A stretch of DNA of 64,000 nt from an uncultured Chloroflexia bacterium. Lineage in GTDB: Bacteria > Chloroflexota > Anaerolineae > JAAEKA01. Shown piece by piece: positions 1 through 64,000 of this stretch. Positions within the stretch are counted from its first letter, which is position 1. Every line of letters starts with the position of its first letter. The translations under genes and the position numbers were made by a program. The notes under the pieces were generated by a model. The model was not told where the DNA came from, made no database searches, and was given only the letters and a program-made list of their open reading frames with translations. The stretch covers positions 1 to 64,000 of the forward strand of contig CAVPXC010000010.1 in the NCBI GenBank assembly GCA_963709505.1, in the 5' to 3' direction.

Positions 1-80
1 CCTTTGTTCAAAGTGTGCCAGAGTCATTCTGGCTGTCAGACATTAACAATTGTCAATTGTCAATTGTCAATTGACAATTG

Positions 81-710
81 TTAATGATCGAGCGTATCGG
101 CAGCGCAGCGTATCATCAGTGTTGATGATGTTGCGCCGGGATCTTGATGGCCGATGCTGCGTTCGCCCAGGTAGCTGGCGCGGCCTTTTGTCGCCAGCAT
201 GGGAATCGTCGCCTTCATGCCCTGTTCGGCGGCGGCGGCTCCGGCTTCCAGGATCTCGTGCAGGCTGGCGCCGCCGTCTACCTTGCTGCGCATGGCCTGG
301 CATGCGGGGGTCAAGGCATCAACCATCGTCTTTTCACCGGTGGTCGCCTTGCCGCGTTGCTGAACGCCGGCCAGGCCGGCCTCGAAGGCCGCCACCAGAT
401 CAGCGTCAGCCAACTCGCTTTTGCCGTCGACCGTCATGCCGGCGCGCATGAAAAACGTACCGTAGAGCGGCCCGCCGGCCCCGCCCACTGTCGAGACGAG
501 GGTCATCCCTGCCGTCTTGAGGATCGTGCCAATGTCCTTGTCGGCGACCGTCGGCAGCTTCTCGACGACAGCGGCAAACCCGCGGTCCATGTTAGCGCCG
601 TGGTCGGCGTCGCCAATGGCCGAGTCCAGCCTGGTCAGGTAGTCTTTGTTCTCTGCAAGCACCTGGCGATAGCAGCGTAGCCAGGACAGGATTGCGTCTC
701 GTGTGATCAC
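81..710 (-). CDS. dhaL: dihydroxyacetone kinase, ADP-binding subunit DhaL
   Basis: 209 aa ORF with a typical DhaL helical domain (LTRLDSAIGDADHGANM motif), immediately downstream of dhaK in the same orientation. Confidence 0.8.
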   Translation of the reverse strand: MITRDAILSWLRCYRQVLAENKDYLTRLDSAIGDADHGANMDRGFAAVVEKLPTVADKDIGTILKTAGMTLVSTVGGAGGPLYGTFFMRAGMTVDGKSELADADLVAAFEAGLAGVQQRGKATTGEKTMVDALTPACQAMRSKVDGGASLHEILEAGAAAAEQGMKATIPMLATKGRASYLGERSIGHQDPGATSSTLMIRCAADTLDH

Positions 711-764
711 TGGTTGCCTCTTTAATTGTCAATTGACAATTGTCAATTGACAATTGTCAATTAC

Positions 765-1766
765 TCAGATGCCCCAGCGCAAGCCAGGCGTCTTCACCGG
801 CGCATCCCACAGGCTGAGCAGGTCGTCGTCGGCCTTGAGCAGGGTGATGGAGCAGCCAGCCATTTCGAGGGAGGTGATGTAGTTGCCGACCAGGCAGCGC
901 ACGATGCTGACGCCGTGGGCCATGCAGATCTCGGCCAGCTTGCGGTAGACGATGTAGAGCTCGATCTGCGGCGTGCCGCCCATGCCGTTGACCATGGCAA
1001 TGACCCGGTCGCCCTTTTCGAAGGGCAAGTCCGCCAGGATGGGCAGGGTCAACATTTCGGTGATCTCGTCCGCGCTCTTCAGCTCCATGCGGGTGCGGCC
1101 AGGCTCGCCGTGGATGCCAACGCCAATCTCCATCTGGTCTTCGGGCAGGTCGAACGTCGGTTGGCCGGCGTGTGGCACGGTGCAGGAGGTGAGCGCCATG
1201 CCCATGCTGCGGCCCCAGCCGTTGACCTTGCGGCACAGATCGGCCACTTCCTGCAGGTTGCGGCCTTGCTCGGCGGCCGCTCCGCAGATCTTTTCGGCCA
1301 ACACCGTGGTGCCTACACCGCGGCGTCCGGCCGTCCAGGTGCTGTTCTGCACGGCAACGTCGTCGTCGATCACGACCGCGACCACGTCGATGCCCTCGGC
1401 CATGGCCATATCGGCCGCCATCTCGAAGTTCATCACGTCGCCGGTGTAGTTCTTGACGATATGCAGCACGCCCGCGCCGCCGTTGACGGCCTTGGTGGCC
1501 TCCAGCATCTGGTCAGGCGTCGGCGACGTGAAGACGGCGCCGGGGCAGGCGCCGTCGAGCATGCCCATACCGACAAAGCCGCCGTGCATCGGCTCATGGC
1601 CGCTGCCGCCGCCGGAGATCACGGCCACCTTGCCCTGCACCGGCGCATCTGCGCGCACGACGTAGGCGGGGTCGAAATGGACGCGAACCAGGTCCCCGTG
1701 AGCCAGGGCGATGCCCATCAGCTCTTCTTTGACGACATCGGCAGGATTGTTGATCAGTTTTTTCAT
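765..1766 (-). CDS. dhaK: dihydroxyacetone kinase, DhaK subunit
   Basis: 333 aa with the DhaK signature (GGGSGHEP, active-site His region), co-oriented with glpF and dhaL. Confidence 0.85.
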
Positions 1767-1854
1767 GACATTCTCTCCAGACTTAACATTACGACCTGTT
1801 AAAGACAGATAGCAGCCCCAGCCAAAACGCTGGGGCTGCTCAAGACTAGTGCTA

Positions 1855-2565
1855 TTACGCAGCGGGAATTACGGCTCCGGCCAACAGTGCGGCGATTACG
1901 GCGCCGATGATGGGGCCGACTACCGGGATCCAGGAGTAACCCCAGTCGCTGCTGCCTTTACCCGGGATGGGCAGGATGGCATGCGCGATGCGGGGGCTGA
2001 GGTCACGGGCCGGGTTGATGGCATAGCCCGTGGTACCGCCTAGGGCCAAGCCGATCACCAACACGGCCAGCGCTACGGTGTAAGGGCCGGGCAGGGACCA
2101 AACGGCGGGGATCGCCAGGATGGCGAACATCAGCACAAAGGTGCCGATGATTTCAGAGATCAGGTTCATGAGCGTGTTGCGGATGGCCGGGCCGGTGGAG
2201 AAGACAGCCAGCTTGAGGCCGGGGTCTGAGGTTGCCGCCCAGTGAGGCTGATAGTGCAGCCAAACCAGGACAGCGCCGAGGAACGCGCCGACGAACTCGC
2301 CGACCAGGTAATAGGGAACTTCCGCCAAAGGCGTCTTGCCGGCGACGAGGAGACCAATCGTGACGGCGGGGTTCAGGTGTGCGCCGCTGCCCATTGCGAC
2401 AGCTGAGTATGCACCCACGAACACCGCAAAAGCCCATGCCGTGGTGATAACGATCCAGCCGGAGTTGTTGCCCTTGGTCTTGCCGAGCAACACGTTGGCG
2501 ACGACGCCGTCGCCCAACAGGATCAGCAACATCGTGCCGATAGTCTCGGCGATGAGAATCTGCAT
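1855..2565 (-). CDS. glpF: glycerol uptake facilitator (MIP/aquaporin family)
   Basis: 236 aa, six predicted TM helices, two NPA boxes (HLNPAVT and NPARD). Confidence 0.85.
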
Positions 2566-3113
2566 GTTCTATTCCTCCTTGAATAGATCGTCTTGCAAGC
2601 AAGAGGTGTTGAAATACGACAATGATGCGGTCGGACGTTAGATGAATGGGACGAAAGCGGTTGGGCGAGACACCTCCTTTCATTAGCCGCAAATGCCAAC
2701 GGCAACGAGTTACGTTCGCCGACGAGATGCCCGAAGAGCGAGAATGAAGAAGCAGTACTATTCGAAGTTGAAGAGCTGTCGCTGGGAAGGGGAGCGCCTG
2801 GTTGCCACCCAGGCGAGCGGCATGTACCATTCAACTTTGAATGAAGCCCGCTGCGATTATAGAACTTTACCACAAAGTTCACAAACTTGCAAATACAATC
2901 ACTGCGCAATTATGGCGCAAATTGATTGGCTTGTTTGCTTGTTTAGCACCGTGGCGTTGCTCGCTCAGAGCAGTGCGTGTTATCGTTCTCAGGTACGCAC
3001 ACCATTGCATTATACTCTGAAGTGCGCCGTCTGGACATGATTTAAATCATATTGTGCAAGGCAAAACAAACTTTCTTGGCATTTCTGCCGAAACTCGGCA
3101 TGGCTTCCCGGGG

Positions 3114-3512
3114 TTATTCGAAGCTGGGCATGAGCTTGATGGCGGCTTCCATCGTAGCGATGCCGGCTTGCGAGCCCTTCAGCGCATTGAGCAACGGCTG
3201 ACCCTGTTGTCTGACCTTCGGGCTGGTGCTCTCGCTGATGACGATGGTAGCGCCTTTGCGCAGCACAATGTCGTTGTCCGCCTGGGCAAGAGCCTGCAAC
3301 AGGGCCGGCATCGCTACATCGCCAACGTGGGCCAGCGTATGGGCAGCCGCGAAGCGCACGCCGTGGTCATTATCCCGCAAAGCCTCTACCAGCACATCGA
3401 TCCCTTGGGCTGACGGCGCCTCGCGCACGAAGTGAATGCCTTCCTCGCGCTCGGCCTCCGAAAGCCGGGTGTTCTGAATAACGGCAATAGCTTGTTCGGT
3501 GGTTTGAATCAT
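3114..3512 (-). CDS. HEAT-repeat (PBS-lyase-like) protein
   Basis: 132 aa with repeated DxxVRxxAAxALgxiG-like HEAT motifs; divergent from manC. Confidence 0.5.
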   Translation of the reverse strand: MIQTTEQAIAVIQNTRLSEAEREEGIHFVREAPSAQGIDVLVEALRDNDHGVRFAAAHTLAHVGDVAMPALLQALAQADNDIVLRKGATIVISESTSPKVRQQGQPLLNALKGSQAGIATMEAAIKLMPSFE

Positions 3513-3958
3513 GGGAGTGCCTTTCTGTGTGTCGCCTGTATGGGGTAAGCGGTCTGGAAACTGCTTGAAAAGGTTGCATCCATCTCACGCACCAGGTCCC
3601 GCAGTTCCGGACTTCGGGGCTGCCGCTGGTGTGCGCTGGACTTCTTGTGGCTTTGCGTAAGCTTCGTGAACTTTTTCTTGCACCGTATTATACCCAAGGC
3701 ACGGTGGGAAAGAAGAATCGCGCGTGCTCAGATGGAGTTACTTGGTAACAATCCAGGTCCAAAAACAGGGTACATTCAATTTCGGTGGCAGCAAACCCTT
3801 CGAATATCGGACCCTTCGGGTTTCCCTGGTCGAACCCGCTACTTGATAAAGTGCGACATCTGCTCGAACCGGCAACTGGGTTAAGGACGAGAAACCCGAA
3901 GGGTCTGCAAAACACCCTATTCTTGCTCGCATGTTCCTGTTGCGTTATACTAGCCTAC

Positions 3959-5071
3959 ATGAGCACGAACGATCGCCTCGTCATTGTCATCCTAGCCGGT
4001 GGCAGCGGTACCCGTCTGTGGCCGCGCAGCCGGCAGTCCCTCCCCAAGCAGTTCCTCGACCTGACCGGTCAGGGGACCATGCTGCAGGAAACCTTCCGTC
4101 GGTTGACGCCGCTTGTCCCGCCTGAGCGCATCCTGGTTATCACCAACGCGCACTACGTCGATCTGGCGTGCGAGCAGTTGCCCGAGCTGCCGGCCGGCCA
4201 TATCGTCGGCGAGCCGATGCCGCGCGGCACGGCGGCGGCCGTCGGCCTGGGCGCGATTCTGGCCAGACACGTGCAGCCTGGCGCCATCATGGCCTCCGTT
4301 CACGCCGACCACCTGATTCTCAAACCGGACCGCTTTCGCGATGCTTTGACCGCTGCCGCCGAAGTGGCCGAGCGCGGCTCGCTTGTCACCCTGGGCATTA
4401 ACCCATCTTTTGCCCACACCGGGCTGGGCTATGTGGAGCAAGGCGAAGCGCTGCCCTCGGTGAATGGACACCAGGTCTACCGGGTCGTTCGCTTCACCGA
4501 GAAGCCTGACTTCCCAACGGCCGAGCGTTTCGTCGCCGGAGGTAAACACAGCTGGAATTCCGGCCTGTTTGCCTGGCGAGTGGACCGCATCATAGAAGAA
4601 TTTGGCTTACACATGCCGGAGTTGTACGCTGGCCTCGAGCAGATTGCGGCTGCGCTGGGTACGTCCGCTCAGGAAGAAACTTTAACCCGGGTGTTCCCTA
4701 CCCTTCCGCACCAGACGATTGATTACGGCATCATGGAGATGGCCAAAGACATTGCCGTGCTGCCGGTGGACATCGGCTGGACCGATATCGGCAGCTGGGC
4801 GACGTTGCTGGAGGTGCTCGAGGCCGATAAGGCCGGCAACGTGGTGCGCGGGCCGATGGAAGCGGTCACGCTGGACACCACGAACTCCCTGATCTACACA
4901 TCCAAGCGCCTGATCACCACCATCGGCGTCGAGGATTTGATCATCGTCGACACCGAGGACGCATTGCTGGTCTGCCCAAGGGACCGGGCCGAAGGCGTGC
5001 GCCAGATTGTAGATTGGCTCAAGCAATCGGGCCTCAGTGACTACCTGGTCGATTTCACCCCCAAGGAATAA
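3959..5071 (+). CDS. manC: mannose-1-phosphate guanylyltransferase
   Basis: Conserved N-terminus MSTNDRLVIVILAGGSGTRLWPRSRQSLPKQFL after the internal Met. The 5' extension of the track ORF (3785) has no homology and overlaps a structured intergenic region. Confidence 0.8.
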   Translation: MSTNDRLVIVILAGGSGTRLWPRSRQSLPKQFLDLTGQGTMLQETFRRLTPLVPPERILVITNAHYVDLACEQLPELPAGHIVGEPMPRGTAAAVGLGAILARHVQPGAIMASVHADHLILKPDRFRDALTAAAEVAERGSLVTLGINPSFAHTGLGYVEQGEALPSVNGHQVYRVVRFTEKPDFPTAERFVAGGKHSWNSGLFAWRVDRIIEEFGLHMPELYAGLEQIAAALGTSAQEETLTRVFPTLPHQTIDYGIMEMAKDIAVLPVDIGWTDIGSWATLLEVLEADKAGNVVRGPMEAVTLDTTNSLIYTSKRLITTIGVEDLIIVDTEDALLVCPRDRAEGVRQIVDWLKQSGLSDYLVDFTPKE

Positions 5072-5096
5072 CTCTATCCAACTGTGCTGGGCGTCG

Positions 5097-5168
5097 TAGG
5101 GGCGGGCCTTGCGTCCGCCCGCGTGTGTTACGCGCGTCGCACGGGCGGACGCAAGGCCCGCCCCTACA
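5097..5168. repeat. REP doublet (inverted pair of GTAGGGGCGGGCCTTGCGTCCGCCC-type palindromic units)
   Basis: Two inverted copies of a ~25-nt imperfect palindrome. The same family recurs at 5399, 11597 and 46903. Confidence 0.7.
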
Positions 5169-5224
5169 AGAGATGTGAAACATCTTCGAGGTAATCCTCG
5201 ATTCTGTGTGGGGAGTGGTAGGTG

Positions 5225-5374
5225 GACGATGTTGGTCGGGTTGTCTCGATCAAGAAGCCAGTTCTCGGGGTTGGCGCGAATGTAGCGGCGGATAGCGTTC
5301 AGCTCACGGACATCTCGAACGATGTGCTCGTAATAGTTGCGCTGCCAGAACTTCGCCCGGCGCATACGCGACAT
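5225..5374 (-). pseudogene. REP-associated tyrosine transposase (RAYT/IS200-like) C-terminal remnant
   Basis: Only ~45 aa remain (FWQRNYYEHIVRDVRELNAIRRYIRANPENW). The HUH/Tyr catalytic N-terminal part is absent. Flanked by REP hairpins on both sides. The rest of the 230-aa track ORF is antisense to manC and has no homology. Confidence 0.65.
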
Positions 5375-5398
5375 AGAACATCCCCTCCTTTACGAGAC

Positions 5399-5425
5399 GT
5401 AGGGGCAGGTCTTGCACCTGCCCGC
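5399..5425. repeat. REP unit (GTAGGGGCAGGTCTTGCACCTGCCC)
   Basis: Imperfect palindrome of the same family as 5097-5168. Confidence 0.65.
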
Positions 5426-5483
5426 ACGGTAACCTCCGTGACACCTCACCCGCCGGGCAACCGCAAGGGTTGCTCCTACGGGA

Positions 5484-5804
5484 TCAGGACGCTGAGATTA
5501 GCTCGTTTTGTTCCTCAGCGCATTGAGGGCAGGTCTGTCCGTCCTTGAGCTCGATCATGTGCTTCGTGCACACGGCGAAAATCTCCATGCGTTCCGAGAA
5601 GAGCTTCTTACGGATCGTGCCCTCTAACGCCAAGTGGGCGCAATTGGTCTCGCGCAGGATGTCCGGTACCGGGCAACTGTCGCAGATACCGCGCTGCCAC
5701 CGCAGCGAGTCACGGCTCTTCGGCAGCCGGCATTCCAGTGTCTCGCGGCCGCGGTGATAGTCCTCGTAGTAGAATCGACAGTTGGGGCGGGGTTTTTCAG
5801 GCAT
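5484..5804 (-). CDS. hypothetical Cys-rich (zinc-ribbon-like) protein
   Basis: 106 aa with CDSCP ... CPQC pairs; no recognisable family; lies between REP and GTGGAG repeats. Confidence 0.4.
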   Translation of the reverse strand: MPEKPRPNCRFYYEDYHRGRETLECRLPKSRDSLRWQRGICDSCPVPDILRETNCAHLALEGTIRKKLFSERMEIFAVCTKHMIELKDGQTCPQCAEEQNELISAS

Positions 5805-5907
5805 GGTTGGGTTTGGTGGAGGGTGAAGGGTGGAGAGTGGAGAGTGAAGAGTGGAGAGAAAACGACGGACTGTGTTTACTGTTAACTGCCTACTGTCTAC
5901 TGCCCAC

Positions 5908-6831
5908 TCAACGTAAGACCAGAGCGATCCCTAGCAACGTCACCAGTGCGCCGGCGATTTCGTTGGACTGCGGGATCTCGCCGAGAAATACCACACCCAG
6001 CAGGATGCCCAGCGTGACCTCCTGCGTTGCGATCAGGTTCGCCGTGGTGGCATGAGTATGGCGCAGAGCGGCGTTGTAGAGCGTGTGACCGATGCCCAAA
6101 GGGATGACGCCGAGGGCGATGACCGCCAGGATCGGCACGAGCGTGTAGCCCTCAGGCGTAAAGTTGGCGACCGCTGTGGGCAGGGCCCACAGCGCAGCCA
6201 GAGCATAGACCGCCACGGCGTAGGTAAAGAGCGGATAGCGGGATCGCTGCCCGCGTCCGGCCACCGAGTACAGGCCGAAGGTGATCGCCGAGACCAATGC
6301 CAGGAGGTCGCCCAAGGCCATCGCACTGTTCCAACGCGGCTCGAAGCCGGCCAGGATGGCAACGCCCAGCACAGCGACTAGCACGCCGCCCCATTTGCGC
6401 CGGGGGATCGGCTCTTTCAGAAACCAGGCCGAGAACAGGGTGACGAAGATGGGCGCGGTGTAGACGATAGCCAGCGAGTGGGCAATGGTCGTGTAGCTGA
6501 GCGACGCGATATAGGTCAGAAAATGCAGCGCGGCGATCAGGCCAAAAACCAGGAAGAGGGGACCGCTCTGGCGGGAGAGCTTGAACGGTTCCTTGCGCAG
6601 CCGCATCAGCGCGAAGATAAAGAGTGCTGCCACCGCCAGCCGGCCGGCCGTCTTCTCGTAAGGGCTAAGCGGATCGGCCCAGCGCACCAATACCGGGCTG
6701 GTGGCAAAGAATAGCACTGCCAGCGCGGCTAGCCACGTCCCGCGCTGCTGCTCGTGCCTCGATCCGCCCGGTGCTTCGACCGCAGGGGTGCTCTCGCTGT
6801 CAGCTGTATTGCTTAAGCCATCGCCGCTCAA
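5908..6831 (-). CDS. EamA/DMT-family transporter
   Basis: 307 aa, ten predicted TM helices, duplicated EamA-like halves. Confidence 0.7.
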   Translation of the reverse strand: MSGDGLSNTADSESTPAVEAPGGSRHEQQRGTWLAALAVLFFATSPVLVRWADPLSPYEKTAGRLAVAALFIFALMRLRKEPFKLSRQSGPLFLVFGLIAALHFLTYIASLSYTTIAHSLAIVYTAPIFVTLFSAWFLKEPIPRRKWGGVLVAVLGVAILAGFEPRWNSAMALGDLLALVSAITFGLYSVAGRGQRSRYPLFTYAVAVYALAALWALPTAVANFTPEGYTLVPILAVIALGVIPLGIGHTLYNAALRHTHATTANLIATQEVTLGILLGVVFLGEIPQSNEIAGALVTLLGIALVLR

Positions 6832-7084
6832 GGCTTATGGAGCCGCAGGGGGCGGCGCAAACGCCACCGCCAGGCTGATCGCCATGCTCAGCACGATGAT
6901 AATGCTAATGATAAGGAAAACTGTTCTGCGCCAGTCGCGCCGATTTCGCCGTTGTGATGACCTTGCCATCGGAATTCAAGCCTCCATTTCCAAACTAGTC
7001 GGCCAAGATTATACCATATAGCGTAAGAGGCCGGCAACATCGGCGGCTGCACGGGTGCGAAATGCGCCGCGGCTGCGTCCTGTG

Positions 7085-7113
7085 TTGACCTGAACACGGT
7101 TGCCAGGTATAAT
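7085..7113 (+). promoter_or_regulatory. sigma70-type promoter (TTGACC-17-TATAAT) for nfeD-flotillin
   Basis: Exact TTGACC and TATAAT hexamers with a 17-nt spacer, ~75 nt upstream of the nfeD GTG start. Confidence 0.55.
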
Positions 7114-7188
7114 CAAGACAGATGACTGTCGCATCAGACCACTCCTTTTGGAGATCCGATTCGTTCAGCCTGAAAACAGGAGGCGATA

Positions 7189-7806
7189 GTGTCTGGCTTG
7201 CTCGATAACCTCAACGTAAGCGCTCTTAATTGCTTCTATTTTGGCATGCTGGCGGGTGGTCTTGTTTTTGCGTTGGGAACGTTACTGCTTAGCGGCCTGA
7301 GCGACGGTGGTGATGGTGGTGGGGATGGCGCTGACGCGGGCGGCGATGGCGGGAATGGAGGAGACGGAGGTGGCGACGGCGACGGGAGTGGCGGTGATCT
7401 CAAGATTTTCAGCCCCGTCACCTTGGCTACGTTCATGGCTGTCTTCGGCGCCCTGGGCCTGATTTGTACCGTGGGACTGGAACTGGACGCACGTCTGAGC
7501 CTGTTGATCGCCGGCCTGGTGGCAGCGGCCGTCAGCCTGGCGGTAGCTGTTCTTTATGGCCGCCTGCTGGTGGCCTTGCACGGCAGCACCAACATCCGCG
7601 AGGCGGACATGGTGGGCATCGAAGCCATGGTGACCACGCCAATCCCGGTCGATGGTCTCGGCACGGTGCTTTTCGAGATGAGCCAAGAGCGTATGAGCCG
7701 GCCGGCCCGTTCAGTCGACAACACCGCGATCGCGGGCGGTACAACCGTTGTGATCCAACAAGCATCCGGAGGCAACGTGCTCATCGTCCGGCCGCACCAA
7801 CCCTGA
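7189..7806 (+). CDS. NfeD-family membrane protein (flotillin-associated)
   Basis: N-terminal TM region, Gly/Asp-rich linker, C-terminal NfeD OB-fold-like domain; directly upstream of the SPFH/flotillin gene. RBS AGGAGG before the GTG start. Confidence 0.7.
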   Translation: MSGLLDNLNVSALNCFYFGMLAGGLVFALGTLLLSGLSDGGDGGGDGADAGGDGGNGGDGGGDGDGSGGDLKIFSPVTLATFMAVFGALGLICTVGLELDARLSLLIAGLVAAAVSLAVAVLYGRLLVALHGSTNIREADMVGIEAMVTTPIPVDGLGTVLFEMSQERMSRPARSVDNTAIAGGTTVVIQQASGGNVLIVRPHQP

Positions 7807-7861
7807 ATTCTGATCGCTCGGATCCCTGAGGTAAGCCCGGCTATCCTGGCAAGGAGATCTA

Positions 7862-9340
7862 TTGATGAACAACTACATTTTGCTTGCCTGCATCCCCATC
7901 GCCTTGGTCGTCGTATTTCTGGCGTTCGGGGTCGTCTTTTCCAACCGATATCGCAAGGTCGGCCCGAACGAGGTGTTGGTGATCTCGGGTGGCCGGAGAA
8001 AAAAGGATGGCCAGGCCTACCGCATCGTGCGCGGCGGCGGCACGTTTGTTTGGCCGGCCATCGAGCGCATCGACTCGCTGTTGATGGAGGTCATGACCAT
8101 CGACGTCGTGACGCACCGCGTGTATACAAGCGAGGGTGTGCCGGTCACTGTGGATGGCGTGGCGCAGGTTTCGATCGACCCGAGCGACACGGCTATTCGC
8201 ACCGCAGCCCAGCTCTTCCTCTCTAAGGCCGAAGATGAAATCCGCAACGTGGCCTTGCAGACTTTGGAAGGCCACCTGCGCGCCATTCTTGGCACCATGA
8301 CCGTCGAGGATATCTATCGCGACCGCGACGCCTTTGCCCAGCAGGTGCAGCAGGTATCGTCGGGCGACATGGCCGCGATGGGGCTGCGCATCATCTCTTT
8401 CACCATCAAGGATATCCAGGACGATCAAGGCTACCTGGATGCTTTGGGCCAGAAGCGTACCGCCGAGGTCAAGCGCGACGCGGCCATTGGCCAGGCCGAG
8501 GCCGCGCGCGATGCTACCATCAAGAGCGCGCAGGCTCGCCAGGAGGGCGAGACAGCCAAATTCCTGGCCGAAACACGTATCGCCGAGTCGCAGAAGAACT
8601 ACGCCGTGCAGAAGGCGGCGTACGATCTGGAAACCAACATGCGGCGCGCGGAAGCCGACCTTTCCTACAAGCTTCAGGAGACCAAGACCAACCAGCTTGT
8701 GAAGGAGCAGGAGATCCAAATCGAGGTGGTAGCCAAGCAGAAGCAGATCGAGGTACAGCAGCAGGAGGCCTTGCGTAAGGAGAAGGAGCTGGAGGCCACG
8801 GTGCGCAAGCCGGCCAATTCCGAGCGCTACCGCATCGAAACCTTGGCCGACGCAGAGAAGTTCAAGCGACTGGCCGAGGCGCAGGGTCTGTCGGCGGCCA
8901 CGCAGGCCATCGGCGAGGGCGACGCTGCGGCCATCAAGGTCAAGGGCCTGGCTGAGGCGCAGATCACCCAGGCCAAGGGACTGGCCGGGGCCGAGGTGGT
9001 TCAGGCGACCGGTTTTGCCGAAGCGCAGGCCATGGAGAAGAAGGCCGCCGCCTGGAAGAACTACAACCAGGCGGCCATCATCCAGCAGCTCATCGAGGCC
9101 CTGCCGCAGGTCGCTACCGCCATCGCCATGCCGCTGTCTCAAACCGATCGGATCGTCGTCATCAGCAGCGGTGGCGACGGTCAAACGGGTGCAGGCGCCT
9201 CAAAAATCACAGCCGACATCGCCAACATCGTCGCTCAGGTGCCGGCCACCGTCGAGGCGCTGACCGGAATCGATCTGATCAACGCGCTGCGCCAGCTTCC
9301 CGGCATCGGCGACACCGACGGCGAAGCTCAGAAAAGCTAG
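7862..9340 (+). CDS. flotillin (SPFH/band-7 family, FloT/YqiK-like)
   Basis: 492 aa: N-terminal TM, SPFH domain, long Ala/Glu/Gln-rich coiled-coil, C-terminal flotillin tail. Confidence 0.85.
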   Translation: MMNNYILLACIPIALVVVFLAFGVVFSNRYRKVGPNEVLVISGGRRKKDGQAYRIVRGGGTFVWPAIERIDSLLMEVMTIDVVTHRVYTSEGVPVTVDGVAQVSIDPSDTAIRTAAQLFLSKAEDEIRNVALQTLEGHLRAILGTMTVEDIYRDRDAFAQQVQQVSSGDMAAMGLRIISFTIKDIQDDQGYLDALGQKRTAEVKRDAAIGQAEAARDATIKSAQARQEGETAKFLAETRIAESQKNYAVQKAAYDLETNMRRAEADLSYKLQETKTNQLVKEQEIQIEVVAKQKQIEVQQQEALRKEKELEATVRKPANSERYRIETLADAEKFKRLAEAQGLSAATQAIGEGDAAAIKVKGLAEAQITQAKGLAGAEVVQATGFAEAQAMEKKAAAWKNYNQAAIIQQLIEALPQVATAIAMPLSQTDRIVVISSGGDGQTGAGASKITADIANIVAQVPATVEALTGIDLINALRQLPGIGDTDGEAQKS

Positions 9341-9377
9341 GCTAACCTTGCCGGCTCGCAGGTACCACTTCGACCTT

Positions 9378-9417
9378 CGAGGTCTTCTGAGACCTCGAAG
9401 GTCTGCTTTTTGGGGCG
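9378..9417 (+). terminator. rho-independent terminator after flotillin
   Basis: GACCTTCGAGGTC-loop-GACCTCGAAGGTC perfect stem followed by a TGCTTTTTGGGG U-tract. Confidence 0.7.
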
Positions 9418-9548
9418 CGTCATCCTTGCGCAAACCGCCCGATGGGTTCCCGCTTGCGTGGGAACGACGAGGTGAGGCTTTCGCGGGAATGATGGTATGC
9501 GCGGGGTGATGGGCGGAACAGTTCCTTTGCGTTTTTCGGATCGGTGGA

Positions 9549-9572
9549 TATAATCGTATGGAACTTACGTTC
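9549..9572 (+). promoter_or_regulatory. -10 box TATAAT followed by a Cheo-box-like LexA site GAAC-N4-GTTC
   Basis: TATAAT at ~9549-9554 and GAACTTACGTTC at ~9561-9572, immediately upstream of imuA. The track ORF start at 9544 would overlap this promoter, so the true start is probably downstream. Confidence 0.55.
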
Positions 9573-9597
9573 TATTCCTTTCTTTCAGGAACTCCTC

Positions 9598-10386
9598 TTG
9601 AGCCACTCGCACAAGAAGAGACGCCTGGAGGCAGCCGTCCAGGCTGTCCAGCAGAAGTGGGGCCAACAGGCCCTCCACAAGGGAACGCTCTCCACCGCCA
9701 CTTCGTCACCCCCTTGCCTGTCTACCGGCCTCCCGACGCTCGACCGCGTTCTGCGCATCGGCGGGCTGCCTCTTGGCCACATCTCAGAGCTGATCGGACA
9801 ACCGACCTCCGGCAAGCGCACGCTGGCCCTGCATATCCTGGCCCAGTCGCAGCATTGCTATCCATGTCTTTACCTTGACCTGGCCCAGACCTTCGACCCT
9901 GCTTACGCCGCTGCTTGTCACGTCGACCTCTCGCGGTTAGTGATTGCCGCGCCTGCCAGCCCGGCCGAGGCGCTCGATCTGGTCTGCGACCTGGCAAGCG
10001 GCGGCCATTTTGGCCTGATCGTCTTCGACTCGACTGCGGAACTGCGAGGTGGAGCATTGCCTGCCGCACCTGCCGCACCTGCCGCAGCCGCGCTGCGGCG
10101 GCTGCGGCAGGCCCTAAACGGCAAAGGCTGTGCGCTGCTCTTTTTGACCACCCCCCGGCCCGAGGCATCAGAGTTGTCCAACCCGTATCCGCCCGGTTTT
10201 GACCTGGCTCAGGCGGCCGCGCTGCGGCTGGAGGTGAGCCGGCAGCGCTGGCTGCGGCAGCGTGGCACGATGCGTGGCTACGAAGCGCGGGTCACAGTGA
10301 TGCGCAGCCGTTGGAGCGAGCCAGGTGGTCAAGCGACCGTGCGCATTATGCTCGATGGTTTGATTGACGACTCTCATGCCCGCTAG
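9598..10386 (+). CDS. imuA: ImuA (RecA-like SOS-mutagenesis protein); start uncertain
   Basis: GLPTLDRVLRIGGLPLGHISELIG ... GKRTLALHIL RecA-fold core typical of ImuA. A TTG at 9598 with an AGGA upstream is proposed as the start because 9544 overlaps the promoter. 23-nt overlap with imuB. Confidence 0.6.
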   Translation: MSHSHKKRRLEAAVQAVQQKWGQQALHKGTLSTATSSPPCLSTGLPTLDRVLRIGGLPLGHISELIGQPTSGKRTLALHILAQSQHCYPCLYLDLAQTFDPAYAAACHVDLSRLVIAAPASPAEALDLVCDLASGGHFGLIVFDSTAELRGGALPAAPAAPAAAALRRLRQALNGKGCALLFLTTPRPEASELSNPYPPGFDLAQAAALRLEVSRQRWLRQRGTMRGYEARVTVMRSRWSEPGGQATVRIMLDGLIDDSHAR

Positions 10387-11578
10387 AATCGCTTATCTCG
10401 TCATCCCCCACCTGCCTGTCGCCGTCGAGCGCCGTGAGCGGCCGCGGTTGGCAGGGCAGCCGGTAGTGATCGCCGCCGCGCACCACCTGGCCGGCGCTAC
10501 TCAGGTGTTGGACTGTTCGGCCGAGGCCCTGGCCGAAGGTGTGTATCCTGGCATGTCTATCGGCCAGGCCGAGCGCCTTTGCCCGGAGGGGGCGTTTCTC
10601 TCCCCGCGGCTCGATCTCTATCGCGCCGCGGCGGCCGGTCTGTTCGACCTGCTGCGCAGCCAGGCGCCGGCGGTGGAACAGGCGCAGCCGGGCGGGCTTT
10701 ATCTCGGGTTGGCCGGGCTGGAACAGCGGGACGAAGACGCGCTTATCTTGTGTTGCCAGCAGAGCGAGATGATCCAGCGCGAGCTGCGGCTGGCAACCAC
10801 CGCGGGCGTCGCCGTCAATAAGTTCACTGCTGAGGTGGCCTCGCTTTGCATCGGCCTCAACCGGGTGCTGGTTCTATCGGCTGGTACGGAGCGAGAGTTT
10901 CTGGGCGACTTCCCGGTCACCCTGCTCCCTGTGGAGGAGGAGACCCGGCGGCGCTTGCAGCTCTTCGGGCTGCGCCGGCTGGACCAGTTTGCTCGCCTGC
11001 CGCCGTCTGCCGTGCTGGCCCAGTTCGGTTGGGAGGGACAGCGCGCACACCGGCTGGCGCGCGGGCAGGATGACCGTCCGCTGATCGCGGGGTATAGCGA
11101 ACGCTTTGAGACGGGGCATCGTGAATTCGAGCCGCCGCTGGACGACCTGGAGCACCTGATCGCCGCAGCTAGCCGGCTGGTGACGGATTTGGCCGGCCGG
11201 CTAGCGCCAGCGCTGTTGCGCGGAGGCCAGTTCGACGTGCAAATGATCTGTGCCGACGGCACGCCGCTCGACGCCCATCGCATCCTGGCGGAACCTACCG
11301 CCGATGCGAGCCGGCTGGCAAGACTGGCCGAGGCCTTGTTACGTCCCCTAAGCTATCCCGATCGGGTGAGCGATCTCACGCTGACGCTCAGCGGGTTGAG
11401 CGTGCCTTCAGTGCATCAACTCAGCATCTGGCATAACTCACGGGAGGATGCAGCCGAAGCCCACCTGGCGCGCCTGGCCAAACGCTATGGCCCCCACTGC
11501 TTTCAACGAGCCGCCCTGGTCGACCCGGAGCACCGGCTCGCCGCGCGGCGCTTTATTCAGGTTGACTTTGCAAAATAG
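10364..11578 (+). CDS. imuB: ImuB (Y-family polymerase-like, DinB-fold) mutagenesis protein
   Basis: 404 aa with a Y-family polymerase fold (N-terminal AYLVIPHLPV ... AGVAVNKFTA), translationally coupled to imuA. No dnaE2 adjacent. Confidence 0.7.
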   Translation: MTTLMPARIAYLVIPHLPVAVERRERPRLAGQPVVIAAAHHLAGATQVLDCSAEALAEGVYPGMSIGQAERLCPEGAFLSPRLDLYRAAAAGLFDLLRSQAPAVEQAQPGGLYLGLAGLEQRDEDALILCCQQSEMIQRELRLATTAGVAVNKFTAEVASLCIGLNRVLVLSAGTEREFLGDFPVTLLPVEEETRRRLQLFGLRRLDQFARLPPSAVLAQFGWEGQRAHRLARGQDDRPLIAGYSERFETGHREFEPPLDDLEHLIAAASRLVTDLAGRLAPALLRGGQFDVQMICADGTPLDAHRILAEPTADASRLARLAEALLRPLSYPDRVSDLTLTLSGLSVPSVHQLSIWHNSREDAAEAHLARLAKRYGPHCFQRAALVDPEHRLAARRFIQVDFAK

Positions 11579-11596
11579 GGATTGCTTAGCGTCCAT

Positions 11597-11630
11597 CCAC
11601 CCAGGGCAGGTGCAAGACCTGCCCCTACCC
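11597..11630. repeat. REP unit (GGGCAGGTGCAAGACCTGCCCCTACC)
   Basis: Same palindromic family as 5097 and 46903. Confidence 0.6.
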
Positions 11631-11635
11631 GGCGT

Positions 11636-12402
11636 CTACCCTATTTGACCGTGATCGTCTTGAACCCATTGCACGTGTGCCTGGGCTTGGGCCGCTTCGT
11701 AGACCAGCACGCCCAGCGTCGTGGTCTCGCGCAGGATAAGGTCGGCTAGGCTGGCTTCCAAATCGAGAGGCGCCAGGGCGCTGAGAATGATCGCAGGCCG
11801 CCCCTTTTTCATCTGGATCGGGTGTGAGCCACACGACACGGGCGCCTGCGGCAAAAAGGCGCTGGCTGACTGACAGATATAGCTCCGGGTTCATGTCGTC
11901 GATGTTGGTGTCGATCTGGACCATGCTCGCGGCGTGGTGCACTTGTCGTCGTGCGGCTGTCGCCGGCCTCGCCGAGCCACAGGCGGGCCAGGTTCGGCCA
12001 GGTAAACTCGCGCTGCCCGGCGCCGTAGCCAATACGTTGCAGGCGCATAGCAGGCTGGCGGAAGGTTGCGTACTGAGCCAGCAGCGCCGCGCCGGTTGGA
12101 GTGATCAGCTCGCCGGGGCCGGGCGCCGGATAAATGGGCGCCTGGACGCTGGCCAACAGCTCCAGCGTAGCCGGCGCGGGCAAAGGCAGCGCGCCGTGGG
12201 CTGATTGGGTCCAGCCGGAGCCGAGTGGCACGGATGAAGCATAAAGCTCGGTAATTCCAAGTGCGTGCAGTCCGGCGGCCACGCCTACAACATCTACGAT
12301 GGCATCCAGCGCCCCCACCTCGTGGAAGTGGATTTGCTCCACCGGCACCCCGTGTACCTTGGCCTCGACCTGGGCCAGGCGCGTGGTCGAGGAGTTCGGC
12401 AT
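11636..12402 (-). pseudogene. larC: larC (nickel-pincer cofactor nickel-insertion protein) remnant
   Basis: Central LarC motifs ([27 protein letters not shown] ... TPTGAALL) and the C-terminal MKKGRP segment lie in two frames. The N-terminal ~100 aa and ~50 internal aa are missing. Confidence 0.65.
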
Positions 12403-12425
12403 AGCTACCGGACTCCTGAACTTGT

Positions 12426-12788
12426 TCAGGCATCTTCAAACCAGTTTGACGCTGGGAGATCCCGCAGAGCTATCGGGGAGACAGCGTGGCCGTTGGCCTG
12501 GCCGGTGACGCTGAGGGAACCGCTACGAAACCCGGCCAAGTCCAAAGCAACGAAGCGATAGCCGGCGCCGGTGACGCCTTCGACGATAGACAAACGCTGT
12601 TCAATGACCTGGAGCAAGTCTTCGGCGGACAGCTCGATGCGAGCGACGTCGCCGTGATGGCGCACACGGAACTGTTGAAAGCCGAGCGCCACGAGCACAT
12701 CCTCGGCGGCCTCGATCTGGCGCAGCAAGTCGGGCGTGATGGGTGTGCCCTGGGGAACGCGCGAGGACAGACTGTTCCTTGCTGGCAC
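12426..12788 (-). pseudogene. larE: larE (ATP-dependent sulfur transferase) C-terminal fragment
   Basis: Only the C-terminal ~110 aa (FRVRHHGDVARIEL...) are present; the PP-loop N-domain is absent. Confidence 0.6.
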
Positions 12789-12789
12789 G

Positions 12790-13032
12790 TGTGCCCAAGA
12801 CCTGAGAGCTGCGCGTGGCTAGTCGTGCCATGATCTGCGCCACCTGCTCGCTGGTCTTGCCGGGGCAGTACACCACTTCGGGGAATCCCCAACGCAGTGC
12901 GCGATGGTTGTCCAGCATGGCGAAGCCGAGCTCCTCGTAGGGCAAGGCGCGCAGGGCTTGCAGCGCCTGGTCCACTGGTGTGTGGCCACTGGCAACCGCT
13001 TCGAGTAGTTTTCGAATGGTGGCTTCGTCCAT
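12790..13032 (-). pseudogene. larB: larB (PurE-like carboxylase/hydrolase) N-terminal fragment
   Basis: LarB N-terminal motif HRALRWGFPEVVYCPGKTSEQVAQI ... VLGTRA, then loss of homology. Confidence 0.6.
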
Positions 13033-13093
13033 GGGTGCTTAGGATAGCTGACGTGGCCCGGATTGTCAAAGCGGATCGAACGCCAGACCCGCT

Positions 13094-13867
13094 TCATTGT
13101 GCCGGCCACGTCCGGGCGCAGCGGAATCCAACGCGCGAGTTGGGCCGGGCCGAGTGAGAAGAATCGCGCACAAAGGTCTGCGCGTATTCGAACGTTGCAG
13201 CCCACGAGCCGCCTCGTAGCCCATGGTCTAGGACCTTGTCAGTGCCGAGAGGGTTGTGGTCGGGCGCCTGGCGGTAGTAGCCAAAGTCGAAGTAATCGGC
13301 CACCCATTCGGCGACGTTGCCGGCCATATCAAGCGCGCCGTATGGGCTGGCGCCGGTCGGGAAACTGCCTACAGGCATCGGCCCTCCCTGTCCGCTTTCG
13401 GAGGTGTTAGCGCGCTGGTCATCCCAGTCGTTGCCCCAGGGGTAGAGACGTCCATCTGTGCCGCGCGCGGCCTTCTCCCATTCGGCCTCGGTGGGAAGAC
13501 GGAGGCCAGCCCAGCGGCAGTATGCAGCGGCCTCGCGCCAGAGGATCCCAACCACCGGCTCAGCGGCGTGCTCTGCCAGCACGTTGGCGTTCCATCCCGC
13601 CGGCTGATGGCCAGTGTTCTCCACGAACCTAGCAAAGGCTGCGTTGGTCACCTCCGTGCGGTCGATGGCGAACGCGTCCAGGTAGACGCGGCGTTGCGGC
13701 CGGTTCGACGCGCGCCCGTCGTCTTGGCCCATGAGAAACCAGCCTGCGGGTACGAAGGCCATGGAGTTGGGAGGTTTCGGGATGAGTGGTGGGGGAAGAG
13801 GGGAACAGGCAGTGAGCAGCGCCAGGAATATAAGACTTACGATGAGAAAATGACGGACGGTGATCAC
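13094..13867 (-). CDS. formylglycine-generating enzyme (SUMF1/FGE) family lipoprotein
   Basis: Lipoprotein signal (LLTAC) and FGE motifs (RGGSW ... RVGFRCA). Confidence 0.8.
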   Translation of the reverse strand: MITVRHFLIVSLIFLALLTACSPLPPPLIPKPPNSMAFVPAGWFLMGQDDGRASNRPQRRVYLDAFAIDRTEVTNAAFARFVENTGHQPAGWNANVLAEHAAEPVVGILWREAAAYCRWAGLRLPTEAEWEKAARGTDGRLYPWGNDWDDQRANTSESGQGGPMPVGSFPTGASPYGALDMAGNVAEWVADYFDFGYYRQAPDHNPLGTDKVLDHGLRGGSWAATFEYAQTFVRDSSHSARPNSRVGFRCARTWPAQ

Positions 13868-14058
13868 GTTCTTGAACCGTCGTAGATTGGACCTCTCTTC
13901 TGAAAGAGGTCCCGTCTACTCTACGTGGTCGTTTTTTACAACAGACACTCAGGTGCGGGGCACACACCAGGGGTGAAAACAGCGGGGCTCGGTCGGAGAC
14001 CGGCCCGAGCAACTGGGACGCAACCGCCGGGCTCGGCGGAGACCGGCCCGAGCAACTC

Positions 14059-15124
14059 TTAGGATAGGGGATACCGTCCGAACTCTTCCACGGCATCGGC
14101 CATGGCCAGGATATTTGCTGCCGGCACATCGTTCATGATCGTGTGCACCGACGCCACCATGTACCCGCCGCCTGGCCCGAGGGCGTTCATCACGCGGCGC
14201 AGTTCCTGGCGCACGTCGTCGGGCGTGCCGTAGGGCAGAACCCGGTGCGTGTCGACGGCGCCGCAAAAGGCCATGTTCTGGCCAAAACGCCGCTTCAGTT
14301 CCGCCAGGTTCGACATCCGGCCCGCCGAGGTCTGGATGGGGTTCAGGATGTCGATGCCCATCTCGATGAAGTCGGGGATGAGGTCGAAGACGTCGCCGTC
14401 GGTGTGGAAGAAAACCTTGGCCTGCGTGCGTGCTTTGATAAAGGCGATGAACTCCGCGTGCAGCGGCTTGAGAAACTGCCGGTACATCTTCGGCGAGATC
14501 ATCAAGCTGTTTTGGGTGCCCAGGTCGTCGCCGATCTTGATGATGTCGATCAGATCGCCGCACTCGTCCAGAAAATGGCCCATCAGCGTCTTGCACAGGT
14601 CGGTGATCTTGCGCAACAACGCCAGGGCAAAGTCCGGCGCCATGATCAAGTTGATCAGGAACTTGTCCATGCCCTGCATGGCATGCGCTCGCTCGAAGGG
14701 GAACAGCAGCCAGGGAGTGGCGACGATAGCATATTCGCCGGCATCGCGCAGCCGTTGCGCCTGGTCGCGCACGTGCGCCACGCGCGAGGGATCGTTCATG
14801 TCCGGCCAGGGGTAGTGCTCGATCTCCTCAAGGGTCGTAGCGTCGGCCATCGGGTGTACGCCAGGGAACCAGACGTCGTCGGCGAGTTCGACCTGCCCGC
14901 TGCCCCACGAGTTCGATCCAGGGGGTGTGCGGGGGGCGCTGGTGATTGCGTACCAGCACGTCGGCCGGCTCCAGGTCCAGCACTGCCCGCACATCACTGT
15001 GCAGTCGCCGCATCGTCTGCTCGTCGACCGCGGCCGTGCCCAGCTCCGGCCAATCGTAGATGTACTGATCCGGCGCATCGATACCGAGCAGTTGTTTCAG
15101 CTCGCGATAGGGTTTCATCTTCAT
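14059..15124 (-). CDS. uroporphyrinogen decarboxylase (URO-D/MtaA-like) family protein, apparent frameshift
   Basis: N-terminal 60 aa (MKMKPYRELKQLLG...) and the remaining URO-D fold lie in different frames, joined at a poly-G run near 14905-14935. Confidence 0.6.
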
Positions 15125-15231
15125 GCCGGTGGCGTTGCTGACGCCGATGCAGAGAGGAACCCGGTCGGGCTCCTCGTGGTTGATGGCTGCCAGGAACTCG
15201 ATCGCGTGACTTCATTGCGGTTCTCCCAAAT

Positions 15232-15271
15232 GTAGGGCAAATCCCGTCCGGGATTTGCCCTACATTTAATC
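15232..15271. repeat. perfect 17-bp-stem palindrome AAATGTAGGGCAAATCCCGTCCGGGATTTGCCCTACATTT
   Basis: Sits between the permease stop and the URO-D start. The core GCAAATCCCGTCCGGGATTTGC recurs at 19715-19792. Confidence 0.7.
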
Positions 15272-16558
15272 CTTCGTATACGGCTTGCCGTCGGCGGCAG
15301 GCGCCACCGTCTTGCCGACGACACCCGCCAGCACGATCATCGTCACCACGTAGGGCAGGATCAGTAGCCACTCGGTGGGGATGGGCACCTGGGTCTTGCC
15401 CAGCACCTGCAGCTTGGCTTGCAGCGCATCCGAGAAGCCGAAAATCAGCGATGCGCCGTAGGCGCCAAACGGTGTCCACCGTCCGAAGATCATAGCGGCC
15501 AGGCCGATGAAGCCCTTGCCGGCCGTGATGGACTCGTCGAAGCGCCCGACCGAGCCGATCGTGAAGTAGGCGCCGCCAAGGCCGGCAACCATGCCGCCGA
15601 TGATCACGTTGATATAGCGAATCTTGAAGACGTTGACGCCCAGCGTATCCGCCGCGCGTGGGTGCTCGCCGACAGCGCGGGTTCGCAGGCCCCAGCGAGT
15701 GTAGAACAGCATAAAGTGAATCGCAAAGATCGTGATGAAAAGCAAGTAGACAAGAGGTGTTTGGTTGAAGAAAATCGGCCCAAGGATGGGGATTTGCGAC
15801 AGGCCAGGTATCGCAATCTTTTGGAAGACGCCCCCCGAGTTCAGAGCGGAATTGGTTTGCAGAAAACGCTGGCTGATAAAGCTCGTGATGCCCAGGGCAA
15901 AGATGTTGATGGCCGTGCCAGCGATGATTTGGTCCACGCGAAATCGAATCGCCAGGATGGCGAGGAAGAGGCCGAGAATGCCGCTGGCGATGATTGCGGC
16001 CAGCAGACCGAGCCAAAGGCTACCCGTGATGCTCGAGAAAATGACCGCAATCATAGACGCAGTCAACATCATGCCCTCGATGGCGATGTTGATCACTCCT
16101 GAGCGCTCGCACATGATACCGCTCATGGCGGCGAAAGCAATAGGCGTCGCTGCGGCCACGGCAAAGGTGAAGATGCCCAGCAAGTTGATCGACTTGTCGC
16201 GCACGGACCACACCAGGAAGGCGAAGACGAAGGCCAGCGACACGACGCCCAACACCAACACCACGTGCTTGAAGCCCCGGAGGATCTGGTACAGACCCAG
16301 CGCGCCTACGATGGCTGCCAGTGCGATCAATAGGGCGCGCGTCGGCAGCACCAGATCAGGCACTTTGATGATCTTCTCTTTGGTCACGGGGTTGAGCTTG
16401 AAGGTGCTCTCCATGGCCGGCGTGCTGTTCATCACGAAAAAAGCCAGGATGGCAGCAGCCACGACCAGGAAGAAGACGCCATAGGCAATGGCCTTACGCC
16501 GCTCGCGACGAGCAGCATAGGAGCCAACGGATATTGTGGGGGCGGTTGTTGCAGTCAT
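15266..16558 (-). CDS. ABC transporter permease (BMP/nucleoside-type system, YufQ/NupQ-like)
   Basis: 430 aa multi-TM permease of the branched BMP-type importer family; operon with the next three genes. Confidence 0.75.
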   Translation of the reverse strand: MTATTAPTISVGSYAARRERRKAIAYGVFFLVVAAAILAFFVMNSTPAMESTFKLNPVTKEKIIKVPDLVLPTRALLIALAAIVGALGLYQILRGFKHVVLVLGVVSLAFVFAFLVWSVRDKSINLLGIFTFAVAAATPIAFAAMSGIMCERSGVINIAIEGMMLTASMIAVIFSSITGSLWLGLLAAIIASGILGLFLAILAIRFRVDQIIAGTAINIFALGITSFISQRFLQTNSALNSGGVFQKIAIPGLSQIPILGPIFFNQTPLVYLLFITIFAIHFMLFYTRWGLRTRAVGEHPRAADTLGVNVFKIRYINVIIGGMVAGLGGAYFTIGSVGRFDESITAGKGFIGLAAMIFGRWTPFGAYGASLIFGFSDALQAKLQVLGKTQVPIPTEWLLILPYVVTMIVLAGVVGKTVAPAADGKPYTKD

Positions 16559-16603
16559 ATCGAGTCACCTCATTCGCAATTGACAATTGACAATTGACAA
16601 TTG

Positions 16604-17908
16604 TTACGATCCCCATCCTTTGGTAAACACCGGCCCCTCTTGGGCGGCAGGCTTGCGCAGCCGATAAATCCAGCGGATGATCTCCGGCGCGGCGATGAAG
16701 ACGATCACCAAGGCGATCACGATCGTGACGATGTCCACCGGGATCCGCGCGACCGATTGCATGCGGGTGGCGCCGTTTTTCAACGTGCCAAACAGCAGGG
16801 CGGCGAACAGCACGCCCACGGGATGGTTCTTACCCAGCAGCGCCAGGGCAATGGCGTCGAAGCCCATGCCGGCGGAAAAGCCCACGCCTACCCAGCGGTC
16901 CACCGCGAGCGTCTGCACCATCCCGGCCGTGCCCGCCAGCCCACCGCTGATGAGCATGATGACAATCCACAGTCGCTTTACATTTATACCGCTATACCTG
17001 GCGGCCTTGGGATTGGCGCCGACCATGCGGATTTGAAAACCCAGCGTGGATCGATACAAGATCCACCAGATCAGCCATACCGTGAAAAGCGCCAGAAAGA
17101 AGCCGGCATGGAAACGGTTGCCTGGCGTGGTGAAGAACCTTGGAATCCAGGCTGTAGCCAGGACAGGCGGGGTGACTGGCACATCGGGCCGAGCCATGGG
17201 ACCGCCCACTTTGAGCAGCCAGGCACTCAGGCTGATGGCGATCCAGTTCATCATGATGGAGTTGATGACCTCGTGCGCACCCGTGTAGGCTTTTAGCGCG
17301 CCCACGATCCCTGCCCAAATAGCGCCGCCAGCGATCCCCGCCAGCATCGCCAGCGGCAGATGGATGATCCACGGCAAGCCGGTGACCTTGAAGCCCACGT
17401 AGACCGCGCAGAGCGCCCCGACCAGCATCTGGCCCTCGCCGCCGATATTAAACAGCCCCCCTTGGAATGCGAACGCGACCGCCAGGCCGGCAAAAATATA
17501 GGGTACGGACTGGGTCAAGCTTTCGGATAAGGGGACCAAGGCAATGGCCAACTGCTGGGTGCCTTCACCGCTCAGCATAGCGCCGATGCCTCGAATGATG
17601 CCGCCGATGTTCAGCGATCCGTTGAGCATGGCGCCATAGGCCGTGGCCACCGTCTGTACCGTGATCTTCAACGCACCCATAGGGTCGTCGAAGAAGTGCA
17701 GCCAGGCGTTGACGACGTCTTTATCGGTCACCAGAATCAGAATGGCGCCGATGACCAAGGCGGTGAAGACGGCCAAGACTGGATAGAGGATCGCATCGAG
17801 CACCCGTGAACGCTTGGGTTTCGACTGGCCGCTGGCGGCTTGAGGAGTGGCAACAGGTACGGTCGATTCGGACATCCTAGTCCTCCTGGTTGATAAAAAC
17901 CTGAGCAA
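16604..17908 (-). CDS. ABC transporter permease (YufP/NupP-like)
   Basis: 434 aa multi-TM permease. Confidence 0.75.
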   Translation of the reverse strand: MLRFLSTRRTRMSESTVPVATPQAASGQSKPKRSRVLDAILYPVLAVFTALVIGAILILVTDKDVVNAWLHFFDDPMGALKITVQTVATAYGAMLNGSLNIGGIIRGIGAMLSGEGTQQLAIALVPLSESLTQSVPYIFAGLAVAFAFQGGLFNIGGEGQMLVGALCAVYVGFKVTGLPWIIHLPLAMLAGIAGGAIWAGIVGALKAYTGAHEVINSIMMNWIAISLSAWLLKVGGPMARPDVPVTPPVLATAWIPRFFTTPGNRFHAGFFLALFTVWLIWWILYRSTLGFQIRMVGANPKAARYSGINVKRLWIVIMLISGGLAGTAGMVQTLAVDRWVGVGFSAGMGFDAIALALLGKNHPVGVLFAALLFGTLKNGATRMQSVARIPVDIVTIVIALVIVFIAAPEIIRWIYRLRKPAAQEGPVFTKGWGS

Positions 17909-17976
17909 GTACCGGACTCCCCGACTTGTCGGGGTCCGGTGATCCCGAACAAGTTCGGGAGTCCGCGACTTGTCTG

Positions 17977-19548
17977 TCAGGTGACGATTTGTCTTTCCTT
18001 CGTGTCAGGCCTGGGTGCATGGGCCAAGGCCTCTTCCAGACTGTTGCCCGCCATCATCAGACCCACCTGCTCTTTTGACACGTCATCGGCGTCGACGACC
18101 GCAGTAAACTTGCCCTTGAAAATCACGGCGATGCGGTCAGATAGCCCCATGATCTCGTCCAACTCGGCGGACACCAGCAGCACGGCGGCGCCGCTGTCGC
18201 GCTTCTCGACCAGCCGGCGGTGGATGAATTCAATGGAACCGACATCCAATCCGCGCGTAGGTTGGTTGGCGATCAAGAGCCGGATCGGGCGGTTGAGCTC
18301 GCGCGCCACGATGACCTTTTGCTGGTTGCCGCCCGAGAGGTTGGAAACCGGCACGTCTGCGCTGGGAGTGCGGATGTCGAACTCCTTGATCAGGCCGTCG
18401 GCCTGGCCTTGGATCGCTTTCTCGTTGACGACCATGCCTTTGGAGAAAGGCTCGCGGTAGTAGGTGTTGATGACGAGGTTGTCGTGCACCGGAAACGACA
18501 ATACCAGCCCGTCCTCCTGGCGGTCCTCGGGGATGTGCGACACGCCGCATTCGGTGATCTTGCGCGGGCTGGCATTGGTGACGTCCTGGCCGTCGATGTG
18601 CACGGTGCCTTCCTGCACGGTGCGCAGGCCGGTCAGCGCCTCCACCAGCTCCGTCTGCCCGTTGCCCTGCACGCCGGCCACGCCCAGGATCTCGCCCGCG
18701 TGCACGTCGAGGCTGGCGCCGTTGACGGTCAGCTGCAGGCGGTTATCCAGCACTTTCAGGTTCTCGACCGCAAGCACTTGCTCGTCAGGGTGTGACGGTG
18801 TCTTATCGACCGTCAAGTCCACCTGCCGGCCGACCATCAACTCAGCCAACGTGGCCTGGCTGGCGCCCTGGGTTTTGGTCTCGCCCACCACCTGGCCGCG
18901 GCGGATGACCGTCACCCGATCGGCAAGATCCAGCACCTCGCGCAGCTTATGGCTGATGAAGATGATGCTCACGCCCTGATCCCGCAGGGAGCGCAGAATT
19001 CCGAAGAGGTCGTCGGCTTCTTGAGGCGTTAGCACAGCCGTTGGCTCATCCAAAATCAGGATGGTAGCGTGCCGGTAGAGCACTTTGATGATCTCGACGC
19101 GCTGGCGCACGCCAACCGAGATGTTCTCGACTTTGACCTCAGGATCGACGTGCAGGCCATGTTTTTGCGACAACTCGCGGATGCGATCGGCCACGGCCTT
19201 GCGGTTGAGCACCAGCCCTTTGGTGGGCTCGTCTCCCAGCATGACATTTTCGGTCACGGTGAGCACGGGGATGAGCATAAAATGCTGGTGAACCATGCCG
19301 ATACCCTGGCGGATGGCATCGGTCGGTCCGTTGATGTCTGTGCGCTGGCCGCGGATGAAGATCTCGCCCTCGTCGGGACGATACAGCCCGTAGAGGATGT
19401 TCATCAGCGTGCTTTTGCCGGCGCCGTTTTCTCCCAACAGGGCGTGGATCTCCCCTTCTTCCAAGGTTAGATTGATGTGATCATTTGCCAGCACGCCGGG
19501 AAACTGCTTGGTGATGTTGCGTAGCTCGAGAACTGGGGTCATGGGCAT
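17977..19548 (-). CDS. ABC transporter ATP-binding protein, duplicated ABC domains
   Basis: 523 aa with two Walker A/B and signature motifs (GENGAGKST; LSGGNQQKV). Confidence 0.85.
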   Translation of the reverse strand: MPMTPVLELRNITKQFPGVLANDHINLTLEEGEIHALLGENGAGKSTLMNILYGLYRPDEGEIFIRGQRTDINGPTDAIRQGIGMVHQHFMLIPVLTVTENVMLGDEPTKGLVLNRKAVADRIRELSQKHGLHVDPEVKVENISVGVRQRVEIIKVLYRHATILILDEPTAVLTPQEADDLFGILRSLRDQGVSIIFISHKLREVLDLADRVTVIRRGQVVGETKTQGASQATLAELMVGRQVDLTVDKTPSHPDEQVLAVENLKVLDNRLQLTVNGASLDVHAGEILGVAGVQGNGQTELVEALTGLRTVQEGTVHIDGQDVTNASPRKITECGVSHIPEDRQEDGLVLSFPVHDNLVINTYYREPFSKGMVVNEKAIQGQADGLIKEFDIRTPSADVPVSNLSGGNQQKVIVARELNRPIRLLIANQPTRGLDVGSIEFIHRRLVEKRDSGAAVLLVSAELDEIMGLSDRIAVIFKGKFTAVVDADDVSKEQVGLMMAGNSLEEALAHAPRPDTKERQIVT

Positions 19549-19657
19549 CTCCAGCCGGGGTGTGAGGAGCTTGGCTTTTCAAGGGGTAACGCAAACCGCG
19601 AAACCAGCCTCATGCGAGATGTCTTCACGGCTCTTGTCTGAAAAACCTACGTTGGTG

Positions 19658-19698
19658 CGGAACGGGGGCGGTCCCGCACCAACGTAGATGGGGTCATG
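19658..19698 (-). other. intercistronic hairpin between the substrate-binding-protein gene and the ATPase gene
   Basis: CTACGTTGGTGCGG-loop-CCGCACCAACGTAG perfect 14-bp stem; a second long-loop hairpin (GCAAATCCC family) at 19715-19792. Confidence 0.5.
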
Positions 19699-19821
19699 GT
19701 AGGCAAATCCCATCCGGGACTCACGTTGCCAATTTGCCCGCCGGATCTCCGGAACGCACATCCGCGACATGGAACCCGGACGGGATTTGCGCTTCAGCTT
19801 TAGGTATAGAAGAGATTGGCC

Positions 19822-21741
19822 TTAGGAGCCAGTCGCCAGGGTATCGATCTTACCGGCGGCGATATCCTTGGCGATCTGATCGAGCTCGGTCTTGAGCTCG
19901 GCTGGCACCTTGCTGTCGAAGGTGTGGAACGGCGCCAGGCCGACGCCGCCATTGGCGAAGGTGCCCATGTAGTCGTCGCCCAGAGTCAGGGTGCCGTCCT
20001 GCAGCGCCTGGATGGTGTCGTAGACAGCCTTGTCCATGTTCTTCAAGATGGAGGTTAGCCAGGTATCGGCGAAATCAGGCGCTAAGACGAACTGGTCGCC
20101 GTCCACGCCGATCATCATCAGGCCGCGCTCCTTGGCAGCTGCTGCGCTGCCCAGGCCGACCGGGCCGGCCACCGGCATGATCACGTCGCAGCCCTCGTCG
20201 AACAAGTTCTCGGCGAAGCGGCGACCATCGTCCGTCGACTCGAAGTTGCCGGTGAACATGCCGTCGTTGGTGGCGTTGTCCCAGCCGAGCACCTTGACCT
20301 CAGCGCTCTTCTGGGTGTTGTAGTAGTCGACGCCGTTCTGGAAGCCGACCATGAAGACGGTCACCGGCGGGATGTTGATGCCGCCAAAGGTGCAGACCGT
20401 GCCGGTCTCGCTCATGCCCGCTGCCAAATAGCCGGCCAGGAACGAAGGCTGGCTGGTGTCGAACTGCAAGCCCTTGACGTTCGGAGCGCTACTGGCCGAG
20501 TCGATGATCGCAAACTTGGCGTCCGGGTTGGCCTCAGCCGCCGCCTTGGTCGCATCCGCCAACAGGAAGCCGACCGTGACGATCAGGTCCTTCTTCTGCG
20601 AGAGGAATTCGTTGATGTTCTTCTCGTAGTCGGTCTGCTGTTGGCTCTCCAGATAGACCCCGTCGACGCCCAGGTCTTTCATGGCGTCCTCGACACCCTT
20701 CCACGCCGTCGCGTTGAAGGACTTGTCGTCGATGCCGCCCGTGTCCGTCACCTGCCCGATCATCAACTGCGGTCCGGCGGCTTTGACTTCACCCGTCATC
20801 GTGTTAACCTTACCGGCGGCGATATCCTTGGCGATCTGATCGAGCTCGGTCTTGAGCTCGGCTGGCACCTTGCTGTCGAAGGTGTGGAACGGCGCCAGGC
20901 CGACGCCGCCATTGGCGAAGGTGCCCATGTAGTCGTCGCCCAGAGTCAGGGTGCCGTCCTGCAGCGCCTGGATGGTGTCGTAGACAGCCTTGTCCATGTT
21001 CTTCAAGATGGAGGTTAGCCAGGTATCGGCGAAATCAGGCGCTAAGACGAACTGGTCGCCGTCCACGCCGATCATCATCAGGCCGCGCTCCTTGGCAGCT
21101 GCTGCGCTGCCCAGGCCGACCGGGCCGGCCACCGGCATGATCACGTCGCAGCCCTCGTCGAACAAGTTCTCGGCGAAGCGGCGACCATCGTCCGTCGACT
21201 CGAAGTTGCCGGTGAACATGCCGTCGTTGGTGGCGTTGTCCCAGCCGAGCACCTTGACCTCAGCGCTCTTCTGGGTGTTGTAGTAGTCGACGCCGTTCTG
21301 GAAGCCGACCATGAAGACGGTCACCGGCGGGATGTTGATGCCGCCAAAGGTGCAGACCGTGCCGGTCTCGCTCATGCCCGCTGCCAAATAGCCGGCCAGG
21401 AACGAAGGCTGGCTGGTGTCGAACTGCAAGCCCTTGACGTTCGGAGCGCTACTGGCCGAGTCGATGATCGCAAACTTGGCGTCCGGGTTGGCCTCAGCCG
21501 CCGCCTGGGTCGCATCCGCCAACAGGAAGCCGACCGTGACGATCAGGTCCTTCTTCTGCGAGAGAAATTCGTTGATGTTCTTCTCGTAGTCGGTCTGCTG
21601 TTGGCTCTCCAGATAGACCCCGTTGACGCCCAGGTCTTTCATGGCGTCCTCGACACCCTTCCACGCCGTCGCGTTGAAGGACTTGTCGTCGATGCCGCCC
21701 GTGTCCGTCACCTGCCCGATTGCCAACTTGGCCGCTTTGGT
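19822..21741. repeat. 960-bp direct tandem duplication (2 copies, ~3 mismatches)
   Basis: Segments 19822-20781 and 20782-21741 are identical except at ~3 positions. The track ORFs 20030-20323 and 20990-21283 are identical. Confidence 0.85.
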
Positions 21742-21948
21742 CGGTTCAGTGGCTTTGGTCGGCTCAGGAGCCTTGGTCGGTTCGGGAGCCTTGGTCGGCT
21801 CAGGGGCTTTAGTCGGCTCGGGAGCCTTTGTTGGTTCTACCGCGGCCGCAGGGACCTCGGTGGGTGTCGCTTCTTGTGACGGACAAGCCGCCAGGACCAT
21901 AGCAGCGACGACGAGAACGGCCAGTAGTAAGTACAGGCGCTTTTGCAT
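19822..21948 (-). CDS. BMP-family (PnrA/Med-like) ABC substrate-binding lipoprotein with two tandem near-identical BMP domains
   Basis: Signal/lipobox (LAACPS), (PTKAPE)n linker from 18-bp tandem repeats at ~21725-21830, then two BMP domains encoded by a 960-bp direct duplication. Confidence 0.8.
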   Translation of the reverse strand: MQKRLYLLLAVLVVAAMVLAACPSQEATPTEVPAAAVEPTKAPEPTKAPEPTKAPEPTKAPEPTKATEPTKAAKLAIGQVTDTGGIDDKSFNATAWKGVEDAMKDLGVNGVYLESQQQTDYEKNINEFLSQKKDLIVTVGFLLADATQAAAEANPDAKFAIIDSASSAPNVKGLQFDTSQPSFLAGYLAAGMSETGTVCTFGGINIPPVTVFMVGFQNGVDYYNTQKSAEVKVLGWDNATNDGMFTGNFESTDDGRRFAENLFDEGCDVIMPVAGPVGLGSAAAAKERGLMMIGVDGDQFVLAPDFADTWLTSILKNMDKAVYDTIQALQDGTLTLGDDYMGTFANGGVGLAPFHTFDSKVPAELKTELDQIAKDIAAGKVNTMTGEVKAAGPQLMIGQVTDTGGIDDKSFNATAWKGVEDAMKDLGVDGVYLESQQQTDYEKNINEFLSQKKDLIVTVGFLLADATKAAAEANPDAKFAIIDSASSAPNVKGLQFDTSQPSFLAGYLAAGMSETGTVCTFGGINIPPVTVFMVGFQNGVDYYNTQKSAEVKVLGWDNATNDGMFTGNFESTDDGRRFAENLFDEGCDVIMPVAGPVGLGSAAAAKERGLMMIGVDGDQFVLAPDFADTWLTSILKNMDKAVYDTIQALQDGTLTLGDDYMGTFANGGVGLAPFHTFDSKVPAELKTELDQIAKDIAAGKIDTLATGS

Positions 21949-22322
21949 AGGTGATTCTCCTCCTATTGGGAATCCAAAAAACAGATGGTTAGATGGTCAA
22001 AGATGTGGGACTGCACGCCAACGCAGACCGGCCCAGGGAAACCAGGGGAAAGGGATGTTTGTCCGAGATGGGAGAGATTGGTTCAGGAGCCGGTCATAGG
22101 CAGCGTGTCCGTCCGATCTAAGTGACAGACAGAGAGCTAGCTCGCTTCGTTGCGATCACCTCCTTATGCCGGGTGAGGAGTTCAAAGATGCAGGATAGGG
22201 TTTTATCCTGCACGAGGTAGTTGATTAGTGACAGAAGCCATTATAGCGCATGTGTTACGGGTAGGCAAGCGAACGACAGCTTTGCCTTCAAAAAAACACT
22301 CGGTGTGATGTTATAATAGTCG

Positions 22323-24357
22323 TCATGGCGCCATAGGTTCGGTAAGTGGCAGGTTTGTCAAGAGACAGTCGCCAGGCAGAGGCGCCTCCTCAGCCGTCAT
22401 TTCACCTGTCACCGGGTCAACTCCGGTCACCAATGTGCCTTGTGCCAGCCTGGCTTCGATTTCCTCCAGTGTGGCCTTGACATCGTCCGGGACCTGAGCC
22501 TCGGTATCGTGAAATGGGGCCAAGCCAATGCCGTTGTTTGCGACCTCATACATTGCCGTGCCATTCGTGAACGAGCCGCCTACCAGGCTTTTGATCGCGT
22601 CATACACGGCCTCGTCGGCGCGTTTCACCGCGCTGCTGAGCAGGTTCTTGGCGCCCTCTGTTCGACCCCGGTCGAAAGCCGTTACATATTGATCCAGATC
22701 TGCACCAATGGCCCAAACACCCTCTTGAGCTGCGCCTTGGATCGCGCTCACACTGGACGGGCCGCCGATGCCGGTCACCACGTCCGCGCCCCTTTCTGTT
22801 AGGCCTAGTGCGGATGCCCTGCCTTCCATTTCGCTAGCCATAGAATTGACATAAAAGAAAACGACGTTGCACTTTGGGCAAATACAGGTCACTCCAGTTT
22901 TGTAGCCAGAACGAAACGGTCTGAAAGCAGGATCTCCCTTGGTGGAGACGAGTCCGACGATCCTGCTCTTGACTCATCGAACCGGCCAGCACTCCGGCGA
23001 GAAAGCCCGCCTGATCCTCACGAAAGGCCAGTCCCTTCAGATTGGCTGGATAGGTCTCGTAGACGTGGTCAACGATGACGAACCGGGTGGCTGGGTGTTT
23101 CTCTGCAGCCGCCAGGGAGGCCTCGCTCATCCCGGGGCCCACAGCAATGACAAGATCAAACCCTTGGCCGGCAAACAGTTCGATGTTTCTTTCGTAGTCA
23201 CTTTGTCGGATCGTCTCGAGGATAGCCGTCTCGACGTTGAAATCGCCGGCGGCGCGCATCATGCCTTCATAGGCTGACTGGTTCAACGTGCCGTCTTCCA
23301 CGGTGCCACCATCGGTCACCAAGCCAATCCGATAGGGGCTGCTCACGCCTCTCCAGTTCTGTAGATCGATGTTCAATGTTAGAGCGGCCTGGCGCACCGG
23401 GTCGAACAGAGTGTCATCAGCCTCGGCAACGCCTTCCCACCCGTACATCGTAGAGAGCGCCTGCTTGCCCTTTGCGCGGGATGCCACGTCCTTCAGTGCC
23501 TTCTTGTAGGCGTCGGCGACCTCAGGCGGCACGTTAGGCCCGGCGACGATGGTGTCGTTAGGGATATCCTCTGTTTTGGCAAGAACCGCCGTCCTCTGGC
23601 TGATATCAGCTAGATCCTTCTCGAGATCGGCACGGATGTCGGCGGCGGTCGCAGCCGCATCCGCTTCACCGCGGTATACCGCAAGCGCTGCGGCAAAATG
23701 CGAGCCAGCGAAGTAACTTCTGCCCAGCTTGACACCGTTTTGCTCCAATAAGGCGACCGGGTAGAGATAGCCCGAGGCGCTGGCCGGATCGGTGAAGGCG
23801 AAGGTCTTGCCGTTCAGGTCGGCCACGGTTTCGATCCCCGAGTCAGCGCCTACAAGGATCTGGCCGTTGTAGAACTGGCTGCCAAAGCGGATCGACGTCA
23901 GCAATAGCTTGGCGTCCGGGCATTTGTCCTTGGCAATGACGTAGCTTAGGGTGGCCAGCCAGACGATATCCGCCTTGCCGGCGCACAAGGCTTCGATTGC
24001 AGTGGCGTAACTACTGGCGACCGAGGTGTCCAGATAGATGCCCTTTGCCTCCATCATCTCGTCCAGCTCACCTGCGCCGGCGAGGATTTTCTCGGTCTCG
24101 GCCGAGGGAACGAGGACCTGGATCAGAGGCATGGCCTCACTGCCTTTGACTGCGCTCGCGGTGGGCTGCTCAACCGGGGCGGCGCTAGGCTCAGTCGGGG
24201 TGACTGTAGGATGCTCGATAGAAAGCGTCGTCGGTTGTTCCTGCGGAACAGGCGGCGCCACAGCCGGCATTGCTTTGCTGCCGCAACCGGACACAACCAC
24301 GGCAACGACAATCAGGGCTGCCAGGAAAGAACAGAAACGCGGGTGCTTAGTCAGATT
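22323..24357 (-). CDS. fused PhnD-like (phosphonate/phosphite-type) and BMP-family substrate-binding lipoprotein, apparent frameshift
   Basis: N-terminal lipoprotein signal (start not resolved, near 24300-24360), a PhnD-like domain, then a BMP N-lobe (RIGLVTDGGTVEDG...). Frame change near 22850-22890 into the BMP C-lobe (22323-22892). Confidence 0.55.
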
Positions 24358-24469
24358 CTTCTCCTTTGGGGAATCCAGGACTTACGCCAAACGGGTCTCG
24401 ATACGGCAGCCTACTCGACCAGCGTTTTGCGTAAGTCCTGGAATCGAAGAGCAGGCAAACAACAGCCCG

Positions 24470-25732
24470 TTAGCGGCGCGCCCGGCGCCGGTGAGGCGGA
24501 TCAGGCGACTCGTCCTCGACCGGCGGGCGGGTGAGTGGATCTGACATGAGAAATTCGGTGCGGGCTTGGAGATCGTCGGGCGACGCGTCTTCGTCACGAG
24601 CGGCAGCGTCCGTCTTGATACCGTATAGCTTGGCCAAGTCGGATCGGACCTCTGTCCACGCATAGCGCTCAGCAGACAAGCGCGCGTTGTTGGCCAGGCT
24701 TTCCGCCAGGAACGGGCGACCTAACACACGCAGCGTGGCTTCAGCTAACGCCACGGCGTCCCCCTCCTGCACCAGGAGGGCATCTACGCCATCGTGCAAT
24801 AGCTCGGGCATAGACCCAACGTTGGTTCCTACTACCACGGTGCCGCTAGCAGCGGCCTCCAGCACACGCTGAGGCAGGTTATCCAGGCTGGCAGTATGCC
24901 AGAACACGCTGGCCTCGCGCAATGTGGCGAGCCAACGCTCGCCTGCGAGCTCTGGGCGGTAGGCGATCGACCTCGCAATGCCAAGCGTATGGGCCTGCGC
25001 CCCGATGGCCTGGGCGAGGGAGCCGCGGCCTATCATCATGAGCCGCGCCTGCGGCAGCGTTTGCAACACCTTGGACAGCGCGACGAGCGCCATGGAGGGA
25101 TTGGCCTCTGGCTCAAGTACGCTTGCCCACAACAACAAGGGCGGCCAGGCGCTGCGGGCCAGGAAGGGGGTGTGTTCGGGAACCAATATGTTGGGCAAGA
25201 CGGCCGGCTCCAGCCCCTCGCGCTGAAAGATTTCTTTGAGGTAGTCTGACGTCACGGCAAAGCCGTGCGCCCGTTTGACCAATGGCCGAACCAGCCGCCA
25301 GCGCCGCGCCATGAAGGTTCTCGCCACGCCGCTCGAGTAGGTAATCACCACCCGGCGGTGGAAGATCCTTCCCAAGAACAGCGCCAGGGTCACCGGCAGA
25401 TAGAACCCCCAGAAGCTAGCGGCCTGAACGTGGACGACGTCAACGCGCGGCAGGGTCGCAAGGAGGCGCCAGATGATTACGGGGATCTGCACCAGCGGTA
25501 GCAGGTGGAGGCCGATCACCGGCAGACGACGGACGGAGGGCACGTCCGTGTTGACCCTCTGCACCCAGGCGCCCTCCTGCTGCAAAAGTTGGCACAACTG
25601 TTCCGTCTGACGGCTCAGATCGCCAGTGCGAGGAGGGAACGGGCCTATGATGCAGACGGGAAATCCGCGAAAGCCTGCGCCAGCACCGTTCAGGGCAAAT
25701 CGGTCGGTCCTTGTCGTCTCCATGATTGGCAT
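24470..25732 (-). CDS. glycosyltransferase family 4 (GT-B)
   Basis: GT4 fold with the C-terminal EX7E-type region. Internal Met (MPIMETT) chosen as start because the upstream track extension has no homology. Confidence 0.65.
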   Translation of the reverse strand: MPIMETTRTDRFALNGAGAGFRGFPVCIIGPFPPRTGDLSRQTEQLCQLLQQEGAWVQRVNTDVPSVRRLPVIGLHLLPLVQIPVIIWRLLATLPRVDVVHVQAASFWGFYLPVTLALFLGRIFHRRVVITYSSGVARTFMARRWRLVRPLVKRAHGFAVTSDYLKEIFQREGLEPAVLPNILVPEHTPFLARSAWPPLLLWASVLEPEANPSMALVALSKVLQTLPQARLMMIGRGSLAQAIGAQAHTLGIARSIAYRPELAGERWLATLREASVFWHTASLDNLPQRVLEAAASGTVVVGTNVGSMPELLHDGVDALLVQEGDAVALAEATLRVLGRPFLAESLANNARLSAERYAWTEVRSDLAKLYGIKTDAAARDEDASPDDLQARTEFLMSDPLTRPPVEDESPDPPHRRRARR

Positions 25733-25913
25733 TGTACCACGGGCCGGTGGGAGTGCCAATCGTGACGTACAAATGGCCGTCGATGAAACGATGTCGATTG
25801 GCCTGCCTGCTGAGTAGGTAGACGCTGCGAGATTATGATATAATAGGGCCGTCATTCGATTGCAATCTGTCGTGACACAGAGGTTATCATCGCTGCTTCG
25901 ACAAGGGACGTCT

Positions 25914-26684
25914 ATGTCGACACTGATCACATTGTGCAACCAAAAAGGGGGCGTGGGCAAGACCACGACCGCAGTCAACCTGGGCGCGGCTCTGGCCGAG
26001 CAGGAACAACGCGTGCTGATGGTCGACCTGGATCCACAGGCGGCCCTCACAGCCTATTGGGGCTTGGAGGCGGAAAGCCCGCAGGTGACGATCTACCAGT
26101 TGCTCTTAAACGACTTGCAGCCGGCGACGGACGCTATTCGTCGCGTACGCCCACGGATCGACGTAATTCCGGCCGATATCGACCTGGCTGCGGCCGAGAT
26201 CGAGCTCTTCAGCGCACTGGGGCGAGAGCGGATCCTGAAGGAGCTGTTGACCAAAGTACAGGACGGCTATGACTACGTGCTGGTCGATTGTCCTCCCAAC
26301 CTGGGGCTGTTGACGGTTAACGCGCTCGTGGCCTGCCACGGCGTCATCATTCCCCTACAGTGCGAATACTTTGCCATGCGGGGCCTGAGCATGTTGTTGG
26401 ACACCTTGCACAAGGTCAAGCGGCGGCTCAACCCGCAATTGGACATCCTTGGTATCCTGCCGACTTTGTACAACAGCCGCACGCGCCACGGCAAGGAAGT
26501 CCTGGCGGAGGTGCAGCGCATGTTCGGCGAGCGCGTTTTCGAAACGAACATCCATAGCAGTATCCGTTTTGCCGAGTCGACCCTGGCCCGGCAACCGATT
26601 CTGGAGTATGCCCCGACGCATCCGGGCGCCCAAGCCTACCGCTCATTAGCGAAGGAGATCCTCGATGACACTAGACCAATCTAG
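25914..26684 (+). CDS. ParA/Soj-family P-loop ATPase (orphan, no parB)
   Basis: Deviant Walker A CNQKGGVGKTTT and full ParA fold. No ParB or parS-like partner in the window. Confidence 0.85.
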   Translation: MSTLITLCNQKGGVGKTTTAVNLGAALAEQEQRVLMVDLDPQAALTAYWGLEAESPQVTIYQLLLNDLQPATDAIRRVRPRIDVIPADIDLAAAEIELFSALGRERILKELLTKVQDGYDYVLVDCPPNLGLLTVNALVACHGVIIPLQCEYFAMRGLSMLLDTLHKVKRRLNPQLDILGILPTLYNSRTRHGKEVLAEVQRMFGERVFETNIHSSIRFAESTLARQPILEYAPTHPGAQAYRSLAKEILDDTRPI

Positions 26685-28194
26685 CACCCCACCAATCAAG
26701 CCGCCGGGACGGGGGCGAGACCTGTTCTTTGGCGATGAACCGGAAGTTATGGACGTCGATGCAGCCAGTACGGCGGCTGACGACGCTGTGCCAGCCCCTG
26801 AAGCGACGATGGAAAATGCCAATGCCGGCGGTGGCACGGCAGTCGTCGAGGAGGCGACAACTGCCGGCGAGACCACCACCGAGGTTACTGCGCTGATCGA
26901 AGAGCCGCAACCTTCGCCGGAGACTCCAGTGACGACGGTGGACGCACTTCCCGTCGTCGAGGCGGAAAGCCAGCCACTCAAGACCACGGCGCCTCCTCCT
27001 CCCCCGCCGCCGGCTCCGGTCGCCAAGCCGTCGAGCAACAACGGGGGATGTCTGCAAAGCTTGGCCGCCATGCTGCTGGGCGCATTGATCGGCGTGGGGT
27101 TGACGCTTGCGATTCTGTTTGCGCTCAACCAGGACCTTCGCTTTGCACCACGCACCACCGTGGAGGATGCGCAGCGCACGATCATAGCCCTGGGCACTGA
27201 CGCGGACGCGTTGAAGACCAACGTGACCGGTCTGCAAGGCGATCTGTCCACCCTCAACGATAGCGCAGGGCAGCTGCAAGACAGCGCCGCAGCGTTGCAG
27301 GATGAAGTGTCCAAGCAAGGCCAGGCGCAGTTGGCCCAGGGAGCAGCGCTGGATCAGTTGTCTGGCGCCGCGAGCGCGATGGGCGCGCAGATCACGGAGC
27401 TGCAAGCCGAGACTCAAGCATTGGCGGGACTTAAGGACCAAGTACAGGAAACGCAGGACCAGGTAGCCGGCCTGGAGACGACCGTTGGCTCAGTTCAAGA
27501 AGTCCTGGGAGTCGTTGCCAGCGAGGTGAGCACACTGACCGTGCGCGTGGACGATCTAGCGCTCAGTGCGCAGCGTTCCGATCGTTTCCTGCTGGGCATG
27601 CGTGACCTGATGGCCCTGGTATACACGGATGCGATCTCTCAGACCGCTGCGATCACCGGCACGCCACCGCTGACGGTGACGACGTTTGTTACAGCCACCG
27701 CTACGCCGACGGCCACCTTCGCCGTTACGCCGACCGCAGCGATCACGGCTACGCCTACAGTCACCGCCGCGGAGGCGATCACAGGCACTTCCGTGGTCAC
27801 GAGCACGGCTACCGTAACTAGCACGCCCACGGTGACGGCGACAGTACCCGTTACCGTTCCCACCGCACCTCCAACGCCCTCCGGCACGGGTAGCATCCAA
27901 GGTTCGGCCTATCTTGACGGCAACCGCGATGGGCGGCGAAATCCCGTGACGGAAGCGGGCCTGGCCAACGTGCGTCTGACGCTGTACGATCGGAACCGGG
28001 TAGAGTTGGCGCGGACTGTGACCGATGCGCGCGGAAACTTCAGCTTTGGCGACCTGCCGCCGGGGATTTACGTGGTAGTAGAGACTGATCCGGCCGGCTA
28101 CGTGTCCACCTCGCCCAACATCTTGACCGTGGTGCTCCGCAGCACCGCCACGGCGAGCGGTATAGACTTTGGGGACTACAAGGCGTCCCAGTAG
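26665..28194 (+). CDS. membrane-anchored coiled-coil protein with C-terminal Cna-B/SdrD-B-like domain; putative ParA partner
   Basis: Overlaps the parA stop by 20 nt. Acidic disordered N-terminus with a GRGRDLFFG motif, poly-Pro stretch, one TM helix, Q/A-rich coiled-coil, T/P-rich linker, C-terminal prealbumin-like B-type domain. Confidence 0.6.
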   Translation: MTLDQSSTPPIKPPGRGRDLFFGDEPEVMDVDAASTAADDAVPAPEATMENANAGGGTAVVEEATTAGETTTEVTALIEEPQPSPETPVTTVDALPVVEAESQPLKTTAPPPPPPPAPVAKPSSNNGGCLQSLAAMLLGALIGVGLTLAILFALNQDLRFAPRTTVEDAQRTIIALGTDADALKTNVTGLQGDLSTLNDSAGQLQDSAAALQDEVSKQGQAQLAQGAALDQLSGAASAMGAQITELQAETQALAGLKDQVQETQDQVAGLETTVGSVQEVLGVVASEVSTLTVRVDDLALSAQRSDRFLLGMRDLMALVYTDAISQTAAITGTPPLTVTTFVTATATPTATFAVTPTAAITATPTVTAAEAITGTSVVTSTATVTSTPTVTATVPVTVPTAPPTPSGTGSIQGSAYLDGNRDGRRNPVTEAGLANVRLTLYDRNRVELARTVTDARGNFSFGDLPPGIYVVVETDPAGYVSTSPNILTVVLRSTATASGIDFGDYKASQ

Positions 28195-28245
28195 AGATCG
28201 AGCGAGCGCGGCGAATCAGTCCGCGCAGGGCTCCGATGTCGCAGC

Positions 28246-28362
28246 TCAGAAGTAAGTGGCAAGTGGCAGGTGGCAGGTTGCAAGTTACAGGCTGCAAGTC
28301 TTCTGCAACCTGCCACTTGCCACTTGCCACTTGTCACCTGCCACCTGCCACCTGCCACTAAT
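28246..28362. repeat. hexamer-based palindromic repeat block (AGTGGC/AGGTGGC units, inverted halves)
   Basis: Read directly; related blocks at 39497-39580 and 50886-51000. Confidence 0.75.
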
Positions 28363-28418
28363 ACCCCTGCGAAGGCGAGTAATTGATACCAACCTCGCCA
28401 TCTGAAAGTTTGGTTGCA

Positions 28419-28447
28419 TTTGACAGGTAGATGCTTCTGTGTTACCA
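28419..28447 (+). promoter_or_regulatory. candidate promoter TTGACA-17-TACCAT for the aro leader transcript
   Basis: Consensus -35, 17-nt spacer, 4/6 -10, ~30 nt upstream of the leader RBS AAGGAAG. Confidence 0.4.
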
Positions 28448-28476
28448 TTCACACGCTGTCAAAGGAAGTGGTGGCA

Positions 28477-28653
28477 ATGAGCACCGACCCTATGAATCAT
28501 TACTCACTTTCAACACTTGCATCGGCCCCCGCCGAGAGCGTTCGCTTTGGCTTGCATCCGCGCCTGACTGAGTCCTGGCGCGGTTTCTATTTTTATTACT
28601 CTTTTGCGGGCCAACACGTCGCGCTCCACGCCTGGGCTGAGGTGGCACTTTGA
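28477..28653 (+). CDS. aromatic-amino-acid attenuator leader peptide (58 aa, contains W-R-G-F-Y-F-Y-Y-S-F)
   Basis: Strong RBS, aromatic codon cluster at ~28576-28605, stop at 28651. Followed by alternative antiterminator (28621-28631 pairs with 28685-28695) and terminator structures, and then the aro/phe operon. Confidence 0.6.
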   Translation: MSTDPMNHYSLSTLASAPAESVRFGLHPRLTESWRGFYFYYSFAGQHVALHAWAEVAL

Positions 28654-28683
28654 CGACCTAGACCACCCAACCGTGTCCGATAA

Positions 28684-28712
28684 AGCGTGGAGCGCATAGC
28701 CCACGCTTTTTT
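28684..28712 (+). terminator. attenuator terminator hairpin with a T6 run
   Basis: AGCGTGG-AGCGCATAG-CCACGCT followed by TTTTTTGTT; its 5' arm is complementary over 11 bp to 28621-28631. Confidence 0.65.
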
Positions 28713-28724
28713 GTTGCTGAAAGG

Positions 28725-28830
28725 TGATCGGTAATCAGTATTCGGTGATCGGTAATCAGGGTTGGCAGTTGCTGTTTACTACTCGTCAAATTCGAAATCA
28801 CCGATCACCGATCACCGATCACCGATCACA
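28725..28830. repeat. GATCACC/GGTAATCA tandem repeat block with inverted halves
   Basis: ggtgatcggtaatcag x2 ... atcaccgatcaccgatcaccgatcaccgatcac. Confidence 0.7.
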
Positions 28831-28845
28831 ATTCCCGGAGATTCT

Positions 28846-30163
28846 ATGCCCACTCGAGGCGTGCGCGGCGCGACGACTGTCGACGAGAATACGTCCGAAG
28901 CCATTCTCAAGGAGACCCGGCGTCTGTTGGCGCTGTTGATTCATTTCAATGGCATCCAACCAGAGGATGTTGCCAGCCTGATTTTTAGTACCACTCGCGA
29001 CCTGACGGCCGAGTATCCGGCCTTGGCTGCGCGCCAGCTGGGCTGGCTGGATACGGCCTTGCTCTGCGGCCACGAGATGGATGTGCCGGGTGGGCTGCCG
29101 CGTTGCATTCGCGTGCTGATCAATTGGAACACCGACACGAAGCCCCACGACATTGTCCACGTCTATCTGCGCGGCGCGCGCAACCTTCGGCCCGATAAGG
29201 CTGACCTGCCGCTCGCCCCGGTGGACGATTTGGAAGGCTGGATTCAGCAACAAGTCGATCATTGGCAGGACCAGAAGTCCGCCCGGAAGGAGAAGCGCAT
29301 GAAGATTGTCGCATTCCAAGGCGAACATGGCGCCTACTCGGAGCAAGCTTTGCGCCAACACTTCGGCCAGGAGGTCGGCACGCTGCCGTGTCATGCCTTC
29401 GAGGGCATCTTCGCCGCAATCGAGTTCTGGCGAGGCCGACTACGGCGTGCTGCCGGTTGAGAATTCCTCCGCCGGCTCCATCAACCGGGCGTTCGATTTG
29501 CTGTTAGACCATGATTTGCGCGTGTGGGGTGAGATTCTGTTGCGAGTCCGGCACAATTTGCTGGCGCTGCCGGGCACGACATTGGATCAGATCCACAGCG
29601 TCCGCTCCCACCCGCAGGCGTTGGCGCAGTGCGAGCGTTGGTTGAGCCAGCGCAACTTGAAGGCGGTGACTTGGTACGACACGGCCGGCAGCGCCAAGGA
29701 ACTGGCGGCCGCGCCGGAGCCCGGTGTGGCCGCCATCGCCAGCAGCCTGGCAGCCGAGACCTACGGCTTGGAGATTGTGGCCGCGGGCATCGAGGACTTG
29801 TCGTGGAACTACACCCGTTTCTTTGTCATCGGTCGCGGTGATGCACCGGTTAGCGCCAAGGCAAAGACCTCGCTGGTCTTTGCGGTTAGCCACGACCCTG
29901 GCTCGCTCTATCACTGTTTGGGCGAGTTCGCCACCCGCGGCATCAACCTGACAAAGATCGAAAGCCGGCCCCGTCGCAACCGGCCGTGGCACTATGTGTT
30001 CTACCTCGACTTTGCTGGTCACTGGCAGGATCCTACGTGCCAACAAGCGCTGGTTGGCCTGCTCGCCCGAGCCGCATTTGTCAAGCTACTGGGTTCCTAT
30101 CCGGCGGCGGAGATACCGGCGATGAACGGCGAAGGCGGGCAGAGCGAGTTGTTGCAAATATAG
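28846..30163 (+). CDS. pheA: AroH-type chorismate mutase fused to prephenate dehydratase (PDT+ACT), with an apparent +1 frameshift near 29425
   Basis: N-terminal [20 protein letters not shown] = AroH class; no stop before the PDT N-terminus ([17 protein letters not shown]). PDT continues in another frame ([14 protein letters not shown] ...) after a 1-nt insertion (gagTtctgg); C-terminal ACT domain. Confidence 0.7.
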
Positions 30164-30292
30164 CGCTGAATGCTGAATGCTGAATGAAGAAAATCTGGGC
30201 TGCCCCATCCGCCTTGCTGCCCGCTCCGCCCTCCGCACTCATCACTCCGCATTCATCACTCATCATTTTCCACTCTCCACTTTCAACAAAGA
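30160..30292. repeat. GCTGAATG x3 followed by a CACTC/CATCACT-type repeat (GTGGAG family, reverse orientation)
   Basis: Read directly between pheA and the first DAHP synthase. Confidence 0.65.
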
Positions 30293-30301
30293 GGTGCAAA
30301 A

Positions 30302-31316
30302 ATGATCGTCGTCATGAAACAAGGCGCCACCGCCTCCGAGATCGGCGCTGTAATCGCCAAGGTCCAACAGCTGGGACTGACTGCCCATCCGATCTATGGC
30401 GAATCCAGCACGGTGATCGCCATCGTCGGCGAGGCGATTACCGTCCATCCGGATTCTTTCCAGGTGTTGCCAGGAGTTCGAGGTTGTCAACCGCATTGCC
30501 AAGCCGTTCAAGCTGGCCAGCCGAATCTCCAAGCCGGAAGACACGATCGTCAGTCTCAACGGCGTCTCGATTGGCGGCAAGAAGCTGGTGGTGATGGCCG
30601 GGCCGTGCAGTGTCGAGAGCCGCAGCCAGATCTTGGAAACGGCATGGGCCGTCAAGGAGGCCGGTGCGACGATCCTGCGCGGCGGCGCGTTCAAGCCGCG
30701 CACGTCGCCCTATTCCTTTCAGGGCATGGGGTTGAAGGGGCTGGAGCTTCTAGCCGAAGCGCGCCAAGAGACAGGGCTGTATATCGTCACCGAGGTGATG
30801 ACGCCCGATGCGGTGTCCATGGTCAGCCAGTACGCCGATATCCTGCAGATCGGGGCGCGTAACATGCAGAACTATGGCCTGCTCAACGCCGTCGGCCGGA
30901 CTCAGCGTCCCGTGTTGCTCAAACGCGGTATGATGAGCACAATCGAGGAGCTGCTGATGTCGGCCGAGTACATTATGTCCAACGGCAACTATCGGGTGAT
31001 CTTATGCGAGCGCGGTATCCGTACCTTTGAGCCGATGACCCGCAACACGTTTGACCTGAACGCGGTGCCGGTGCTCAAGCAGCTGAGCCATTTGCCCGTT
31101 GTCGCGGACCCGAGCCATGGCACTGGGCGCTACGACCTGGTGGCTCCGATGGCAAAGGCCGCTATCGCCTGCGGCGCGGATGGTCTTATCATCGAGGTGC
31201 ACCCGCATCCCGAGGACGCGGTCTCCGACGGCGCGCAAAGCCTCAAGCCGGAGAAATTCGCCAGGTTGATGCGAGATTTGAAACCATTGGCGGAGGCGGT
31301 GGGGCGAGAAGTTTAG
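30302..31316 (+). CDS. aroG: DAHP synthase (class I-beta, KDO8PS-like) with N-terminal ferredoxin-like/ACT regulatory domain, paralog 1, apparent +1 frameshift near 30478
   Basis: N-terminal [25 protein letters not shown] matches the regulatory domain of paralog 2. The catalytic domain (AGPCSVES ... [11 protein letters not shown]) resumes in-frame if one base (gttCgagg) is removed. Confidence 0.7.
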
Positions 31317-31323
31317 ACGGAGA

Positions 31324-31430
31324 GAATTGTCAATTGGGAATTGGGAATTGTCAATGGTTAATGGCGGATCCGGATTCCGGAAATTCGCCATTGACAATTC
31401 TCAATTCCCAATTGACAATTCGAACGATTT
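31324..31430. repeat. ~105-bp palindromic element built from CAATTG/GAATTG heptamer repeats centred on GGATCC
   Basis: Arms gaattgtcaattgggaattgggaattgtcaatgg and its near-perfect inverse. Confidence 0.75.
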
Positions 31431-31458
31431 TTCACATATTTCTCTCTGAGGTTATGTT

Positions 31459-32472
31459 ATGATCATAGTCATGAAAGCAGGCGCAAGTGCCAGGGAAATC
31501 GGGCATGTCACCAGTCGTATCGACGAGATGGGCTTCCAGGTGCATTTGAGTAAAGGCACCGAGCGCACCATCATCGGCGTCATTGGCGATGAGCGGCCGT
31601 TGGACCCTGCGATGTTCGAGGTAATGGAGGGCGTCGAGAAGACGGTTTCTATTTTGCCGCCCTACAAGCTGGCTAGCCGCGAATTTCGGCGGGAGAATAC
31701 AGTGATTCCTGTTGGCGGCACGAGTGTCGGTGGCGAGCGGCTGGCCGTGATCGCCGGTCCGTGCAGCGTCGAGAGCCGCGGCCAATTGCTGGAAATCGCC
31801 CATGCCGTGAAAGAGGCCGGCGCTACGATGCTGCGCGGTGGCGCGTACAAGCCGCGCACATCGCCGTACGCGTTCCAAGGCATGGGGGTGCCAGGCCTGG
31901 AGCTGCTCGTCGAGGCGAGAGAAGCGACCGGTCTCCCCATCGTAACCGAAGTGATGGCGCCGGACAAGGTGGAGCTGGTGGCGGAATACGCCGACGTGCT
32001 GCAGATCGGCGCGCGGAACATGCAGAACTACCCGCTGCTGCAGGCCGCGGGCCGGGTTCAACGACCGGTGTTGCTCAAGCGCGGTATGATGAGCACGATC
32101 GAAGAGCTGCTCATGTCCGCCGAATACATCCTGGCCGCAGGCAACTACAACGTCATGTTGTGCGAGCGTGGCATCCGAACCTTCGAGACGTACACCCGCA
32201 ACACCACCGATATCAATGCCATCCCGGCGCTCAAGCATCTCAGCCATTTACCAGTGATCGGCGATCCCAGCCATGGCACCGGCAAATGGGCGCTGGTGGC
32301 GCCGGTCGCCAGGGCGCTGGTGGCAGCCGGCGTCGACGGCTTGATGATCGAGGTGCACCACGACCCCGAACACGCCCTGTCCGACGGCGCACAGAGCCTC
32401 AAGCCGGAGCGTTTTGCCGCGCTGATCCGGGAGATCCGGATGATTGCTGAGGCGGTGGGGCGGTCTGTGTAG
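31459..32472 (+). CDS. aroG: DAHP synthase (class I-beta) with N-terminal regulatory domain, paralog 2 (intact)
   Basis: 337 aa, continuous regulatory plus catalytic domains ([39 protein letters not shown]). Confidence 0.85.
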
Positions 32473-32556
32473 TGGAAGGTGGAGAGTGGAGAGTGGAGGG
32501 TGAAGAGTGGAGAGAGTCTGGAGTTCCCTCCACTCTCCACTCTCCACTTTCCACTA
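32471..32556. repeat. GTGGAGAGTGGAG-type repeat, palindromic arrangement
   Basis: gtggaaggtggagagtggagagtggagggtgaagagtggag ... ctccactctccactctccactttccac. Confidence 0.75.
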
Positions 32557-32562
32557 CGAATC

Positions 32563-33466
32563 ATGACACAATCTTCCTACGAGAAAGAACTGGTCGACTG
32601 CACAATCGCCATCGCCGGCCTGGGCCTGATGGGTGGGTCGCTGGGTCTGGCGCTGCGAGGCCGCGTTGCACGGGTGATCGGCATCGCGCGGCGGGCCGAG
32701 ACGATAGATCAGGCGTTGGTTGCAGGTGCGATCGATAAAGGCTGCTCGACACTGGCCGAGGGCATTGTCGGAGGCCGATATCATCGTGCTGGCGACACCT
32801 GTGAGCGTGATCCTGGCGCAGATCGAGGAGATCGGCCGGCTTGCGCGAGATGGCGGTGTGCGGGACGGCGTCGTACTGATCGATCTGGGCAGCACCAAGG
32901 AGCGCATCTGCAACGCGCTCGACGGCTTACCGGCGGCGATCCAGCCCGTGGGCAGCCATCCGATGTGCGGCAAAGAGACGTCGGGGCTGGACGTGGCGGA
33001 GGCCGGGCTGTATTGCGGCGCTCCGTTCGTGCTTAGCCCGCTGCCACGGACGGCGCGGCAGACGATGACGCTTGCCACGCATCTTGCTTTAGCCGTAGGC
33101 GCCTGTCCTTTCGAGCTCGACCCCGTCCGTCACGATCGCCTGGCGGCGGGGATCAGTCACGTGCCGTATCTCGTTGCACTGGCGGTGTTTGCTGCGGCCA
33201 ACGACCTGGCCCAAGAGGACGCGATGGCCTGGCAGCTGGCGGCCGGCGGTTTTCGGTCCACCACTCGTCTGGCCGGCAGCGACGACAAAATGATGGCCGA
33301 CATCCTGCTAACCAATCGCGATGCGGTATTGGCACAGCTAGACCGGTTGCAGGCAGAGCTGGGGCAGCTAGCGGCGCTAATCAGCACCAGCGACGAGGCG
33401 CGGCTGCGCGATCTCGCCGGAACTGTGCGTCAGCAACGAGCCCTGTTTTTGGAGCAGTATGGGTGA
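32563..33466 (+). CDS. tyrA: prephenate dehydrogenase, apparent +1 frameshift near 32765
   Basis: N-terminal Rossmann GxGxxG (IAGLGLMGGSLGLAL), then a frame change (gagGgcatt) into the TyrA catalytic/dimerisation part ending at 33466. Confidence 0.7.
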
Positions 33467-33560
33467 TGAAGGGTGGAGGGTGGAAAGTGGAGGGTGGAGA
33501 GGCGAAGATTCTCTGCACTCTGCACTCTCCACTCTCCACTCTGCACCCTCCACCCTCGAC
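33463..33560. repeat. GTGGAG-family palindromic repeat
   Basis: gggtggagggtggaaagtggagggtggagagg ... ctctccactctccactctgcaccctccaccc. Confidence 0.75.
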
Positions 33561-33578
33561 ATCCGAGTAGAGTATCCC

Positions 33579-34883
33579 ATGAACCTCCTAATCCATCCTA
33601 TCCAAGAGCTCTACGGCACTCTGACCGTTCCCGGCGACAAATCAATCTCGCATCGAGCCGTCATGTTTGCGTCCTTGGCTGAGGGGCAGAGCCAAGTGCG
33701 TAATTTCCTGCCTGGCGGCGATTGCCGCGCCACGCTTGGAGTCATGCGAGCGCTGGGTGTGCCGATCACGGAAGTCGACTCAACCACCTTGCAGATCGAC
33801 GGCCTGGGCCTGGCCGGCCTACAAGAGCCGGCCAGGCCGTTGGATTGCGTCAACTCCGGCACGACGATGCGGTTGATCGCGGGCTTGTTGGCGGGCCAGG
33901 ATTTCTTTAGTGTGCTGAACGGCAGCGAACAGCTGACTAAGCGACCCATGGGCCGCATCGTCGAGCCGTTGCGCCGGATGGGTGCGTCGATCCACGGCCG
34001 GCAGGGCGGCCGGCTGGCGCCGCTGGCGATCCAGGGCACGCTGTTGCAGGGGGTCGACTACACACTGCCCGTGGCCAGTGCGCAGGTCAAGTCGGCCGTG
34101 CTGCTGGCTGGGCTGTACTGCAACGGGCTGGCTATCGTGCGCGAGCCAGGCCCGGCGCGCGATCACACCGAGCGCATGCTGGCTGCGATGGGCGCCCCGA
34201 TCCGGGTGTTGGGTTCGGTGGTGATCAGCGAACGGCCCAACCGTCCGCTGCGCCCGATGGACCTGACCGTGCCGGGCGACATGTCGTCGTCGGCCTTTTT
34301 GCTGGCGGCCGGGCTGCTGGCGCCGCAAAGCTTGCTCACCATCGCCGGCGTGGGGGTCAATCCCACGCGCACCGGCTTGCTCGACGTGTTTTGCCAGATG
34401 GGCGCAGACCTGCGCCTGGAAAACGAGCGCAAGGAGGCAGGCGAACCGGTGGCCGACATCGTCGTGCAGCATAGCGATCTACGTGGAGTTGAGCTAGGAG
34501 GCGCTTTGATCCCGCGCATCATCGACGAGCTGCCTGTGCTGGCGGTCGTAGCGACTCAGGCGCACGGGAGGACGATCGTGCGTGATGCCGCCGAGCTGCG
34601 CGTCAAGGAGACCGACCGGATTGCGACGATAGCGACCGAGCTGCGCAAGATGGGCGCGCACATCGAGGAGCGCCCGGACGGCTTTGTCGTGGAGGGTCCG
34701 ACGCAATTGCAGAGTGCGCCGGTCTGGAGCCATGGCGATCATCGATTAGCGATGGCGCTATCGGTCGCGGCGCTGATTGCCGCTGGCCCGGTGCTGGTCG
34801 AGGACGTTGAGTGCATCGGCGACAGCTACCCCGGCTTCGAGGCGGCGCTGAACCGGTTAGGTGTGGAAATGGTAGAGGCCTAG
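33579..34883 (+). CDS. aroA: 3-phosphoshikimate 1-carboxyvinyltransferase (EPSP synthase)
   Basis: MNLLIHPIQELYGTLTVPGDKSISHRAVMFASLAEG ... full-length EPSPS. Confidence 0.85.
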   Translation: MNLLIHPIQELYGTLTVPGDKSISHRAVMFASLAEGQSQVRNFLPGGDCRATLGVMRALGVPITEVDSTTLQIDGLGLAGLQEPARPLDCVNSGTTMRLIAGLLAGQDFFSVLNGSEQLTKRPMGRIVEPLRRMGASIHGRQGGRLAPLAIQGTLLQGVDYTLPVASAQVKSAVLLAGLYCNGLAIVREPGPARDHTERMLAAMGAPIRVLGSVVISERPNRPLRPMDLTVPGDMSSSAFLLAAGLLAPQSLLTIAGVGVNPTRTGLLDVFCQMGADLRLENERKEAGEPVADIVVQHSDLRGVELGGALIPRIIDELPVLAVVATQAHGRTIVRDAAELRVKETDRIATIATELRKMGAHIEERPDGFVVEGPTQLQSAPVWSHGDHRLAMALSVAALIAAGPVLVEDVECIGDSYPGFEAALNRLGVEMVEA

Positions 34884-34885
34884 AT

Positions 34886-34965
34886 TGGACCTTTCTTCCG
34901 AGAAAGGTTTAATCGCGCTCGATATTGATTGGACCTTTCATCCGAGAAAGGTCCAATCTGATCCA
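34886..34965. repeat. two copies of the palindrome TTGGACCTTTCNTCCGAGAAAGGTCCAAT
   Basis: Also present at 13886-13912. Confidence 0.7.
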
Positions 34966-34995
34966 CGGAACGCGTCATCCAGGAGTAATGCTTCA

Positions 34996-35844
34996 GTGAC
35001 GATTCTCGTCGGTCTCATCGGTTGGCCGCTCGGACACAGCGTCAGCCCCGCGATGCACAATGCCGCATTCCAGACGCTGGGGCTGGACGGCCGCTATGAG
35101 GCGCTCCCTGTGCCGCCGGAGCAGGTGGGCGACCTTGTTCGTAGCCTACATGCCCGCGGTTTTCGCGGCGTCAATGTCACGATTCCGTACAAACAAGCCG
35201 TCATGCCGCTAATGGACGAGCTGAGCGAGGCCGCGCAGCGCATCGGCGCGGTCAACACGATTGTCGTCGAGCCGGATGGCCGCCTGCGCGGCGACAACAC
35301 GGACTGGTTGGGATTTCTTCATCCCCTGGACGAACGCGGCTTTGACCTGGCCGATAAGTCCGTTCTGCTGCTCGGCGCCGGCGGCGCGGCTCGTGCTGTG
35401 GTCTATGCGCTGCTGCAGCGCAATATCGCGCGTCTCACCATCTGGAACCGTAGTCTGGACCGCGCGGAAGCGCTTGCTAGGCACGCTGCGACTCTGGACT
35501 CTTTATTGACAATTGACAATTGTGAATTGTCAATTGTCAATTCCGACCTGATCGTCAATTCCACCCCTATCGGCATGTGGCCGCACATCAACGAGTCGCC
35601 GTGGCCGGCCGATTTGTCCTTTCCATCCCGCGCGCTGGTCTACGACCTGGTGTACCGGCCGGAGCAGACGCAGTTCTTACGTCAGGCTGAGGCCGCCGGT
35701 TGCTCGGTGCAGGGAGGGATGGAGATGTTGGTCGTGCAGGGAGCGGCCGCGTTCAGGCTTTGGACGGGACATTATCCGTCGTTGGGCGTGATGATGACGA
35801 CAGCCCGCTACGTAGTGGCAGGTACAGAGGAGGATGATTCATAA
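34996..35844 (+). CDS. aroE: shikimate dehydrogenase
   Basis: GTG start after AGGAG; VGLIGWPLGHSVSP and NVTIPYK motifs. Carries an in-frame CAATTG-repeat insertion at 35505-35546. Confidence 0.75.
   Translation: MTILVGLIGWPLGHSVSPAMHNAAFQTLGLDGRYEALPVPPEQVGDLVRSLHARGFRGVNVTIPYKQAVMPLMDELSEAAQRIGAVNTIVVEPDGRLRGDNTDWLGFLHPLDERGFDLADKSVLLLGAGGAARAVVYALLQRNIARLTIWNRSLDRAEALARHAATLDSLLTIDNCELSIVNSDLIVNSTPIGMWPHINESPWPADLSFPSRALVYDLVYRPEQTQFLRQAEAAGCSVQGGMEMLVVQGAAAFRLWTGHYPSLGVMMTTARYVVAGTEEDDS
35505..35546. repeat. CAATTG heptamer repeat inserted in-frame inside aroE (encodes LTIDNCELSIVNS)
   Basis: ttgacaattgacaattgtgaattgtcaattgtcaattcc within the CDS at a position where homologues have a short loop. 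Confidence 0.7.
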
Positions 35845-35944
35845 TCTACTTATTGCATTCCCGCGCTACCAAACGCCAGAACAACCGCTCAATGAAGAGA
35901 AACAGCGAGACCATCCAGAAGTACATCGCTGCCCAATCCAAACT

Positions 35945-36960
35945 ATGATCACCACGCAGACGCTTCCCTACCGGGGCAGTAAAGCCCTGGCCGATGAACT
36001 GAATAAGGAAAGCGCCAGGCACTACAACGCAACGCTTTCCAACCATTGGCGCACCTTCCGCAAGAAGGGCGTGTGGCTCTCCGAAAAGTCGGCCTACCGC
36101 TGGGAGGACTACCAGTCGGATGGCACGATCCTACACGCGCACAGTCGGGATGCGGCCCAGCAGGCGTTCTATCGGTCGTGCAAGACGGCGAGAACCCTCA
36201 AACGGAACGGGAACACGGCAGCGCGCTATCCCAAGTATCGCCGGGGCTTTAGAACCACGATCTGGAAGAATACCGGCATCCGTAAGAGCGGCAGCACCCT
36301 GCTGCTGGCTCGCGCGGGGCCTGGCTCCGATCACGGTGGCCTTCCCTGCCGCTTGGGAGACCTGTCGGGTCTTGGAAGCCCGGCTTGTGTTCGACAAGAA
36401 GTCCTACAAGTACACCTGGCACATGGTGCTCGAAGACGGTCTGGTCCCGCCAGTCGCACCGGGAGACCGGGTGCTGGCGGTGGACATGGGCGAGATCCAT
36501 CCGTCGGTCATAGCGGACACCGAGCAAGCCCTGGTGCTCTCCTGCCGAGCGCTGAGGGCTTGTAAGCAGTACGGGAACAAGCGCCGGTCGGAACTCGCTT
36601 CTTTGCGGGATCGGAAGAAGCGCGGGTCGGCCAACCGGAAGCGCATCCAGAAACGCATGAACCGCTTCAAGGCCCAACAGGAACGCCGCGAAAGGGACAT
36701 CTTGCACAAAGTCTCGCGCGCCGTGGTCGATCATGCAGTGGCCCGGCGTGCAGGCAAAATCGTCATCGGCGACGTGCGGGACGTGGCCGATGGCGTCAAC
36801 CTGGGACACCGAACGAACCAGAAGGTGTCTGGCTGGTCGCATGGGCGGCTGCGCCAGTACATCAGGTACAAGGCCGAGCATGTCGGGATCGAGGTCGTGC
36901 TGCAAGAACCATTCAAGACGCTGCCATCAGGCAGCGCGTGGAGCAGCTTGTTCGTTCCAT
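35945..36960 (+). pseudogene. tnpB: IS605/IS200-family TnpB (OrfB, RuvC-like) remnant inserted between aroE and aroC
   Basis: Split across two frames (shift near 36310). RuvC-I (VLAVDMGE) and RuvC-II (IVIGDVRDVADGVNLGHRTNQKVSGWSHGRLRQYIRYKAEHVGIEVV) are present; the C-terminal zinc finger/RuvC-III is missing. No tnpA or recognisable IS ends. Confidence 0.65.
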
Positions 36961-36975
36961 CCTGGAGGGTGTATG

Positions 36976-37320
36976 AAAAACCAGGCCGCTATTCGAGAAC
37001 GCTACCTTCGCGATCCTCTGCCGGTGCGTCTTGGTGGATTGGCTGCGAATCTGGCCCGAGTTAAGTCTATTTCCAACCACCCAAAGCATAGCGCGATAGT
37101 CGAAGGTCTTATCGATGAAAGCAAATACTTTGTCGAGTGGGCGGCTCCCGATGCAGAAGTAGATCGTCAAGCGGAGTTGGTCGCAATGCAGGTTCAACTG
37201 GCTCTCTGGCAATTGAATTGGTCAAAGATTTGGCCAGACCCGGCGGCGCGAGCTTTAGTGGCTGATCAGGCGAAAGAATGGTCGGATCAGGTACTTGCCA
37301 TGTCTGGTCTGCTGGACTAG
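36976..37320 (+). CDS. hypothetical helical protein (114 aa)
   Basis: MKNQAAIRERYLRDPLPVRLGGLAANLARV... no family recognised; 23 nt upstream of aroC. Confidence 0.35.
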   Translation, partial: KNQAAIRERYLRDPLPVRLGGLAANLARVKSISNHPKHSAIVEGLIDESKYFVEWAAPDAEVDRQAELVAMQVQLALWQLNWSKIWPDPAARALVADQAKEWSDQVLAMSGLLD

Positions 37321-37342
37321 ATAACCTCTTGACAAGGAGCGC

Positions 37343-38525
37343 ATGATGCTTCGCTTCCTAACCGCAGGTGAATCCCACGGCCCCGCGCTGACGGCCATCC
37401 TCGAAGGGATGCCGGCCGGGCTGCCGCTATCGGCGGGCGACCTCGCCAACGACCTCGCTCGACGCCAGACCTCCTACGGCGCGGGCGGGCGGATGAAGAT
37501 CGAACAGGACGGGGCGCGCATCCTGGCCGGCGTGATGGCCGGCCAGACCACGGGCGCGCCCATCGCCTTGCTGATCGAGAACAAGGACTACGCCAAGTGG
37601 CGCGACAAGGAGATCGAGCCGTTGACCACGCCGCGTCCGGGCCATGCCGATCTGACCGGCGCGGTCAAGTACGGCTATCGCGACCTCAGGTTAGCTTTGG
37701 AACGGGCCAGCGCACGCGAGACGGCGGCGCGCGTGGCGGTGGGCTCGGTCTGCCGGGCGCTGCTGGCGCAGTTTGGCGTTCGGATCGGCAGCTATGTGAC
37801 GGCGATCGGCGGTGTAGAGGCGGATCAGGCGCACCTTGACGCGCTGTCATTCGCGGATCGCTTTGCTCTCGCCGAGGGAAACGACCTGCGCTGTCCCGAT
37901 TTGGAGGTGCTCGAGGCTTTACGCAAGCGGGTATGGGACTGTATGCAAGCCAAGGACACCGTGGGTGGCGTGTTTGAGGTGGCGGTGCTTGGGCTTCCGC
38001 CCGGTCTTGGCAGCCACGTTCACTTCGATAGGCGACTGGGCGGCCGCCTGCTGGGCGCAATGGGATCGATCCATGCGATCAAGGGTGTCGAAATCGGCCA
38101 CGCGTTTGAGAACGCCGCGAAGTACGGCACTGACGTGCACGACGAGATCTTCGCAGACGAGGATGGCCGTCTGGTGCGCAAGACTAACCGGTCCGGTGGG
38201 CTAGAGGGCGGAATCACCACGGGCGAGCCGTTGATCATCCGTGCGGCGATGAAGCCGATTTCGACAACGCTCAATCCCCTGCGCAGCGTCAACTTGGCGA
38301 CCGGCGAGGCCGAGCCGACGCGTTACGAGCGCAGCGACTTCAATGCGGTGCCGCGCGGGCGTGGTGGCCGAGGCGATGGTGGCGTTTGTCCTGGCCGATG
38401 CCTTGCTGGAGAAGTTGGGCGGCGATAGTCTGGACGAGATGCGTCCCCGGTTCGAAACGTTGCGGCAGGCCCACCTCGATGATTTACCGATGGACAACGT
38501 GTTGTGGCAGTTCGGCTACGAATGA
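37343..38525 (+). CDS. aroC: chorismate synthase, apparent frameshift near 38335
   Basis: Full AroC core. The C-terminal 60 aa ([26 protein letters not shown]...) are in another frame (track ORF 38343-38525). Confidence 0.75.
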
Positions 38526-38580
38526 ATTGGATGAGCCTCAATCGCCTGGCCAGTGCCCGGCTCAGCCAGTAGCAGCTGAC

Positions 38581-39502
38581 TCAGCGACGAAGTCGTTGGG
38601 CGCGGAGTTGATCCAGGCTGGCGCTGGCCGATTTTCGAACCTTCGCCTTGGGGTCGGACAGGGCAGCCTCGAGGGCTTTCATGGCGTCGGCCCCGCCCAG
38701 GCGTCCCAGCGCCTGCGCGGCCGCCTCGCGCACCATGGCAGAATCGTCGCTCGCGAGTTCGCTTGGCGATCTCCGGAACCGCCCGTCGATCTCCCAGCTC
38801 CGCCAGGGCCAGCAACGCTGCGCTACGTGCCTGTCCCTGCCGATGGGTAAGTGCATCTAGCAGGGGCGCTAGGCCGGCAGGCCCACCAAAACGTCCCAAC
38901 CAATGGGCCGCGCGGGCGGCATCTGCAGGGTCATTGCCGTAGAGCCGCTCGATCCATGCGCTGACGTCGAGATCGATGTCGGCTCCGAAACGCACGGCGT
39001 CCTTGTCGACCTCCGCAAAACCGGCGTAGATGTCGGCGAAGGCCGGATCGCCAGGGGTTTTCTGTTCAGATTGGCCCCGGTCAGTGCCTTCGGGATGCTC
39101 TGCCAGAGCCGAACGAGGATGGGCCGCAGGCCGCGTCAGCGTGAGTGCAAACTGTGTTGCCGAGCGCACTTGGCCACCGGCGGCCCGCACCAATCCGGCC
39201 AGCCCGCGGTCATTGGTGACGACCGTGATCTGCGTGGGGGTCTCGCTCTTCTCCACCATCCGGACGATCACCTGATCCGCCTGGACGCCGGGTGGTGCGA
39301 AGCGCACGGTCACGCCGCCGCCCGAGAGATTCCACAAAGGCGCGGGGCCAGGACCGCTGTCAAAGACCACCGTTACCTGTCGTCGGCCGTCAGCGCAATA
39401 CATGCGCAGCCGCAACACCAGCTGATGTTCGTCGTCAGCCTGAGCCAAGTCGATGTCAGGCATTGCGCCGATGAGGTTGTGGCCGTCGATGAGGAGGGGC
39501 AT
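38581..39502 (-). CDS. NYN-domain (YacP-like PIN RNase fold) protein fused to C-terminal HEAT repeats, apparent frameshift near 38860
   Basis: N-terminal MPLLIDGHNLIG NYN signature; HEAT repeats continue in ORF 38581-38856. Confidence 0.55.
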
Positions 39503-39580
39503 GGGAAGTGGCAGGTGGCAAGTGGCAGAGTTGCAGGTGTCGGAGTGTCAAGGTGTCAGGTGTCGGAGTTCTGAGGTAAT
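39497..39580. repeat. hexamer repeat block (GGCAGGTGGCAAGTGGCAG ... GGTGTCGGAG units)
   Basis: Same family as 28246-28362. Confidence 0.65.
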
Positions 39581-39622
39581 GGAAAGAAGTGGGTGAAAGG
39601 ATGGATGGGGCCTTGAGATTAG

Positions 39623-40465
39623 CTAGGGACGTGCCACGGCGTAGAGAACGTTGACGGGAAGGTGGAGGCCGTCGGCGCGGAAGAGCGGGCGCATTTTGAC
39701 CAGGTAGTCTTCCTTGAACCGCGTATGGGTTTCTTTATCCATAGCCAGGACCGTGGCGCGGGTTCCGAGGGTGAGTTGAAATGCCCACCAGTCTTCCTCG
39801 TTGGTGTAGACCGCATCAGTTATCTCGCTGGTGATTTGGACGTCATGAAAGCCATTTTGGTCGAGGAGTGCCTCAAGATTGTCCGGCGAAAGCGCGGCGC
39901 GCTGCGGCAGCCGGACTGAGAAACCATACTTCATGGCCAGGTTTCCAAAGATCGACCAGCCGGGGTCGAAGGGAGGCGGTGTGCGGCCGAAGATGGACAG
40001 ACCGATCAAGCCGCCAGGTTTGCAGACGCGCGCCATCTCGCTCAGGGCTGCGTTCTGCGCCGGGAACAAGAAAATAGCGAACGCGCAGGCCACCGCGTGG
40101 AAGCTGGCGTTGGGGAAATCCAGGTGTTCGGCATCCATCTTGCGCACCGTCACTTGGCTCAGTTTTCGTGTCGCTGCATCTGCCGCGGCCTCCTCGACCA
40201 TGGCAGCCGACAGGTCAATTCCAACCACATGCCCACCTGGCCCCACGCGATGCGCTGTGGGCAGCAGCACGGCGCCGCGGCCGGTGGCTACGTCGAGCAC
40301 GTGCGCGCCCGGCTCCGGGGCCATCAGCTCGACCAGGCGGGCACCCCAACGAGCAAAGAGACTCGGTCCGGTGCGGTCGTAGGCCGCGGCCGCACCGTCG
40401 AAGAGTTGCTCGATGCTTTGTTTGGAGGCGATGATTGGCTCAGGCATGGTTGTCTCGCAGGGCAT
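39623..40465 (-). CDS. class I SAM-dependent methyltransferase
   Basis: Motif I VLDVATGRG and a typical Rossmann MTase fold. Confidence 0.7.
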   Translation of the reverse strand: MPCETTMPEPIIASKQSIEQLFDGAAAAYDRTGPSLFARWGARLVELMAPEPGAHVLDVATGRGAVLLPTAHRVGPGGHVVGIDLSAAMVEEAAADAATRKLSQVTVRKMDAEHLDFPNASFHAVACAFAIFLFPAQNAALSEMARVCKPGGLIGLSIFGRTPPPFDPGWSIFGNLAMKYGFSVRLPQRAALSPDNLEALLDQNGFHDVQITSEITDAVYTNEEDWWAFQLTLGTRATVLAMDKETHTRFKEDYLVKMRPLFRADGLHLPVNVLYAVARP

Positions 40466-40468
40466 CGC

Positions 40469-42001
40469 TCAGTGTGCGCGCAGCAGAGTGCGCAACTCCT
40501 GGCGGCCGAACGCAAAGGCGAAGAGGGCGTAGACCAGCCCGCCCACCACGATGCCGCCGCCGGCAAGCAGCCAGGGCGAGGCATCGCCGACGAGATTCAG
40601 ATACATCACCAACGCAGCCGCCATTGCCAGCGTGGCTCCCAGGCTGCGAACCAAAGTTCCTAGCAGCCGGCGGCCACCCAGGCCGCCAAGTCGAGGACGG
40701 ATCAGCCAGAGCAGAGTCAAGGTCTCGATCGTTGTCGCCAGGGTGTTGGCAAGAGCGAGGCCGCCATAGCTCAGCGGTCGTATGAGCAGCAAGCTGAACG
40801 CCAGGTTGAGCACCATCGCGCCGATACCGATGGCGACCGGCGTCTTCGTATCGTGCAACGCGTAGAAGCCGCGCGTAACTACCTCCAGCAGGCTGTGAGC
40901 CATCAGGCCGAAGGCGAAGAAGGCGAGCGCGTAGGCGGTCATCGCGGTGGATTGGGCGGTGAATTGGCCGCGCTGGAGCAAGAGCTGGATCAACGGCACG
41001 CGCAGGAGCAGCAGACCGGCGGCGGCCGGCAAAGTTAGCCAGAGCAGCGCACGCAGGGCGCCGTTGAGTGTTGCACGCAATTGGTCGATTTGCCCGCGGG
41101 CCGACAGCGCAGAAAGGGTGGGGAAAATGGCCGTGGCGATGCCCTGCGCCACGATGCCTTGCGGCAGAAGCATCATCAGCCATCCGTAGTTCAGCGCCGA
41201 CAGGCTGCCCGGGGCCAGCCGTGAGGCCAGATTGGCACTGATCAGGAAATTGATTTGCACGGCGGCCAGGCCGAGCACGCGCGGCCCCATCAGTCGTGTG
41301 ACCTCGCGCACGTCGGGATTTGACAAGCCCAAGGTCGGGAAGTACAGTGGCTTGCGGCGCAACAGGGCCGGTACTTGCACCAGCAGATGGGCCAACGCGC
41401 CCGTGACGACGCCGATAGCCAGCCCGCGCACGCCCAGAGCCGGCACCAGGAACCAGGCCGCCAGGATAATGGCCAGGTTGTAGAGCACCGGCGCCAACGC
41501 CGGCGAGAGGAAGTGCTGAAAGCTGTTGAGGACACCCATCACGATGCCGCTGAGGCCGAAGATGATCGGCGCGAACAGCATGATGCGCATCAATTGGGCG
41601 GTCAGCACCTGCTGTTCGGGCGCGAAACCGGGCGCGATCAGCGTCTTAACCAGCGGCAAAGCCAACAACGCGGCGACAATCGCCAACACGGTCGTGACGA
41701 TCAGCAGGAGGTTGCCGACGCTGCTGGCCAACCGCCAGGCGGCGAGGTGCCGCGGATCGTCCTCGCGGATGAGCGTGGCCGAGAAGGTGGGGATAAACGC
41801 CGAGCCGAGCGCACCACCCGCCACCAGATAGAAGATCATATCGGGCAGGCGGAAGGCGGCAAGGTAAGCATCAAGAGTGCCGCTGGTGCCGAACTGCGCG
41901 CCGATCACCATCTCGCGCACCAGGCCGAGCAGCCGGCTGACGGCGAAAAGTACGGAAACGAGCCCGGCCGCACGGGCGATTTGGCGGCGAGTAGCGGTCA
42001 T
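40469..42001 (-). CDS. murJ: lipid II flippase MurJ
   Basis: MATE-like 14-TM fold with conserved N-terminus VSRLLGLVREMVIGAQFGTSGTLDAY. Internal Met used; upstream extension not conserved. Confidence 0.8.
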   Translation of the reverse strand: MTATRRQIARAAGLVSVLFAVSRLLGLVREMVIGAQFGTSGTLDAYLAAFRLPDMIFYLVAGGALGSAFIPTFSATLIREDDPRHLAAWRLASSVGNLLLIVTTVLAIVAALLALPLVKTLIAPGFAPEQQVLTAQLMRIMLFAPIIFGLSGIVMGVLNSFQHFLSPALAPVLYNLAIILAAWFLVPALGVRGLAIGVVTGALAHLLVQVPALLRRKPLYFPTLGLSNPDVREVTRLMGPRVLGLAAVQINFLISANLASRLAPGSLSALNYGWLMMLLPQGIVAQGIATAIFPTLSALSARGQIDQLRATLNGALRALLWLTLPAAAGLLLLRVPLIQLLLQRGQFTAQSTAMTAYALAFFAFGLMAHSLLEVVTRGFYALHDTKTPVAIGIGAMVLNLAFSLLLIRPLSYGGLALANTLATTIETLTLLWLIRPRLGGLGGRRLLGTLVRSLGATLAMAAALVMYLNLVGDASPWLLAGGGIVVGGLVYALFAFAFGRQELRTLLRAH

Positions 42002-42058
42002 GAGATCAGGATTATAGCGTACGAGAACACTCGCGGGCAAGCTGCGAAGTGAACCGGG

Positions 42059-42139
42059 GTGTATTTCAAGTTGGGGGCAGACCCTTCGGGTTTTCCGCAA
42101 ACCCGAAGGGTCTGCCCCCAACTTGAAATACACCCCCTG
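42059..42139. repeat. ~80-bp perfect palindrome (37-bp stem) in the murJ / peptidase divergent intergenic region
   Basis: ggggtgtatttcaagttgggggcagacccttcgggttttccgcaaacccgaagggtctgcccccaacttgaaatacaccccc; the motif ACCCGAAGGGTCTGC also appears at 3889-3905 with its inverse at 3809-3823. Confidence 0.8.
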
Positions 42140-42189
42140 AACCGGTCGGGTCTGCCGGCGGTGATGGTTGATGAGATGGGATTCCACAC

Positions 42190-43842
42190 ATGTATTCTGA
42201 AGGAGCGTTTGCGATGAAAATAGTGGTGCGACTGCTGTTCGTTGTGTCAATCGCCATGTTGGCAGCCTGTCAGCCGCCGTCGGCGCAGCCGGCTGCGCCG
42301 ACGGTCACGCCGACAATCGCGCCGACGGTAGTACCGTCAACTGCTGTCGCGGAGACGCTGACTTTGCCCCTCTCCACGGCCACCGTGGCGACTCCCACCG
42401 AGTCGCCCACAACTGCTCCCACGGTCGAGGATGCTGTTCAGGGCTTGCCGGCTCCCACCCTGTTCGACGTGGCTTGGGAGGATCGGTCGCTATTTCGCAG
42501 TGGGTTGATCTCAGGCGAGCAAACGGTGCTCGACGCCCCATCTGGTGAAAGCGTCTATCACATCGATTTGCGTATCGCCGACGACCAGACCAGTGTTCAG
42601 GGCAAACAGGAAGTGCTTTATACCAACCGTGAGGCCGCGCCGCTTGCCGAGGTCGTTTTCCGATTGTTCCCCAACCTGACCGGTGGCTCGATGGCCGTCT
42701 CTGATTTGACGGTTAACGGACAACCAGCGGAAGCGCGCTATGAGCAGAGAGACAGCGCGATGATCGTGTCGCTGCCGGAGCCGCTGGCGCCCGGCCAGCA
42801 GGCCGTCTTCGCGATGGACTTCGACGTCACTGTGCCGACCGACGAGAGCAGCAACTACGGCACCTTCTCCTATCTGCGCGACGTGCTGGCCCTGGCCCAC
42901 TTCTACCCAATGATTGCGGTTTACGATTATCAAGGCTGGAACGACGAGATTGCCCCACAGGAGGGCGACATAATCTACAACGATGCGAGCCTCTATCTGG
43001 TGCGGGTGAACGCTCCGGAGAAGCTAGCGATCGTCAGCTCTGGGGTGACTTTAGACCGGCAAGAGCAGAACGGCCGGCAGGTGTTGACAGCCGCTGCAGG
43101 TCCGGCCCGCGATTTCTACCTTGCGGCCAGCGACGGGTATGAGGTTGCCAGCCAGAAGGTGGGCGAGACGACGATCCATAGTTACGCGCCGGCGACCCTG
43201 CGAAGCGGCGCCCGCAAGGTGCTCGAGACCGCCGGGAAGGCATTACAGGATTTCGAGGCTCGTTTTGGGCCTTATCCGTACACTGAATTGGATTTCGTCA
43301 GCACGGGCACCAATGCGCTGGGGGTGGAATATCCGGGGATCATCGCGATCACGGATAGAGCTTACAAAGGCGAATACGGACGCTTCTTGGAGTCGACGGT
43401 AGCACATGAGGTGGCCCATCAATGGTTCTACAACGAAGTAGGCAACGACCAGATCGACGAGCCGTGGCTGGACGAAGCGCTTGCTCAATATGCGACCCTG
43501 CTCTACTTCCAGGACGAGTACGGCCTGGCCGGTGCGGACGGCTATCGCCAGGCGCTAGAGGACCGGTGGAACCGGGCCGACCGGGTAGAAATCCCAATCG
43601 GCATGCCTGTCGCCAAATACACTGACGGGAGCTACGGCGCCATCGTCTACGGTCGCGGGCCGCTGTTCTTCGAGGCACTGGAGGAGAAGATGGGCAAACA
43701 GTCCTTCGAAGCGTTCCTGCGCGACTACGTCGAAGCTAACCGATGGGGCATCGCCACGACCGAGGGTTTGCGCGCGCTGGCCGAGCAGCACTGCGGCTGT
43801 GATTTGGCTTCGTTGTTTAGCAAATGGGTGTATGCCGAGTAG
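42190..43842 (+). CDS. secreted/lipoprotein gluzincin metallopeptidase (M1-like, HEXXH-X18-E)
   Basis: Signal/lipobox (LAACQ), HEVAHQWFYNEVGNDQIDEPWLDEALAQY zinc-binding motif. Confidence 0.6.
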   Translation: MYSEGAFAMKIVVRLLFVVSIAMLAACQPPSAQPAAPTVTPTIAPTVVPSTAVAETLTLPLSTATVATPTESPTTAPTVEDAVQGLPAPTLFDVAWEDRSLFRSGLISGEQTVLDAPSGESVYHIDLRIADDQTSVQGKQEVLYTNREAAPLAEVVFRLFPNLTGGSMAVSDLTVNGQPAEARYEQRDSAMIVSLPEPLAPGQQAVFAMDFDVTVPTDESSNYGTFSYLRDVLALAHFYPMIAVYDYQGWNDEIAPQEGDIIYNDASLYLVRVNAPEKLAIVSSGVTLDRQEQNGRQVLTAAAGPARDFYLAASDGYEVASQKVGETTIHSYAPATLRSGARKVLETAGKALQDFEARFGPYPYTELDFVSTGTNALGVEYPGIIAITDRAYKGEYGRFLESTVAHEVAHQWFYNEVGNDQIDEPWLDEALAQYATLLYFQDEYGLAGADGYRQALEDRWNRADRVEIPIGMPVAKYTDGSYGAIVYGRGPLFFEALEEKMGKQSFEAFLRDYVEANRWGIATTEGLRALAEQHCGCDLASLFSKWVYAE

Positions 43843-43976
43843 GGCGCTTTCCTGCCAAGACCGCTTGCAGATAGACGGCACAAGCGTATAATGGAGTCAC
43901 GGTAGCGGTGGAGGAGATTGGCCGAGATAGTTGTCGTATGATCGCAAGTAGTTCGCACTAAGGAGAAGGCTTTACG

Positions 43977-44864
43977 ATGTTGAAACTCATTTCGCCGGAG
44001 TTCCTCTTACCTGGGGTGGAGCTTCCGCTCATCGAATTACCGACGGAGGACGGTATTCCCTTGGAAACTAACTGGCACCGCATGCAGATGAACCTGCTCA
44101 TTGAGTCCGTTCACTATCACTGGCGGGAGCGCGAGGATTACTTTACCGGCGGCAATATGTTCATTTACTTTAGCGTTGAACAGGTACGCAACCGCGACTA
44201 TCGCGGGCCGGACTTTTTCGTTGTCAAGGGTGTGGACAGTAGTCACGACCGGGCGGCATGGATCGTGTGGGAGGAATACGGCAAGTATCCGAATGTGATC
44301 GTCGAACTCTCCTCACCCTCCACGATCGACGTCGATCTTGGCACGAAGAAGGACTTGTATGAGCGGACATTCCGCACACCTGAGTACTTCTGCTTCGACC
44401 CAACAGCAGAGGAGCTGATTGGCTGGCGATTCACTTCGGGCCATTACGAGCCGATTAATCCAAATGAACAGGGATGGCTCTGGAGCGAAGAGATGGATCT
44501 GTGGCTGGGTGTTTGGCAGGGTGAGTTCCAGCGCACCGATGCAGTTTGGCTGCGCTTCTACACTGCTGAGGGACACCCGGTGCTAATATCGGCTGAGGCC
44601 GAAGCACAGCGCGCCGAGGCGGAAGCACAGCGCGCCGAGGCGGAAGCACAGCGCGCCGAGGCGGAAGCACGCCAAGTCGAACTGGAAGCGCAGCGTGCCG
44701 ACGCGGAAGCGCAACGTGCCAATGCGGAAGCCGAGCGTGCTAACGCGGCCGCGCGACGTGCCCAAGAAGAAACTCAGCGCGCCAATGTAGCCGAGGCCGA
44801 AGTGGTTCGCTTACGCGCTCGCCTCTTTAGTCTAGGCATTGCCCTTGACGATACGTCGAGCTGA
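43977..44864 (+). CDS. Uma2-family (DUF820, PD-(D/E)xK-like) endonuclease with C-terminal (AEAQR)n coiled-coil tail
   Basis: Uma2 core (residues 1-200) followed by 7-8 AEAEAQR repeats. Confidence 0.65.
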   Translation: MLKLISPEFLLPGVELPLIELPTEDGIPLETNWHRMQMNLLIESVHYHWREREDYFTGGNMFIYFSVEQVRNRDYRGPDFFVVKGVDSSHDRAAWIVWEEYGKYPNVIVELSSPSTIDVDLGTKKDLYERTFRTPEYFCFDPTAEELIGWRFTSGHYEPINPNEQGWLWSEEMDLWLGVWQGEFQRTDAVWLRFYTAEGHPVLISAEAEAQRAEAEAQRAEAEAQRAEAEARQVELEAQRADAEAQRANAEAERANAAARRAQEETQRANVAEAEVVRLRARLFSLGIALDDTSS

Positions 44865-44906
44865 CTGCGATTGCGTCCTGGCGCCTGCGTTAAGAGCGAG
44901 CTAGCG

Positions 44907-45917
44907 TTATACGAGCAGGCAAGCCGTCTGCTGCCTATCGCCGACTAGGTGAAGTGCCGGGTCTTGCTGGCGGCAAATGGCCTGCGCCACTGGACAGCGA
45001 GGATGAAAACGGCAACCTGGCGGCAGGTCGACGGGGTTAGGTGGATCGCCCTGCAGGATGATGCGCTCGTGGCGCAGGCGGGGGTTTGGCACGGGGATAA
45101 CCGAAAGCAGCGCCTTGGTGTAGGGATGGGTGGGATGCGTCAGCACCTGCCGCGTCGGACCGATCTCCACGATGCGGCCCAAGTACATCACGGCCACCCG
45201 GTCGGTGAAGTGCGCGGCTGTGGCCAGGTCGTGGGTGATGAAGACAATTGAGATACTGCGGTTTGCACGCAACTCGGCCAAGAGGCTGAGGATCTCCGCC
45301 CGGATGCTGACGTCGAGCATGGACACCGGCTCATCAGCCAATAGAAGGACTGGCTCGAGCACCAGCGCGCCGGCAATCACCACTCGCTGGCGTTGCCCGC
45401 CCGATAGCTCGTGTGGGTACCGGTTGAGATAGATATCGGCCGGCTTGAGGCCGGCATCCTCCAGAGCGCGCCGCACGCGGCCGGCTCGCTCCTGTTTGTC
45501 GGTTGCCAACCCGTGCACCTGCAGCGGCTCGGCGATGGTCTCCCCGATGCTCATCAGCGGGTTCAACAACTCGTAGGGGTCTTGAAACACCATCTGAATG
45601 CGCCGCCGCAGCTGCTTCAGATTCTTCCCCGTCAGGTTCGTCACATCGCGGCCTTCGAAGACGACATGTCCGGAAGTGGGCGACTCCAGCCCCATCAGCG
45701 TTAACGCAAGGGTAGACTTGCCGCAGCCGCTCTCGCCCACCAGCGCCAGCACCTCGCCGCGGCCCAGGTCGAAGCTGACGTCATCCACGGCGTGCACGAA
45801 GCGCTGTGGGGATCGACCGATCCCCGATCGCTTGACCGGGAACAGCTTGCGGAGAGCTTGGACTTGCAGGATGGGAGTGTCGCTCATGGGCCGGTGATGG
45901 GCTGGAGCAAGTGGCAA
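44907..45917 (-). CDS. oligopeptide/dipeptide ABC transporter ATP-binding protein (OppF/DppF-like)
   Basis: Walker A GESGCGKST, signature LSGGQRQR, C-terminal oligopeptide ABC C-domain. Confidence 0.85.
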   Translation of the reverse strand: MPLAPAHHRPMSDTPILQVQALRKLFPVKRSGIGRSPQRFVHAVDDVSFDLGRGEVLALVGESGCGKSTLALTLMGLESPTSGHVVFEGRDVTNLTGKNLKQLRRRIQMVFQDPYELLNPLMSIGETIAEPLQVHGLATDKQERAGRVRRALEDAGLKPADIYLNRYPHELSGGQRQRVVIAGALVLEPVLLLADEPVSMLDVSIRAEILSLLAELRANRSISIVFITHDLATAAHFTDRVAVMYLGRIVEIGPTRQVLTHPTHPYTKALLSVIPVPNPRLRHERIILQGDPPNPVDLPPGCRFHPRCPVAQAICRQQDPALHLVGDRQQTACLLV

Positions 45918-46897
45918 CTCGCCCAGTGTAAGGCATCAAGCTGGAGAAGTGCCGGCGCCTGGACAAAACAACGCTCCAAAGCAACCGAACAGCGAGGGGC
46001 GAATCGACAGCCGGGCGGCAGCGCGTCCAGGCGAGGTGGATACCCAGGGATCGCCGTCAGTTTGTCATCGGGCTTAGTCAGGTCGGGAAAGGCGTTCAGC
46101 AGCCGCTGGGTGTAGGGATGTTTCGCGTCGTTGAAGATGGTGTCCACGGAGGCGTACTCGGCCGTTACGCCGCCGTACATCACCAACACCGTGTCGCATA
46201 CCTCGGCTACCACGCCCAGATCGTGGGTCACCAGGATCACCGACAGTCCGAGTTGATGGCGCAGATCATCGAGCAGCACCAGGATTTGCGCCTGGATCAT
46301 CACGTCGAGCGCGGTGGTCGGCTCATCGGCGATGACTACCTGTGGGTTGCAGGCGAGGGCCATGGCGATCATCGCCCGTTGGCGCATGCCGCCGGAATAT
46401 TGGTGCGGATACTGGTCCCTGCGGTTTACGCCGATGCCCACCAACTCCAGCAACTCGCCGACTCTGGGTGCGGCCGCCTTCTTGTTGCCGGCAATGTTGT
46501 GCCGCACCAGCGCCTCTGCTATCTGGTCGCCCACCGTACGCACGGGATTGAGAGCATTCATGGCGCCCTGGAAGACGATCGACAGGTCCTTCCAGCGCAC
46601 GGCCGTCATCTCCTTTTCTGTCAGTGACAGCAGATCACGGCCCTGGAAGAGTATCTGGCCGGCAACAACCCGGCCGGCTTCAGGCAGCAGGCGCATCAGG
46701 CTGAGCATCAACGTGGTTTTGCCGCAGCCGCTCTCACCTACCAGCCCGAGCATCTCGCCTTTGCGCAGCACGAAGCTGACTGCGTCCACAGCCCGGGCTG
46801 GCGGCTGGCCTTTGCTCATAAATTCCACCGTCACGCCCTTGACCTCCAACAACACGGGTGTAGCGGACAGGGGATTGTCTAACTGTTGATCGATCAC
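45884..46897 (-). CDS. oligopeptide/dipeptide ABC transporter ATP-binding protein (OppD/DppD-like)
   Basis: Walker A GESGCGKTT, signature YSGGMRQR. Confidence 0.85.
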   Translation of the reverse strand: MIDQQLDNPLSATPVLLEVKGVTVEFMSKGQPPARAVDAVSFVLRKGEMLGLVGESGCGKTTLMLSLMRLLPEAGRVVAGQILFQGRDLLSLTEKEMTAVRWKDLSIVFQGAMNALNPVRTVGDQIAEALVRHNIAGNKKAAAPRVGELLELVGIGVNRRDQYPHQYSGGMRQRAMIAMALACNPQVVIADEPTTALDVMIQAQILVLLDDLRHQLGLSVILVTHDLGVVAEVCDTVLVMYGGVTAEYASVDTIFNDAKHPYTQRLLNAFPDLTKPDDKLTAIPGYPPRLDALPPGCRFAPRCSVALERCFVQAPALLQLDALHWASCHLLQPITGP

Positions 46898-46902
46898 CTT
46901 TC

Positions 46903-46990
46903 CTCCAGGGCGGGTGCAAGACCCGCCCCTACGGGTTGGTTGCGTGTGAAACGGGATCCTTCGGGCGGGTGCAAGACCCGCCCCTACGCA
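46903..46990. repeat. two direct REP units (GGGCGGGTGCAAGACCCGCCCCTAC)
   Basis: Between oppD and oppC; same family as 5097, 5399 and 11597. Confidence 0.7.
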
Positions 46991-46996
46991 TGCAGG

Positions 46997-47962
46997 TTAG
47001 AACACCTGCCATTCCTCGCGTTCAGAGTCGGCCACGGCGGTGCCGCGGACTCCCGGATGGGTCACCACCTTCTTACCCACGACCAGGTGATGGCTCTCCA
47101 GCCGTGGATTCAGAACACGCTCCAGGCCATGTCCCAGCAAGGTACAACCAAGAACCACCCAGACGATGCCGAAGCCCGGCGGGACCAGCGCCCACCAGGC
47201 GCCTGCGCTCATGGCCCCGCGTGTGAAGGCAAAGTTGAGCATCTGCCCCCAGCTCAGGGTGGTGGGATCGCCCAGCCCCAGAAAACTCAGCGTGCTCTCG
47301 TTGAGGATTGCCAGAGAGATCACTAACACCGTGTTTGCCACCATCAGCGGCAGCACCAGGGGCAAGATGTGGCGGCGGACGATGGCGCCGTTGCTTGCGC
47401 CGATGGCTCGAGCCCGCAGCACGAACTTGCGCTCCTTGACCGAGAGCGTCTGAGAGCGCACCAGGCGAGCCGTGCCGGTCCAGCCGAGAATTCCGATGAC
47501 GAAAATGATGTTGAGCAGGCTCGGCCGGGTCAAGGCTACCAGCACCACAGCCAACGGCAGGTCGGGGATCACCAACATGACGTCGGTGAAGCGCATCAGG
47601 CCGGTTTCCGTCTTGCCGCCTCGGAAGCCGGCCGTAATGCCGATCAGCCCGCCGATGGCTACTGAGATGAACGCAGCGAAGAAGCCGACGGTCAGAGACA
47701 CCCGCGAGCCGTAGATGAAGTTTGATAACACGTCTTTGCCCGCGTCGTCGGTGCCCAGGAGATGCTCGCGGCTCGGTGGGGCGTAGATGTCGTCGATTGT
47801 GACTTTGACGGGGGCCTTCGGGTTATACGGCGCCAGCTCCGGCGCAAAGACGGCCATGCCGATCGCCAGTAGTAGCATGGCCAGCCCGATCACGCCCATG
47901 CGGCTGCGCCGGAAGCTGCGCCAAAAGCCACGGAAGTTGGTTACTTCAAGCTGAGGTGTCAT
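46997..47962 (-). CDS. peptide ABC transporter permease (OppC/DppC-like)
   Basis: Six TM helices, EAA-like loop. Confidence 0.8.
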   Translation of the reverse strand: MTPQLEVTNFRGFWRSFRRSRMGVIGLAMLLLAIGMAVFAPELAPYNPKAPVKVTIDDIYAPPSREHLLGTDDAGKDVLSNFIYGSRVSLTVGFFAAFISVAIGGLIGITAGFRGGKTETGLMRFTDVMLVIPDLPLAVVLVALTRPSLLNIIFVIGILGWTGTARLVRSQTLSVKERKFVLRARAIGASNGAIVRRHILPLVLPLMVANTVLVISLAILNESTLSFLGLGDPTTLSWGQMLNFAFTRGAMSAGAWWALVPPGFGIVWVVLGCTLLGHGLERVLNPRLESHHLVVGKKVVTHPGVRGTAVADSEREEWQVF

Positions 47963-48059
47963 AGTGGTCGATGGGCACGGTCGGTCCCTCTGCCCGCTCC
48001 GGGGTGCTCCGCAAGGAGGCTGCGCACAGACCGGCCCGAGCGAAGTCTAAGGTCGTACT

Positions 48060-49091
48060 CTATCCAGCCCTCACGCGAGGGTCGAGATACGAGTACAGCA
48101 GGTCGGCGACGAGGTTGGCGAAGATCACGCTGACCGCGATGATCAAGAACGCGCCCTGCAACACCGGGTAATCGCGCCGGCCTACGGCCTCGTAGATGGT
48201 CAGCCCGAGGCCGGGCCACGAGAACACGGTCTCGATCTGGATCGCGCCGGCCACGGTGAAGCCCAGGTTCAGGGCGATGATGGTGACCATTGGAAGCATC
48301 GAGTTGCGCAGCGCGTGGTCCTTGAGCACCTGAAAGGTGCTCAGCCCTTTGGCCTTGGCCGTGAGGATGTAGTCCTCAGAGAGCACATCCACCATCGTGC
48401 TGCGCATGATCAGCATATATTCGCCCACGAAGACGATCGTGAAGGTTAAGGTAGGCAGGATCATGTGCCGGAGCAGATCGACGAGCTGATCCCATGGCGA
48501 GGCGAAGGAGGCGCCCGGCGTCGTCATGCCGCCGATGGGCAGGCCCAGCCGCCGGCTGCCCAGGAACAGCAAGATGATGCCCAGCCAGAAGGTGGGCAGG
48601 CTCCATGCGACGAGGCTGCCGACCAAGGCACCGTAGTCGACCGGGCGACGCACCTTCCAGGCCGCGATCACGCCCAGGCTGATGCCGATGACGATCGCCA
48701 GGATCTGGCCAACGCCGACGAGCAACAGGGTGTTCCACAGCCGCTCCAACAGCAGGTCGATCACTGGCCGGTTGCTGTGGTAGCTGATGCCTAGCTCGCC
48801 GCGCGACAGGTTCCTGGCGTAGATGAAGAACTGGGTCTGAAAAGGGTTGACCCGGCAATCGCCCAGCTTGATCGGGTTGAGGGATTCGAAGCAGTTGACG
48901 ACCGGTTTGTCTAAGCCGAAGCGCTCCCGGATCGCCTGCTGCGCCTGCAGGGTCATGCGCGGGTCGCGTATCCCGGCCCGCGCCGGGTCGCCTGGCAGCA
49001 CCCTGAATAGGAAGAAGTTTAGGACGACGACGAATAGGACCGTCAGGATCGCCCAGCCGATTTTGGTCAGGAGATATCTTGAGCCAGACAT
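48060..49091 (-). CDS. peptide ABC transporter permease (OppB/DppB-like)
   Basis: Conserved N-terminus MSGSRYLLTKIGWAILTVLFVVVLNFFLFRVLPGDP. Confidence 0.8.
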   Translation of the reverse strand: MSGSRYLLTKIGWAILTVLFVVVLNFFLFRVLPGDPARAGIRDPRMTLQAQQAIRERFGLDKPVVNCFESLNPIKLGDCRVNPFQTQFFIYARNLSRGELGISYHSNRPVIDLLLERLWNTLLLVGVGQILAIVIGISLGVIAAWKVRRPVDYGALVGSLVAWSLPTFWLGIILLFLGSRRLGLPIGGMTTPGASFASPWDQLVDLLRHMILPTLTFTIVFVGEYMLIMRSTMVDVLSEDYILTAKAKGLSTFQVLKDHALRNSMLPMVTIIALNLGFTVAGAIQIETVFSWPGLGLTIYEAVGRRDYPVLQGAFLIIAVSVIFANLVADLLYSYLDPRVRAG

Positions 49092-49105
49092 GACTCGATG
49101 GACGC

Positions 49106-50822
49106 TTACTTTGCCGGCTCGATCACCAGCAACGAGGTCGGATCCTCCAGCGCCACCTTCGGCTGGTCGGTGATCCACCCAGTGAAGCGATCGGTGCGGT
49201 AAGCCTGGGTTGCCTGCGCGTAGAACGGGATGATGTAGGCCACATCGCGATGCAGGATTTCCTGCATCTTCCAGACGAGTTCCTTGCGCTTCGCCGGGTC
49301 AAGTGCGGTGGCCTGTTGCTTGTAAAGGTCGTCGAATTCGGGGTTGGAGTAGCCGGTTTCGTTGTTGCCGGTAGGAATCTCATCGGTGAGATGCACGCTC
49401 AGCAGGAAGCCGGGGTCGGGATCCGAACCCCAGCCCCAGATCAGGACGTCGTAGTCGAAAGTGGGGCAGCACACAGAGGTCAGCGTGTCGGGGTCGAGCG
49501 CCTGGGGCTCCAGCTTCACGCCGATTTGGGTCCAGGTTTCGGCCAACAGCTCGGCGATGCGCGGCCCGCGTACGTTGTCGCTGGGCCAGAAAAGGCGAAA
49601 GATCAGTGGATTGGATCCGTCCGGCATCTGGCGGACACCGTCGCCATCCGTGTCCTTGTAGCCGGCATCATCCAGCATGCGGTTGGCCTCGGCGATGTCG
49701 AAGGCGTAGTCCTGGATCGTGTTGTTGTACCACACGCCCAGGCCGTCGGGGATGAGGGTGAGGCCGGGCGTGCCCAGCCCTAGCAGCACCACGTCGATGA
49801 TTTTCTGTTTGTCGGTGGCATGAGCTAGAGCCTGGCGCACCGCGCGGTCACCTAGGGCTGGGTGACCAGTACATTGACCATCGGGTGGGCATTTGTCCGG
49901 TGGAACCTGGTTGAGGATGATGTCGGTGACATCCGGCGACAGCGGCGCGCCGATCACCATTTGGATGTCCTTGGCGTTGCGCAGGGTGGGCACAGCCGTC
50001 GTGGGCATCTCGGTGATCATGTCTACTTGCCCGGTCACCAGCGCCTGCACCAAGGCGTCCTGGTTCTGGAACGTTTGGAGTACCACTTCGTCCACCTTGG
50101 GTGGGGTTGCGGGATGGTCCTTGATGGCGGCCAGGTGGATGAACTCGCCCTGCTTGTACTCCAGCAGCTTGAAGGGACCACTGCCGATCATCTCTTTGTT
50201 TTCGAAAGCGGCCGCGCCCTCTGGCGTGTCGTGCTCGGCCCAGATGTGCTCGGGCAGGATGTACATGAAGTAGAGCTGGCTCTCCATGTTGGGGATCGGC
50301 TCGGTCAAGGGTGATCACCACCGTTTGGTCGTCCGGCGCTTCGACGCTCTCGAAGTACTTGGTGTACACCGGCATGTAGGGAAAGTCTTCGTGCTTCCCG
50401 TAGAAATTGTAGCTGAAGACGACATCCTTGGCCGTTACGGCCTGACCGTCGTGCCATTTGAAATCGTCGCGCAGGGTGAAGGTCCAGATCTTGCCGTCCG
50501 GGGAGACCTCCCAGCTTTTGGCCAGGTCGGGCGAGAAGGTGTTGTCGAGGTTGAGATCGAACATCGAGCTGTAGGCCAGCTCGAACGTAGAGTAGGCCTC
50601 GGCGAGGGTGGCTGAGCCGGGGTTGAGAGTATCCGGGCTACCGCCCCAGCCGATACGCACGACGGCTTTGTCTTGCGGCGGAGCGGCTGGGGGCTCGCTC
50701 GTAGCCGGGGCTTCGACCCCAGTCGCCTGGGGCGCGGGTGCGGGCGCGGCGCCTCCGCAGGCCGTCGCCAGCAGCGCCACGATCAGCAAAACGCCAACCC
50801 AAAACGGTGTGCGGGCAGTCAT
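49106..50822 (-). CDS. peptide/nickel ABC substrate-binding lipoprotein (family 5), apparent frameshift near 50300
   Basis: Signal/lipobox (LLATACGG); SBP family-5 fold split between ORFs 49848-50822 and 49106-50308. Confidence 0.7.
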
Positions 50823-50885
50823 GGTGTCCTCCTTATGAACTCCAGTTGATGGACGATGCTATCTTTATAACCCAGCTTGGTACTC

Positions 50886-51000
50886 GTGTCAATCGAGGGT
50901 GACAGGTGGGAAGTTGCAGGTGGCAAATTGCAAGTCGCAAATTCTCTCATATTCCGTACCTGCGACTTGCAACCTGCCACCTGCAACCTGCCACCTGTCA
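50886..51000. repeat. hexamer palindromic repeat block (GCAGGTGGCAAATTGCAAG ... CTTGCAACCTGCCACCTGC)
   Basis: Inverted halves; same family as 28246 and 39497. Confidence 0.7.
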
Positions 51001-51766
51001 CTGCCGGCCCAGGTCGAATTCGGCCAGCACTGGGTAGTGGTCTGACGCATGGTGCACGGCTGCCGGCTCGGTGACGACGTCGCACCGCCGCAGATGGCCG
51101 ATCAGGGAAGCGTCTGCGAAGATGTAGTCCAGACGGACGCCTGGGTCGGGTGGAGGGAGTGTATAGCCGGTGTCATTCGGGTGCAACGTCCGGTAGCAGT
51201 CTGACGAAGCCGGCGGATTGCATCTGGCGCACTGCCAGCCGCAGCTTGCCGTTGCCGTGTAGCCAGAAACGCAGGGCCGCTGCCCTGTACAGCCTTTCGA
51301 GGCGCATCGGATCGTGCGGGGCCACGGCGTTGAAATCGCCCATGACTAAACATGGTTGGCCTGAGACTGGCCGCGTCTGGCGGAGCATGGTCCACACCTC
51401 CCAGGCCCGCCAGAGCTCGCGGCCGATACTGTAGAGCGGGATCGTGTGGATGCCGAAGACGTGCAGCGGGCCCACGGTCGGATGGCGGAGCGTGGCTTCG
51501 AGGATCACATGGTGCACCGGCGGATACGGATGATGGCTGCAGGCCTCCACGATTGGCCAGCGGCTGAGCAGCGCTATGTGGCGGGTTGAGTTGCCTTCGA
51601 CGACTGCGGCCTGCAGCGACAGCCTGGCTGCCAGCCGCTCCGCCAAGCCGTTCTGATACACCTCTTGCAGCACGGCTATGTCGGGCCGGACTGTCTCGAG
51701 CACGTCGGCGATGAGTGGCTCGCGACCCACGCCGCCGTCCAGGATGTTGTAGGTGAGGACACGCAT
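50998..51766 (-). CDS. endonuclease/exonuclease/phosphatase (EEP) family protein, apparent frameshift near 51180
   Basis: N-terminal MRVLTYNILDGG ... and the C-terminal SDHYPVLAEF motif lie in two frames. Confidence 0.6.
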
Positions 51767-51769
51767 TGG

Positions 51770-52640
51770 CTATGCGCCCAGCCCAGCGGTGGCTTCACGC
51801 CAAGCTCGCTTGCTCTGGCGGAGAGTGTGCTGCTCGCGGATCTCCCGCACGGTCTCTAGTTTTTCGTCAACTGCTGCCTCCAGCCACAGCCGGCCCTTTT
51901 CTGCGGTTCCTTGACGCCCATCGCCGTAGATGCCGGTCACCGTGTCGTCGCTCCACGGCGGGTTGGCGATCAGGCGGCCGCTTTCGACCCAGTCCATGGC
52001 GTAGTTGGCCGTCGTGACGAAATCAATCTCAGTCGTGGCGCGGTCCATGTGCACTAGATCGGGCCGCAGGTGCAGCACGTAACTGGTCTCCAGCTCGCCG
52101 CCGTGCCCCATGCCGCCGAGCGCAGTCTGCCGATAGCGCTGCAAAGCCGGGCCGGTGGTGTGCAGCCATTCGGTGGCGATGAACCGGCGCGGATGCCGCT
52201 CGCCGGCCAGTTTGACGACGTTGACCAGGAAAGAGTGGTTGCCGCCGTGGCCGTTGGAGAAGAGGATCGTTTGGGCGCCCAGCGCGGCCAGCCGGTCGAC
52301 GATGGCGAGGAAGAAGTCCTCGAACACCCGACCACCCAAGTTGAGGGTGCCCGGAAACTCGCGCGTGTGAGTGCTGACGCCGTACGGCCAGGCTGGCAGG
52401 CACCACACCTCGTCCGGCGCGCGCGCCGCCAACCCATCGGCGATGGCCTGGACGATCAGGGTATCGGTGCTGAGTGGCAGGTGGTAGCCGTGTTGCTCGG
52501 TGTGGCCGGTGCTAATGACTACAACGCGCTGGGCGAGATCAGCGGGCCACCGTGGAGACAGTCGAGGTTGGCATGGTGTCTCGATGAGGACTACATTGCT
52601 TGGGCCGGTCTCCGACCGAGCCTCCGCTTCCGATCGCATT
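51770..52640 (-). CDS. creatininase-family amidohydrolase; start uncertain
   Basis: VVISTGHTEQHGYHLPLSTDT metal-binding motif and full fold. Confidence 0.6.
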
Positions 52641-52941
52641 GGTCGGTGAGGAAAAACACGCGCCGAAAGCCTTGCGCCCGCAGTTCCTTGCTTACACCAA
52701 GCAGCACTCGTCGCCATAATCCGGAGTGCAGCGCGAGGTGATCCAGCGGGTCTCCATTGGACCGATGGAAGCCGTATGGAAGCGCCGGCAGCAGGACCAC
52801 TTGGCTGACGTTGAGGTGCTGCGCAACGGACGCCAGATCGTAGTCGCCTAAGCCCAGCGGGATGAGCATGGGTAAATCCCGAGGTAGCGCAGTTACTTCG
52901 GGCCAGGTTAGATTAGCGTAGGAAGTGATCTGTAGCATCAG

Positions 52942-53110
52942 GTCACCAGGGGCACGGTCGGAGACCGGCCCGAGCAGCATGTGAAGTCACCAGGGGCACG
53001 GTCGGAGACCGGCCCGAGCAGCATGTGAGTCACCAGGGGCACGGTCGGAGACCGGCCCGAGCAGCATGTGAGTCACCAGGGGCACGGTCGGAGACCGGCC
53101 CGAGCAGTAC
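52942..53110. repeat. ~3.9 copies of a 43-bp tandem repeat (GTCACCAGGGGCACGGTCGGAGACCGGCCCGAGCAGCATGTGA)
   Basis: Read directly; the core GGTCGGAGACCGGCCCGAGCA also occurs twice at 13985-14060. Confidence 0.85.
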
Positions 53111-53132
53111 AGGACCGGCCTGAGCAGGGAGA

Positions 53133-55130
53133 TCAGAGCAGATACCAGTCCAAGAAGCGCTCCATCGTCGCATAGAAGTGCTGGAGATTGCCGATCTGCA
53201 GGAAGCCGTGGCCTTCGCCTTCGTAGACGAAAAACTCGAAGGTCTTGCCCTCGCGCTTCAGCGCTTCAACCAACTGCTCGCTCTGCTTGGGGTGGACGCG
53301 CTCGTCGTCGGCGCCGTGCAAAATCAGGAGCGGCGCCTGGATGGCGGCCACGTCGTGGATCGGCGAGCCGGCGCGGTAGCCGGCGTGGTTGGCGGCGGGG
53401 TGCCCCATCTGCCGTTCCAGGTCCTCGCGGCCGATTCGGTCACCCTGCGCCCACGAGGCCAGGATGTCGCAATCCCCGAACTTGGCCACGCCGCAGGCGA
53501 AGCGGTGCTGTGGATCGCGCGCCAGCGCTAGCAGCGCCAGGTAGCTTCCATAGCTCGCGCCGTAGATGCCCAGCCGTTGGCCGTCCACCCAATCTAAACC
53601 GGTCAGGTGATCGGCCGCGGCCAGCATGTCGTCGGTGTCCACGATGCCCCAGGCGCCGTGCAGTGCGTGTTGATGCGCTAAGCCATAGCCCGTGCTGCCG
53701 CGGAAGTTGGGCGTCAACACGGCATAGCCCTTGGCGACCAGCCACTGCACCAGGATGTCCCATGTGCGAGCGTATTCGTCGGTCGGCCCACCGTGCGGAT
53801 AGACGATGGCCGGGCAGGGTTTTTCGCTTGAGGCGGTGGGCGGACGGAACAGCAGGGCCGGGATGCTGGCACCGTGCGTGCTGGGATAGGTCACGAATTC
53901 GGGCTGAACCAGGCCGGCGCCGGCTAAGGCCGGCGGCATGGACGCCGTCAACGGCCGCGCCGCGCCCGTCGTCGCATCGACCTGGTAGATGTCGGGCGGT
54001 TCAGTAGGGCTCTCGAACTCCACGGTCAGCCAGCGCCCGTCCGGGCTCCACTGCGGCCGGCTGTGCCAGCCGGGTCCGTCCCTCAATACGGTCTCTTGGC
54101 CCGAAGCTACGTCGAGCAGACAGAGGTCGCTCGTGCCTTGGCGGTTGACGACCAAGGCGATTGTTAGGCCGTCGGGGCGCCAGGCGAAGTCTTGGATGTC
54201 GGCGTGGGTTTGGGTGAGCCCCTGAACCCCCTCCCCGGCCCTCCCCCTAGGAAGGGGAGGGGGGCTGTTGTGCATGCTGTCAAGGGGGGCACGAGCATCT
54301 TGGACCTCGCCGGCCTTTTCCTCAAGGGAGGGAGATAGAGACAGAATGTACAGCTCGCGCCAGCCGGTGCGGTTGGAGGTGAAGGCGATGGCTTTGCCGT
54401 CGGGCGACCAGCGGGGGTTTTTGTCCCAGACTGTGGCGGCGCCGGTGAGATGCGTGACCTGGCCACCGGCTGCCGGCACGATGCAAATCTCAGATCGGTT
54501 GAGATCCTCCTGCGGCTGGTAGACAAAGGCGATGAGGCTGCCGTCGGGCGACGGCTGCGGGTCGGAGACGTCGGCTTGGAAATGGGTCAGTGCTGCGGGC
54601 CAGGCGCCCTCTGGCGACGTGGCGCACAGGTTTTCGAACGTCCCCCGGCCGCTGAGGAAGTAGACGCGGCGTCCGTCCGGGCTGAAGATCGGGTTGGAAT
54701 CGCCGTGCTTGAAGTCGGTCAGCCGGCGGGCGCGGCCGGTCTCGACGTCCACTTTCCAAATGTCTTCTTGCGCCGCATAGACGAGCGATCGGCTATCCGG
54801 GCTCCAGCGCGGGGCTTCGTCCGACCAGAAGGTCTGCGCGGGGCGGTCGAAGGTCAGCCGTTGCGGCCAAGCAGCCGGCGCGCAGCCGTCGACAGGCAAA
54901 ACGTACAGATCGTTGTTGCCGTCCCGTTGCCAGACGAAGGCCACTAGCCGGCCATCCGGCGACAACGCGTGATGGATAATCAAAGGAACGCCTGTCAGCA
55001 GGTCGAGGCTCCACGGCGCGGGCATCTTTCGATCCGGCCGCGCCTGCGCCGGCCAGCCGTTGCGTTCCTCTTTCAGGATTGTTGCCTTCATGCGTTTCTC
55101 AACACCTCCTCCGGCATTAACAATTGTCAA
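53133..55130 (-). CDS. S9-family serine peptidase with N-terminal beta-propeller (TolB-like) domain
   Basis: GASYGSY nucleophile elbow, Asp/His downstream, WD40-like propeller repeats. Contains an in-frame G-rich palindromic insertion at ~54228-54272. Confidence 0.8.
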   Translation of the reverse strand: MTIVNAGGGVEKRMKATILKEERNGWPAQARPDRKMPAPWSLDLLTGVPLIIHHALSPDGRLVAFVWQRDGNNDLYVLPVDGCAPAAWPQRLTFDRPAQTFWSDEAPRWSPDSRSLVYAAQEDIWKVDVETGRARRLTDFKHGDSNPIFSPDGRRVYFLSGRGTFENLCATSPEGAWPAALTHFQADVSDPQPSPDGSLIAFVYQPQEDLNRSEICIVPAAGGQVTHLTGAATVWDKNPRWSPDGKAIAFTSNRTGWRELYILSLSPSLEEKAGEVQDARAPLDSMHNSPPPLPRGRAGEGVQGLTQTHADIQDFAWRPDGLTIALVVNRQGTSDLCLLDVASGQETVLRDGPGWHSRPQWSPDGRWLTVEFESPTEPPDIYQVDATTGAARPLTASMPPALAGAGLVQPEFVTYPSTHGASIPALLFRPPTASSEKPCPAIVYPHGGPTDEYARTWDILVQWLVAKGYAVLTPNFRGSTGYGLAHQHALHGAWGIVDTDDMLAAADHLTGLDWVDGQRLGIYGASYGSYLALLALARDPQHRFACGVAKFGDCDILASWAQGDRIGREDLERQMGHPAANHAGYRAGSPIHDVAAIQAPLLILHGADDERVHPKQSEQLVEALKREGKTFEFFVYEGEGHGFLQIGNLQHFYATMERFLDWYLL

Positions 55131-55167
55131 TTGTCAATTGTCAATTGACAATTGTTAATGCCGGAGG
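55108..55167. repeat. palindrome CCTCCGGCATTAACAATTG(TCAATTG)nACAATTGTTAATGCCGGAGG
   Basis: At the S9 start / C45 stop junction; CAATTG family. Confidence 0.75.
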
Positions 55168-56296
55168 CTTCCAGTGCATAAGAGTGGTACTGCGCCCGGC
55201 ACGGCGTGCCCCAAGCCACGTGCATCGTCTGGCTGGTCAGGTCCATCACCAGCGAGGCGATGGTCTGCTGGCGCTCCATGGGAGCGTCGGCGATCTCGAC
55301 GTGGCTGCAGATGGACTGGGGGTAGTTGACGTGGTCGGACAGGATGGTCTGGAGGGACTTGAGGCTCAGCTTGCCGGCCTGGCTGCGCAGCAGGCGAAAG
55401 GCGCGGTTGTAGCGCACGCGGGAGGAAATCAGCTCTTCGCTATCGCGCTCGACGCCCCGCATATGCGGTGAAACATAGTTGTTGGTATGAGCCAGCACGC
55501 CGTCGGCGCCGTAGATGACCTCGAAGTCCTCGGCCGAGACCTCGACATTGACCATCTCCCCGCTGACGTGGGCGATCAGGTGGTTGTAGCCGGCGGCGCG
55601 GCGGCGGTTGAGTGCAGCGCGGATGGCCTCGGATGGCGTGCGTGCGGCCAGCACCGCCCGCGAGACGAAGATGCGCGGCACGCCGATGCGCACGTCGTTG
55701 GGATAGACCGAGTCGCAGCATTGGGCGATGCCGTGTTCGTTGAAGCCGATATTGGGCAGCAGGCCGCCGTAGGTGATCGCCAGGAAGGCCGGCTCGGCCG
55801 CGGGCCGGGCGTGGACTACGTAGACCGTGTCGAAGTCGTCGGGCAGCCAGTCCTCGTTGTGCCCGACCAGCAGCGATTGGTCGGCGGTGACCTCGGGCGC
55901 AGCCGCGAGGCTGGTGCAGCCCGCGTGGAGCGCGTCCTCGGTCAGCGCCTCCATGCAGTTGAGCACCAGCAGGTCGTTGAAGTCCATCTCGGCGCCGTCG
56001 GCAATGCCGTGCAGCTCCTCGACGTATTGCGGCACGCTCTGCTCGGCGAAGGGGAGATATTTGCGCGAATGCAGGATCGCTTCGTTCCAGTCGCGCAGCT
56101 TGAGGCGCTCGCTCTCCTCCTCCAGGAGGCGCCGGTAGGTGGCCAGCATCTGGTGGATGACCTCGCGGCGATGCTGGCCGATCTGCCTGCCCATGGCCAG
56201 GGGGCTGCCCTCGGCGTAGACGATGGGAACGGGCTGGCGCGTGGCGTAGGATGCTGGGTCGCTGGCTGAGACTGAGTAAACACCGGGGTCAGGCAT
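55127..56296 (-). CDS. C45-family (acyl-CoA:6-APA acyltransferase-like) Ntn-hydrolase
   Basis: 389 aa with a C45/AAT-like fold (Cys nucleophile context GCTSLAA). Confidence 0.5.
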   Translation of the reverse strand: MPDPGVYSVSASDPASYATRQPVPIVYAEGSPLAMGRQIGQHRREVIHQMLATYRRLLEEESERLKLRDWNEAILHSRKYLPFAEQSVPQYVEELHGIADGAEMDFNDLLVLNCMEALTEDALHAGCTSLAAAPEVTADQSLLVGHNEDWLPDDFDTVYVVHARPAAEPAFLAITYGGLLPNIGFNEHGIAQCCDSVYPNDVRIGVPRIFVSRAVLAARTPSEAIRAALNRRRAAGYNHLIAHVSGEMVNVEVSAEDFEVIYGADGVLAHTNNYVSPHMRGVERDSEELISSRVRYNRAFRLLRSQAGKLSLKSLQTILSDHVNYPQSICSHVEIADAPMERQQTIASLVMDLTSQTMHVAWGTPCRAQYHSYALEASGINNCQLTIDN

Positions 56297-56326
56297 AGGT
56301 TGCTTCCATGTGAGGCGCCGGGGGAC

Positions 56327-58084
56327 TTACAGTTCTGCGCGATTTAGCTCGTCCTGCAACGCGGGCAGCCGGCGGTTCTCTTGACGGATTTGTGTAATCA
56401 GCGCGGTCCAACGTTCCGCCTGGTTCGTCTGCAGCAACAGCGCTCGAGCCCGTGCCAAGACTTGAGCCGCCTCGGCGTAACTGGTACGTCCGCGGCGATC
56501 GATGAGTTGGGTGGCGGCTTGGACATAGAGATCGATGGCGGCTTGGGGACGTTCCGCCTCGGCCGCGTGGGCAACGGCTAGCACCATATGATCCGAGGCA
56601 TAGGGGTACGCTCGCCGCAGTGTTGCCAGCGCGTCCAATGCAGAATCGATCTGGCCCTCGTGGAGGAAGATCTGTACACACACTTCATAGTGCTTGGCCT
56701 GTCGCAGTTCGTCCAGCAACGCTGGGCGAACCGTGTCCCAGTTGCCGAGCCGCTGTGCCGCCTCGCTAACTCGGACGTAAGTCTGCACATCGGGCCGTAA
56801 GGCAAAGAGCTGGCGAGACAGCCCTAGGGCCGCTTCATAGCGTTGGCCGACCATGTCGTAACTGATCAACCACTCGAACAACCGGGTATCGCGACTCTGG
56901 GGCAAACGCTCGCGGATCAAGCCCGCAACAACCTGCTCGTGGCCGGCGGCCTGAAACACGTCGACCAGGCCAAGCAAAGCATAGTCGCCAGCCTGGCGAG
57001 CTGCCTTAGTTGCCTCCTCAATCCGTTTTAGCTGCAACAGCCGCCGCACCAGATCGTTCAAGCGCCCCGTCTCGCGGCATATCCGCAGATAAGACTCGTC
57101 GTCCAGACGGTCCCCCTCAAGCTCCAGTAGGAAGCCACCGATGACGCCTCGTTTCCAGCCGCTGCTGTAACTGTCGGTATCGGACTCCGGCAGCGCGCGA
57201 CGCACCCATTCGGCGACCAGGGCTTTTTCGGTTTCGGTTGTCTCCTCGACCATAGCCGCCTGACTGCTGTCGCCGGTACCCACGCCGCCCATGGTGATGT
57301 CCCACTGCCAGATACGGAAGAGCGTCTCCAGCAAGGCGCGCCGCAGGATTGGATCGGCGGCGTGGTCCAGGCAGTCGACCAGCCCGTCCGCACACTCTGC
57401 CACGATGGCGACGAATTCGCCTTCTTCCTCGTACAGATTATGGTAGTCTTCCAGGATCACATCGGCGATGGTGGCATAGACCACGGCGGCGTTCTGCCAA
57501 TCGCCGGCCGCGGCATACTCATCGCCAGGACTGATGAGTGCCGCAACTTTTGCAGCCGCAGCGTACGACGCGCCCCATTCGCGAGGGAAGTGATCTGTCA
57601 CATGTCGCACCTGTCGTCGGATGATGTCTGCATCCAGGGGAGAAATTGCTGCGGAGCTGCCAGGCAGCGGCATCAAGACGATCAACTCGGCTTCAGGATA
57701 GGTATCGACGATCTTCACGATGATCCGGGCCAGTTCCTCCTTGCTAAGCCGAGACAGCGATTCCTCCAGATCCTTCATCTTCTGGAAACTGTCTGGGCTG
57801 GAGAGCCAGGTCAACAGCACGGCTGCGACGTGTTTGCACCGGCCGCCAGCGCCGACAGGGCACGAGCAATCGCCGAACACGATACCTTCGTCGTCGAAGG
57901 TGATCTCGACGTGGTAGGGCTGATCGGCTGATCCCCAGCACTCGGCTTTCAGAGTCGCCCCTTCCAGCCGCGGGTGCACGACCGCGCCGGATTGGGCGTA
58001 CCGTTGGCCACGGCTAAGCGACTGCGCGTCGATCCAGGAACGGATTTGCTTTTCTGTCAATTGGGGTGGAAAGCTCATGGGCAT
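56327..58084 (-). CDS. SWIM zinc-finger protein with C-terminal helical (TPR-like) region
   Basis: CxCxnCxH SWIM motif (GDCSCPVGAGGRCKHVAAVL) near the N-terminus. Confidence 0.65.
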   Translation of the reverse strand: MPMSFPPQLTEKQIRSWIDAQSLSRGQRYAQSGAVVHPRLEGATLKAECWGSADQPYHVEITFDDEGIVFGDCSCPVGAGGRCKHVAAVLLTWLSSPDSFQKMKDLEESLSRLSKEELARIIVKIVDTYPEAELIVLMPLPGSSAAISPLDADIIRRQVRHVTDHFPREWGASYAAAAKVAALISPGDEYAAAGDWQNAAVVYATIADVILEDYHNLYEEEGEFVAIVAECADGLVDCLDHAADPILRRALLETLFRIWQWDITMGGVGTGDSSQAAMVEETTETEKALVAEWVRRALPESDTDSYSSGWKRGVIGGFLLELEGDRLDDESYLRICRETGRLNDLVRRLLQLKRIEEATKAARQAGDYALLGLVDVFQAAGHEQVVAGLIRERLPQSRDTRLFEWLISYDMVGQRYEAALGLSRQLFALRPDVQTYVRVSEAAQRLGNWDTVRPALLDELRQAKHYEVCVQIFLHEGQIDSALDALATLRRAYPYASDHMVLAVAHAAEAERPQAAIDLYVQAATQLIDRRGRTSYAEAAQVLARARALLLQTNQAERWTALITQIRQENRRLPALQDELNRAEL

Positions 58085-58142
58085 AGTGACCCAACCCGTT
58101 TGGTGGCGCGACCTGATTTGTTAGGTGGCTTCAGTGTCACTG

Positions 58143-58619
58143 TTAACGCGGTCTAGCATCGCCTGGATCTCTTCGATCAGAAAAGGCAGGTTTGGCTTGG
58201 TGAAGCTCAGGCCGGGAGCGGGGATGCGGTGATGCTTGATATCGGGGGGGACATGCTTGTGGTGGGGAAGGGTAGATGCGAGTGTGGGATCGTTGGGATG
58301 CGGCTGTGAAATCGTACCAGTAGAGCTTCTCCTTTCCGCCGTAATGGACTGCACAGTAGACATCGGCTGATGGAAGTGCTTTTTGGGTGTATGGAGGGAT
58401 TGATCGCGTCACTTCGTAGCGATACGACAAGATGCATCCTTGTCGGAAGTCCAGAAGCTCATAGACACAGAGTACGATCTCTCCGCCCAAAGCCAACAGG
58501 CCTGTCAACTGCGCCAGGGAGAGGCCGGGTGGCGCTATGACCAGTGTGCTTAGTTGAATGGCGGAATAGCGAGAGGGCAGTGTGTAAACCAACTCTTCGT
58601 AGTCGGAGCGTCTCAGCAT
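58143..58619 (-). CDS. hypothetical protein (158 aa, low-complexity Pro/Arg tail)
   Basis: 10 nt downstream of the preceding small gene; region GC noticeably lower than flanks. Confidence 0.35.
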
Positions 58620-58629
58620 CGCACCCCCC

Positions 58630-58905
58630 TCAGGCTGCCATTGGCGCTGCTCGCAGTTGTTCGATCAGGGAGTGGCGTCTCAATAAATCCTGGTAGGTCT
58701 CTTGGCGCCAATGCCACGCCTTGCAGAGACCATGCCACTCCATGAAGTCATGGAAGTGCGGATCGTCGATGTCATCGAAATCAGCCAACTCCCCGGCCTC
58801 CATCGCCTTGAAGAAGTCCTCCGATCGAACCCCATATCGATCTTCGAATTTGCGCAGTTGCCACTCGATCCAATGGATTTCACGCAGAAGTTCTTTCAGT
58901 TCCAT
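58630..58905 (-). CDS. hypothetical small acidic protein (~92 aa, MELKELLREIHWIEWQLRKFEDRYGVRSEDFF...)
   Basis: Start taken at the internal Met; forms a two-gene cassette with 58143-58619. Confidence 0.4.
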   Translation of the reverse strand: MELKELLREIHWIEWQLRKFEDRYGVRSEDFFKAMEAGELADFDDIDDPHFHDFMEWHGLCKAWHWRQETYQDLLRRHSLIEQLRAAPMAA

Positions 58906-59027
58906 GACAAACTCCTTGCAAGGGTCAGAGCCAGCCTCTGTTGGACACAGTATACAGCAGGTTACGCTGAAGATCAACCGGACCGATTTGTATTAGCGAT
59001 CCTCCACCACCGCGGTCTCCTCCTCCG

Positions 59028-59498
59028 TCAGTCCCCAGGCACGCTAGCATCACCCGCGTCCGCCCGCTCTTCTTGTTCTGCAGCCAGCAGTTCAAGGCAG
59101 AAATCACGGAAACGCTCCAGGAAGACTAGATCCGCTTGCAGATAGGAGTAGATTTGCTCCACATCCACATCCCAGTACAGGTGGACCAGGCGATTGCGCA
59201 GCGAGACCATGTCGCTCATGGTGTTGGCGTAATCGGCGTCAAGGTAGCCCGCGTTCGCCAATGACTGGAACAAATCGCGCTGGGATTGCGGCTGGCCAAG
59301 GCCGTAGGTCGACACCAGGTGGCTGGAGATATCGGTGCAGGTTTCAATCGCTGCCTGCAGAGCCCTTTCGGTGGCTAGTTGCGCCGTGTAATCATCGGTG
59401 AACTCATCGAGCGTGAGATGCTGCTGTTTCTCTAACTCGCCGATGTACTGTTCTAATTTGCGCAAGCGCAGCCTGATACTCTTCTCGTTTAGCGTCAT
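59028..59498 (-). CDS. hepT: HepT (DUF86 HEPN-fold RNase toxin)
   Basis: HEPN Rx4HxY motif (LRNRLVHLYWDVD); sits downstream of and overlapping the MNT gene. Confidence 0.7.
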   Translation of the reverse strand: MTLNEKSIRLRLRKLEQYIGELEKQQHLTLDEFTDDYTAQLATERALQAAIETCTDISSHLVSTYGLGQPQSQRDLFQSLANAGYLDADYANTMSDMVSLRNRLVHLYWDVDVEQIYSYLQADLVFLERFRDFCLELLAAEQEERADAGDASVPGD

Positions 59499-59925
59499 CG
59501 CGTTGCTCCCACAGGCGTTGCACGAAGGCCTGCCAATCGCGCTCCAACACAGGCTCCAGGTCCCAATAGCGGCGGCGGATCCAGGATTTATATTCGGCCA
59601 CCCGATCCAGGGAGCGCTGCCACAGTCGCCGGCCGCTGGTGATGACCTCGAACTGGGCAGCAACAGGGGCTAGATTGAGCACGTGAAGGTCAAGCCAATC
59701 AGGCCACGACGCTGACCAACGATCCTCGAACCGCCACAGCGTTTGTGAGACGATATCTTGACGGGCGAGGACCGCGATGTCCACGTCGCTTGCCGCGTGA
59801 GTGCGTCCTTCGACCTGAGAGCCGAAGAGATACAGCGCGTCGATTTCCTGTTGATCGACCGCCCAGGCGACGAGGTGGTTCGTGAGATCGTCAAGGCCGG
59901 CGTAGGATGATGCGTGTTGGATCAT
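59404..59925 (-). CDS. mntA: MntA-type nucleotidyltransferase antitoxin
   Basis: GS-X9-SDVDIAV minimal nucleotidyltransferase motif. The track ORF has a long 3' extension overlapping hepT. Confidence 0.7.
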   Translation of the reverse strand: MIQHASSYAGLDDLTNHLVAWAVDQQEIDALYLFGSQVEGRTHAASDVDIAVLARQDIVSQTLWRFEDRWSASWPDWLDLHVLNLAPVAAQFEVITSGRRLWQRSLDRVAEYKSWIRRRYWDLEPVLERDWQAFVQRLWEQRDDAKREEYQAALAQIRTVHRRVRETAASHAR

Positions 59926-62900
59926 GGCTGCATTATAGCATAGTCGAGGTGAGATGAGCCATCCGGTTGGCTGTTTGTTCCTTCCACCACCGCGATCTCC
60001 TCCTCCGTCAGCCCGTAGAGCCGGTAGACGACTTGGTCGATCAGCCGGTCGGTGCGCTCGATCTGGGTGCGGACGGCGGCCAGCTCGCCTTGCAGCTCCT
60101 CCAGCGGCGCGAGATCGGCCGCGGGGTCGAAGACGGGGAGCTTGACGGCTTGGATCTTCTGCAAGGTGGATTTGGTCTTGCCGCCGGGGAAGGCGCCGGC
60201 ATGGGTGAACTGGTCCAGCACGGGCAGCGCATGGGTGTAGAAACGGGCCACGGACGGGTCGAGCTCGAAGCGATAGACCGGCGTCCAGGTGCGCAGGATG
60301 GTCTTGCCGTCCTCCTCGTAGAGCCAGGAAGCCCAGCCGTCGGCCGGGTTGCGGTGCTTGAGATGGGCTTGCAGCTCGACCCGCTGGCCGTCCAGCCTGA
60401 CCAACCGCAATCCCTCGACGTCGTGGCGGACGACGTCAAGACCGGAAGGGTCTGCCGAATGCACCAACTCCCCGTACTTGATCGCGTTGGCGAAGACCTT
60501 GGGCAAAGGCTGGCAGGCCGCGCCCCGATCCAGGAACTTGAAGGGGTCGAGCGCTTTCTCCAGCTTCTGGCGCTGTTTGTTCAGGTCGATCATCTGCTCG
60601 GCCAGGAAGGCCAGCAGGTCGTGGATTACGTCGGCGTGCTCCGGTTCCTGGCCGAGCTGGTGCTCGACGAAGCCCAGGACGCAGGCGTAGTCCCACTTGT
60701 CGCAGAACTGGCCGTATAGCCGCCGGCCCTTCTCGGCCAGACGTTCGCGCTCGTCGGTGGGGGTGGTGAAGACGATGCGTCTCAACGGCAAGTCCGCAAT
60801 TCGTTTACACTCACGTGATTATTCGTGCTAGTAAGACTAAATCGCCATTCGAGAAGTTGGCTATTCAAAAGCGCAAGTAGAAAATGCCCGGCCATTATAT
60901 CTGTCCCGACCACGAAGTACGAAATGCTATCGAAGCAATAGCTGGGAGTGCGGTAGGTGGAGAGAAAATCAACCTTCGCCAATTGTATCAGCGCGGCATT
61001 TCGTTGGTATCCGATTCGGTACAGCTTTGTGTGTTTGGCCCGCTCGCCTCCAACTGTCACTTAAAGCCGGCAAGATCCGGATGTTTCTCCACACCTTGAC
61101 GTGCCACGGGTTGAAACTCATAGCGCTGCACGTTTCCACCGCGCAACACCAGTGGACCTGCACTAGAAATCTCAGACAAGAGATGAACTTATAGTTGTTT
61201 CGTTGATTTCACCTTGAAAGGTCTGAAGTTGCTGCCCTAACGGCACGAACATCTCATCTGAAGTGAGCCGTAGTGCTAGAGCAAAGGACTCATTCGAGCT
61301 TAACACTGGGACAACCAAGTTGTGTGGGCTGAACCGAAGAATATCGAGCGAACTAGCCGCATACTGACCTGAAACCTCACTTAGCAGACCTCCAGGATGC
61401 GACAAAGGTGAGGCGTTTTCGAAATAATTGGCAGAAACCCGTAATACAAGTATGCAAGTAGGTAGTTTTGCTTCAGCATAATGACACGCGATCGATGGAT
61501 CGTCGTTTATTCTTCAAACACTTGATCCGTGTAATGCGTGATATGTCGCATGATGCTGACTTTCTCAGCGGAGGTATTCTCTGAATATCCGCGCAGGATC
61601 GAATCGGCAACAACTGTGACCGACGTAACTATCCTGACCGAGCCACAGCTGAAAGCGAGAACCACTGAACAGACTAATAAAGAGTCGACTACACCAGATC
61701 GGGTTGGCATAACCTGCCTTCAAGGTATCTCATACCATGGACGAGAACCTTTCACGCTCATTTTGATCAAGAACATCATACGGCGGATTCCCAATCACCG
61801 CATCGAACCCCGCCGCATCCCCTTGCAGCCGGCCGTGCGGATCGAAGAAGACCTCGGGGAACTCCAACTCCCAGTGGAAAAAGCGCCGCTCGGCCGCGAT
61901 CTGTTTGCCTTGGGCGATCAGCTCGTCCCAGCCCTGCAGGGCAAAGCCGCCGTGCAGCAGGTATTTGGCAAGCGGCTGCCACACGTCGTCGGCAATCGCC
62001 AGCCCAAAGTGGCGTGCGGTCCACAGGTCGGCCAGCAGGCGCGCCTTTTCGGTGGTCTTGCGCACGGTCTCGACGTAGATGCGCTCGGATTCGTGGACGT
62101 CGGCCAGGGTCTCGCTGCCCAGGCGCTCGATGTCGTCCATGAAACGGCTGGCGGTGCGCATCGACCCGGCGAAGGCGCTGTCGTCCAGCATGGAAAGCTG
62201 GCCGGCCTCGCGCAGCGCGGCCTCGTCGGCCTGCGCCTTGCGCGTCTTGCGCTTCTGGGCGGCGCTTGGCCCCGCGCTCGGCCCGGCAGCGTCCAACGGC
62301 AGGTCGGCGACGCGCGCGCCGATCAGCGAGTTGCCGCAGCGCAGGTGATGGTCCAGGAAGCTCAGCGGCTTGTTCTTGCTGACCGTCGCCAGCCACAGGC
62401 TCAGCTTGGCCAGCTCCACCGCCAGCGGGTTGAGGTCGACGCCGTAGATGCAGGCCTGCGCCACCCGCCGGCGCCAATAGGCGAGCTGGCTCTCGTCGCC
62501 TGCGGTCGGCCCTGCGGTGGAGGGTGGAGCGTGGAGAGTGGAGGGTGGACCCGAGGCCGGCTCCACGCTGGGTACGCCTTGCTCCACCAGGAAGCGGGCG
62601 ACGAACTCCGCGGCCGCCACCAGGAAATGGCCCGAACCCATCGCCGGATCCAGGATATTGACGTTCAGAACCGCCCGCGCCAGCTTCTCCGGGTCGCTCA
62701 CAGCGCCGCCTGCGTCGAGGAACGGCGCAGCCGCCTCGGCCAGCACCGGCCCCACCGTGTGCTCGACGATGTACTGCACGATGTAGTCGGGGGTGTAGTA
62801 GCTGCCGGTAGCCTTGCGCTCGCCTTTGTCCGTCACCAGATAAACCTGGCCAGGAAGAATGTCCGCTCCACTCTGACTCCCTCCCGCTCCGCTCTCGACT

Positions 62901-64000
62901 CCTCCCCCTCCGAGGGGGAGGGTTGGGGAGGGGGTTGGGGAAGCGGCTCAATCACTTCCTTCCCCTTAACCTTGCGCACCACCAGCGGCTCGCCCGCCAC
63001 GCGCACCTGGTATTCCAGCAGCCCCTCGTAGATGCTGCCCAGGTGGCGGATTTCCAGGTCGCGGTAGTCCACAACCTCGCGCGTGCCGGTTTTGGGATCG
63101 CGCGTGCGCGCCAGCAGGTCGATCGCCTTGCGCAGGTGCAGGTCGCCGACGCGGTGCTGCTCCAGGAAGGGATGGTTGGCCGGCTTGAACAGCCCGCCGT
63201 CGTAGGCCGGCACGCCCAGGTAGGGATCGCCGCCGTCGATCACGCGCCACAGCTCGGCCAGGCGCTGCCACAGGCTGGACATGCTGGGCGCGGCCGGTTG
63301 GCCGCTGTCGATCTCCTGGGCGATGCGCCGCTTGAGCGCCTGCAAGCTGTAGCTCTCGCGGTAGGTCGAGTTCTCCAGCACCGGCAACAGGTCGCGGTCC
63401 TCGGCGTAGAGGATGAACAGCAGCCGGTAGAGCACGATCAGGCTGTTGTCGTGGATGGCCCGCAGCGTGGTCTCGTCCGGCGTCAGGCCGTTGCCGGGGA
63501 AGTCGAGGAAGCCCTGGGCCAGGGCAGCCAACGCCTCGTAGACCTGGTCTTTCAGCCCGGCGCTGATGCCTTGCTGGTAGGCCAGGCTCTCGGCCAGCAC
63601 CAAATCCAGCCAGGCTGGCGCGCCATGGGCTGCGCTGTCGGGGAGGAAGGCCTCGCGGCGGAAGAAGAGCCAGAAATACTTGAACGCCTCGGCGTCGCCG
63701 GCCTCGATCAGCGCGGGCAGATCGACCTCGTAGTAGACGTCCAGCTTCTTGGAGGAGTCCTTGTGGTAAAGCTGCCACAGCCGGCCGTTGGTCAGCACGC
63801 CCCAGGCCAGCCCCGAATGGCGGATGTAGAAGTCGATCTGCAAGGCCGGGTTGGCGTGGAGGGTCTTGCTGCTATCGGCCGGGCCGCTGCGGTCCAGGGG
63901 CCGGTTCCACGCCTTGGCGTCGGCCACGGCCAGGGCGGCGGCCAGATCAGCCTCCGCGGCCGGGCGGTGCAGCGTCTGGATGGCGGTGCGCGTCGCCTCG
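59922..64000 (-). pseudogene. type IIG restriction-modification / PglX-like N6-adenine methyltransferase, disrupted (multiple frames), 5' end beyond window
   Basis: N-terminal/helical part (62833-64000+, open past the window edge). MTase core with GSYYTP and NPPY motifs (61730-62836). Low-GC TRD-like segment in broken frames (60792-61729; ...LLALLNSQLLEWRF...STNNHVSVNELR). C-terminal domain ending in the RLYGLTEEEIAVVEG hallmark (59922-60791). Confidence 0.6.
60792..61729 (-). other. low-GC (~48 % vs ~65 %) target-recognition-domain segment of the MTase gene
   Basis: Visible composition drop; ORF fragments 60782-61060, 61172-61405 and 61507-61710 lie in different frames. Confidence 0.6.

Follow-up and report, generated by a model that had tools for sequence, protein, structure and literature searches.

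Short palindromic repeats lie in frame inside three protein-coding genes of the window (the whole stretch of 64,000 nucleotides analysed here), namely aroE, the gene of an S9 family peptidase and an RM methyltransferase gene. The question raised by this arrangement is whether such repeats are mobile mini-insertions of the MITE/CIR type, tolerated within proteins as additional surface loops, as was proposed in an earlier note on this DNA, or whether they originated in some other way. All three elements are indeed present at the positions and in the reading frames given there. The explanation that we consider fairly probable is that the aroE array is an old, vertically inherited tract driven by slippage, and that the G-rich palindromes of the other two genes form a separate, widespread family whose members are partly read in frame. 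The nearest named homologues of the host are MAGs of Anaerolineae, Anaerolineales and Caldilineales (Chloroflexota).

The heptanucleotide array of aroE

The aroE gene (shikimate dehydrogenase, positions 34996-35844, plus strand) is intact and encodes 282 amino acids. Its product contains the Pfam domains Shikimate_dh_N, Shikimate_DH and SDH_C, is a 100% match to P0001, matches PDB entries at E = 5e-65, and yields an AF2 model with pLDDT 90. In positions 35505-35542 of the same strand, 38 bases (ATTGACAATTGACAATTGTGAATTGTCAATTGTCAATT) form an in-frame, self-complementary heptanucleotide array, (TTGACAA)2-TTGTGAA-(TTGTCAA)2, counted by TRF as 5.4 copies of a 7-nt repeat. Its arms, 17 nt each, are 100% complementary and separated by a loop of 3 nt; folded as RNA, the array gives -21.5 kcal/mol (z = -5.7).

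The array encodes residues 171-183 (LTIDNCELSIVNS), which in the AF2 model fall in a strand (172-175) followed by coil (176-184). According to the model, the array codons are predicted to form a core beta-strand of the NADP-binding fold and a short coil. The array region aligns without gaps with AroE of Geobacillus (PDB 2egg), and the segment between GAGGxARA and LIxNTTP comprises 50 aa in the window vs 51-57 aa in array-free relatives. Thus, the array is not a net insertion here and adds no length to the protein, in disagreement with its description as an insertion. The note itself had named array-free orthologues with the same residues as evidence against an insertion, and, as regards length, such orthologues exist.

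The array-coded peptides of AroE orthologues occupy a single fixed site in an alignment of 34 sequences. In a neighbor-joining (NJ) tree of 107 sequences, built with the array segment masked, all array-bearing sequences fall into one block of 68 leaves. CAATTG-type units are found in two separate sub-branches of this tree, which could reflect replacement from other arrays instead of pure drift in situ. The segment length in array-bearing orthologues varies from 50 to 117 aa (the latter in P0052), and the reading frame is kept in all 110 orthologues examined (110/110). The differences in array length, 21, 30 and 33 nt, all preserve the frame (the DNA of the window differs from that of relatives by 33-nt and 21-nt indels), and in-frame stops are avoided. 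In particular, (CAATTGA)n with n of at least 3 always results in an in-frame TGA; at the position of this codon the window has TTGTGAA, and the syntenic relative L001 has AATTCAC exactly there.

The sequence of the unit is much less constant. Two peptide patterns of very general form served for the contig search made from the aroE alignment; the matches listed came mostly from distant taxa, the useful loci among them being L004, L005, L008 and L015. The units at the aroE site are (CACCGTT)4 in L005, CCATTTC in L008 and AT-rich in L015, all of them direct repeats with no possible hairpin, while the array of L204 consists of 7.7 copies of a 30-nt higher-order unit composed of 7+8+7+8-nt subunits. 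Since the arrays of L005, L008 and L204 are non-pairing direct repeats, the hairpin is not conserved at this site, where conservation extends to the 7-nt periodicity alone. In L004, L005 and L008 the arrays neighbouring aroE have units different from that in aroE itself, and these sequences give no evidence of locus-to-locus homogenisation between aroE and the adjacent arrays.

Close relatives carry within the aroE array a nested 21-nt segment, CCCTCCGGGACGGTTCCCAGT (coding for PPGRFPV), that the window does not have. Its appearance is that of a separate small indel rather than a slip of units. It was rejected as a dispersed element, since the sequences of the window and of L001-L003 contain no other copy.

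These comparisons suggest the following history. The heptamer array would have entered, or been amplified locally at, the codons of a beta-strand ('LTI') situated before the DLIVNTTP strand; we infer a single ancient origin, placed in the ancestor of one aroE clade, and resizing since then by replication slippage. Purifying selection would let pass changes only if the frame is kept, and unit variants only if they contain no stop. The array of the window would be at its minimal size, substituting for an ordinary strand and linker, and the arrays of relatives would have expanded into loops of up to ~60 extra residues. The hairpin would be a by-product of the self-complementary CAATTG unit.

Heptamer arrays across the window

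About 16 period-7 loci were detected by TRF in 64 kb (~1 per 4 kb), with the units CAATTGT, GTGGAGA, TGCCACT, ATCACCG, GCTGAAT and others; several unit families are present in the relatives as well. Coding sequence makes up at least 82% of the window, and yet 13 of the 16 arrays lie outside it (binomial p ~8e-8), the remaining ones being the aroE array and two arrays of the methylase gene. Most intergenic arrays are inverted pairs that form long hairpins at gene boundaries, most of them right after stop codons, with folding z-scores of -10 to -14. Moreover, their variant units are mirrored between the arms, and the arrays are located directly after stops or before ribosome-binding sites. No U-tracts were seen at the array hairpins of the window, and a search of the window against Rfam gave nothing at the gathering threshold. 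A candidate role for the intergenic hairpins is that of mRNA stabilisers or terminators.

Inverted heptamer pairs identified by TRF are found in intergenic positions 28254-28359 (AAGTGGC / TGCCACT) and 50899-51005, and heptamer arrays lie immediately 3' of the stop of the PDT gene (30165-30267). In the aro cluster, which is interspersed with array hairpins throughout both in the window and in L001, such pairs follow the stop of a DAHP synthase gene (GAATTGG / AATTCAC, 31324-31421, z = -11.5) and a second DAHP synthase gene (AGTGGAG / CTCCACT, 32471-32555, z = -10.5), both positions being kept in L001; one more pair, supported by TRF and by the relatives, separates the prephenate dehydrogenase and aroA genes (33470-33557). 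An intragenic position was considered for two further arrays (28797-28829 and 39502-39569) and for the palindrome at 42056-42136, and rejected, as all three are situated 5' of true starts or in spurious ORFs.

In the syntenic relatives L001, L002 and L003 arrays occupy matching intergenic positions, with unit families kept and copy numbers different. This, together with the lack of target duplications, speaks against the MITE/CIR-like character ascribed earlier to the heptamer arrays.

The motif TTGACAATTG, with at most one mismatch, occurs 50 times in the window vs 2.3 expected, in clusters at 42-86, 724-762, 16577-16603, 31324-31421, 35505-35542 and 55116-55160. Arrays 724-762 and 16577-16603, identified by motif count and TRF, are intergenic, the latter, (CAATTGA)x3.9, being flanked by two minus-strand genes. 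The intergenic 45-nt hairpin at 42-86 is identical in 45/45 positions, including the variant end units, to that at 55116-55160 (minus strand, fold z = -14.5), and the ends of both are CATTAAC...GTTAATG. The second copy lies between the AAT-family and S9 genes and provides the TGA stop and the last ~11 codons of the upstream gene. Independent slippage does not predict such identity, which suggests that a certain amount of copying has occurred from locus to locus, whether through gene conversion or through transposition. A global, HIP1-like iterated palindrome was rejected, with 11 CAATTG sites outside the arrays vs ~14 expected for the whole window.

G-rich palindromes in the S9 peptidase and methyltransferase genes

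The S9 family peptidase (53133-55091, minus strand; 652 aa) consists, by Pfam, of a beta-propeller and a Peptidase_S9 domain. The sequence CCCTCCCCCTAGGAAGGGGAGGGGGG lies in frame at 54239-54264, yielding the peptide ...NSPPPLPRGRAGEGVQG..., and belongs to a G-/C-rich palindrome core, CCCCCTCCCC-GG-CCCTCCCCCT-AGGA-AGGGGAGGGGG (54225-54263), in which the outer arm found on the right in the family consensus is missing. Alignment, DNA identity and pLDDT delimit around it a lineage-specific in-frame insertion of ~34 aa in a propeller loop (approximately 54222-54338, minus strand). Here the comparison with orthologues bears out the insertion that the earlier note expected: it is missing in 15/16 aligned orthologues and present only in the relative L003 (P0196), and in the structural model it is a low-confidence excursion between two propeller strands, with pLDDT < 50 at residues 260-287. 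The DNA of L003 is 83% identical across the insert, similar to its flanks. Being common to the window and L003, this surface loop is inherited, and the palindrome is a part of it.

In the methyltransferase gene the situation is more complicated, as two reading frames are involved. The N-terminal part of an Eco57I/MmeI-like RM methyltransferase (62836-63999, minus strand) extends past the window, with a frame that ends at 62836; the second frame (61730-62947, minus strand; Eco57I and N6_Mtase in Pfam) stops just past the NPPY motif, while homologues total ~1300 aa. By its sequence, the gene is a fragmented remnant, probably dead in either frame. A composite element comprised of a C-rich arm, a G-rich palindrome core and a GAGNGGA heptamer-like array (62856-62948, minus strand) coincides exactly with the change of the reading frame. 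It accounts for ~20 aa extra compared to homologues and is in frame in L003. The frame break is due to a 1-nt difference at 62941-62942 (minus strand), T2 on the gene strand vs T3 in L003; two more differences between the elements, of -1 and -2 nt, are jointly frame-neutral. Some of these differences may be sequencing errors, the L003 assembly carrying other frameshifts, including one in its S9 gene. Hence the element does add residues and is in frame in L003, as the note implied, but 'tolerated within proteins' is not applicable to the fragmented gene of the window. It would have been inherited as an in-frame addition and have suffered a later 1-nt deletion in the already truncated gene of the window.

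The same gene contains a 47-nt segment (62514-62560, minus strand) with a (CCACNCT)~5 heptamer array detected by TRF, in frame and coding for ...GPPSTLHAPPST.... It is missing from L003, despite flanks that are ~94% identical, and from other homologues, so heptamer arrays can be gained or lost quickly. This second methylase array is the only in-gene array absent from L003; the elements of aroE, the S9 gene and the methylase gene for which mobile insertion had been proposed are all common to relatives, and hence inherited rather than recent.

The S9 and methylase cores (54225-54260 vs 62936-62901) are 89% identical over 36 nt, in agreement with the relatedness noticed earlier, and have opposite orientations relative to their genes. 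The aroE array, on the other hand, was wrongly counted with them as one kind of repeat: judged by sequence, the heptamer array and the G-rich palindrome represent two different families. The window contains only two G-rich copies. They fold no better than shuffled sequences (z = -0.5 and -1.1), and the window shows no enrichment of GGGGAGGGG (16 occurrences vs 26 expected); as significant hairpins by themselves they were rejected on both grounds, and their significance rests on comparative evidence rather than on the window alone.

This evidence comes from at least 120 metagenome contigs matching the pattern of the family, a conserved double-stem palindrome of ~50 nt, CCCCCTCCCC-AA-CCCTCCCCCCT-CNGA-GGGGGAGGG-nnn-GGGTGGGGGG, whose start is immediately preceded by CA. 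The exact complement of the outer arm, which was not demanded by the search pattern, is present in 43/96 distinct copies vs 0/96 in the upstream control. Of ~80 evaluable copies, 14 (about one in five) are in frame, the long ORFs around them having a GC3 profile like that of coding sequence, and a recurrent PSPSQGEGRGGG-like peptide is encoded by copies from different organisms. When seven ORF-borne copies were compared with Pfam, five of the ORFs were clear (MetRS, alpha-2-macroglobulin, NuoL-like antiporter subunit, DnaE and SNF2 helicase), the other two having YfhO and NOV_C matches only. The suggestion that G-rich palindromes are read in frame in other proteins is thereby supported.

The palindrome is near-identical in contigs of 45-72% GC, which vertical descent does not explain. 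It lies inside a longer shared repeat in L104, L105, L114, L153 and L194, and in the centre of inverted heptamer arrays in L196, L198, L138 and L147. A literature search on its sequence gave unrelated eukaryotic matches only, with no description found. A bolder and doubtful interpretation is that inverted heptamer arrays, alone or around the G-rich palindrome, are undescribed self-propagating hairpin elements of Chloroflexota and many other lineages, which would spread by some copying mechanism and could also colonise coding sequence. If true, copying would proceed by, for example, hairpin-templated synthesis, gene conversion or an enzyme not yet recognised, and the elements would create hypervariable in-frame loops in AroE, NuoL-like subunits, MetRS and DnaE. 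In any case, a widespread double-stem palindrome, often in frame in large conserved proteins, is a possible lead.

Alternative explanations and comparison with known systems

Transposing miniature insertions (MITE-, REPIN- or SDR-like), sometimes tolerated in frame as protein loops, would account for the 45-nt hairpin shared by two distant loci, the similarity of the oppositely oriented S9 and methylase cores, the scatter of the G-rich palindrome over at least 120 unrelated contigs, some copies lying within longer repeats or array centres, the nested 21-nt indel of aroE and the presence or absence of the 47-nt array in close relatives; in-frame intragenic REPs and RPEs are, moreover, known in other bacteria (PMC3733652, PMC10969869). 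Still, we regard this explanation as rather unlikely, as neither target-site duplications nor distinct terminal inverted repeats are present at any site read, the elements (38-50 nt) are smaller than MITEs, and the arrays keep their positions in relatives while changing copy number. The aroE array, without added length and limited to one clade, has a fixed position and a unit that varies by lineage, and the S9 and methylase composite elements are found both in the window and in L003. Among the selected window ORFs compared with Pfam, no transposase could be connected with the arrays, and the neighbouring IS605-type TnpB is missing in relatives that keep them. Phase variation of the methylase gene, with slippage of 7-nt units or of a homopolymer toggling the RM frame, seems less likely by far. 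The break does lie at a T2/T3 run on the edge of a repeat element, and the 47-nt array, with a length not divisible by 3, is carried by the window but not by L003, and repeat-mediated switching of RM genes is well known. But a gene that ends after NPPY, compared to ~1300-aa homologues, is probably dead in any frame, the arrays are short and imperfect, and, given the other frameshifts of the L003 assembly, some differences may be sequencing errors.

We are nearly as sceptical of the aroE hairpin as a selected cis-regulatory RNA or DNA structure, for instance one at which translation pauses or RNase cuts, or one that attenuates the aro cluster. The significant stability of its fold, the mirrored arms of intergenic arrays by stops and ribosome-binding sites, which fit selection for pairing, and the array hairpins found throughout the cluster in the window and L001 would be expected of such a structure; non-pairing direct repeats at the same site in L005, L008 and L204, the lack of any Rfam match in the window and hairpins without U-tracts would not.

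Under the favoured explanation, a vertically inherited, slippage-driven tract in aroE, a repeat tract with a unit length not divisible by three would have been retained for a long time inside an essential biosynthetic enzyme, slippage being filtered so that only frame-preserving, stop-free outcomes remain, and the same codon site would range among orthologues from a bare beta-strand to an extra loop of 60 residues. Heptamer arrays also inflate or split gene calls, by supplying C-terminal tails and stop codons and by frameshifts at their edges, and 'conserved' protein lengths are unreliable in such MAGs.

Dense 7-nt repeats are known from heterocystous cyanobacteria, as STRR heptanucleotide repeats, and from marine Beggiatoaceae, as TAACTGA heptamers (PMC4679880). 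According to the summary given there of Mrazek et al. 2007, most of the surveyed genomes have heptanucleotides as the commonest class among their long simple-sequence repeats (PMC4679880). The arrays of the window resemble them in having tandem 7-nt units with several unit families per genome, an intergenic preference near starts and stops, and copy numbers that differ among relatives. Unlike STRR, they belong to a member of Chloroflexota with about 62% GC and not to a heterocystous cyanobacterium, usually form inverted pairs with perfect long hairpins, and include one array inside a housekeeping enzyme that is kept across a clade. Anaerolineae are a lineage with filamentous forms, as are the lineages hosting STRR and the Beggiatoaceae heptamers. 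A full-text literature search found no reports of heptamer repeats in Chloroflexi or Anaerolineae, and the present arrays extend the dense, hairpin-forming heptamer-array genome style to Anaerolineae-like Chloroflexota.

Intragenic REPs and the palindromic elements of Rickettsia (RPE) are palindromic repeats inserted in frame in coding genes (PMC3733652; PMC10969869). As in these systems, short in-frame palindromes add peptides at tolerant sites of conserved proteins, the cases being the S9 loop, the methylase element of L003, MetRS, the NuoL-like subunit, DnaE and alpha-2-macroglobulin (A2M). RPE, however, are ~100-150 bp long and restricted to Rickettsia, compared to 35-50 nt for the elements of the window, and they encode a conserved peptide in many unrelated genes of one genome, whereas the 64-kb window contains two G-rich copies. 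REPs are characterised by a GTAG or CGTC tag and RAYT transposases, while the ends of the G-rich palindrome and of the CAATTG hairpin carry no such tag; the aroE tract differs from both systems, being a tandem array rather than a discrete element and adding no residues. The extragenic location of 13/16 arrays, mostly directly after stop codons, and their inverted doublets forming hairpins do resemble REP/REPIN.

MITEs are about 70-300 bp long and have distinct IS-derived ends, in contrast to elements of 38-50 nt that are palindromic throughout, with no target-site duplications at the aroE array, the identical CAATTG hairpins, the methylase elements or the 47-nt array. Near-identical dispersed copies within the 64-kb window amount to one identical pair (42-86/55116-55160) and one G-rich pair with 89% identity. 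The small dispersed repeats (SDR) of Nostoc, a filamentous bacterium rich in repeats, are reportedly elements of 21-27 nt; the nested 21-nt segment of aroE and the G-rich palindromes at the centres of heptamer arrays are reminiscent of them, though the sequences are unrelated. Finally, as in contingency loci, the repeat unit has a length not divisible by 3 and is situated inside a coding sequence, where a slip by one unit would shift the frame, but the aroE tract is short and imperfect, belongs to an enzyme of biosynthesis, and keeps the frame in 110/110 orthologues, with only frame-preserving lengths.

The heptamer tract of aroE

The gene at 34996-35844 (plus strand) is aroE, as shown by three Pfam shikimate dehydrogenase domains, PDB matches to E = 5e-65 and a database protein (P0001) that is 100% identical to its product. 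The CAATTG heptamer element, described in the earlier note as lying in frame within this gene, is indeed seen at 35505-35542, where the plus strand reads ATTGACAATTGACAATTGTGAATTGTCAATTGTCAATT, translated as LTIDNCELSIVNS. Tandem Repeats Finder (TRF) gives 5.4 copies of a 7-nt unit here, and the repeat finder two 17-nt arms, 100% complementary, with a 3-nt spacer.

The same note took the element for a MITE-type insertion that can add a loop, and this is refuted by comparison with other AroE proteins. The best PDB alignment, with Geobacillus AroE (2egg), is gap-free across the array-coded residues. Among 110 homologues the segment from GAGGxARA to LIxNTTP, 50 aa long in the window, spans 51-57 aa where no array is present and reaches 117 aa in array bearers (orthologues with a heptamer-coded peptide at this site). 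The AlphaFold model of AroE (pLDDT 90.2) has a strand at 172-175 and coil at 176-184 within array-coded residues 171-183, and the DLIV strand comes next. Thus, the window tract takes the place of the strand and linker usual in the NADP-binding domain, with zero net addition.

The heptamer-coded peptide (SLTIDNSQLTI..., SLTIHQFTNSPLTIN...) occupies the same position in orthologues down to ~56% identity. In the neighbour-joining tree, computed with the array segment masked, the array bearers are 68 leaves in a single contiguous block, and all other sequences are ordinary at the site; Leptofilum and other Anaerolineae have no array there. The tract itself is highly variable. L001 and L002, syntenic loci with AroE proteins 84-86% identical to that of the window, show 33-nt and 21-nt indels inside it. 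The units are (CACCGTT)4 in L005, CCATTTC in L008 and AT-rich in L015 (all named MAGs), while L204 has a 30-nt higher-order unit in 7.7 copies with subunits of 7+8+7+8 nt. Since the units of L005, L008 and L204 are direct repeats incapable of pairing, the hairpin is not conserved at this site; the 7-nt periodicity is.

All observed length changes of the tract preserve the frame. Moreover, (CAATTGA)n with n of at least 3 contains TGA in frame in every phase, and at the TGA-prone codon the window switches to the unit TTGTGAA, and L001 to AATTCAC; the intergenic (CAATTGA)x3.9 at 16577-16603 is free of this constraint. At the sequence level, the frame-preserving changes and stop-avoiding switches read as signs of selection. 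The hypervariable aroE tract is best read as an ancient, slippage-prone array, not as a MITE.

A second in-frame hot spot was observed in aroE of orthologues P0018-P0040 (alignment A1, columns 100-260), where modules VNEIHRLTPQRPLRAWE and SPAPEGASYVQPGISIPG are present singly or in up to three copies, with up to ~140 extra aa (P0021, P0022); its window counterpart, residues ~91-97 (VVEPDGRL), is empty.

Heptamer arrays and other repeats in the window

In the 64 kb of the window, TRF identifies period-7 arrays at ~16 loci, with varying units (CAATTGT, GTGGAGA, TGCCACT, ATCACCG, GCTGAAT and others). CAATTG-type matches number 50 against 2.3 expected, at six loci, and plain CAATTG outside the window's arrays shows no enrichment. 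Most loci consist of an array followed by its own reverse complement, and the hairpin folds of such pairs are near-perfect (z = -10 to -14, compared to -5.7 for the aroE tract). According to a GC3-based gene map with inspection of doubtful cases, only the aroE array and two methylase-gene arrays are intragenic (3/16, p ~8e-8, taking the coding share of the window as at least 82%). Arrays are placed immediately 3' of stop codons or shortly 5' of ribosome-binding sites, and the one at 55116-55160 makes up the end of the upstream gene, namely its final ~11 codons and TGA stop. This AAT-family gene (55127-56296, minus strand) ends in ...GINNCQLTIDN*, the corresponding part of the CAATTG hairpin being 55127-55160, and the LTIDN peptide is common to its C-terminus and aroE.

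Within the aro cluster, the intergenic arrays of the window, L001 and L002 share gene junctions and unit families and differ in copy number; likewise, the hairpin that precedes the S9 peptidase gene is present, with small differences, in L003, a relative at the S9 and methylase loci. Conserved position with variable copy number fits slippage in vertically inherited arrays; it does not fit recent transposition. Copying of arrays between loci is argued for by the identity of 42-86 and 55116-55160 over 45 nt, variant end units included, by a nested 21-nt segment inside the aroE tract of close relatives, and by the 47-nt methylase-gene array at 62514-62560, absent from L003 despite ~94% identical flanks. 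The native flank AGCGTGGAG directly upstream of this 47-nt array is the reverse complement of its unit CTCCACGCT (62505-62560); that this array was seeded by fold-back copying of neighbouring sequence is speculative.

Several other repeats were noted. A 32-nt hairpin, GATTGGACCTTTC.TCCGAGAAAGG..., is present twice between the stop of aroA and the start of aroE (34883-34958), where it fills the gap, and a third time 21 kb away (13885-13916). An IS605-type TnpB (OrfB_IS605; 35834-37064, two overlapping ORFs) between aroE and aroC is missing in syntenic L001, and the aroE C-terminus of L002 retains a remnant of TnpB-region sequence (FPRYQTP). An 81-nt palindrome (42056-42136; 38-nt arms, 100% complementary, 5-nt loop) lies upstream of a murJ-like gene, in a divergent intergenic region. 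A dispersed 26-nt hairpin family, GGGCGGGTGCAAGACCCGCCCCTACG, occurs at 5143, 11604, 46908 and 46963, and two of its copies, spaced 55 nt apart, are identical. A single 708-aa ORF, which has two Bmp/PnrA-like substrate-binding domains, contains a 300-nt direct repeat (19834-20133 and 20794-21093, 98% identity) that looks as if it arose recently, by duplication within the ORF or by gene conversion.

Repeat elements in the S9 peptidase and methyltransferase genes

The G-rich palindrome CCCTCCCCCTAGGAAGGGGAGGGGGG is located at 54239-54264, in frame in the minus-strand S9 peptidase gene, as had been proposed. About 34 residues of the window protein (...LSPSLEEKAGEVQDARAPLDSMHNSPPPLPRGRAGEGVQG...) are missing from 15 of the 16 aligned orthologues (~617 aa) and are common only to P0196, the S9 peptidase of L003. 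Since that locus is syntenic, with 83% DNA identity through the insert as in its flanks, the insert was inherited. In the AlphaFold model it forms a short helix and then a stretch with pLDDT <50 (residues 260-287) between two propeller strands; together with its absence from most orthologues, this upholds the proposed surface loop. Just downstream of the gene, a 43-nt unit is repeated 3.8 times with 99% identity (52942-53107); its core, GGTCGGAGACCGGCCCGAGC, is also found at 13977-14053 and 48018-48041.

The C-/G-rich element at ~62856-62948 is confirmed to sit at a frame change of the Eco57I-like methyltransferase, whose homologues comprise ~1300 aa, while the window gene is split and ends just past NPPY. 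The earlier reading of this element as an in-frame addition holds historically: it is in frame in L003, read as LSPTPSPTLPLGGGGKSERRGQGSQSGAD, and the spacing from ...YEP to AGQVYLVTDKGERK is 29 residues there versus ~9 in homologues. It fails for the window copy, which differs from L003 by -1, -1 and -2 nt; the first difference (T3 to T2 at 62941-62942) causes the frame break, and the other two are jointly frame-neutral. As L003 carries frameshifts of its own, these differences may come from assembly error on either side.

The G-rich palindrome family

The S9 and methylase cores are 89% identical over 36 nt, with opposite orientations relative to their genes. A search pattern derived from four copies (window and L003) matches in at least 120 metagenome contigs. 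Among the matches listed, a sequence exactly complementary to the left outer arm, which the pattern does not demand, is found within 24 nt downstream in 43 of 96 distinct copies, versus 0/96 in the upstream control; the consensus is a double-stem palindrome of ~50 nt. The GC content of host contigs, again among the matches listed, ranges from 45% to 72%. The G-rich palindrome is a widespread family, separate from the heptamer arrays.

Among the matches listed, 14 of ~80 evaluable copies fall within long ORFs whose GC3 profile is coding-like. Pfam analysis of seven such ORFs yields clear families in five (MetRS, alpha-2-macroglobulin, a NuoL-like antiporter subunit, DnaE, SNF2 helicase), and only YfhO and NOV_C matches in the remaining two. 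Orthologues on different contigs have the palindrome at an identical codon position (alpha-2-macroglobulin in L095, L106, L123; NuoL-like in L107, L156), sometimes as two tandem copies, with PSPSQGEGRGGG-like peptides.

In several contigs the palindrome is central in inverted heptamer arrays, and in others it lies within a longer shared repeat; such palindrome-centred arrays link it to heptamer arrays in other organisms. Arrays of this kind in L196, L198, L138, L147, L191, L195 and L200 have unrelated units, e.g. (TTCGGAT)n-[palindrome]-(CAATCGG)n.

Our literature search found no published description of the G-rich palindrome, and its cross-lineage occurrence and connection with heptamer arrays are the unexplained lead of this analysis. 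The known kinds of elements met here are STRR-like heptamer arrays and in-frame palindromic repeats, the analogues of the in-frame G-rich palindrome being in-frame REPs and RPEs (PMC3733652, PMC10969869).

What the first reader, a model, noticed from the sequence alone, without database searches (positions are those of the whole stretch)
59028..64000. Defence-type island: HepT/MNT toxin-antitoxin next to a disrupted type IIG RM / PglX-like methyltransferase with a low-GC TRD
A >4-kb minus-strand gene (5' end outside the window) has, N- to C-terminal: the N-terminal region, an Eco57I/MmeI/PglX-type N6-adenine methyltransferase core (GSYYTP ... NPPY), a ~940-bp segment at ~48 % GC encoding TRD-like peptides (LLALLNSQLLEWRF, STNNHVSVNELR) in several broken frames, and a conserved C-terminal domain ending RLYGLTEEEIAVVEG. 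The abrupt GC drop confined to the specificity region suggests TRD replacement by horizontal exchange. The multiple frame breaks (one coinciding with a GGGGAGG repeat insertion at ~62866-62940) suggest the system is inactivated, or the sequence is error-ridden. Directly downstream sits a canonical mntA-hepT (MNT/HEPN) pair, as is typical of defence islands.
Basis: partly seen in the sequence, partly recalled or inferred. Interest (0 to 1): 0.55.

Follow-up and report, generated by a model that had tools for sequence, protein, structure and literature searches.

The report
Broken type IIG restriction gene, swapped cassette
This is an ordinary single-protein restriction-modification gene with a horizontally swapped, AT-rich DNA-recognition module and a toxin-antitoxin pair inserted at its end, and its many frame breaks are more likely consensus errors of a long-read metagenome assembly than real gene decay.

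Summary
A minus-strand gene (64000 to 59922, about 106-120 codons missing beyond the window) is collinear with single-ORF homologues of about 1260-1450 aa. These carry a PD..DxK nuclease N-terminus, a helical spacer, an Eco57I-type N6-adenine methyltransferase, a TaqI_C-like TRD and a C-terminal helical domain.

GC falls from 67% to 48% between 61780 and about 60790. The drop starts at the codon after NPPY, so it covers the second half of the methyltransferase domain as well as the TRD.

A syntenic relative (L082) is 94.5% identical up to the NPPY codons, then carries a different cassette. Intact homologues from several phyla show the same drop at the same motifs. The TRD-exchange reading is therefore supported, and it is a known phenomenon.

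There are at least 13 breaks, all small indels. About 12 of them lie within the 1-kb cassette. The window also has frameshifts in housekeeping genes. Among about 70 homologues, seven of the eight multiply broken copies sit on 'contig_N'-named, long-read-style contigs. I therefore favour consensus error at a strain-variable cassette (about 0.6) over a true pseudogene (about 0.3).

mntA-hepT is canonical and lies between 32-45-nt direct repeats. No BREX or DISARM partner genes were found. Low novelty.

The parts
62917..64000 (-). N-terminal region of the type IIG enzyme: end of the PD..DxK nuclease domain (ADAKAW near 63920) plus an MmeI_hel-like helical spacer. The 5' end, about 106-120 codons, lies outside the window.
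   Evidence: Family HMM positions 122-450 map here. tblastn to L002 residues 107-480 gives 64% identity. PADLOC DrmMI 2e-37 and REase_MTase_IIG 1e-26. Weak MmeI_hel match. The PD..DAK motif is seen in the L082 translation.
62863..62940 (-). G-rich, low-complexity and palindromic linker (21-nt tandem x2.3; GGGGAGG motifs) that holds one frame break.
   Evidence: TRF result. Inverted repeat I10. The HMM frame switches between 62917 and 62866. L082 has the same linker and reads through it in frame; the window differs by small indels at 3 sites.
61778..62866 (-). N-terminal half of the gamma-class N6-adenine methyltransferase domain: GSYYTP 62806-62789, DPAMGSGHF 62650-62624, NPPY 61789-61778. Contains an in-frame GGTGGAG x4.9 repeat at 62516-62549.
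   Evidence: Pfam Eco57I 2.3e-17, MmeI_Mtase and N6_Mtase. Family HMM positions 453-787 at 4e-158. Sequence read directly. TRF result.
60790..61777 (-). Low-GC (48%) exchangeable specificity cassette: MTase motifs V-VIII plus a TaqI_C-like TRD (GGNVQRYEF, LLALLNSQLLEWRF). Interrupted by about 12-14 small indels.
   Evidence: GC change points at 61780 and 60766. Frameshift-aware alignment to P0121-P0128. Conceptual translation hits intact relatives at E=5e-66 with 100% coverage. 66/73 family-invariant residues are kept in the TRD part. Identity to L082 ends at 61777.
59922..60806 (-). High-GC C-terminal helical domain ending LYGLTEEEIAVVEG. It reads 14 extra codons into the inserted TA cassette, to the stop at 59922-59924.
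   Evidence: ORF 59922-60791. Family HMM positions 1133-1307 at 7e-28. 53% identity to the P0121 C-terminus. 60126-59979 is 94% identical to L082.
59983..60027 (.). Left copy of the direct repeat flanking the mntA-hepT insertion (codes for ..LTEEEIAVVEG).
   Evidence: Repeat family D1, 82% over 45 nt with a core of about 30/32. Three-way alignment with L082, which has a single copy and no TA pair.
59404..59925 (-). mntA: MNT nucleotidyltransferase antitoxin of a type VII toxin-antitoxin pair (GS-x10-DVD motif).
   Evidence: NCBIfam MntA_antitoxin 71.3 bits against a cut-off of 60. Pfam Polbeta 1.7e-13. Absent at this position in L082.
59028..59444 (-). hepT: HEPN RNase toxin (RNRLVH = Rx4H motif). 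Overlaps mntA by 41 nt.
   Evidence: NCBIfam HepT_toxin 114 bits against a cut-off of 60. Pfam HepT-like 7.6e-28.
59003..59047 (.). Right copy of the direct repeat. It keeps the ancestral end of the restriction gene with its stop (..VVEDR*) and continues into sequence that follows the gene directly in L082.

Best explanation
The locus is a stand-alone type IIG restriction-modification gene of the Eco57I-like family. Its closest defence-database profile is DrmMI.

**How the protein is built.** One polypeptide of about 1350 aa carries, in order:
- an N-terminal PD..DxK nuclease;
- a helical spacer;
- a gamma-class N6-adenine methyltransferase;
- a TaqI_C-like recognition domain;
- a C-terminal helical domain.

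By analogy with characterised type IIG enzymes, it would read an asymmetric site, methylate one adenine and cut unmethylated DNA at a distance. That step is inferred, not shown.

**The exchangeable module.** The stretch from the codon after NPPY to the LPxRRIxFTTP motif (61777-60790) is an AT-rich module that this gene family swaps horizontally. The swap apparently occurs by recombination at the two motif-coding anchors. In this lineage the swap is recent: a 94%-identical relative carries a different module.

**The toxin-antitoxin pair.** An mntA-hepT type VII pair was later inserted at the gene's stop. It lies between duplicated copies of the last 32-45 nt of the gene. I read this as insertion with long target duplication, which is an inference from the repeat and from the single copy in the relative.

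**The frame breaks.** There are at least 13 breaks, all small indels and none a nonsense codon. About 12 lie in the 1-kb module, densest near its edges. They are most likely consensus errors of a long-read metagenome assembly, made where co-existing strains carry different modules. Accumulated decay is less likely. Whether the enzyme is active in the organism is therefore open.
For: **Family and architecture**
- 29 intact homologues of 1260-1520 aa are collinear with the window gene.
- Pfam, PADLOC and NCBIfam results agree with a type IIG enzyme.
- The nuclease motif is visible.

**Cassette exchange**
- Identity to L082 is 94.5% over 2230 nt and stops exactly after GGGAATCCGCCGTAT, the GNPPY codons.
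- In intact homologues of high-GC hosts the GC change point falls within 2 codons of NPPY in L003, L004, L072, L074 and L075. It ends at LPxRRIxFTTP in L003, L004, L006 and L007.
- Close pairs L006/L007, L017/L018 and L074/L075 share 76-92% identity in the backbone but only 21-34% in the cassette. The distant pair L037/L045 shares 71% in the cassette but 43% in the backbone.
- TRD replacement in type IIG genes, and recombination at motif-coding flanks, are published (PMC2853133, PMC3575425).

**Toxin-antitoxin insertion**
-. Long target duplication is described in PMC2853133.

**Error reading**
- Every break is explained by an indel.
- After frame correction the TRD keeps 66/73 family-invariant residues.
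- The window has frameshifts inside prephenate dehydratase, an SBP_bac_5 gene and a Bmp gene.
- L082 and other contigs named in the same style are riddled with frameshifts, and L082 breaks genes that the window keeps intact.
- Among about 70 complete homologues, 8 have two or more frame changes. Seven of those 8 are 'contig_N' long-read-style contigs, three of them from the Nanopore-only Microflora Danica set. The short-read and isolate copies examined that carry low-GC cassettes are intact (PMC12313526).
- Indels are densest at the two cassette edges and absent from 61480-61190. That is what forced alignment of reads from other alleles would produce.
Against: - I could not retrieve the source contig or any reads, so the sequencing technology of the window is inferred, not known.
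- The indels are not in homopolymers.
- The neighbouring segments that also differ from L082 have no frameshift over about 1.7 kb. These are the C-terminal domain 60790-60126 and mntA-hepT. A pure 'low coverage of strain-specific DNA' model would predict some errors there too.
- The first 100 codons after NPPY keep only 20/34 invariant residues, which could be real decay.
- No independent copy of this cassette exists in the searched collections. The best are 57% local and 50-56% aa identity, so no indel could be checked directly.
- Restriction genes are often true pseudogenes.
Confidence: 0.6

Rival explanations
1. The gene is a true pseudogene. After acquiring a foreign low-GC specificity cassette, the restriction gene was inactivated and the cassette has since accumulated many indels, so the system is dead in the organism.
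For: - There are at least 13 frame breaks in the sequence as given.
- The indels are not at homopolymers.
- Invariant MTase residues such as AFPQK are lost in 61778-61480.
- Adjacent strain-specific segments are clean, so local sequence quality is not uniformly poor.
- A few isolate or short-read homologues carry one or two frameshifts (L032, L034, L078), so real inactivation does occur in this family.
Against: - Neutral decay should hit the whole gene, yet the 3.1 kb of flanking coding sequence has one break against about 12 in 1 kb.
- No nonsense codon is needed after frame correction.
- The TRD keeps 90% of family-invariant residues, which does not fit the amount of substitution that usually accompanies a dozen indels.
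- The window demonstrably carries indel errors in housekeeping genes.
- Multiply broken copies of the family are nearly confined to long-read-style contigs.
Confidence: 0.3
2. The gene is the methyltransferase component of a multi-gene defence system, either BREX PglX or DISARM class 1 DrmMI, rather than a self-contained restriction enzyme.
For: - The best PADLOC profile is DrmMI: PDLC02643 at 2.9e-63 for the MTase piece and 2e-37 for the N-terminus.
- NCBIfam reports only PglX models, all weakly.
- One distant homologue is named PglX by its source.
Against: - PglX models score 43-134 bits against cut-offs of 400-900.
- No helicase/DUF1998/PLD/SNF2 or PglZ/BrxC/BrxL genes occur in the about 10 kb downstream in the window.
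- None occur in the 8 kb upstream in syntenic L082, nor around L001 and L083.
- The N-terminus has a PD..DAK nuclease motif and matches type IIG profiles.
Confidence: 0.05
3. The dense indels confined to the specificity cassette are real and come from a targeted diversification or mutagenesis process acting on the recognition module.
For: - Indel density is more than 100-fold above the window background and is limited to the cassette.
- Several relatives on 'contig_N' contigs also concentrate frame changes in their low-GC segments.
Against: - No repeat, recombinase, reverse transcriptase or template copy lies nearby.
- All accurately sequenced homologues examined that carry low-GC cassettes are intact.
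- The pattern tracks assembly style, not taxonomy.
Confidence: 0.03

Closest known systems
Type IIG restriction-modification enzymes of the Eco57I / MmeI / BpuSI kind (single-chain nuclease-methyltransferase-TRD)
   Same: - Order of domains: an N-terminal PD-(D/E)xK-type motif (PD..DAK), an MmeI_hel-like spacer, a gamma-class N6-adenine MTase (Pfam Eco57I, MmeI_Mtase) and a TaqI_C-like TRD in one polypeptide.
- PADLOC REase_MTase_IIG profiles match the N-terminus, the MTase and the C-terminus.
   Different: - It is about 300-400 aa longer than Eco57I, MmeI or BpuSI (sizes from my own knowledge), with an extra C-terminal helical domain of 170-290 aa that has no Pfam family.
- No solved structure is close by sequence. 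The best matches are 2e-14 to orphan MTases, over the MTase C-half and TRD only.
- Cleavage and methylation were not tested.
DrmMI, the N6-adenine methyltransferase of DISARM class 1
   Same: It is the highest-scoring defence profile over both the N-terminal region and the MTase, so the proteins are close homologues.
   Different: DISARM is defined by the accompanying drmA, drmB and drmC genes, with drmD in class 1 (own knowledge; Ofir et al. 2018). None is present in the window, in L082, or around L001 and L083.
Allelic TRD replacement and TRD movement in type IIG and type III methyltransferase genes (Furuta, Abe and Kobayashi 2010; Furuta and Kobayashi 2012)
   Same: - Closely related genomes share the gene backbone but differ in the recognition region.
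- Recombination is proposed at DNA that encodes conserved MTase motifs flanking the TRD.
- Here the 5' junction lies at the NPPY codons and the 3' junction at LPxRRIxFTTP.
   Different: - The exchanged unit includes MTase motifs V-VIII.
- It is markedly AT-rich inside high-GC hosts of several bacterial and archaeal phyla. As far as I read, those papers did not describe this for this family.
MntA-HepT type VII toxin-antitoxin modules, and insertion with long target duplication next to restriction genes
   Same: - Both genes exceed the NCBIfam equivalog cut-offs and carry the GSx10DxD and Rx4H motifs.
- The pair lies between 32-45-nt direct repeats of the target, as described for insertions with long target duplication.
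   Different: - The published cases concern insertion of restriction genes themselves. Here a toxin-antitoxin pair is the inserted unit, and the target is the 3' end of a restriction gene.
- MntA is 173 aa, with a C-terminal extension beyond the 106-position model.

Membership tests
Type IIG restriction-modification enzyme | Nuclease and methyltransferase in one polypeptide: an N-terminal PD-(D/E)xK catalytic motif | tested here: inconclusive
   The window shows only the DAK half (ADAKAW, about 63920); the PD half lies beyond 64000. The full motif (VPDY...ADAKAW) is present in 94%-identical L082 and in L002, L003 and L019. No curated nuclease profile matched. PADLOC type IIG profiles cover the region.
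Type IIG restriction-modification enzyme | Gamma-class N6-adenine methyltransferase motifs (motif I, and NPPY as motif IV) | tested here: met
   DPAMGSGHF at 62650-62624 and NPPY at 61789-61778. Pfam Eco57I 64 bits against a cut-off of 25.3; MmeI_Mtase 31.2 bits against 27.
Type IIG restriction-modification enzyme | Target recognition domain fused C-terminally in the same chain | tested here: met
   The Pfam TaqI_C match is weak in the raw ORF (E=0.0074). After frame correction the region aligns over 100% of its length to intact relatives at E=5e-66. TaqI_C reaches 2e-13 in homologue L003.
Type IIG restriction-modification enzyme | One uninterrupted reading frame | tested here: not met
   At least 13 frame changes in the sequence as given. 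Whether they exist in the organism is unresolved.
Type IIG restriction-modification enzyme | Site-specific m6A methylation and cleavage at a fixed distance | not testable with these tools
   Needs a methylome or biochemistry.
BREX PglX | Score above the PglX family cut-off | tested here: not met
   BREX_1 43 bits against a cut-off of 500 for the window piece. The best PglX scores of intact homologues L002 and L003 are 89.7 and 134 bits, both on BREX_2 (cut-off 400).
BREX PglX | Neighbouring pglZ, brxC and brxL genes | tested here: not met
   None downstream in the window. None in the 8 kb upstream in syntenic L082.
DISARM class 1 DrmMI | Sequence similarity to DrmMI profiles | tested here: met
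   PDLC02643 at 2.9e-63 (MTase) and 2e-37 (N-terminus); 7e-117 for L002.
DISARM class 1 DrmMI | Operon partners drmA (helicase), drmB (DUF1998), drmC (PLD) and drmD (SNF2) | tested here: not met
   Absent from the window's downstream genes and from the called genes of L082, L001 and L083.
MntA-HepT type VII toxin-antitoxin | Both proteins above the equivalog cut-offs, with adjacent overlapping genes | tested here: met
   MntA 71.3 bits and HepT 114 bits, each against a cut-off of 60. The genes overlap by 41 nt.
MntA-HepT type VII toxin-antitoxin | Catalytic motifs GSx10DxD (MNT) and Rx4-6H (HEPN) | tested here: met
   LFGSQVEGRTHAASDVDIAV and RNRLVH are read in the translations.

The most novel reading that the evidence does not exclude
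The roughly 100-fold excess of small indels confined to the exchangeable specificity cassette is real. Relatives on long-read-style contigs show smaller excesses in their own cassettes. On this reading the excess reflects a process that targets, or preferentially destabilises, newly acquired AT-rich recognition modules in high-GC hosts. It would be a form of localised inactivation or diversification of restriction specificity.

A tamer and much more probable version (about 0.6) needs no new mechanism. The NPPY-to-LPxRRIxFTTP module is an AT-rich cassette that circulates across bacterial and archaeal phyla and is swapped at two motif-coding anchors.
Probability: 0.05. Interest if true: 0.6.

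Novelty: new member of a known kind. Interest (0 to 1): 0.2.

Why it matters
It matters little for biology at large.
- The gene family, TRD swapping, recombination at motif-coding flanks, insertion with long target duplication and MntA-HepT modules are all described already.

Two practical points are worth keeping.
- **Codon-sharp exchange unit.** The unit runs from just after NPPY to LPxRRIxFTTP. It is seen in Chloroflexota, Armatimonadota and haloarchaea, and could guide engineering of specificity chimeras in this under-studied family of about 1300-aa type IIG/DrmMI-like enzymes.
- **Caution for defence-system surveys.** Strain-variable cassettes in long-read-only metagenome assemblies can appear as heavily 'pseudogenised' genes. 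Counts of inactive restriction systems from such data may be inflated.

Tried and rejected
- **Source contig.** I tried to fetch the window's own contig and upstream sequence by exact protein look-up. P0001 is in the collection but no gene position is on record, and four other window proteins were not found. A genome-contig scan did not contain the source species either.
- **Non-coding RNA.** An Rfam scan of the whole window found nothing, so the low-GC segment gives no hint of an intron or ribozyme.
- **In-frame stops.** I first read the segment as one frame with TGA/TGA/TAA stops, which would have pointed to real nonsense mutations. Frameshift-aware alignment showed these are out-of-frame artefacts and that indels explain every break.
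- **Independent copy of the cassette.** I looked for one to check each indel. The best were 57% aa locally in the protein collection, 50-56% in JGI metagenomes and 67% nt to L004. All are too distant.
- **Homopolymers.** The indels are not at homopolymer runs, and run density in the cassette is no higher than in the flanks. This does not separate the two explanations.
- **Assembly chimera at NPPY.** Rejected, because the sequence returns to the same genome downstream: 60126-59979 and 59034 onward are 88-94% identical to L082.
- **BREX and DISARM membership.** Rejected.
- **Sample accessions.** I tried to tie the ERZ2503... accessions to the Microflora Danica long-read study through its supplements, but none are held.

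Full report
**1. What is in the sequence**

On the minus strand, the region from 64000 to 59922 holds pieces of one large gene.
- An ORF open to the window end (62833-63999) encodes the N-terminus.
- ORF 61730-62836 carries GSYYTP (62806-62789), DPAMGSGHF (62650-62624) and NPPY (61789-61778). It matches Pfam Eco57I (2.3e-17), MmeI_Mtase and N6_Mtase.
- ORF 59922-60791 ends in RLYGLTEEEIAVVEG.
- Between the last two lies about 1 kb with only short ORFs.

GC is 62-73% in the flanks and 46-52% in the middle. A two-change-point fit places the drop at 61780-60766, at 48% against 67%.

mntA (59404-59925) and hepT (59028-59444) follow. Both exceed their NCBIfam equivalog cut-offs, at 71 and 114 bits against 60, and both carry the GSx10DxD and Rx4H motifs.

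**2. What the gene is**

A scan of one genome per species returned 80 loci. In most of them the homologue is a single ORF of 1260-1520 aa.

A profile built from 29 full-length copies maps collinearly onto the window:
- positions 122-450 at 63954-62917;
- positions 453-787 at 62866-61760;
- weaker pieces through the low-GC region;
- positions 1133-1307 at 60806-59967.

About 106-120 N-terminal codons lie beyond the window.

Full-length homologues show Eco57I, N6_Mtase, MmeI_Mtase and TaqI_C domains plus a weak MmeI_hel match. Their N-termini carry a PD...DAK motif (TPDYVFF...GDAKAW). The window shows only the DAK half, while the 94%-identical relative L082 shows both halves.

PADLOC ranks DrmMI first and type IIG profiles next. 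NCBIfam lists only PglX models, all far below their cut-offs. By sequence, no solved structure is close.

No DISARM or BREX partner genes occur:
- downstream in the window;
- in the 8 kb upstream of the gene in syntenic L082, which instead has TIR_2 and FGE-sulfatase genes and ParE/CopG toxin-antitoxin genes;
- around L001 and L083.

I therefore file it as a stand-alone type IIG-like enzyme homologous to DrmMI. It is not a PglX.

**3. The low-GC segment is an exchanged cassette**

L082 is an ENA contig syntenic with the window.
- It is 94.5% identical from 64000 to 61777, and the identity stops at the last base of the GNPPY codons.
- L082 then carries 1.67 kb of unrelated, lower-GC sequence. 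This encodes its own MTase C-half, TRD and C-terminal end.
- After that comes a 148-nt remnant of the resident C-terminal end, 94% identical to window 60126-59979.

The window's own cassette, once frames are corrected, aligns over its full length to intact proteins (E=5e-66, 39-41% identity overall). These include a Phormidium protein and the intact 1351-aa gene of L004.

The pattern is a family trait.
- In intact genes of high-GC hosts, GC3 falls from 72-94% to 34-58% in the roughly 336 codons after NPPY.
- The fitted 5' change point lies within 2 codons of NPPY in L003, L004, L072, L074 and L075.
- The 3' change point lies at LPxRRIxFTTP in L003, L004, L006 and L007.
- Three close pairs share the backbone but not the cassette: L006/L007 at 84% against 26%, L017/L018 at 92% against 34%, and L074/L075 at 76% against 21%.
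- A Clostridia/Nitrospirae pair (L037/L045) shares the cassette (71%) but not the backbone (43%).

This is TRD replacement by recombination at motif-coding flanks, as already described for type IIG and type III genes (PMC2853133, PMC3575425).

**4. The mntA-hepT pair is an insertion**

L082 lacks the pair. There, the end of the restriction gene (..VVEGR*) runs straight into the sequence found at window 59034 and below.

In the window the pair sits between two copies of the last 32-45 nt of the restriction gene (59983-60027 and 59003-59047). As a result the restriction ORF now reads 14 extra codons into the insert, and the old stop survives after hepT. This matches 'insertion with long target duplication'.

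Further differences from L082 mark the region as a variable island:
- a different small gene set at 58325-58921;
- a TumE-like toxin;
- the N-terminus of a SWIM-domain protein that matches candidate defence family PDC-S62.

**5. Are the frame breaks real?**

Frameshift-aware alignment to five intact relatives needs about 12-14 indels of 1-2 nt in 61778-60790 and no stop codon. They are distributed as follows:
- at least 8 in 61778-61480;
- none in 61480-61190;
- single events at about 61186, 61058, 60988, 60958, 60950 and 60796.

One more break lies in the G-rich linker. L082 has the same linker and reads through it in frame, so the linker is not itself the lesion.

After correction the TRD keeps 66/73 family-invariant residues. 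The first 100 codons keep 20/34.

*Points in favour of error*
- The window has frameshifts inside a chorismate mutase/prephenate dehydratase gene (about 29430), an SBP_bac_5 gene (about 50310) and a Bmp-type gene (about 22870). That is a background of about 0.05-0.1 per kb, so the assembly is imperfect.
- The closest relatives come from ENA assemblies with Flye-style contig names. They are full of frameshifts, including in genes that are intact in the window.
- Of about 70 complete homologues, eight have two or more frame changes. Seven of these are 'contig_N' long-read-style contigs. Three are Microflora Danica MAGs, which are Nanopore-only with one round of Medaka polishing (PMC12313526).
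- The short-read and isolate copies examined that carry low-GC cassettes are intact.
- A dozen indels with no nonsense codon, confined to 1 kb of a 4-kb gene and densest at the cassette edges, fits a consensus built from reads of strains carrying different cassettes. It does not fit neutral decay.

*Points against error*
- The indels are not at homopolymers.
- The adjacent strain-specific 1.7 kb is clean.
- I could not obtain reads or the source record.
- No close copy of the cassette exists for comparison.

I put consensus error at about 0.6, a true pseudogene at about 0.3, and other explanations at about 0.1.

**6. Mechanism (inferred)**

If intact, the enzyme would bind an asymmetric site through the TaqI_C-like TRD, methylate one adenine using the NPPY active site, and cut unmodified DNA with the N-terminal PD..DxK domain. 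Swapping the cassette changes the site it recognises.

MntA would neutralise the HepT RNase by nucleotidylylation, which is established for the family but not tested here.

**7. Verdict**

- The TRD-exchange idea is supported, but it is already a known phenomenon.
- The BREX reading is rejected.
- 'Inactivated' is doubtful.

This is an ordinary member of a known kind, with a useful caution about long-read metagenome consensus at strain-variable cassettes.

Noticed in passing
window 41-86, 724-762, 16577-16606, 31325-31420, 35505-35545, 55108-55167; also L082 3456-3552 and 15812-15879: AT-rich palindromic repeats built from 7-nt units CAATTGT/CAATTGA (for example ATTAACAATTGTCAATTGTCAATTGTCAATTGACAATTGTTAAT). 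They sit at six sites in a 60-70% GC genome and are shared with the relative. They look like a REP-like or terminator-like element family.
   Followed up: partly
window ~29430, ~50310, ~22870: Frameshifts split three ordinary genes. Chorismate mutase/prephenate dehydratase has PDT profile 1-39 in one ORF and 38-179 in the next. An SBP_bac_5 transporter protein has profile 2-101 and 86-354. A Bmp/PnrA-like binding protein has profile 6-125 and 154-270. This is evidence that the assembly carries indel errors.
   Followed up: yes
window 58121-58977: A TumE-like toxin is split between two frames near 58330 (Pfam TumE 44-79/81 in ORF 58121-58363). It is preceded by a 115-aa ORF (58630-58977) with no family match, possibly its antitoxin. 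L082 has an intact-looking TumE gene at the matching place.
   Followed up: partly
window 56327-58084: A 585-aa SWIM zinc-finger protein matches the PADLOC candidate defence family PDC-S62 (9e-20). Its N-terminal kb has no counterpart in L082, which has a small nucleotidyltransferase gene there instead.
   Followed up: no
window 36120-37064: A TnpB-like gene (OrfB_IS605, with the Cas12f1-like TNB domain cut off at 27/60) appears frameshifted near 36300. It is either an IS605-family remnant or another consensus error.
   Followed up: no
L082 11897-12271 and 12438-12572: The relative carries two C-terminal ends in tandem. One belongs to the incoming cassette, and the other is a 148-nt remnant of the resident gene. 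This suggests the cassette entered by one homologous junction (at NPPY) and one illegitimate junction.
   Followed up: partly
window 62516-62549: An in-frame GGTGGAG x4.9 tandem repeat encodes a Pro/Ser/Thr-rich loop (PPSTLHAPPST) inside the methyltransferase domain, between motif I and the next conserved block. The loop is about 17 aa longer than in L002.
   Followed up: no
loci L037 and L045: A Clostridia MAG and a Nitrospirae MAG share a 71%-identical specificity cassette, while their enzyme backbones are 43% identical and their C-terminal domains 19%. This is a clear case of cross-phylum cassette sharing.
   Followed up: no
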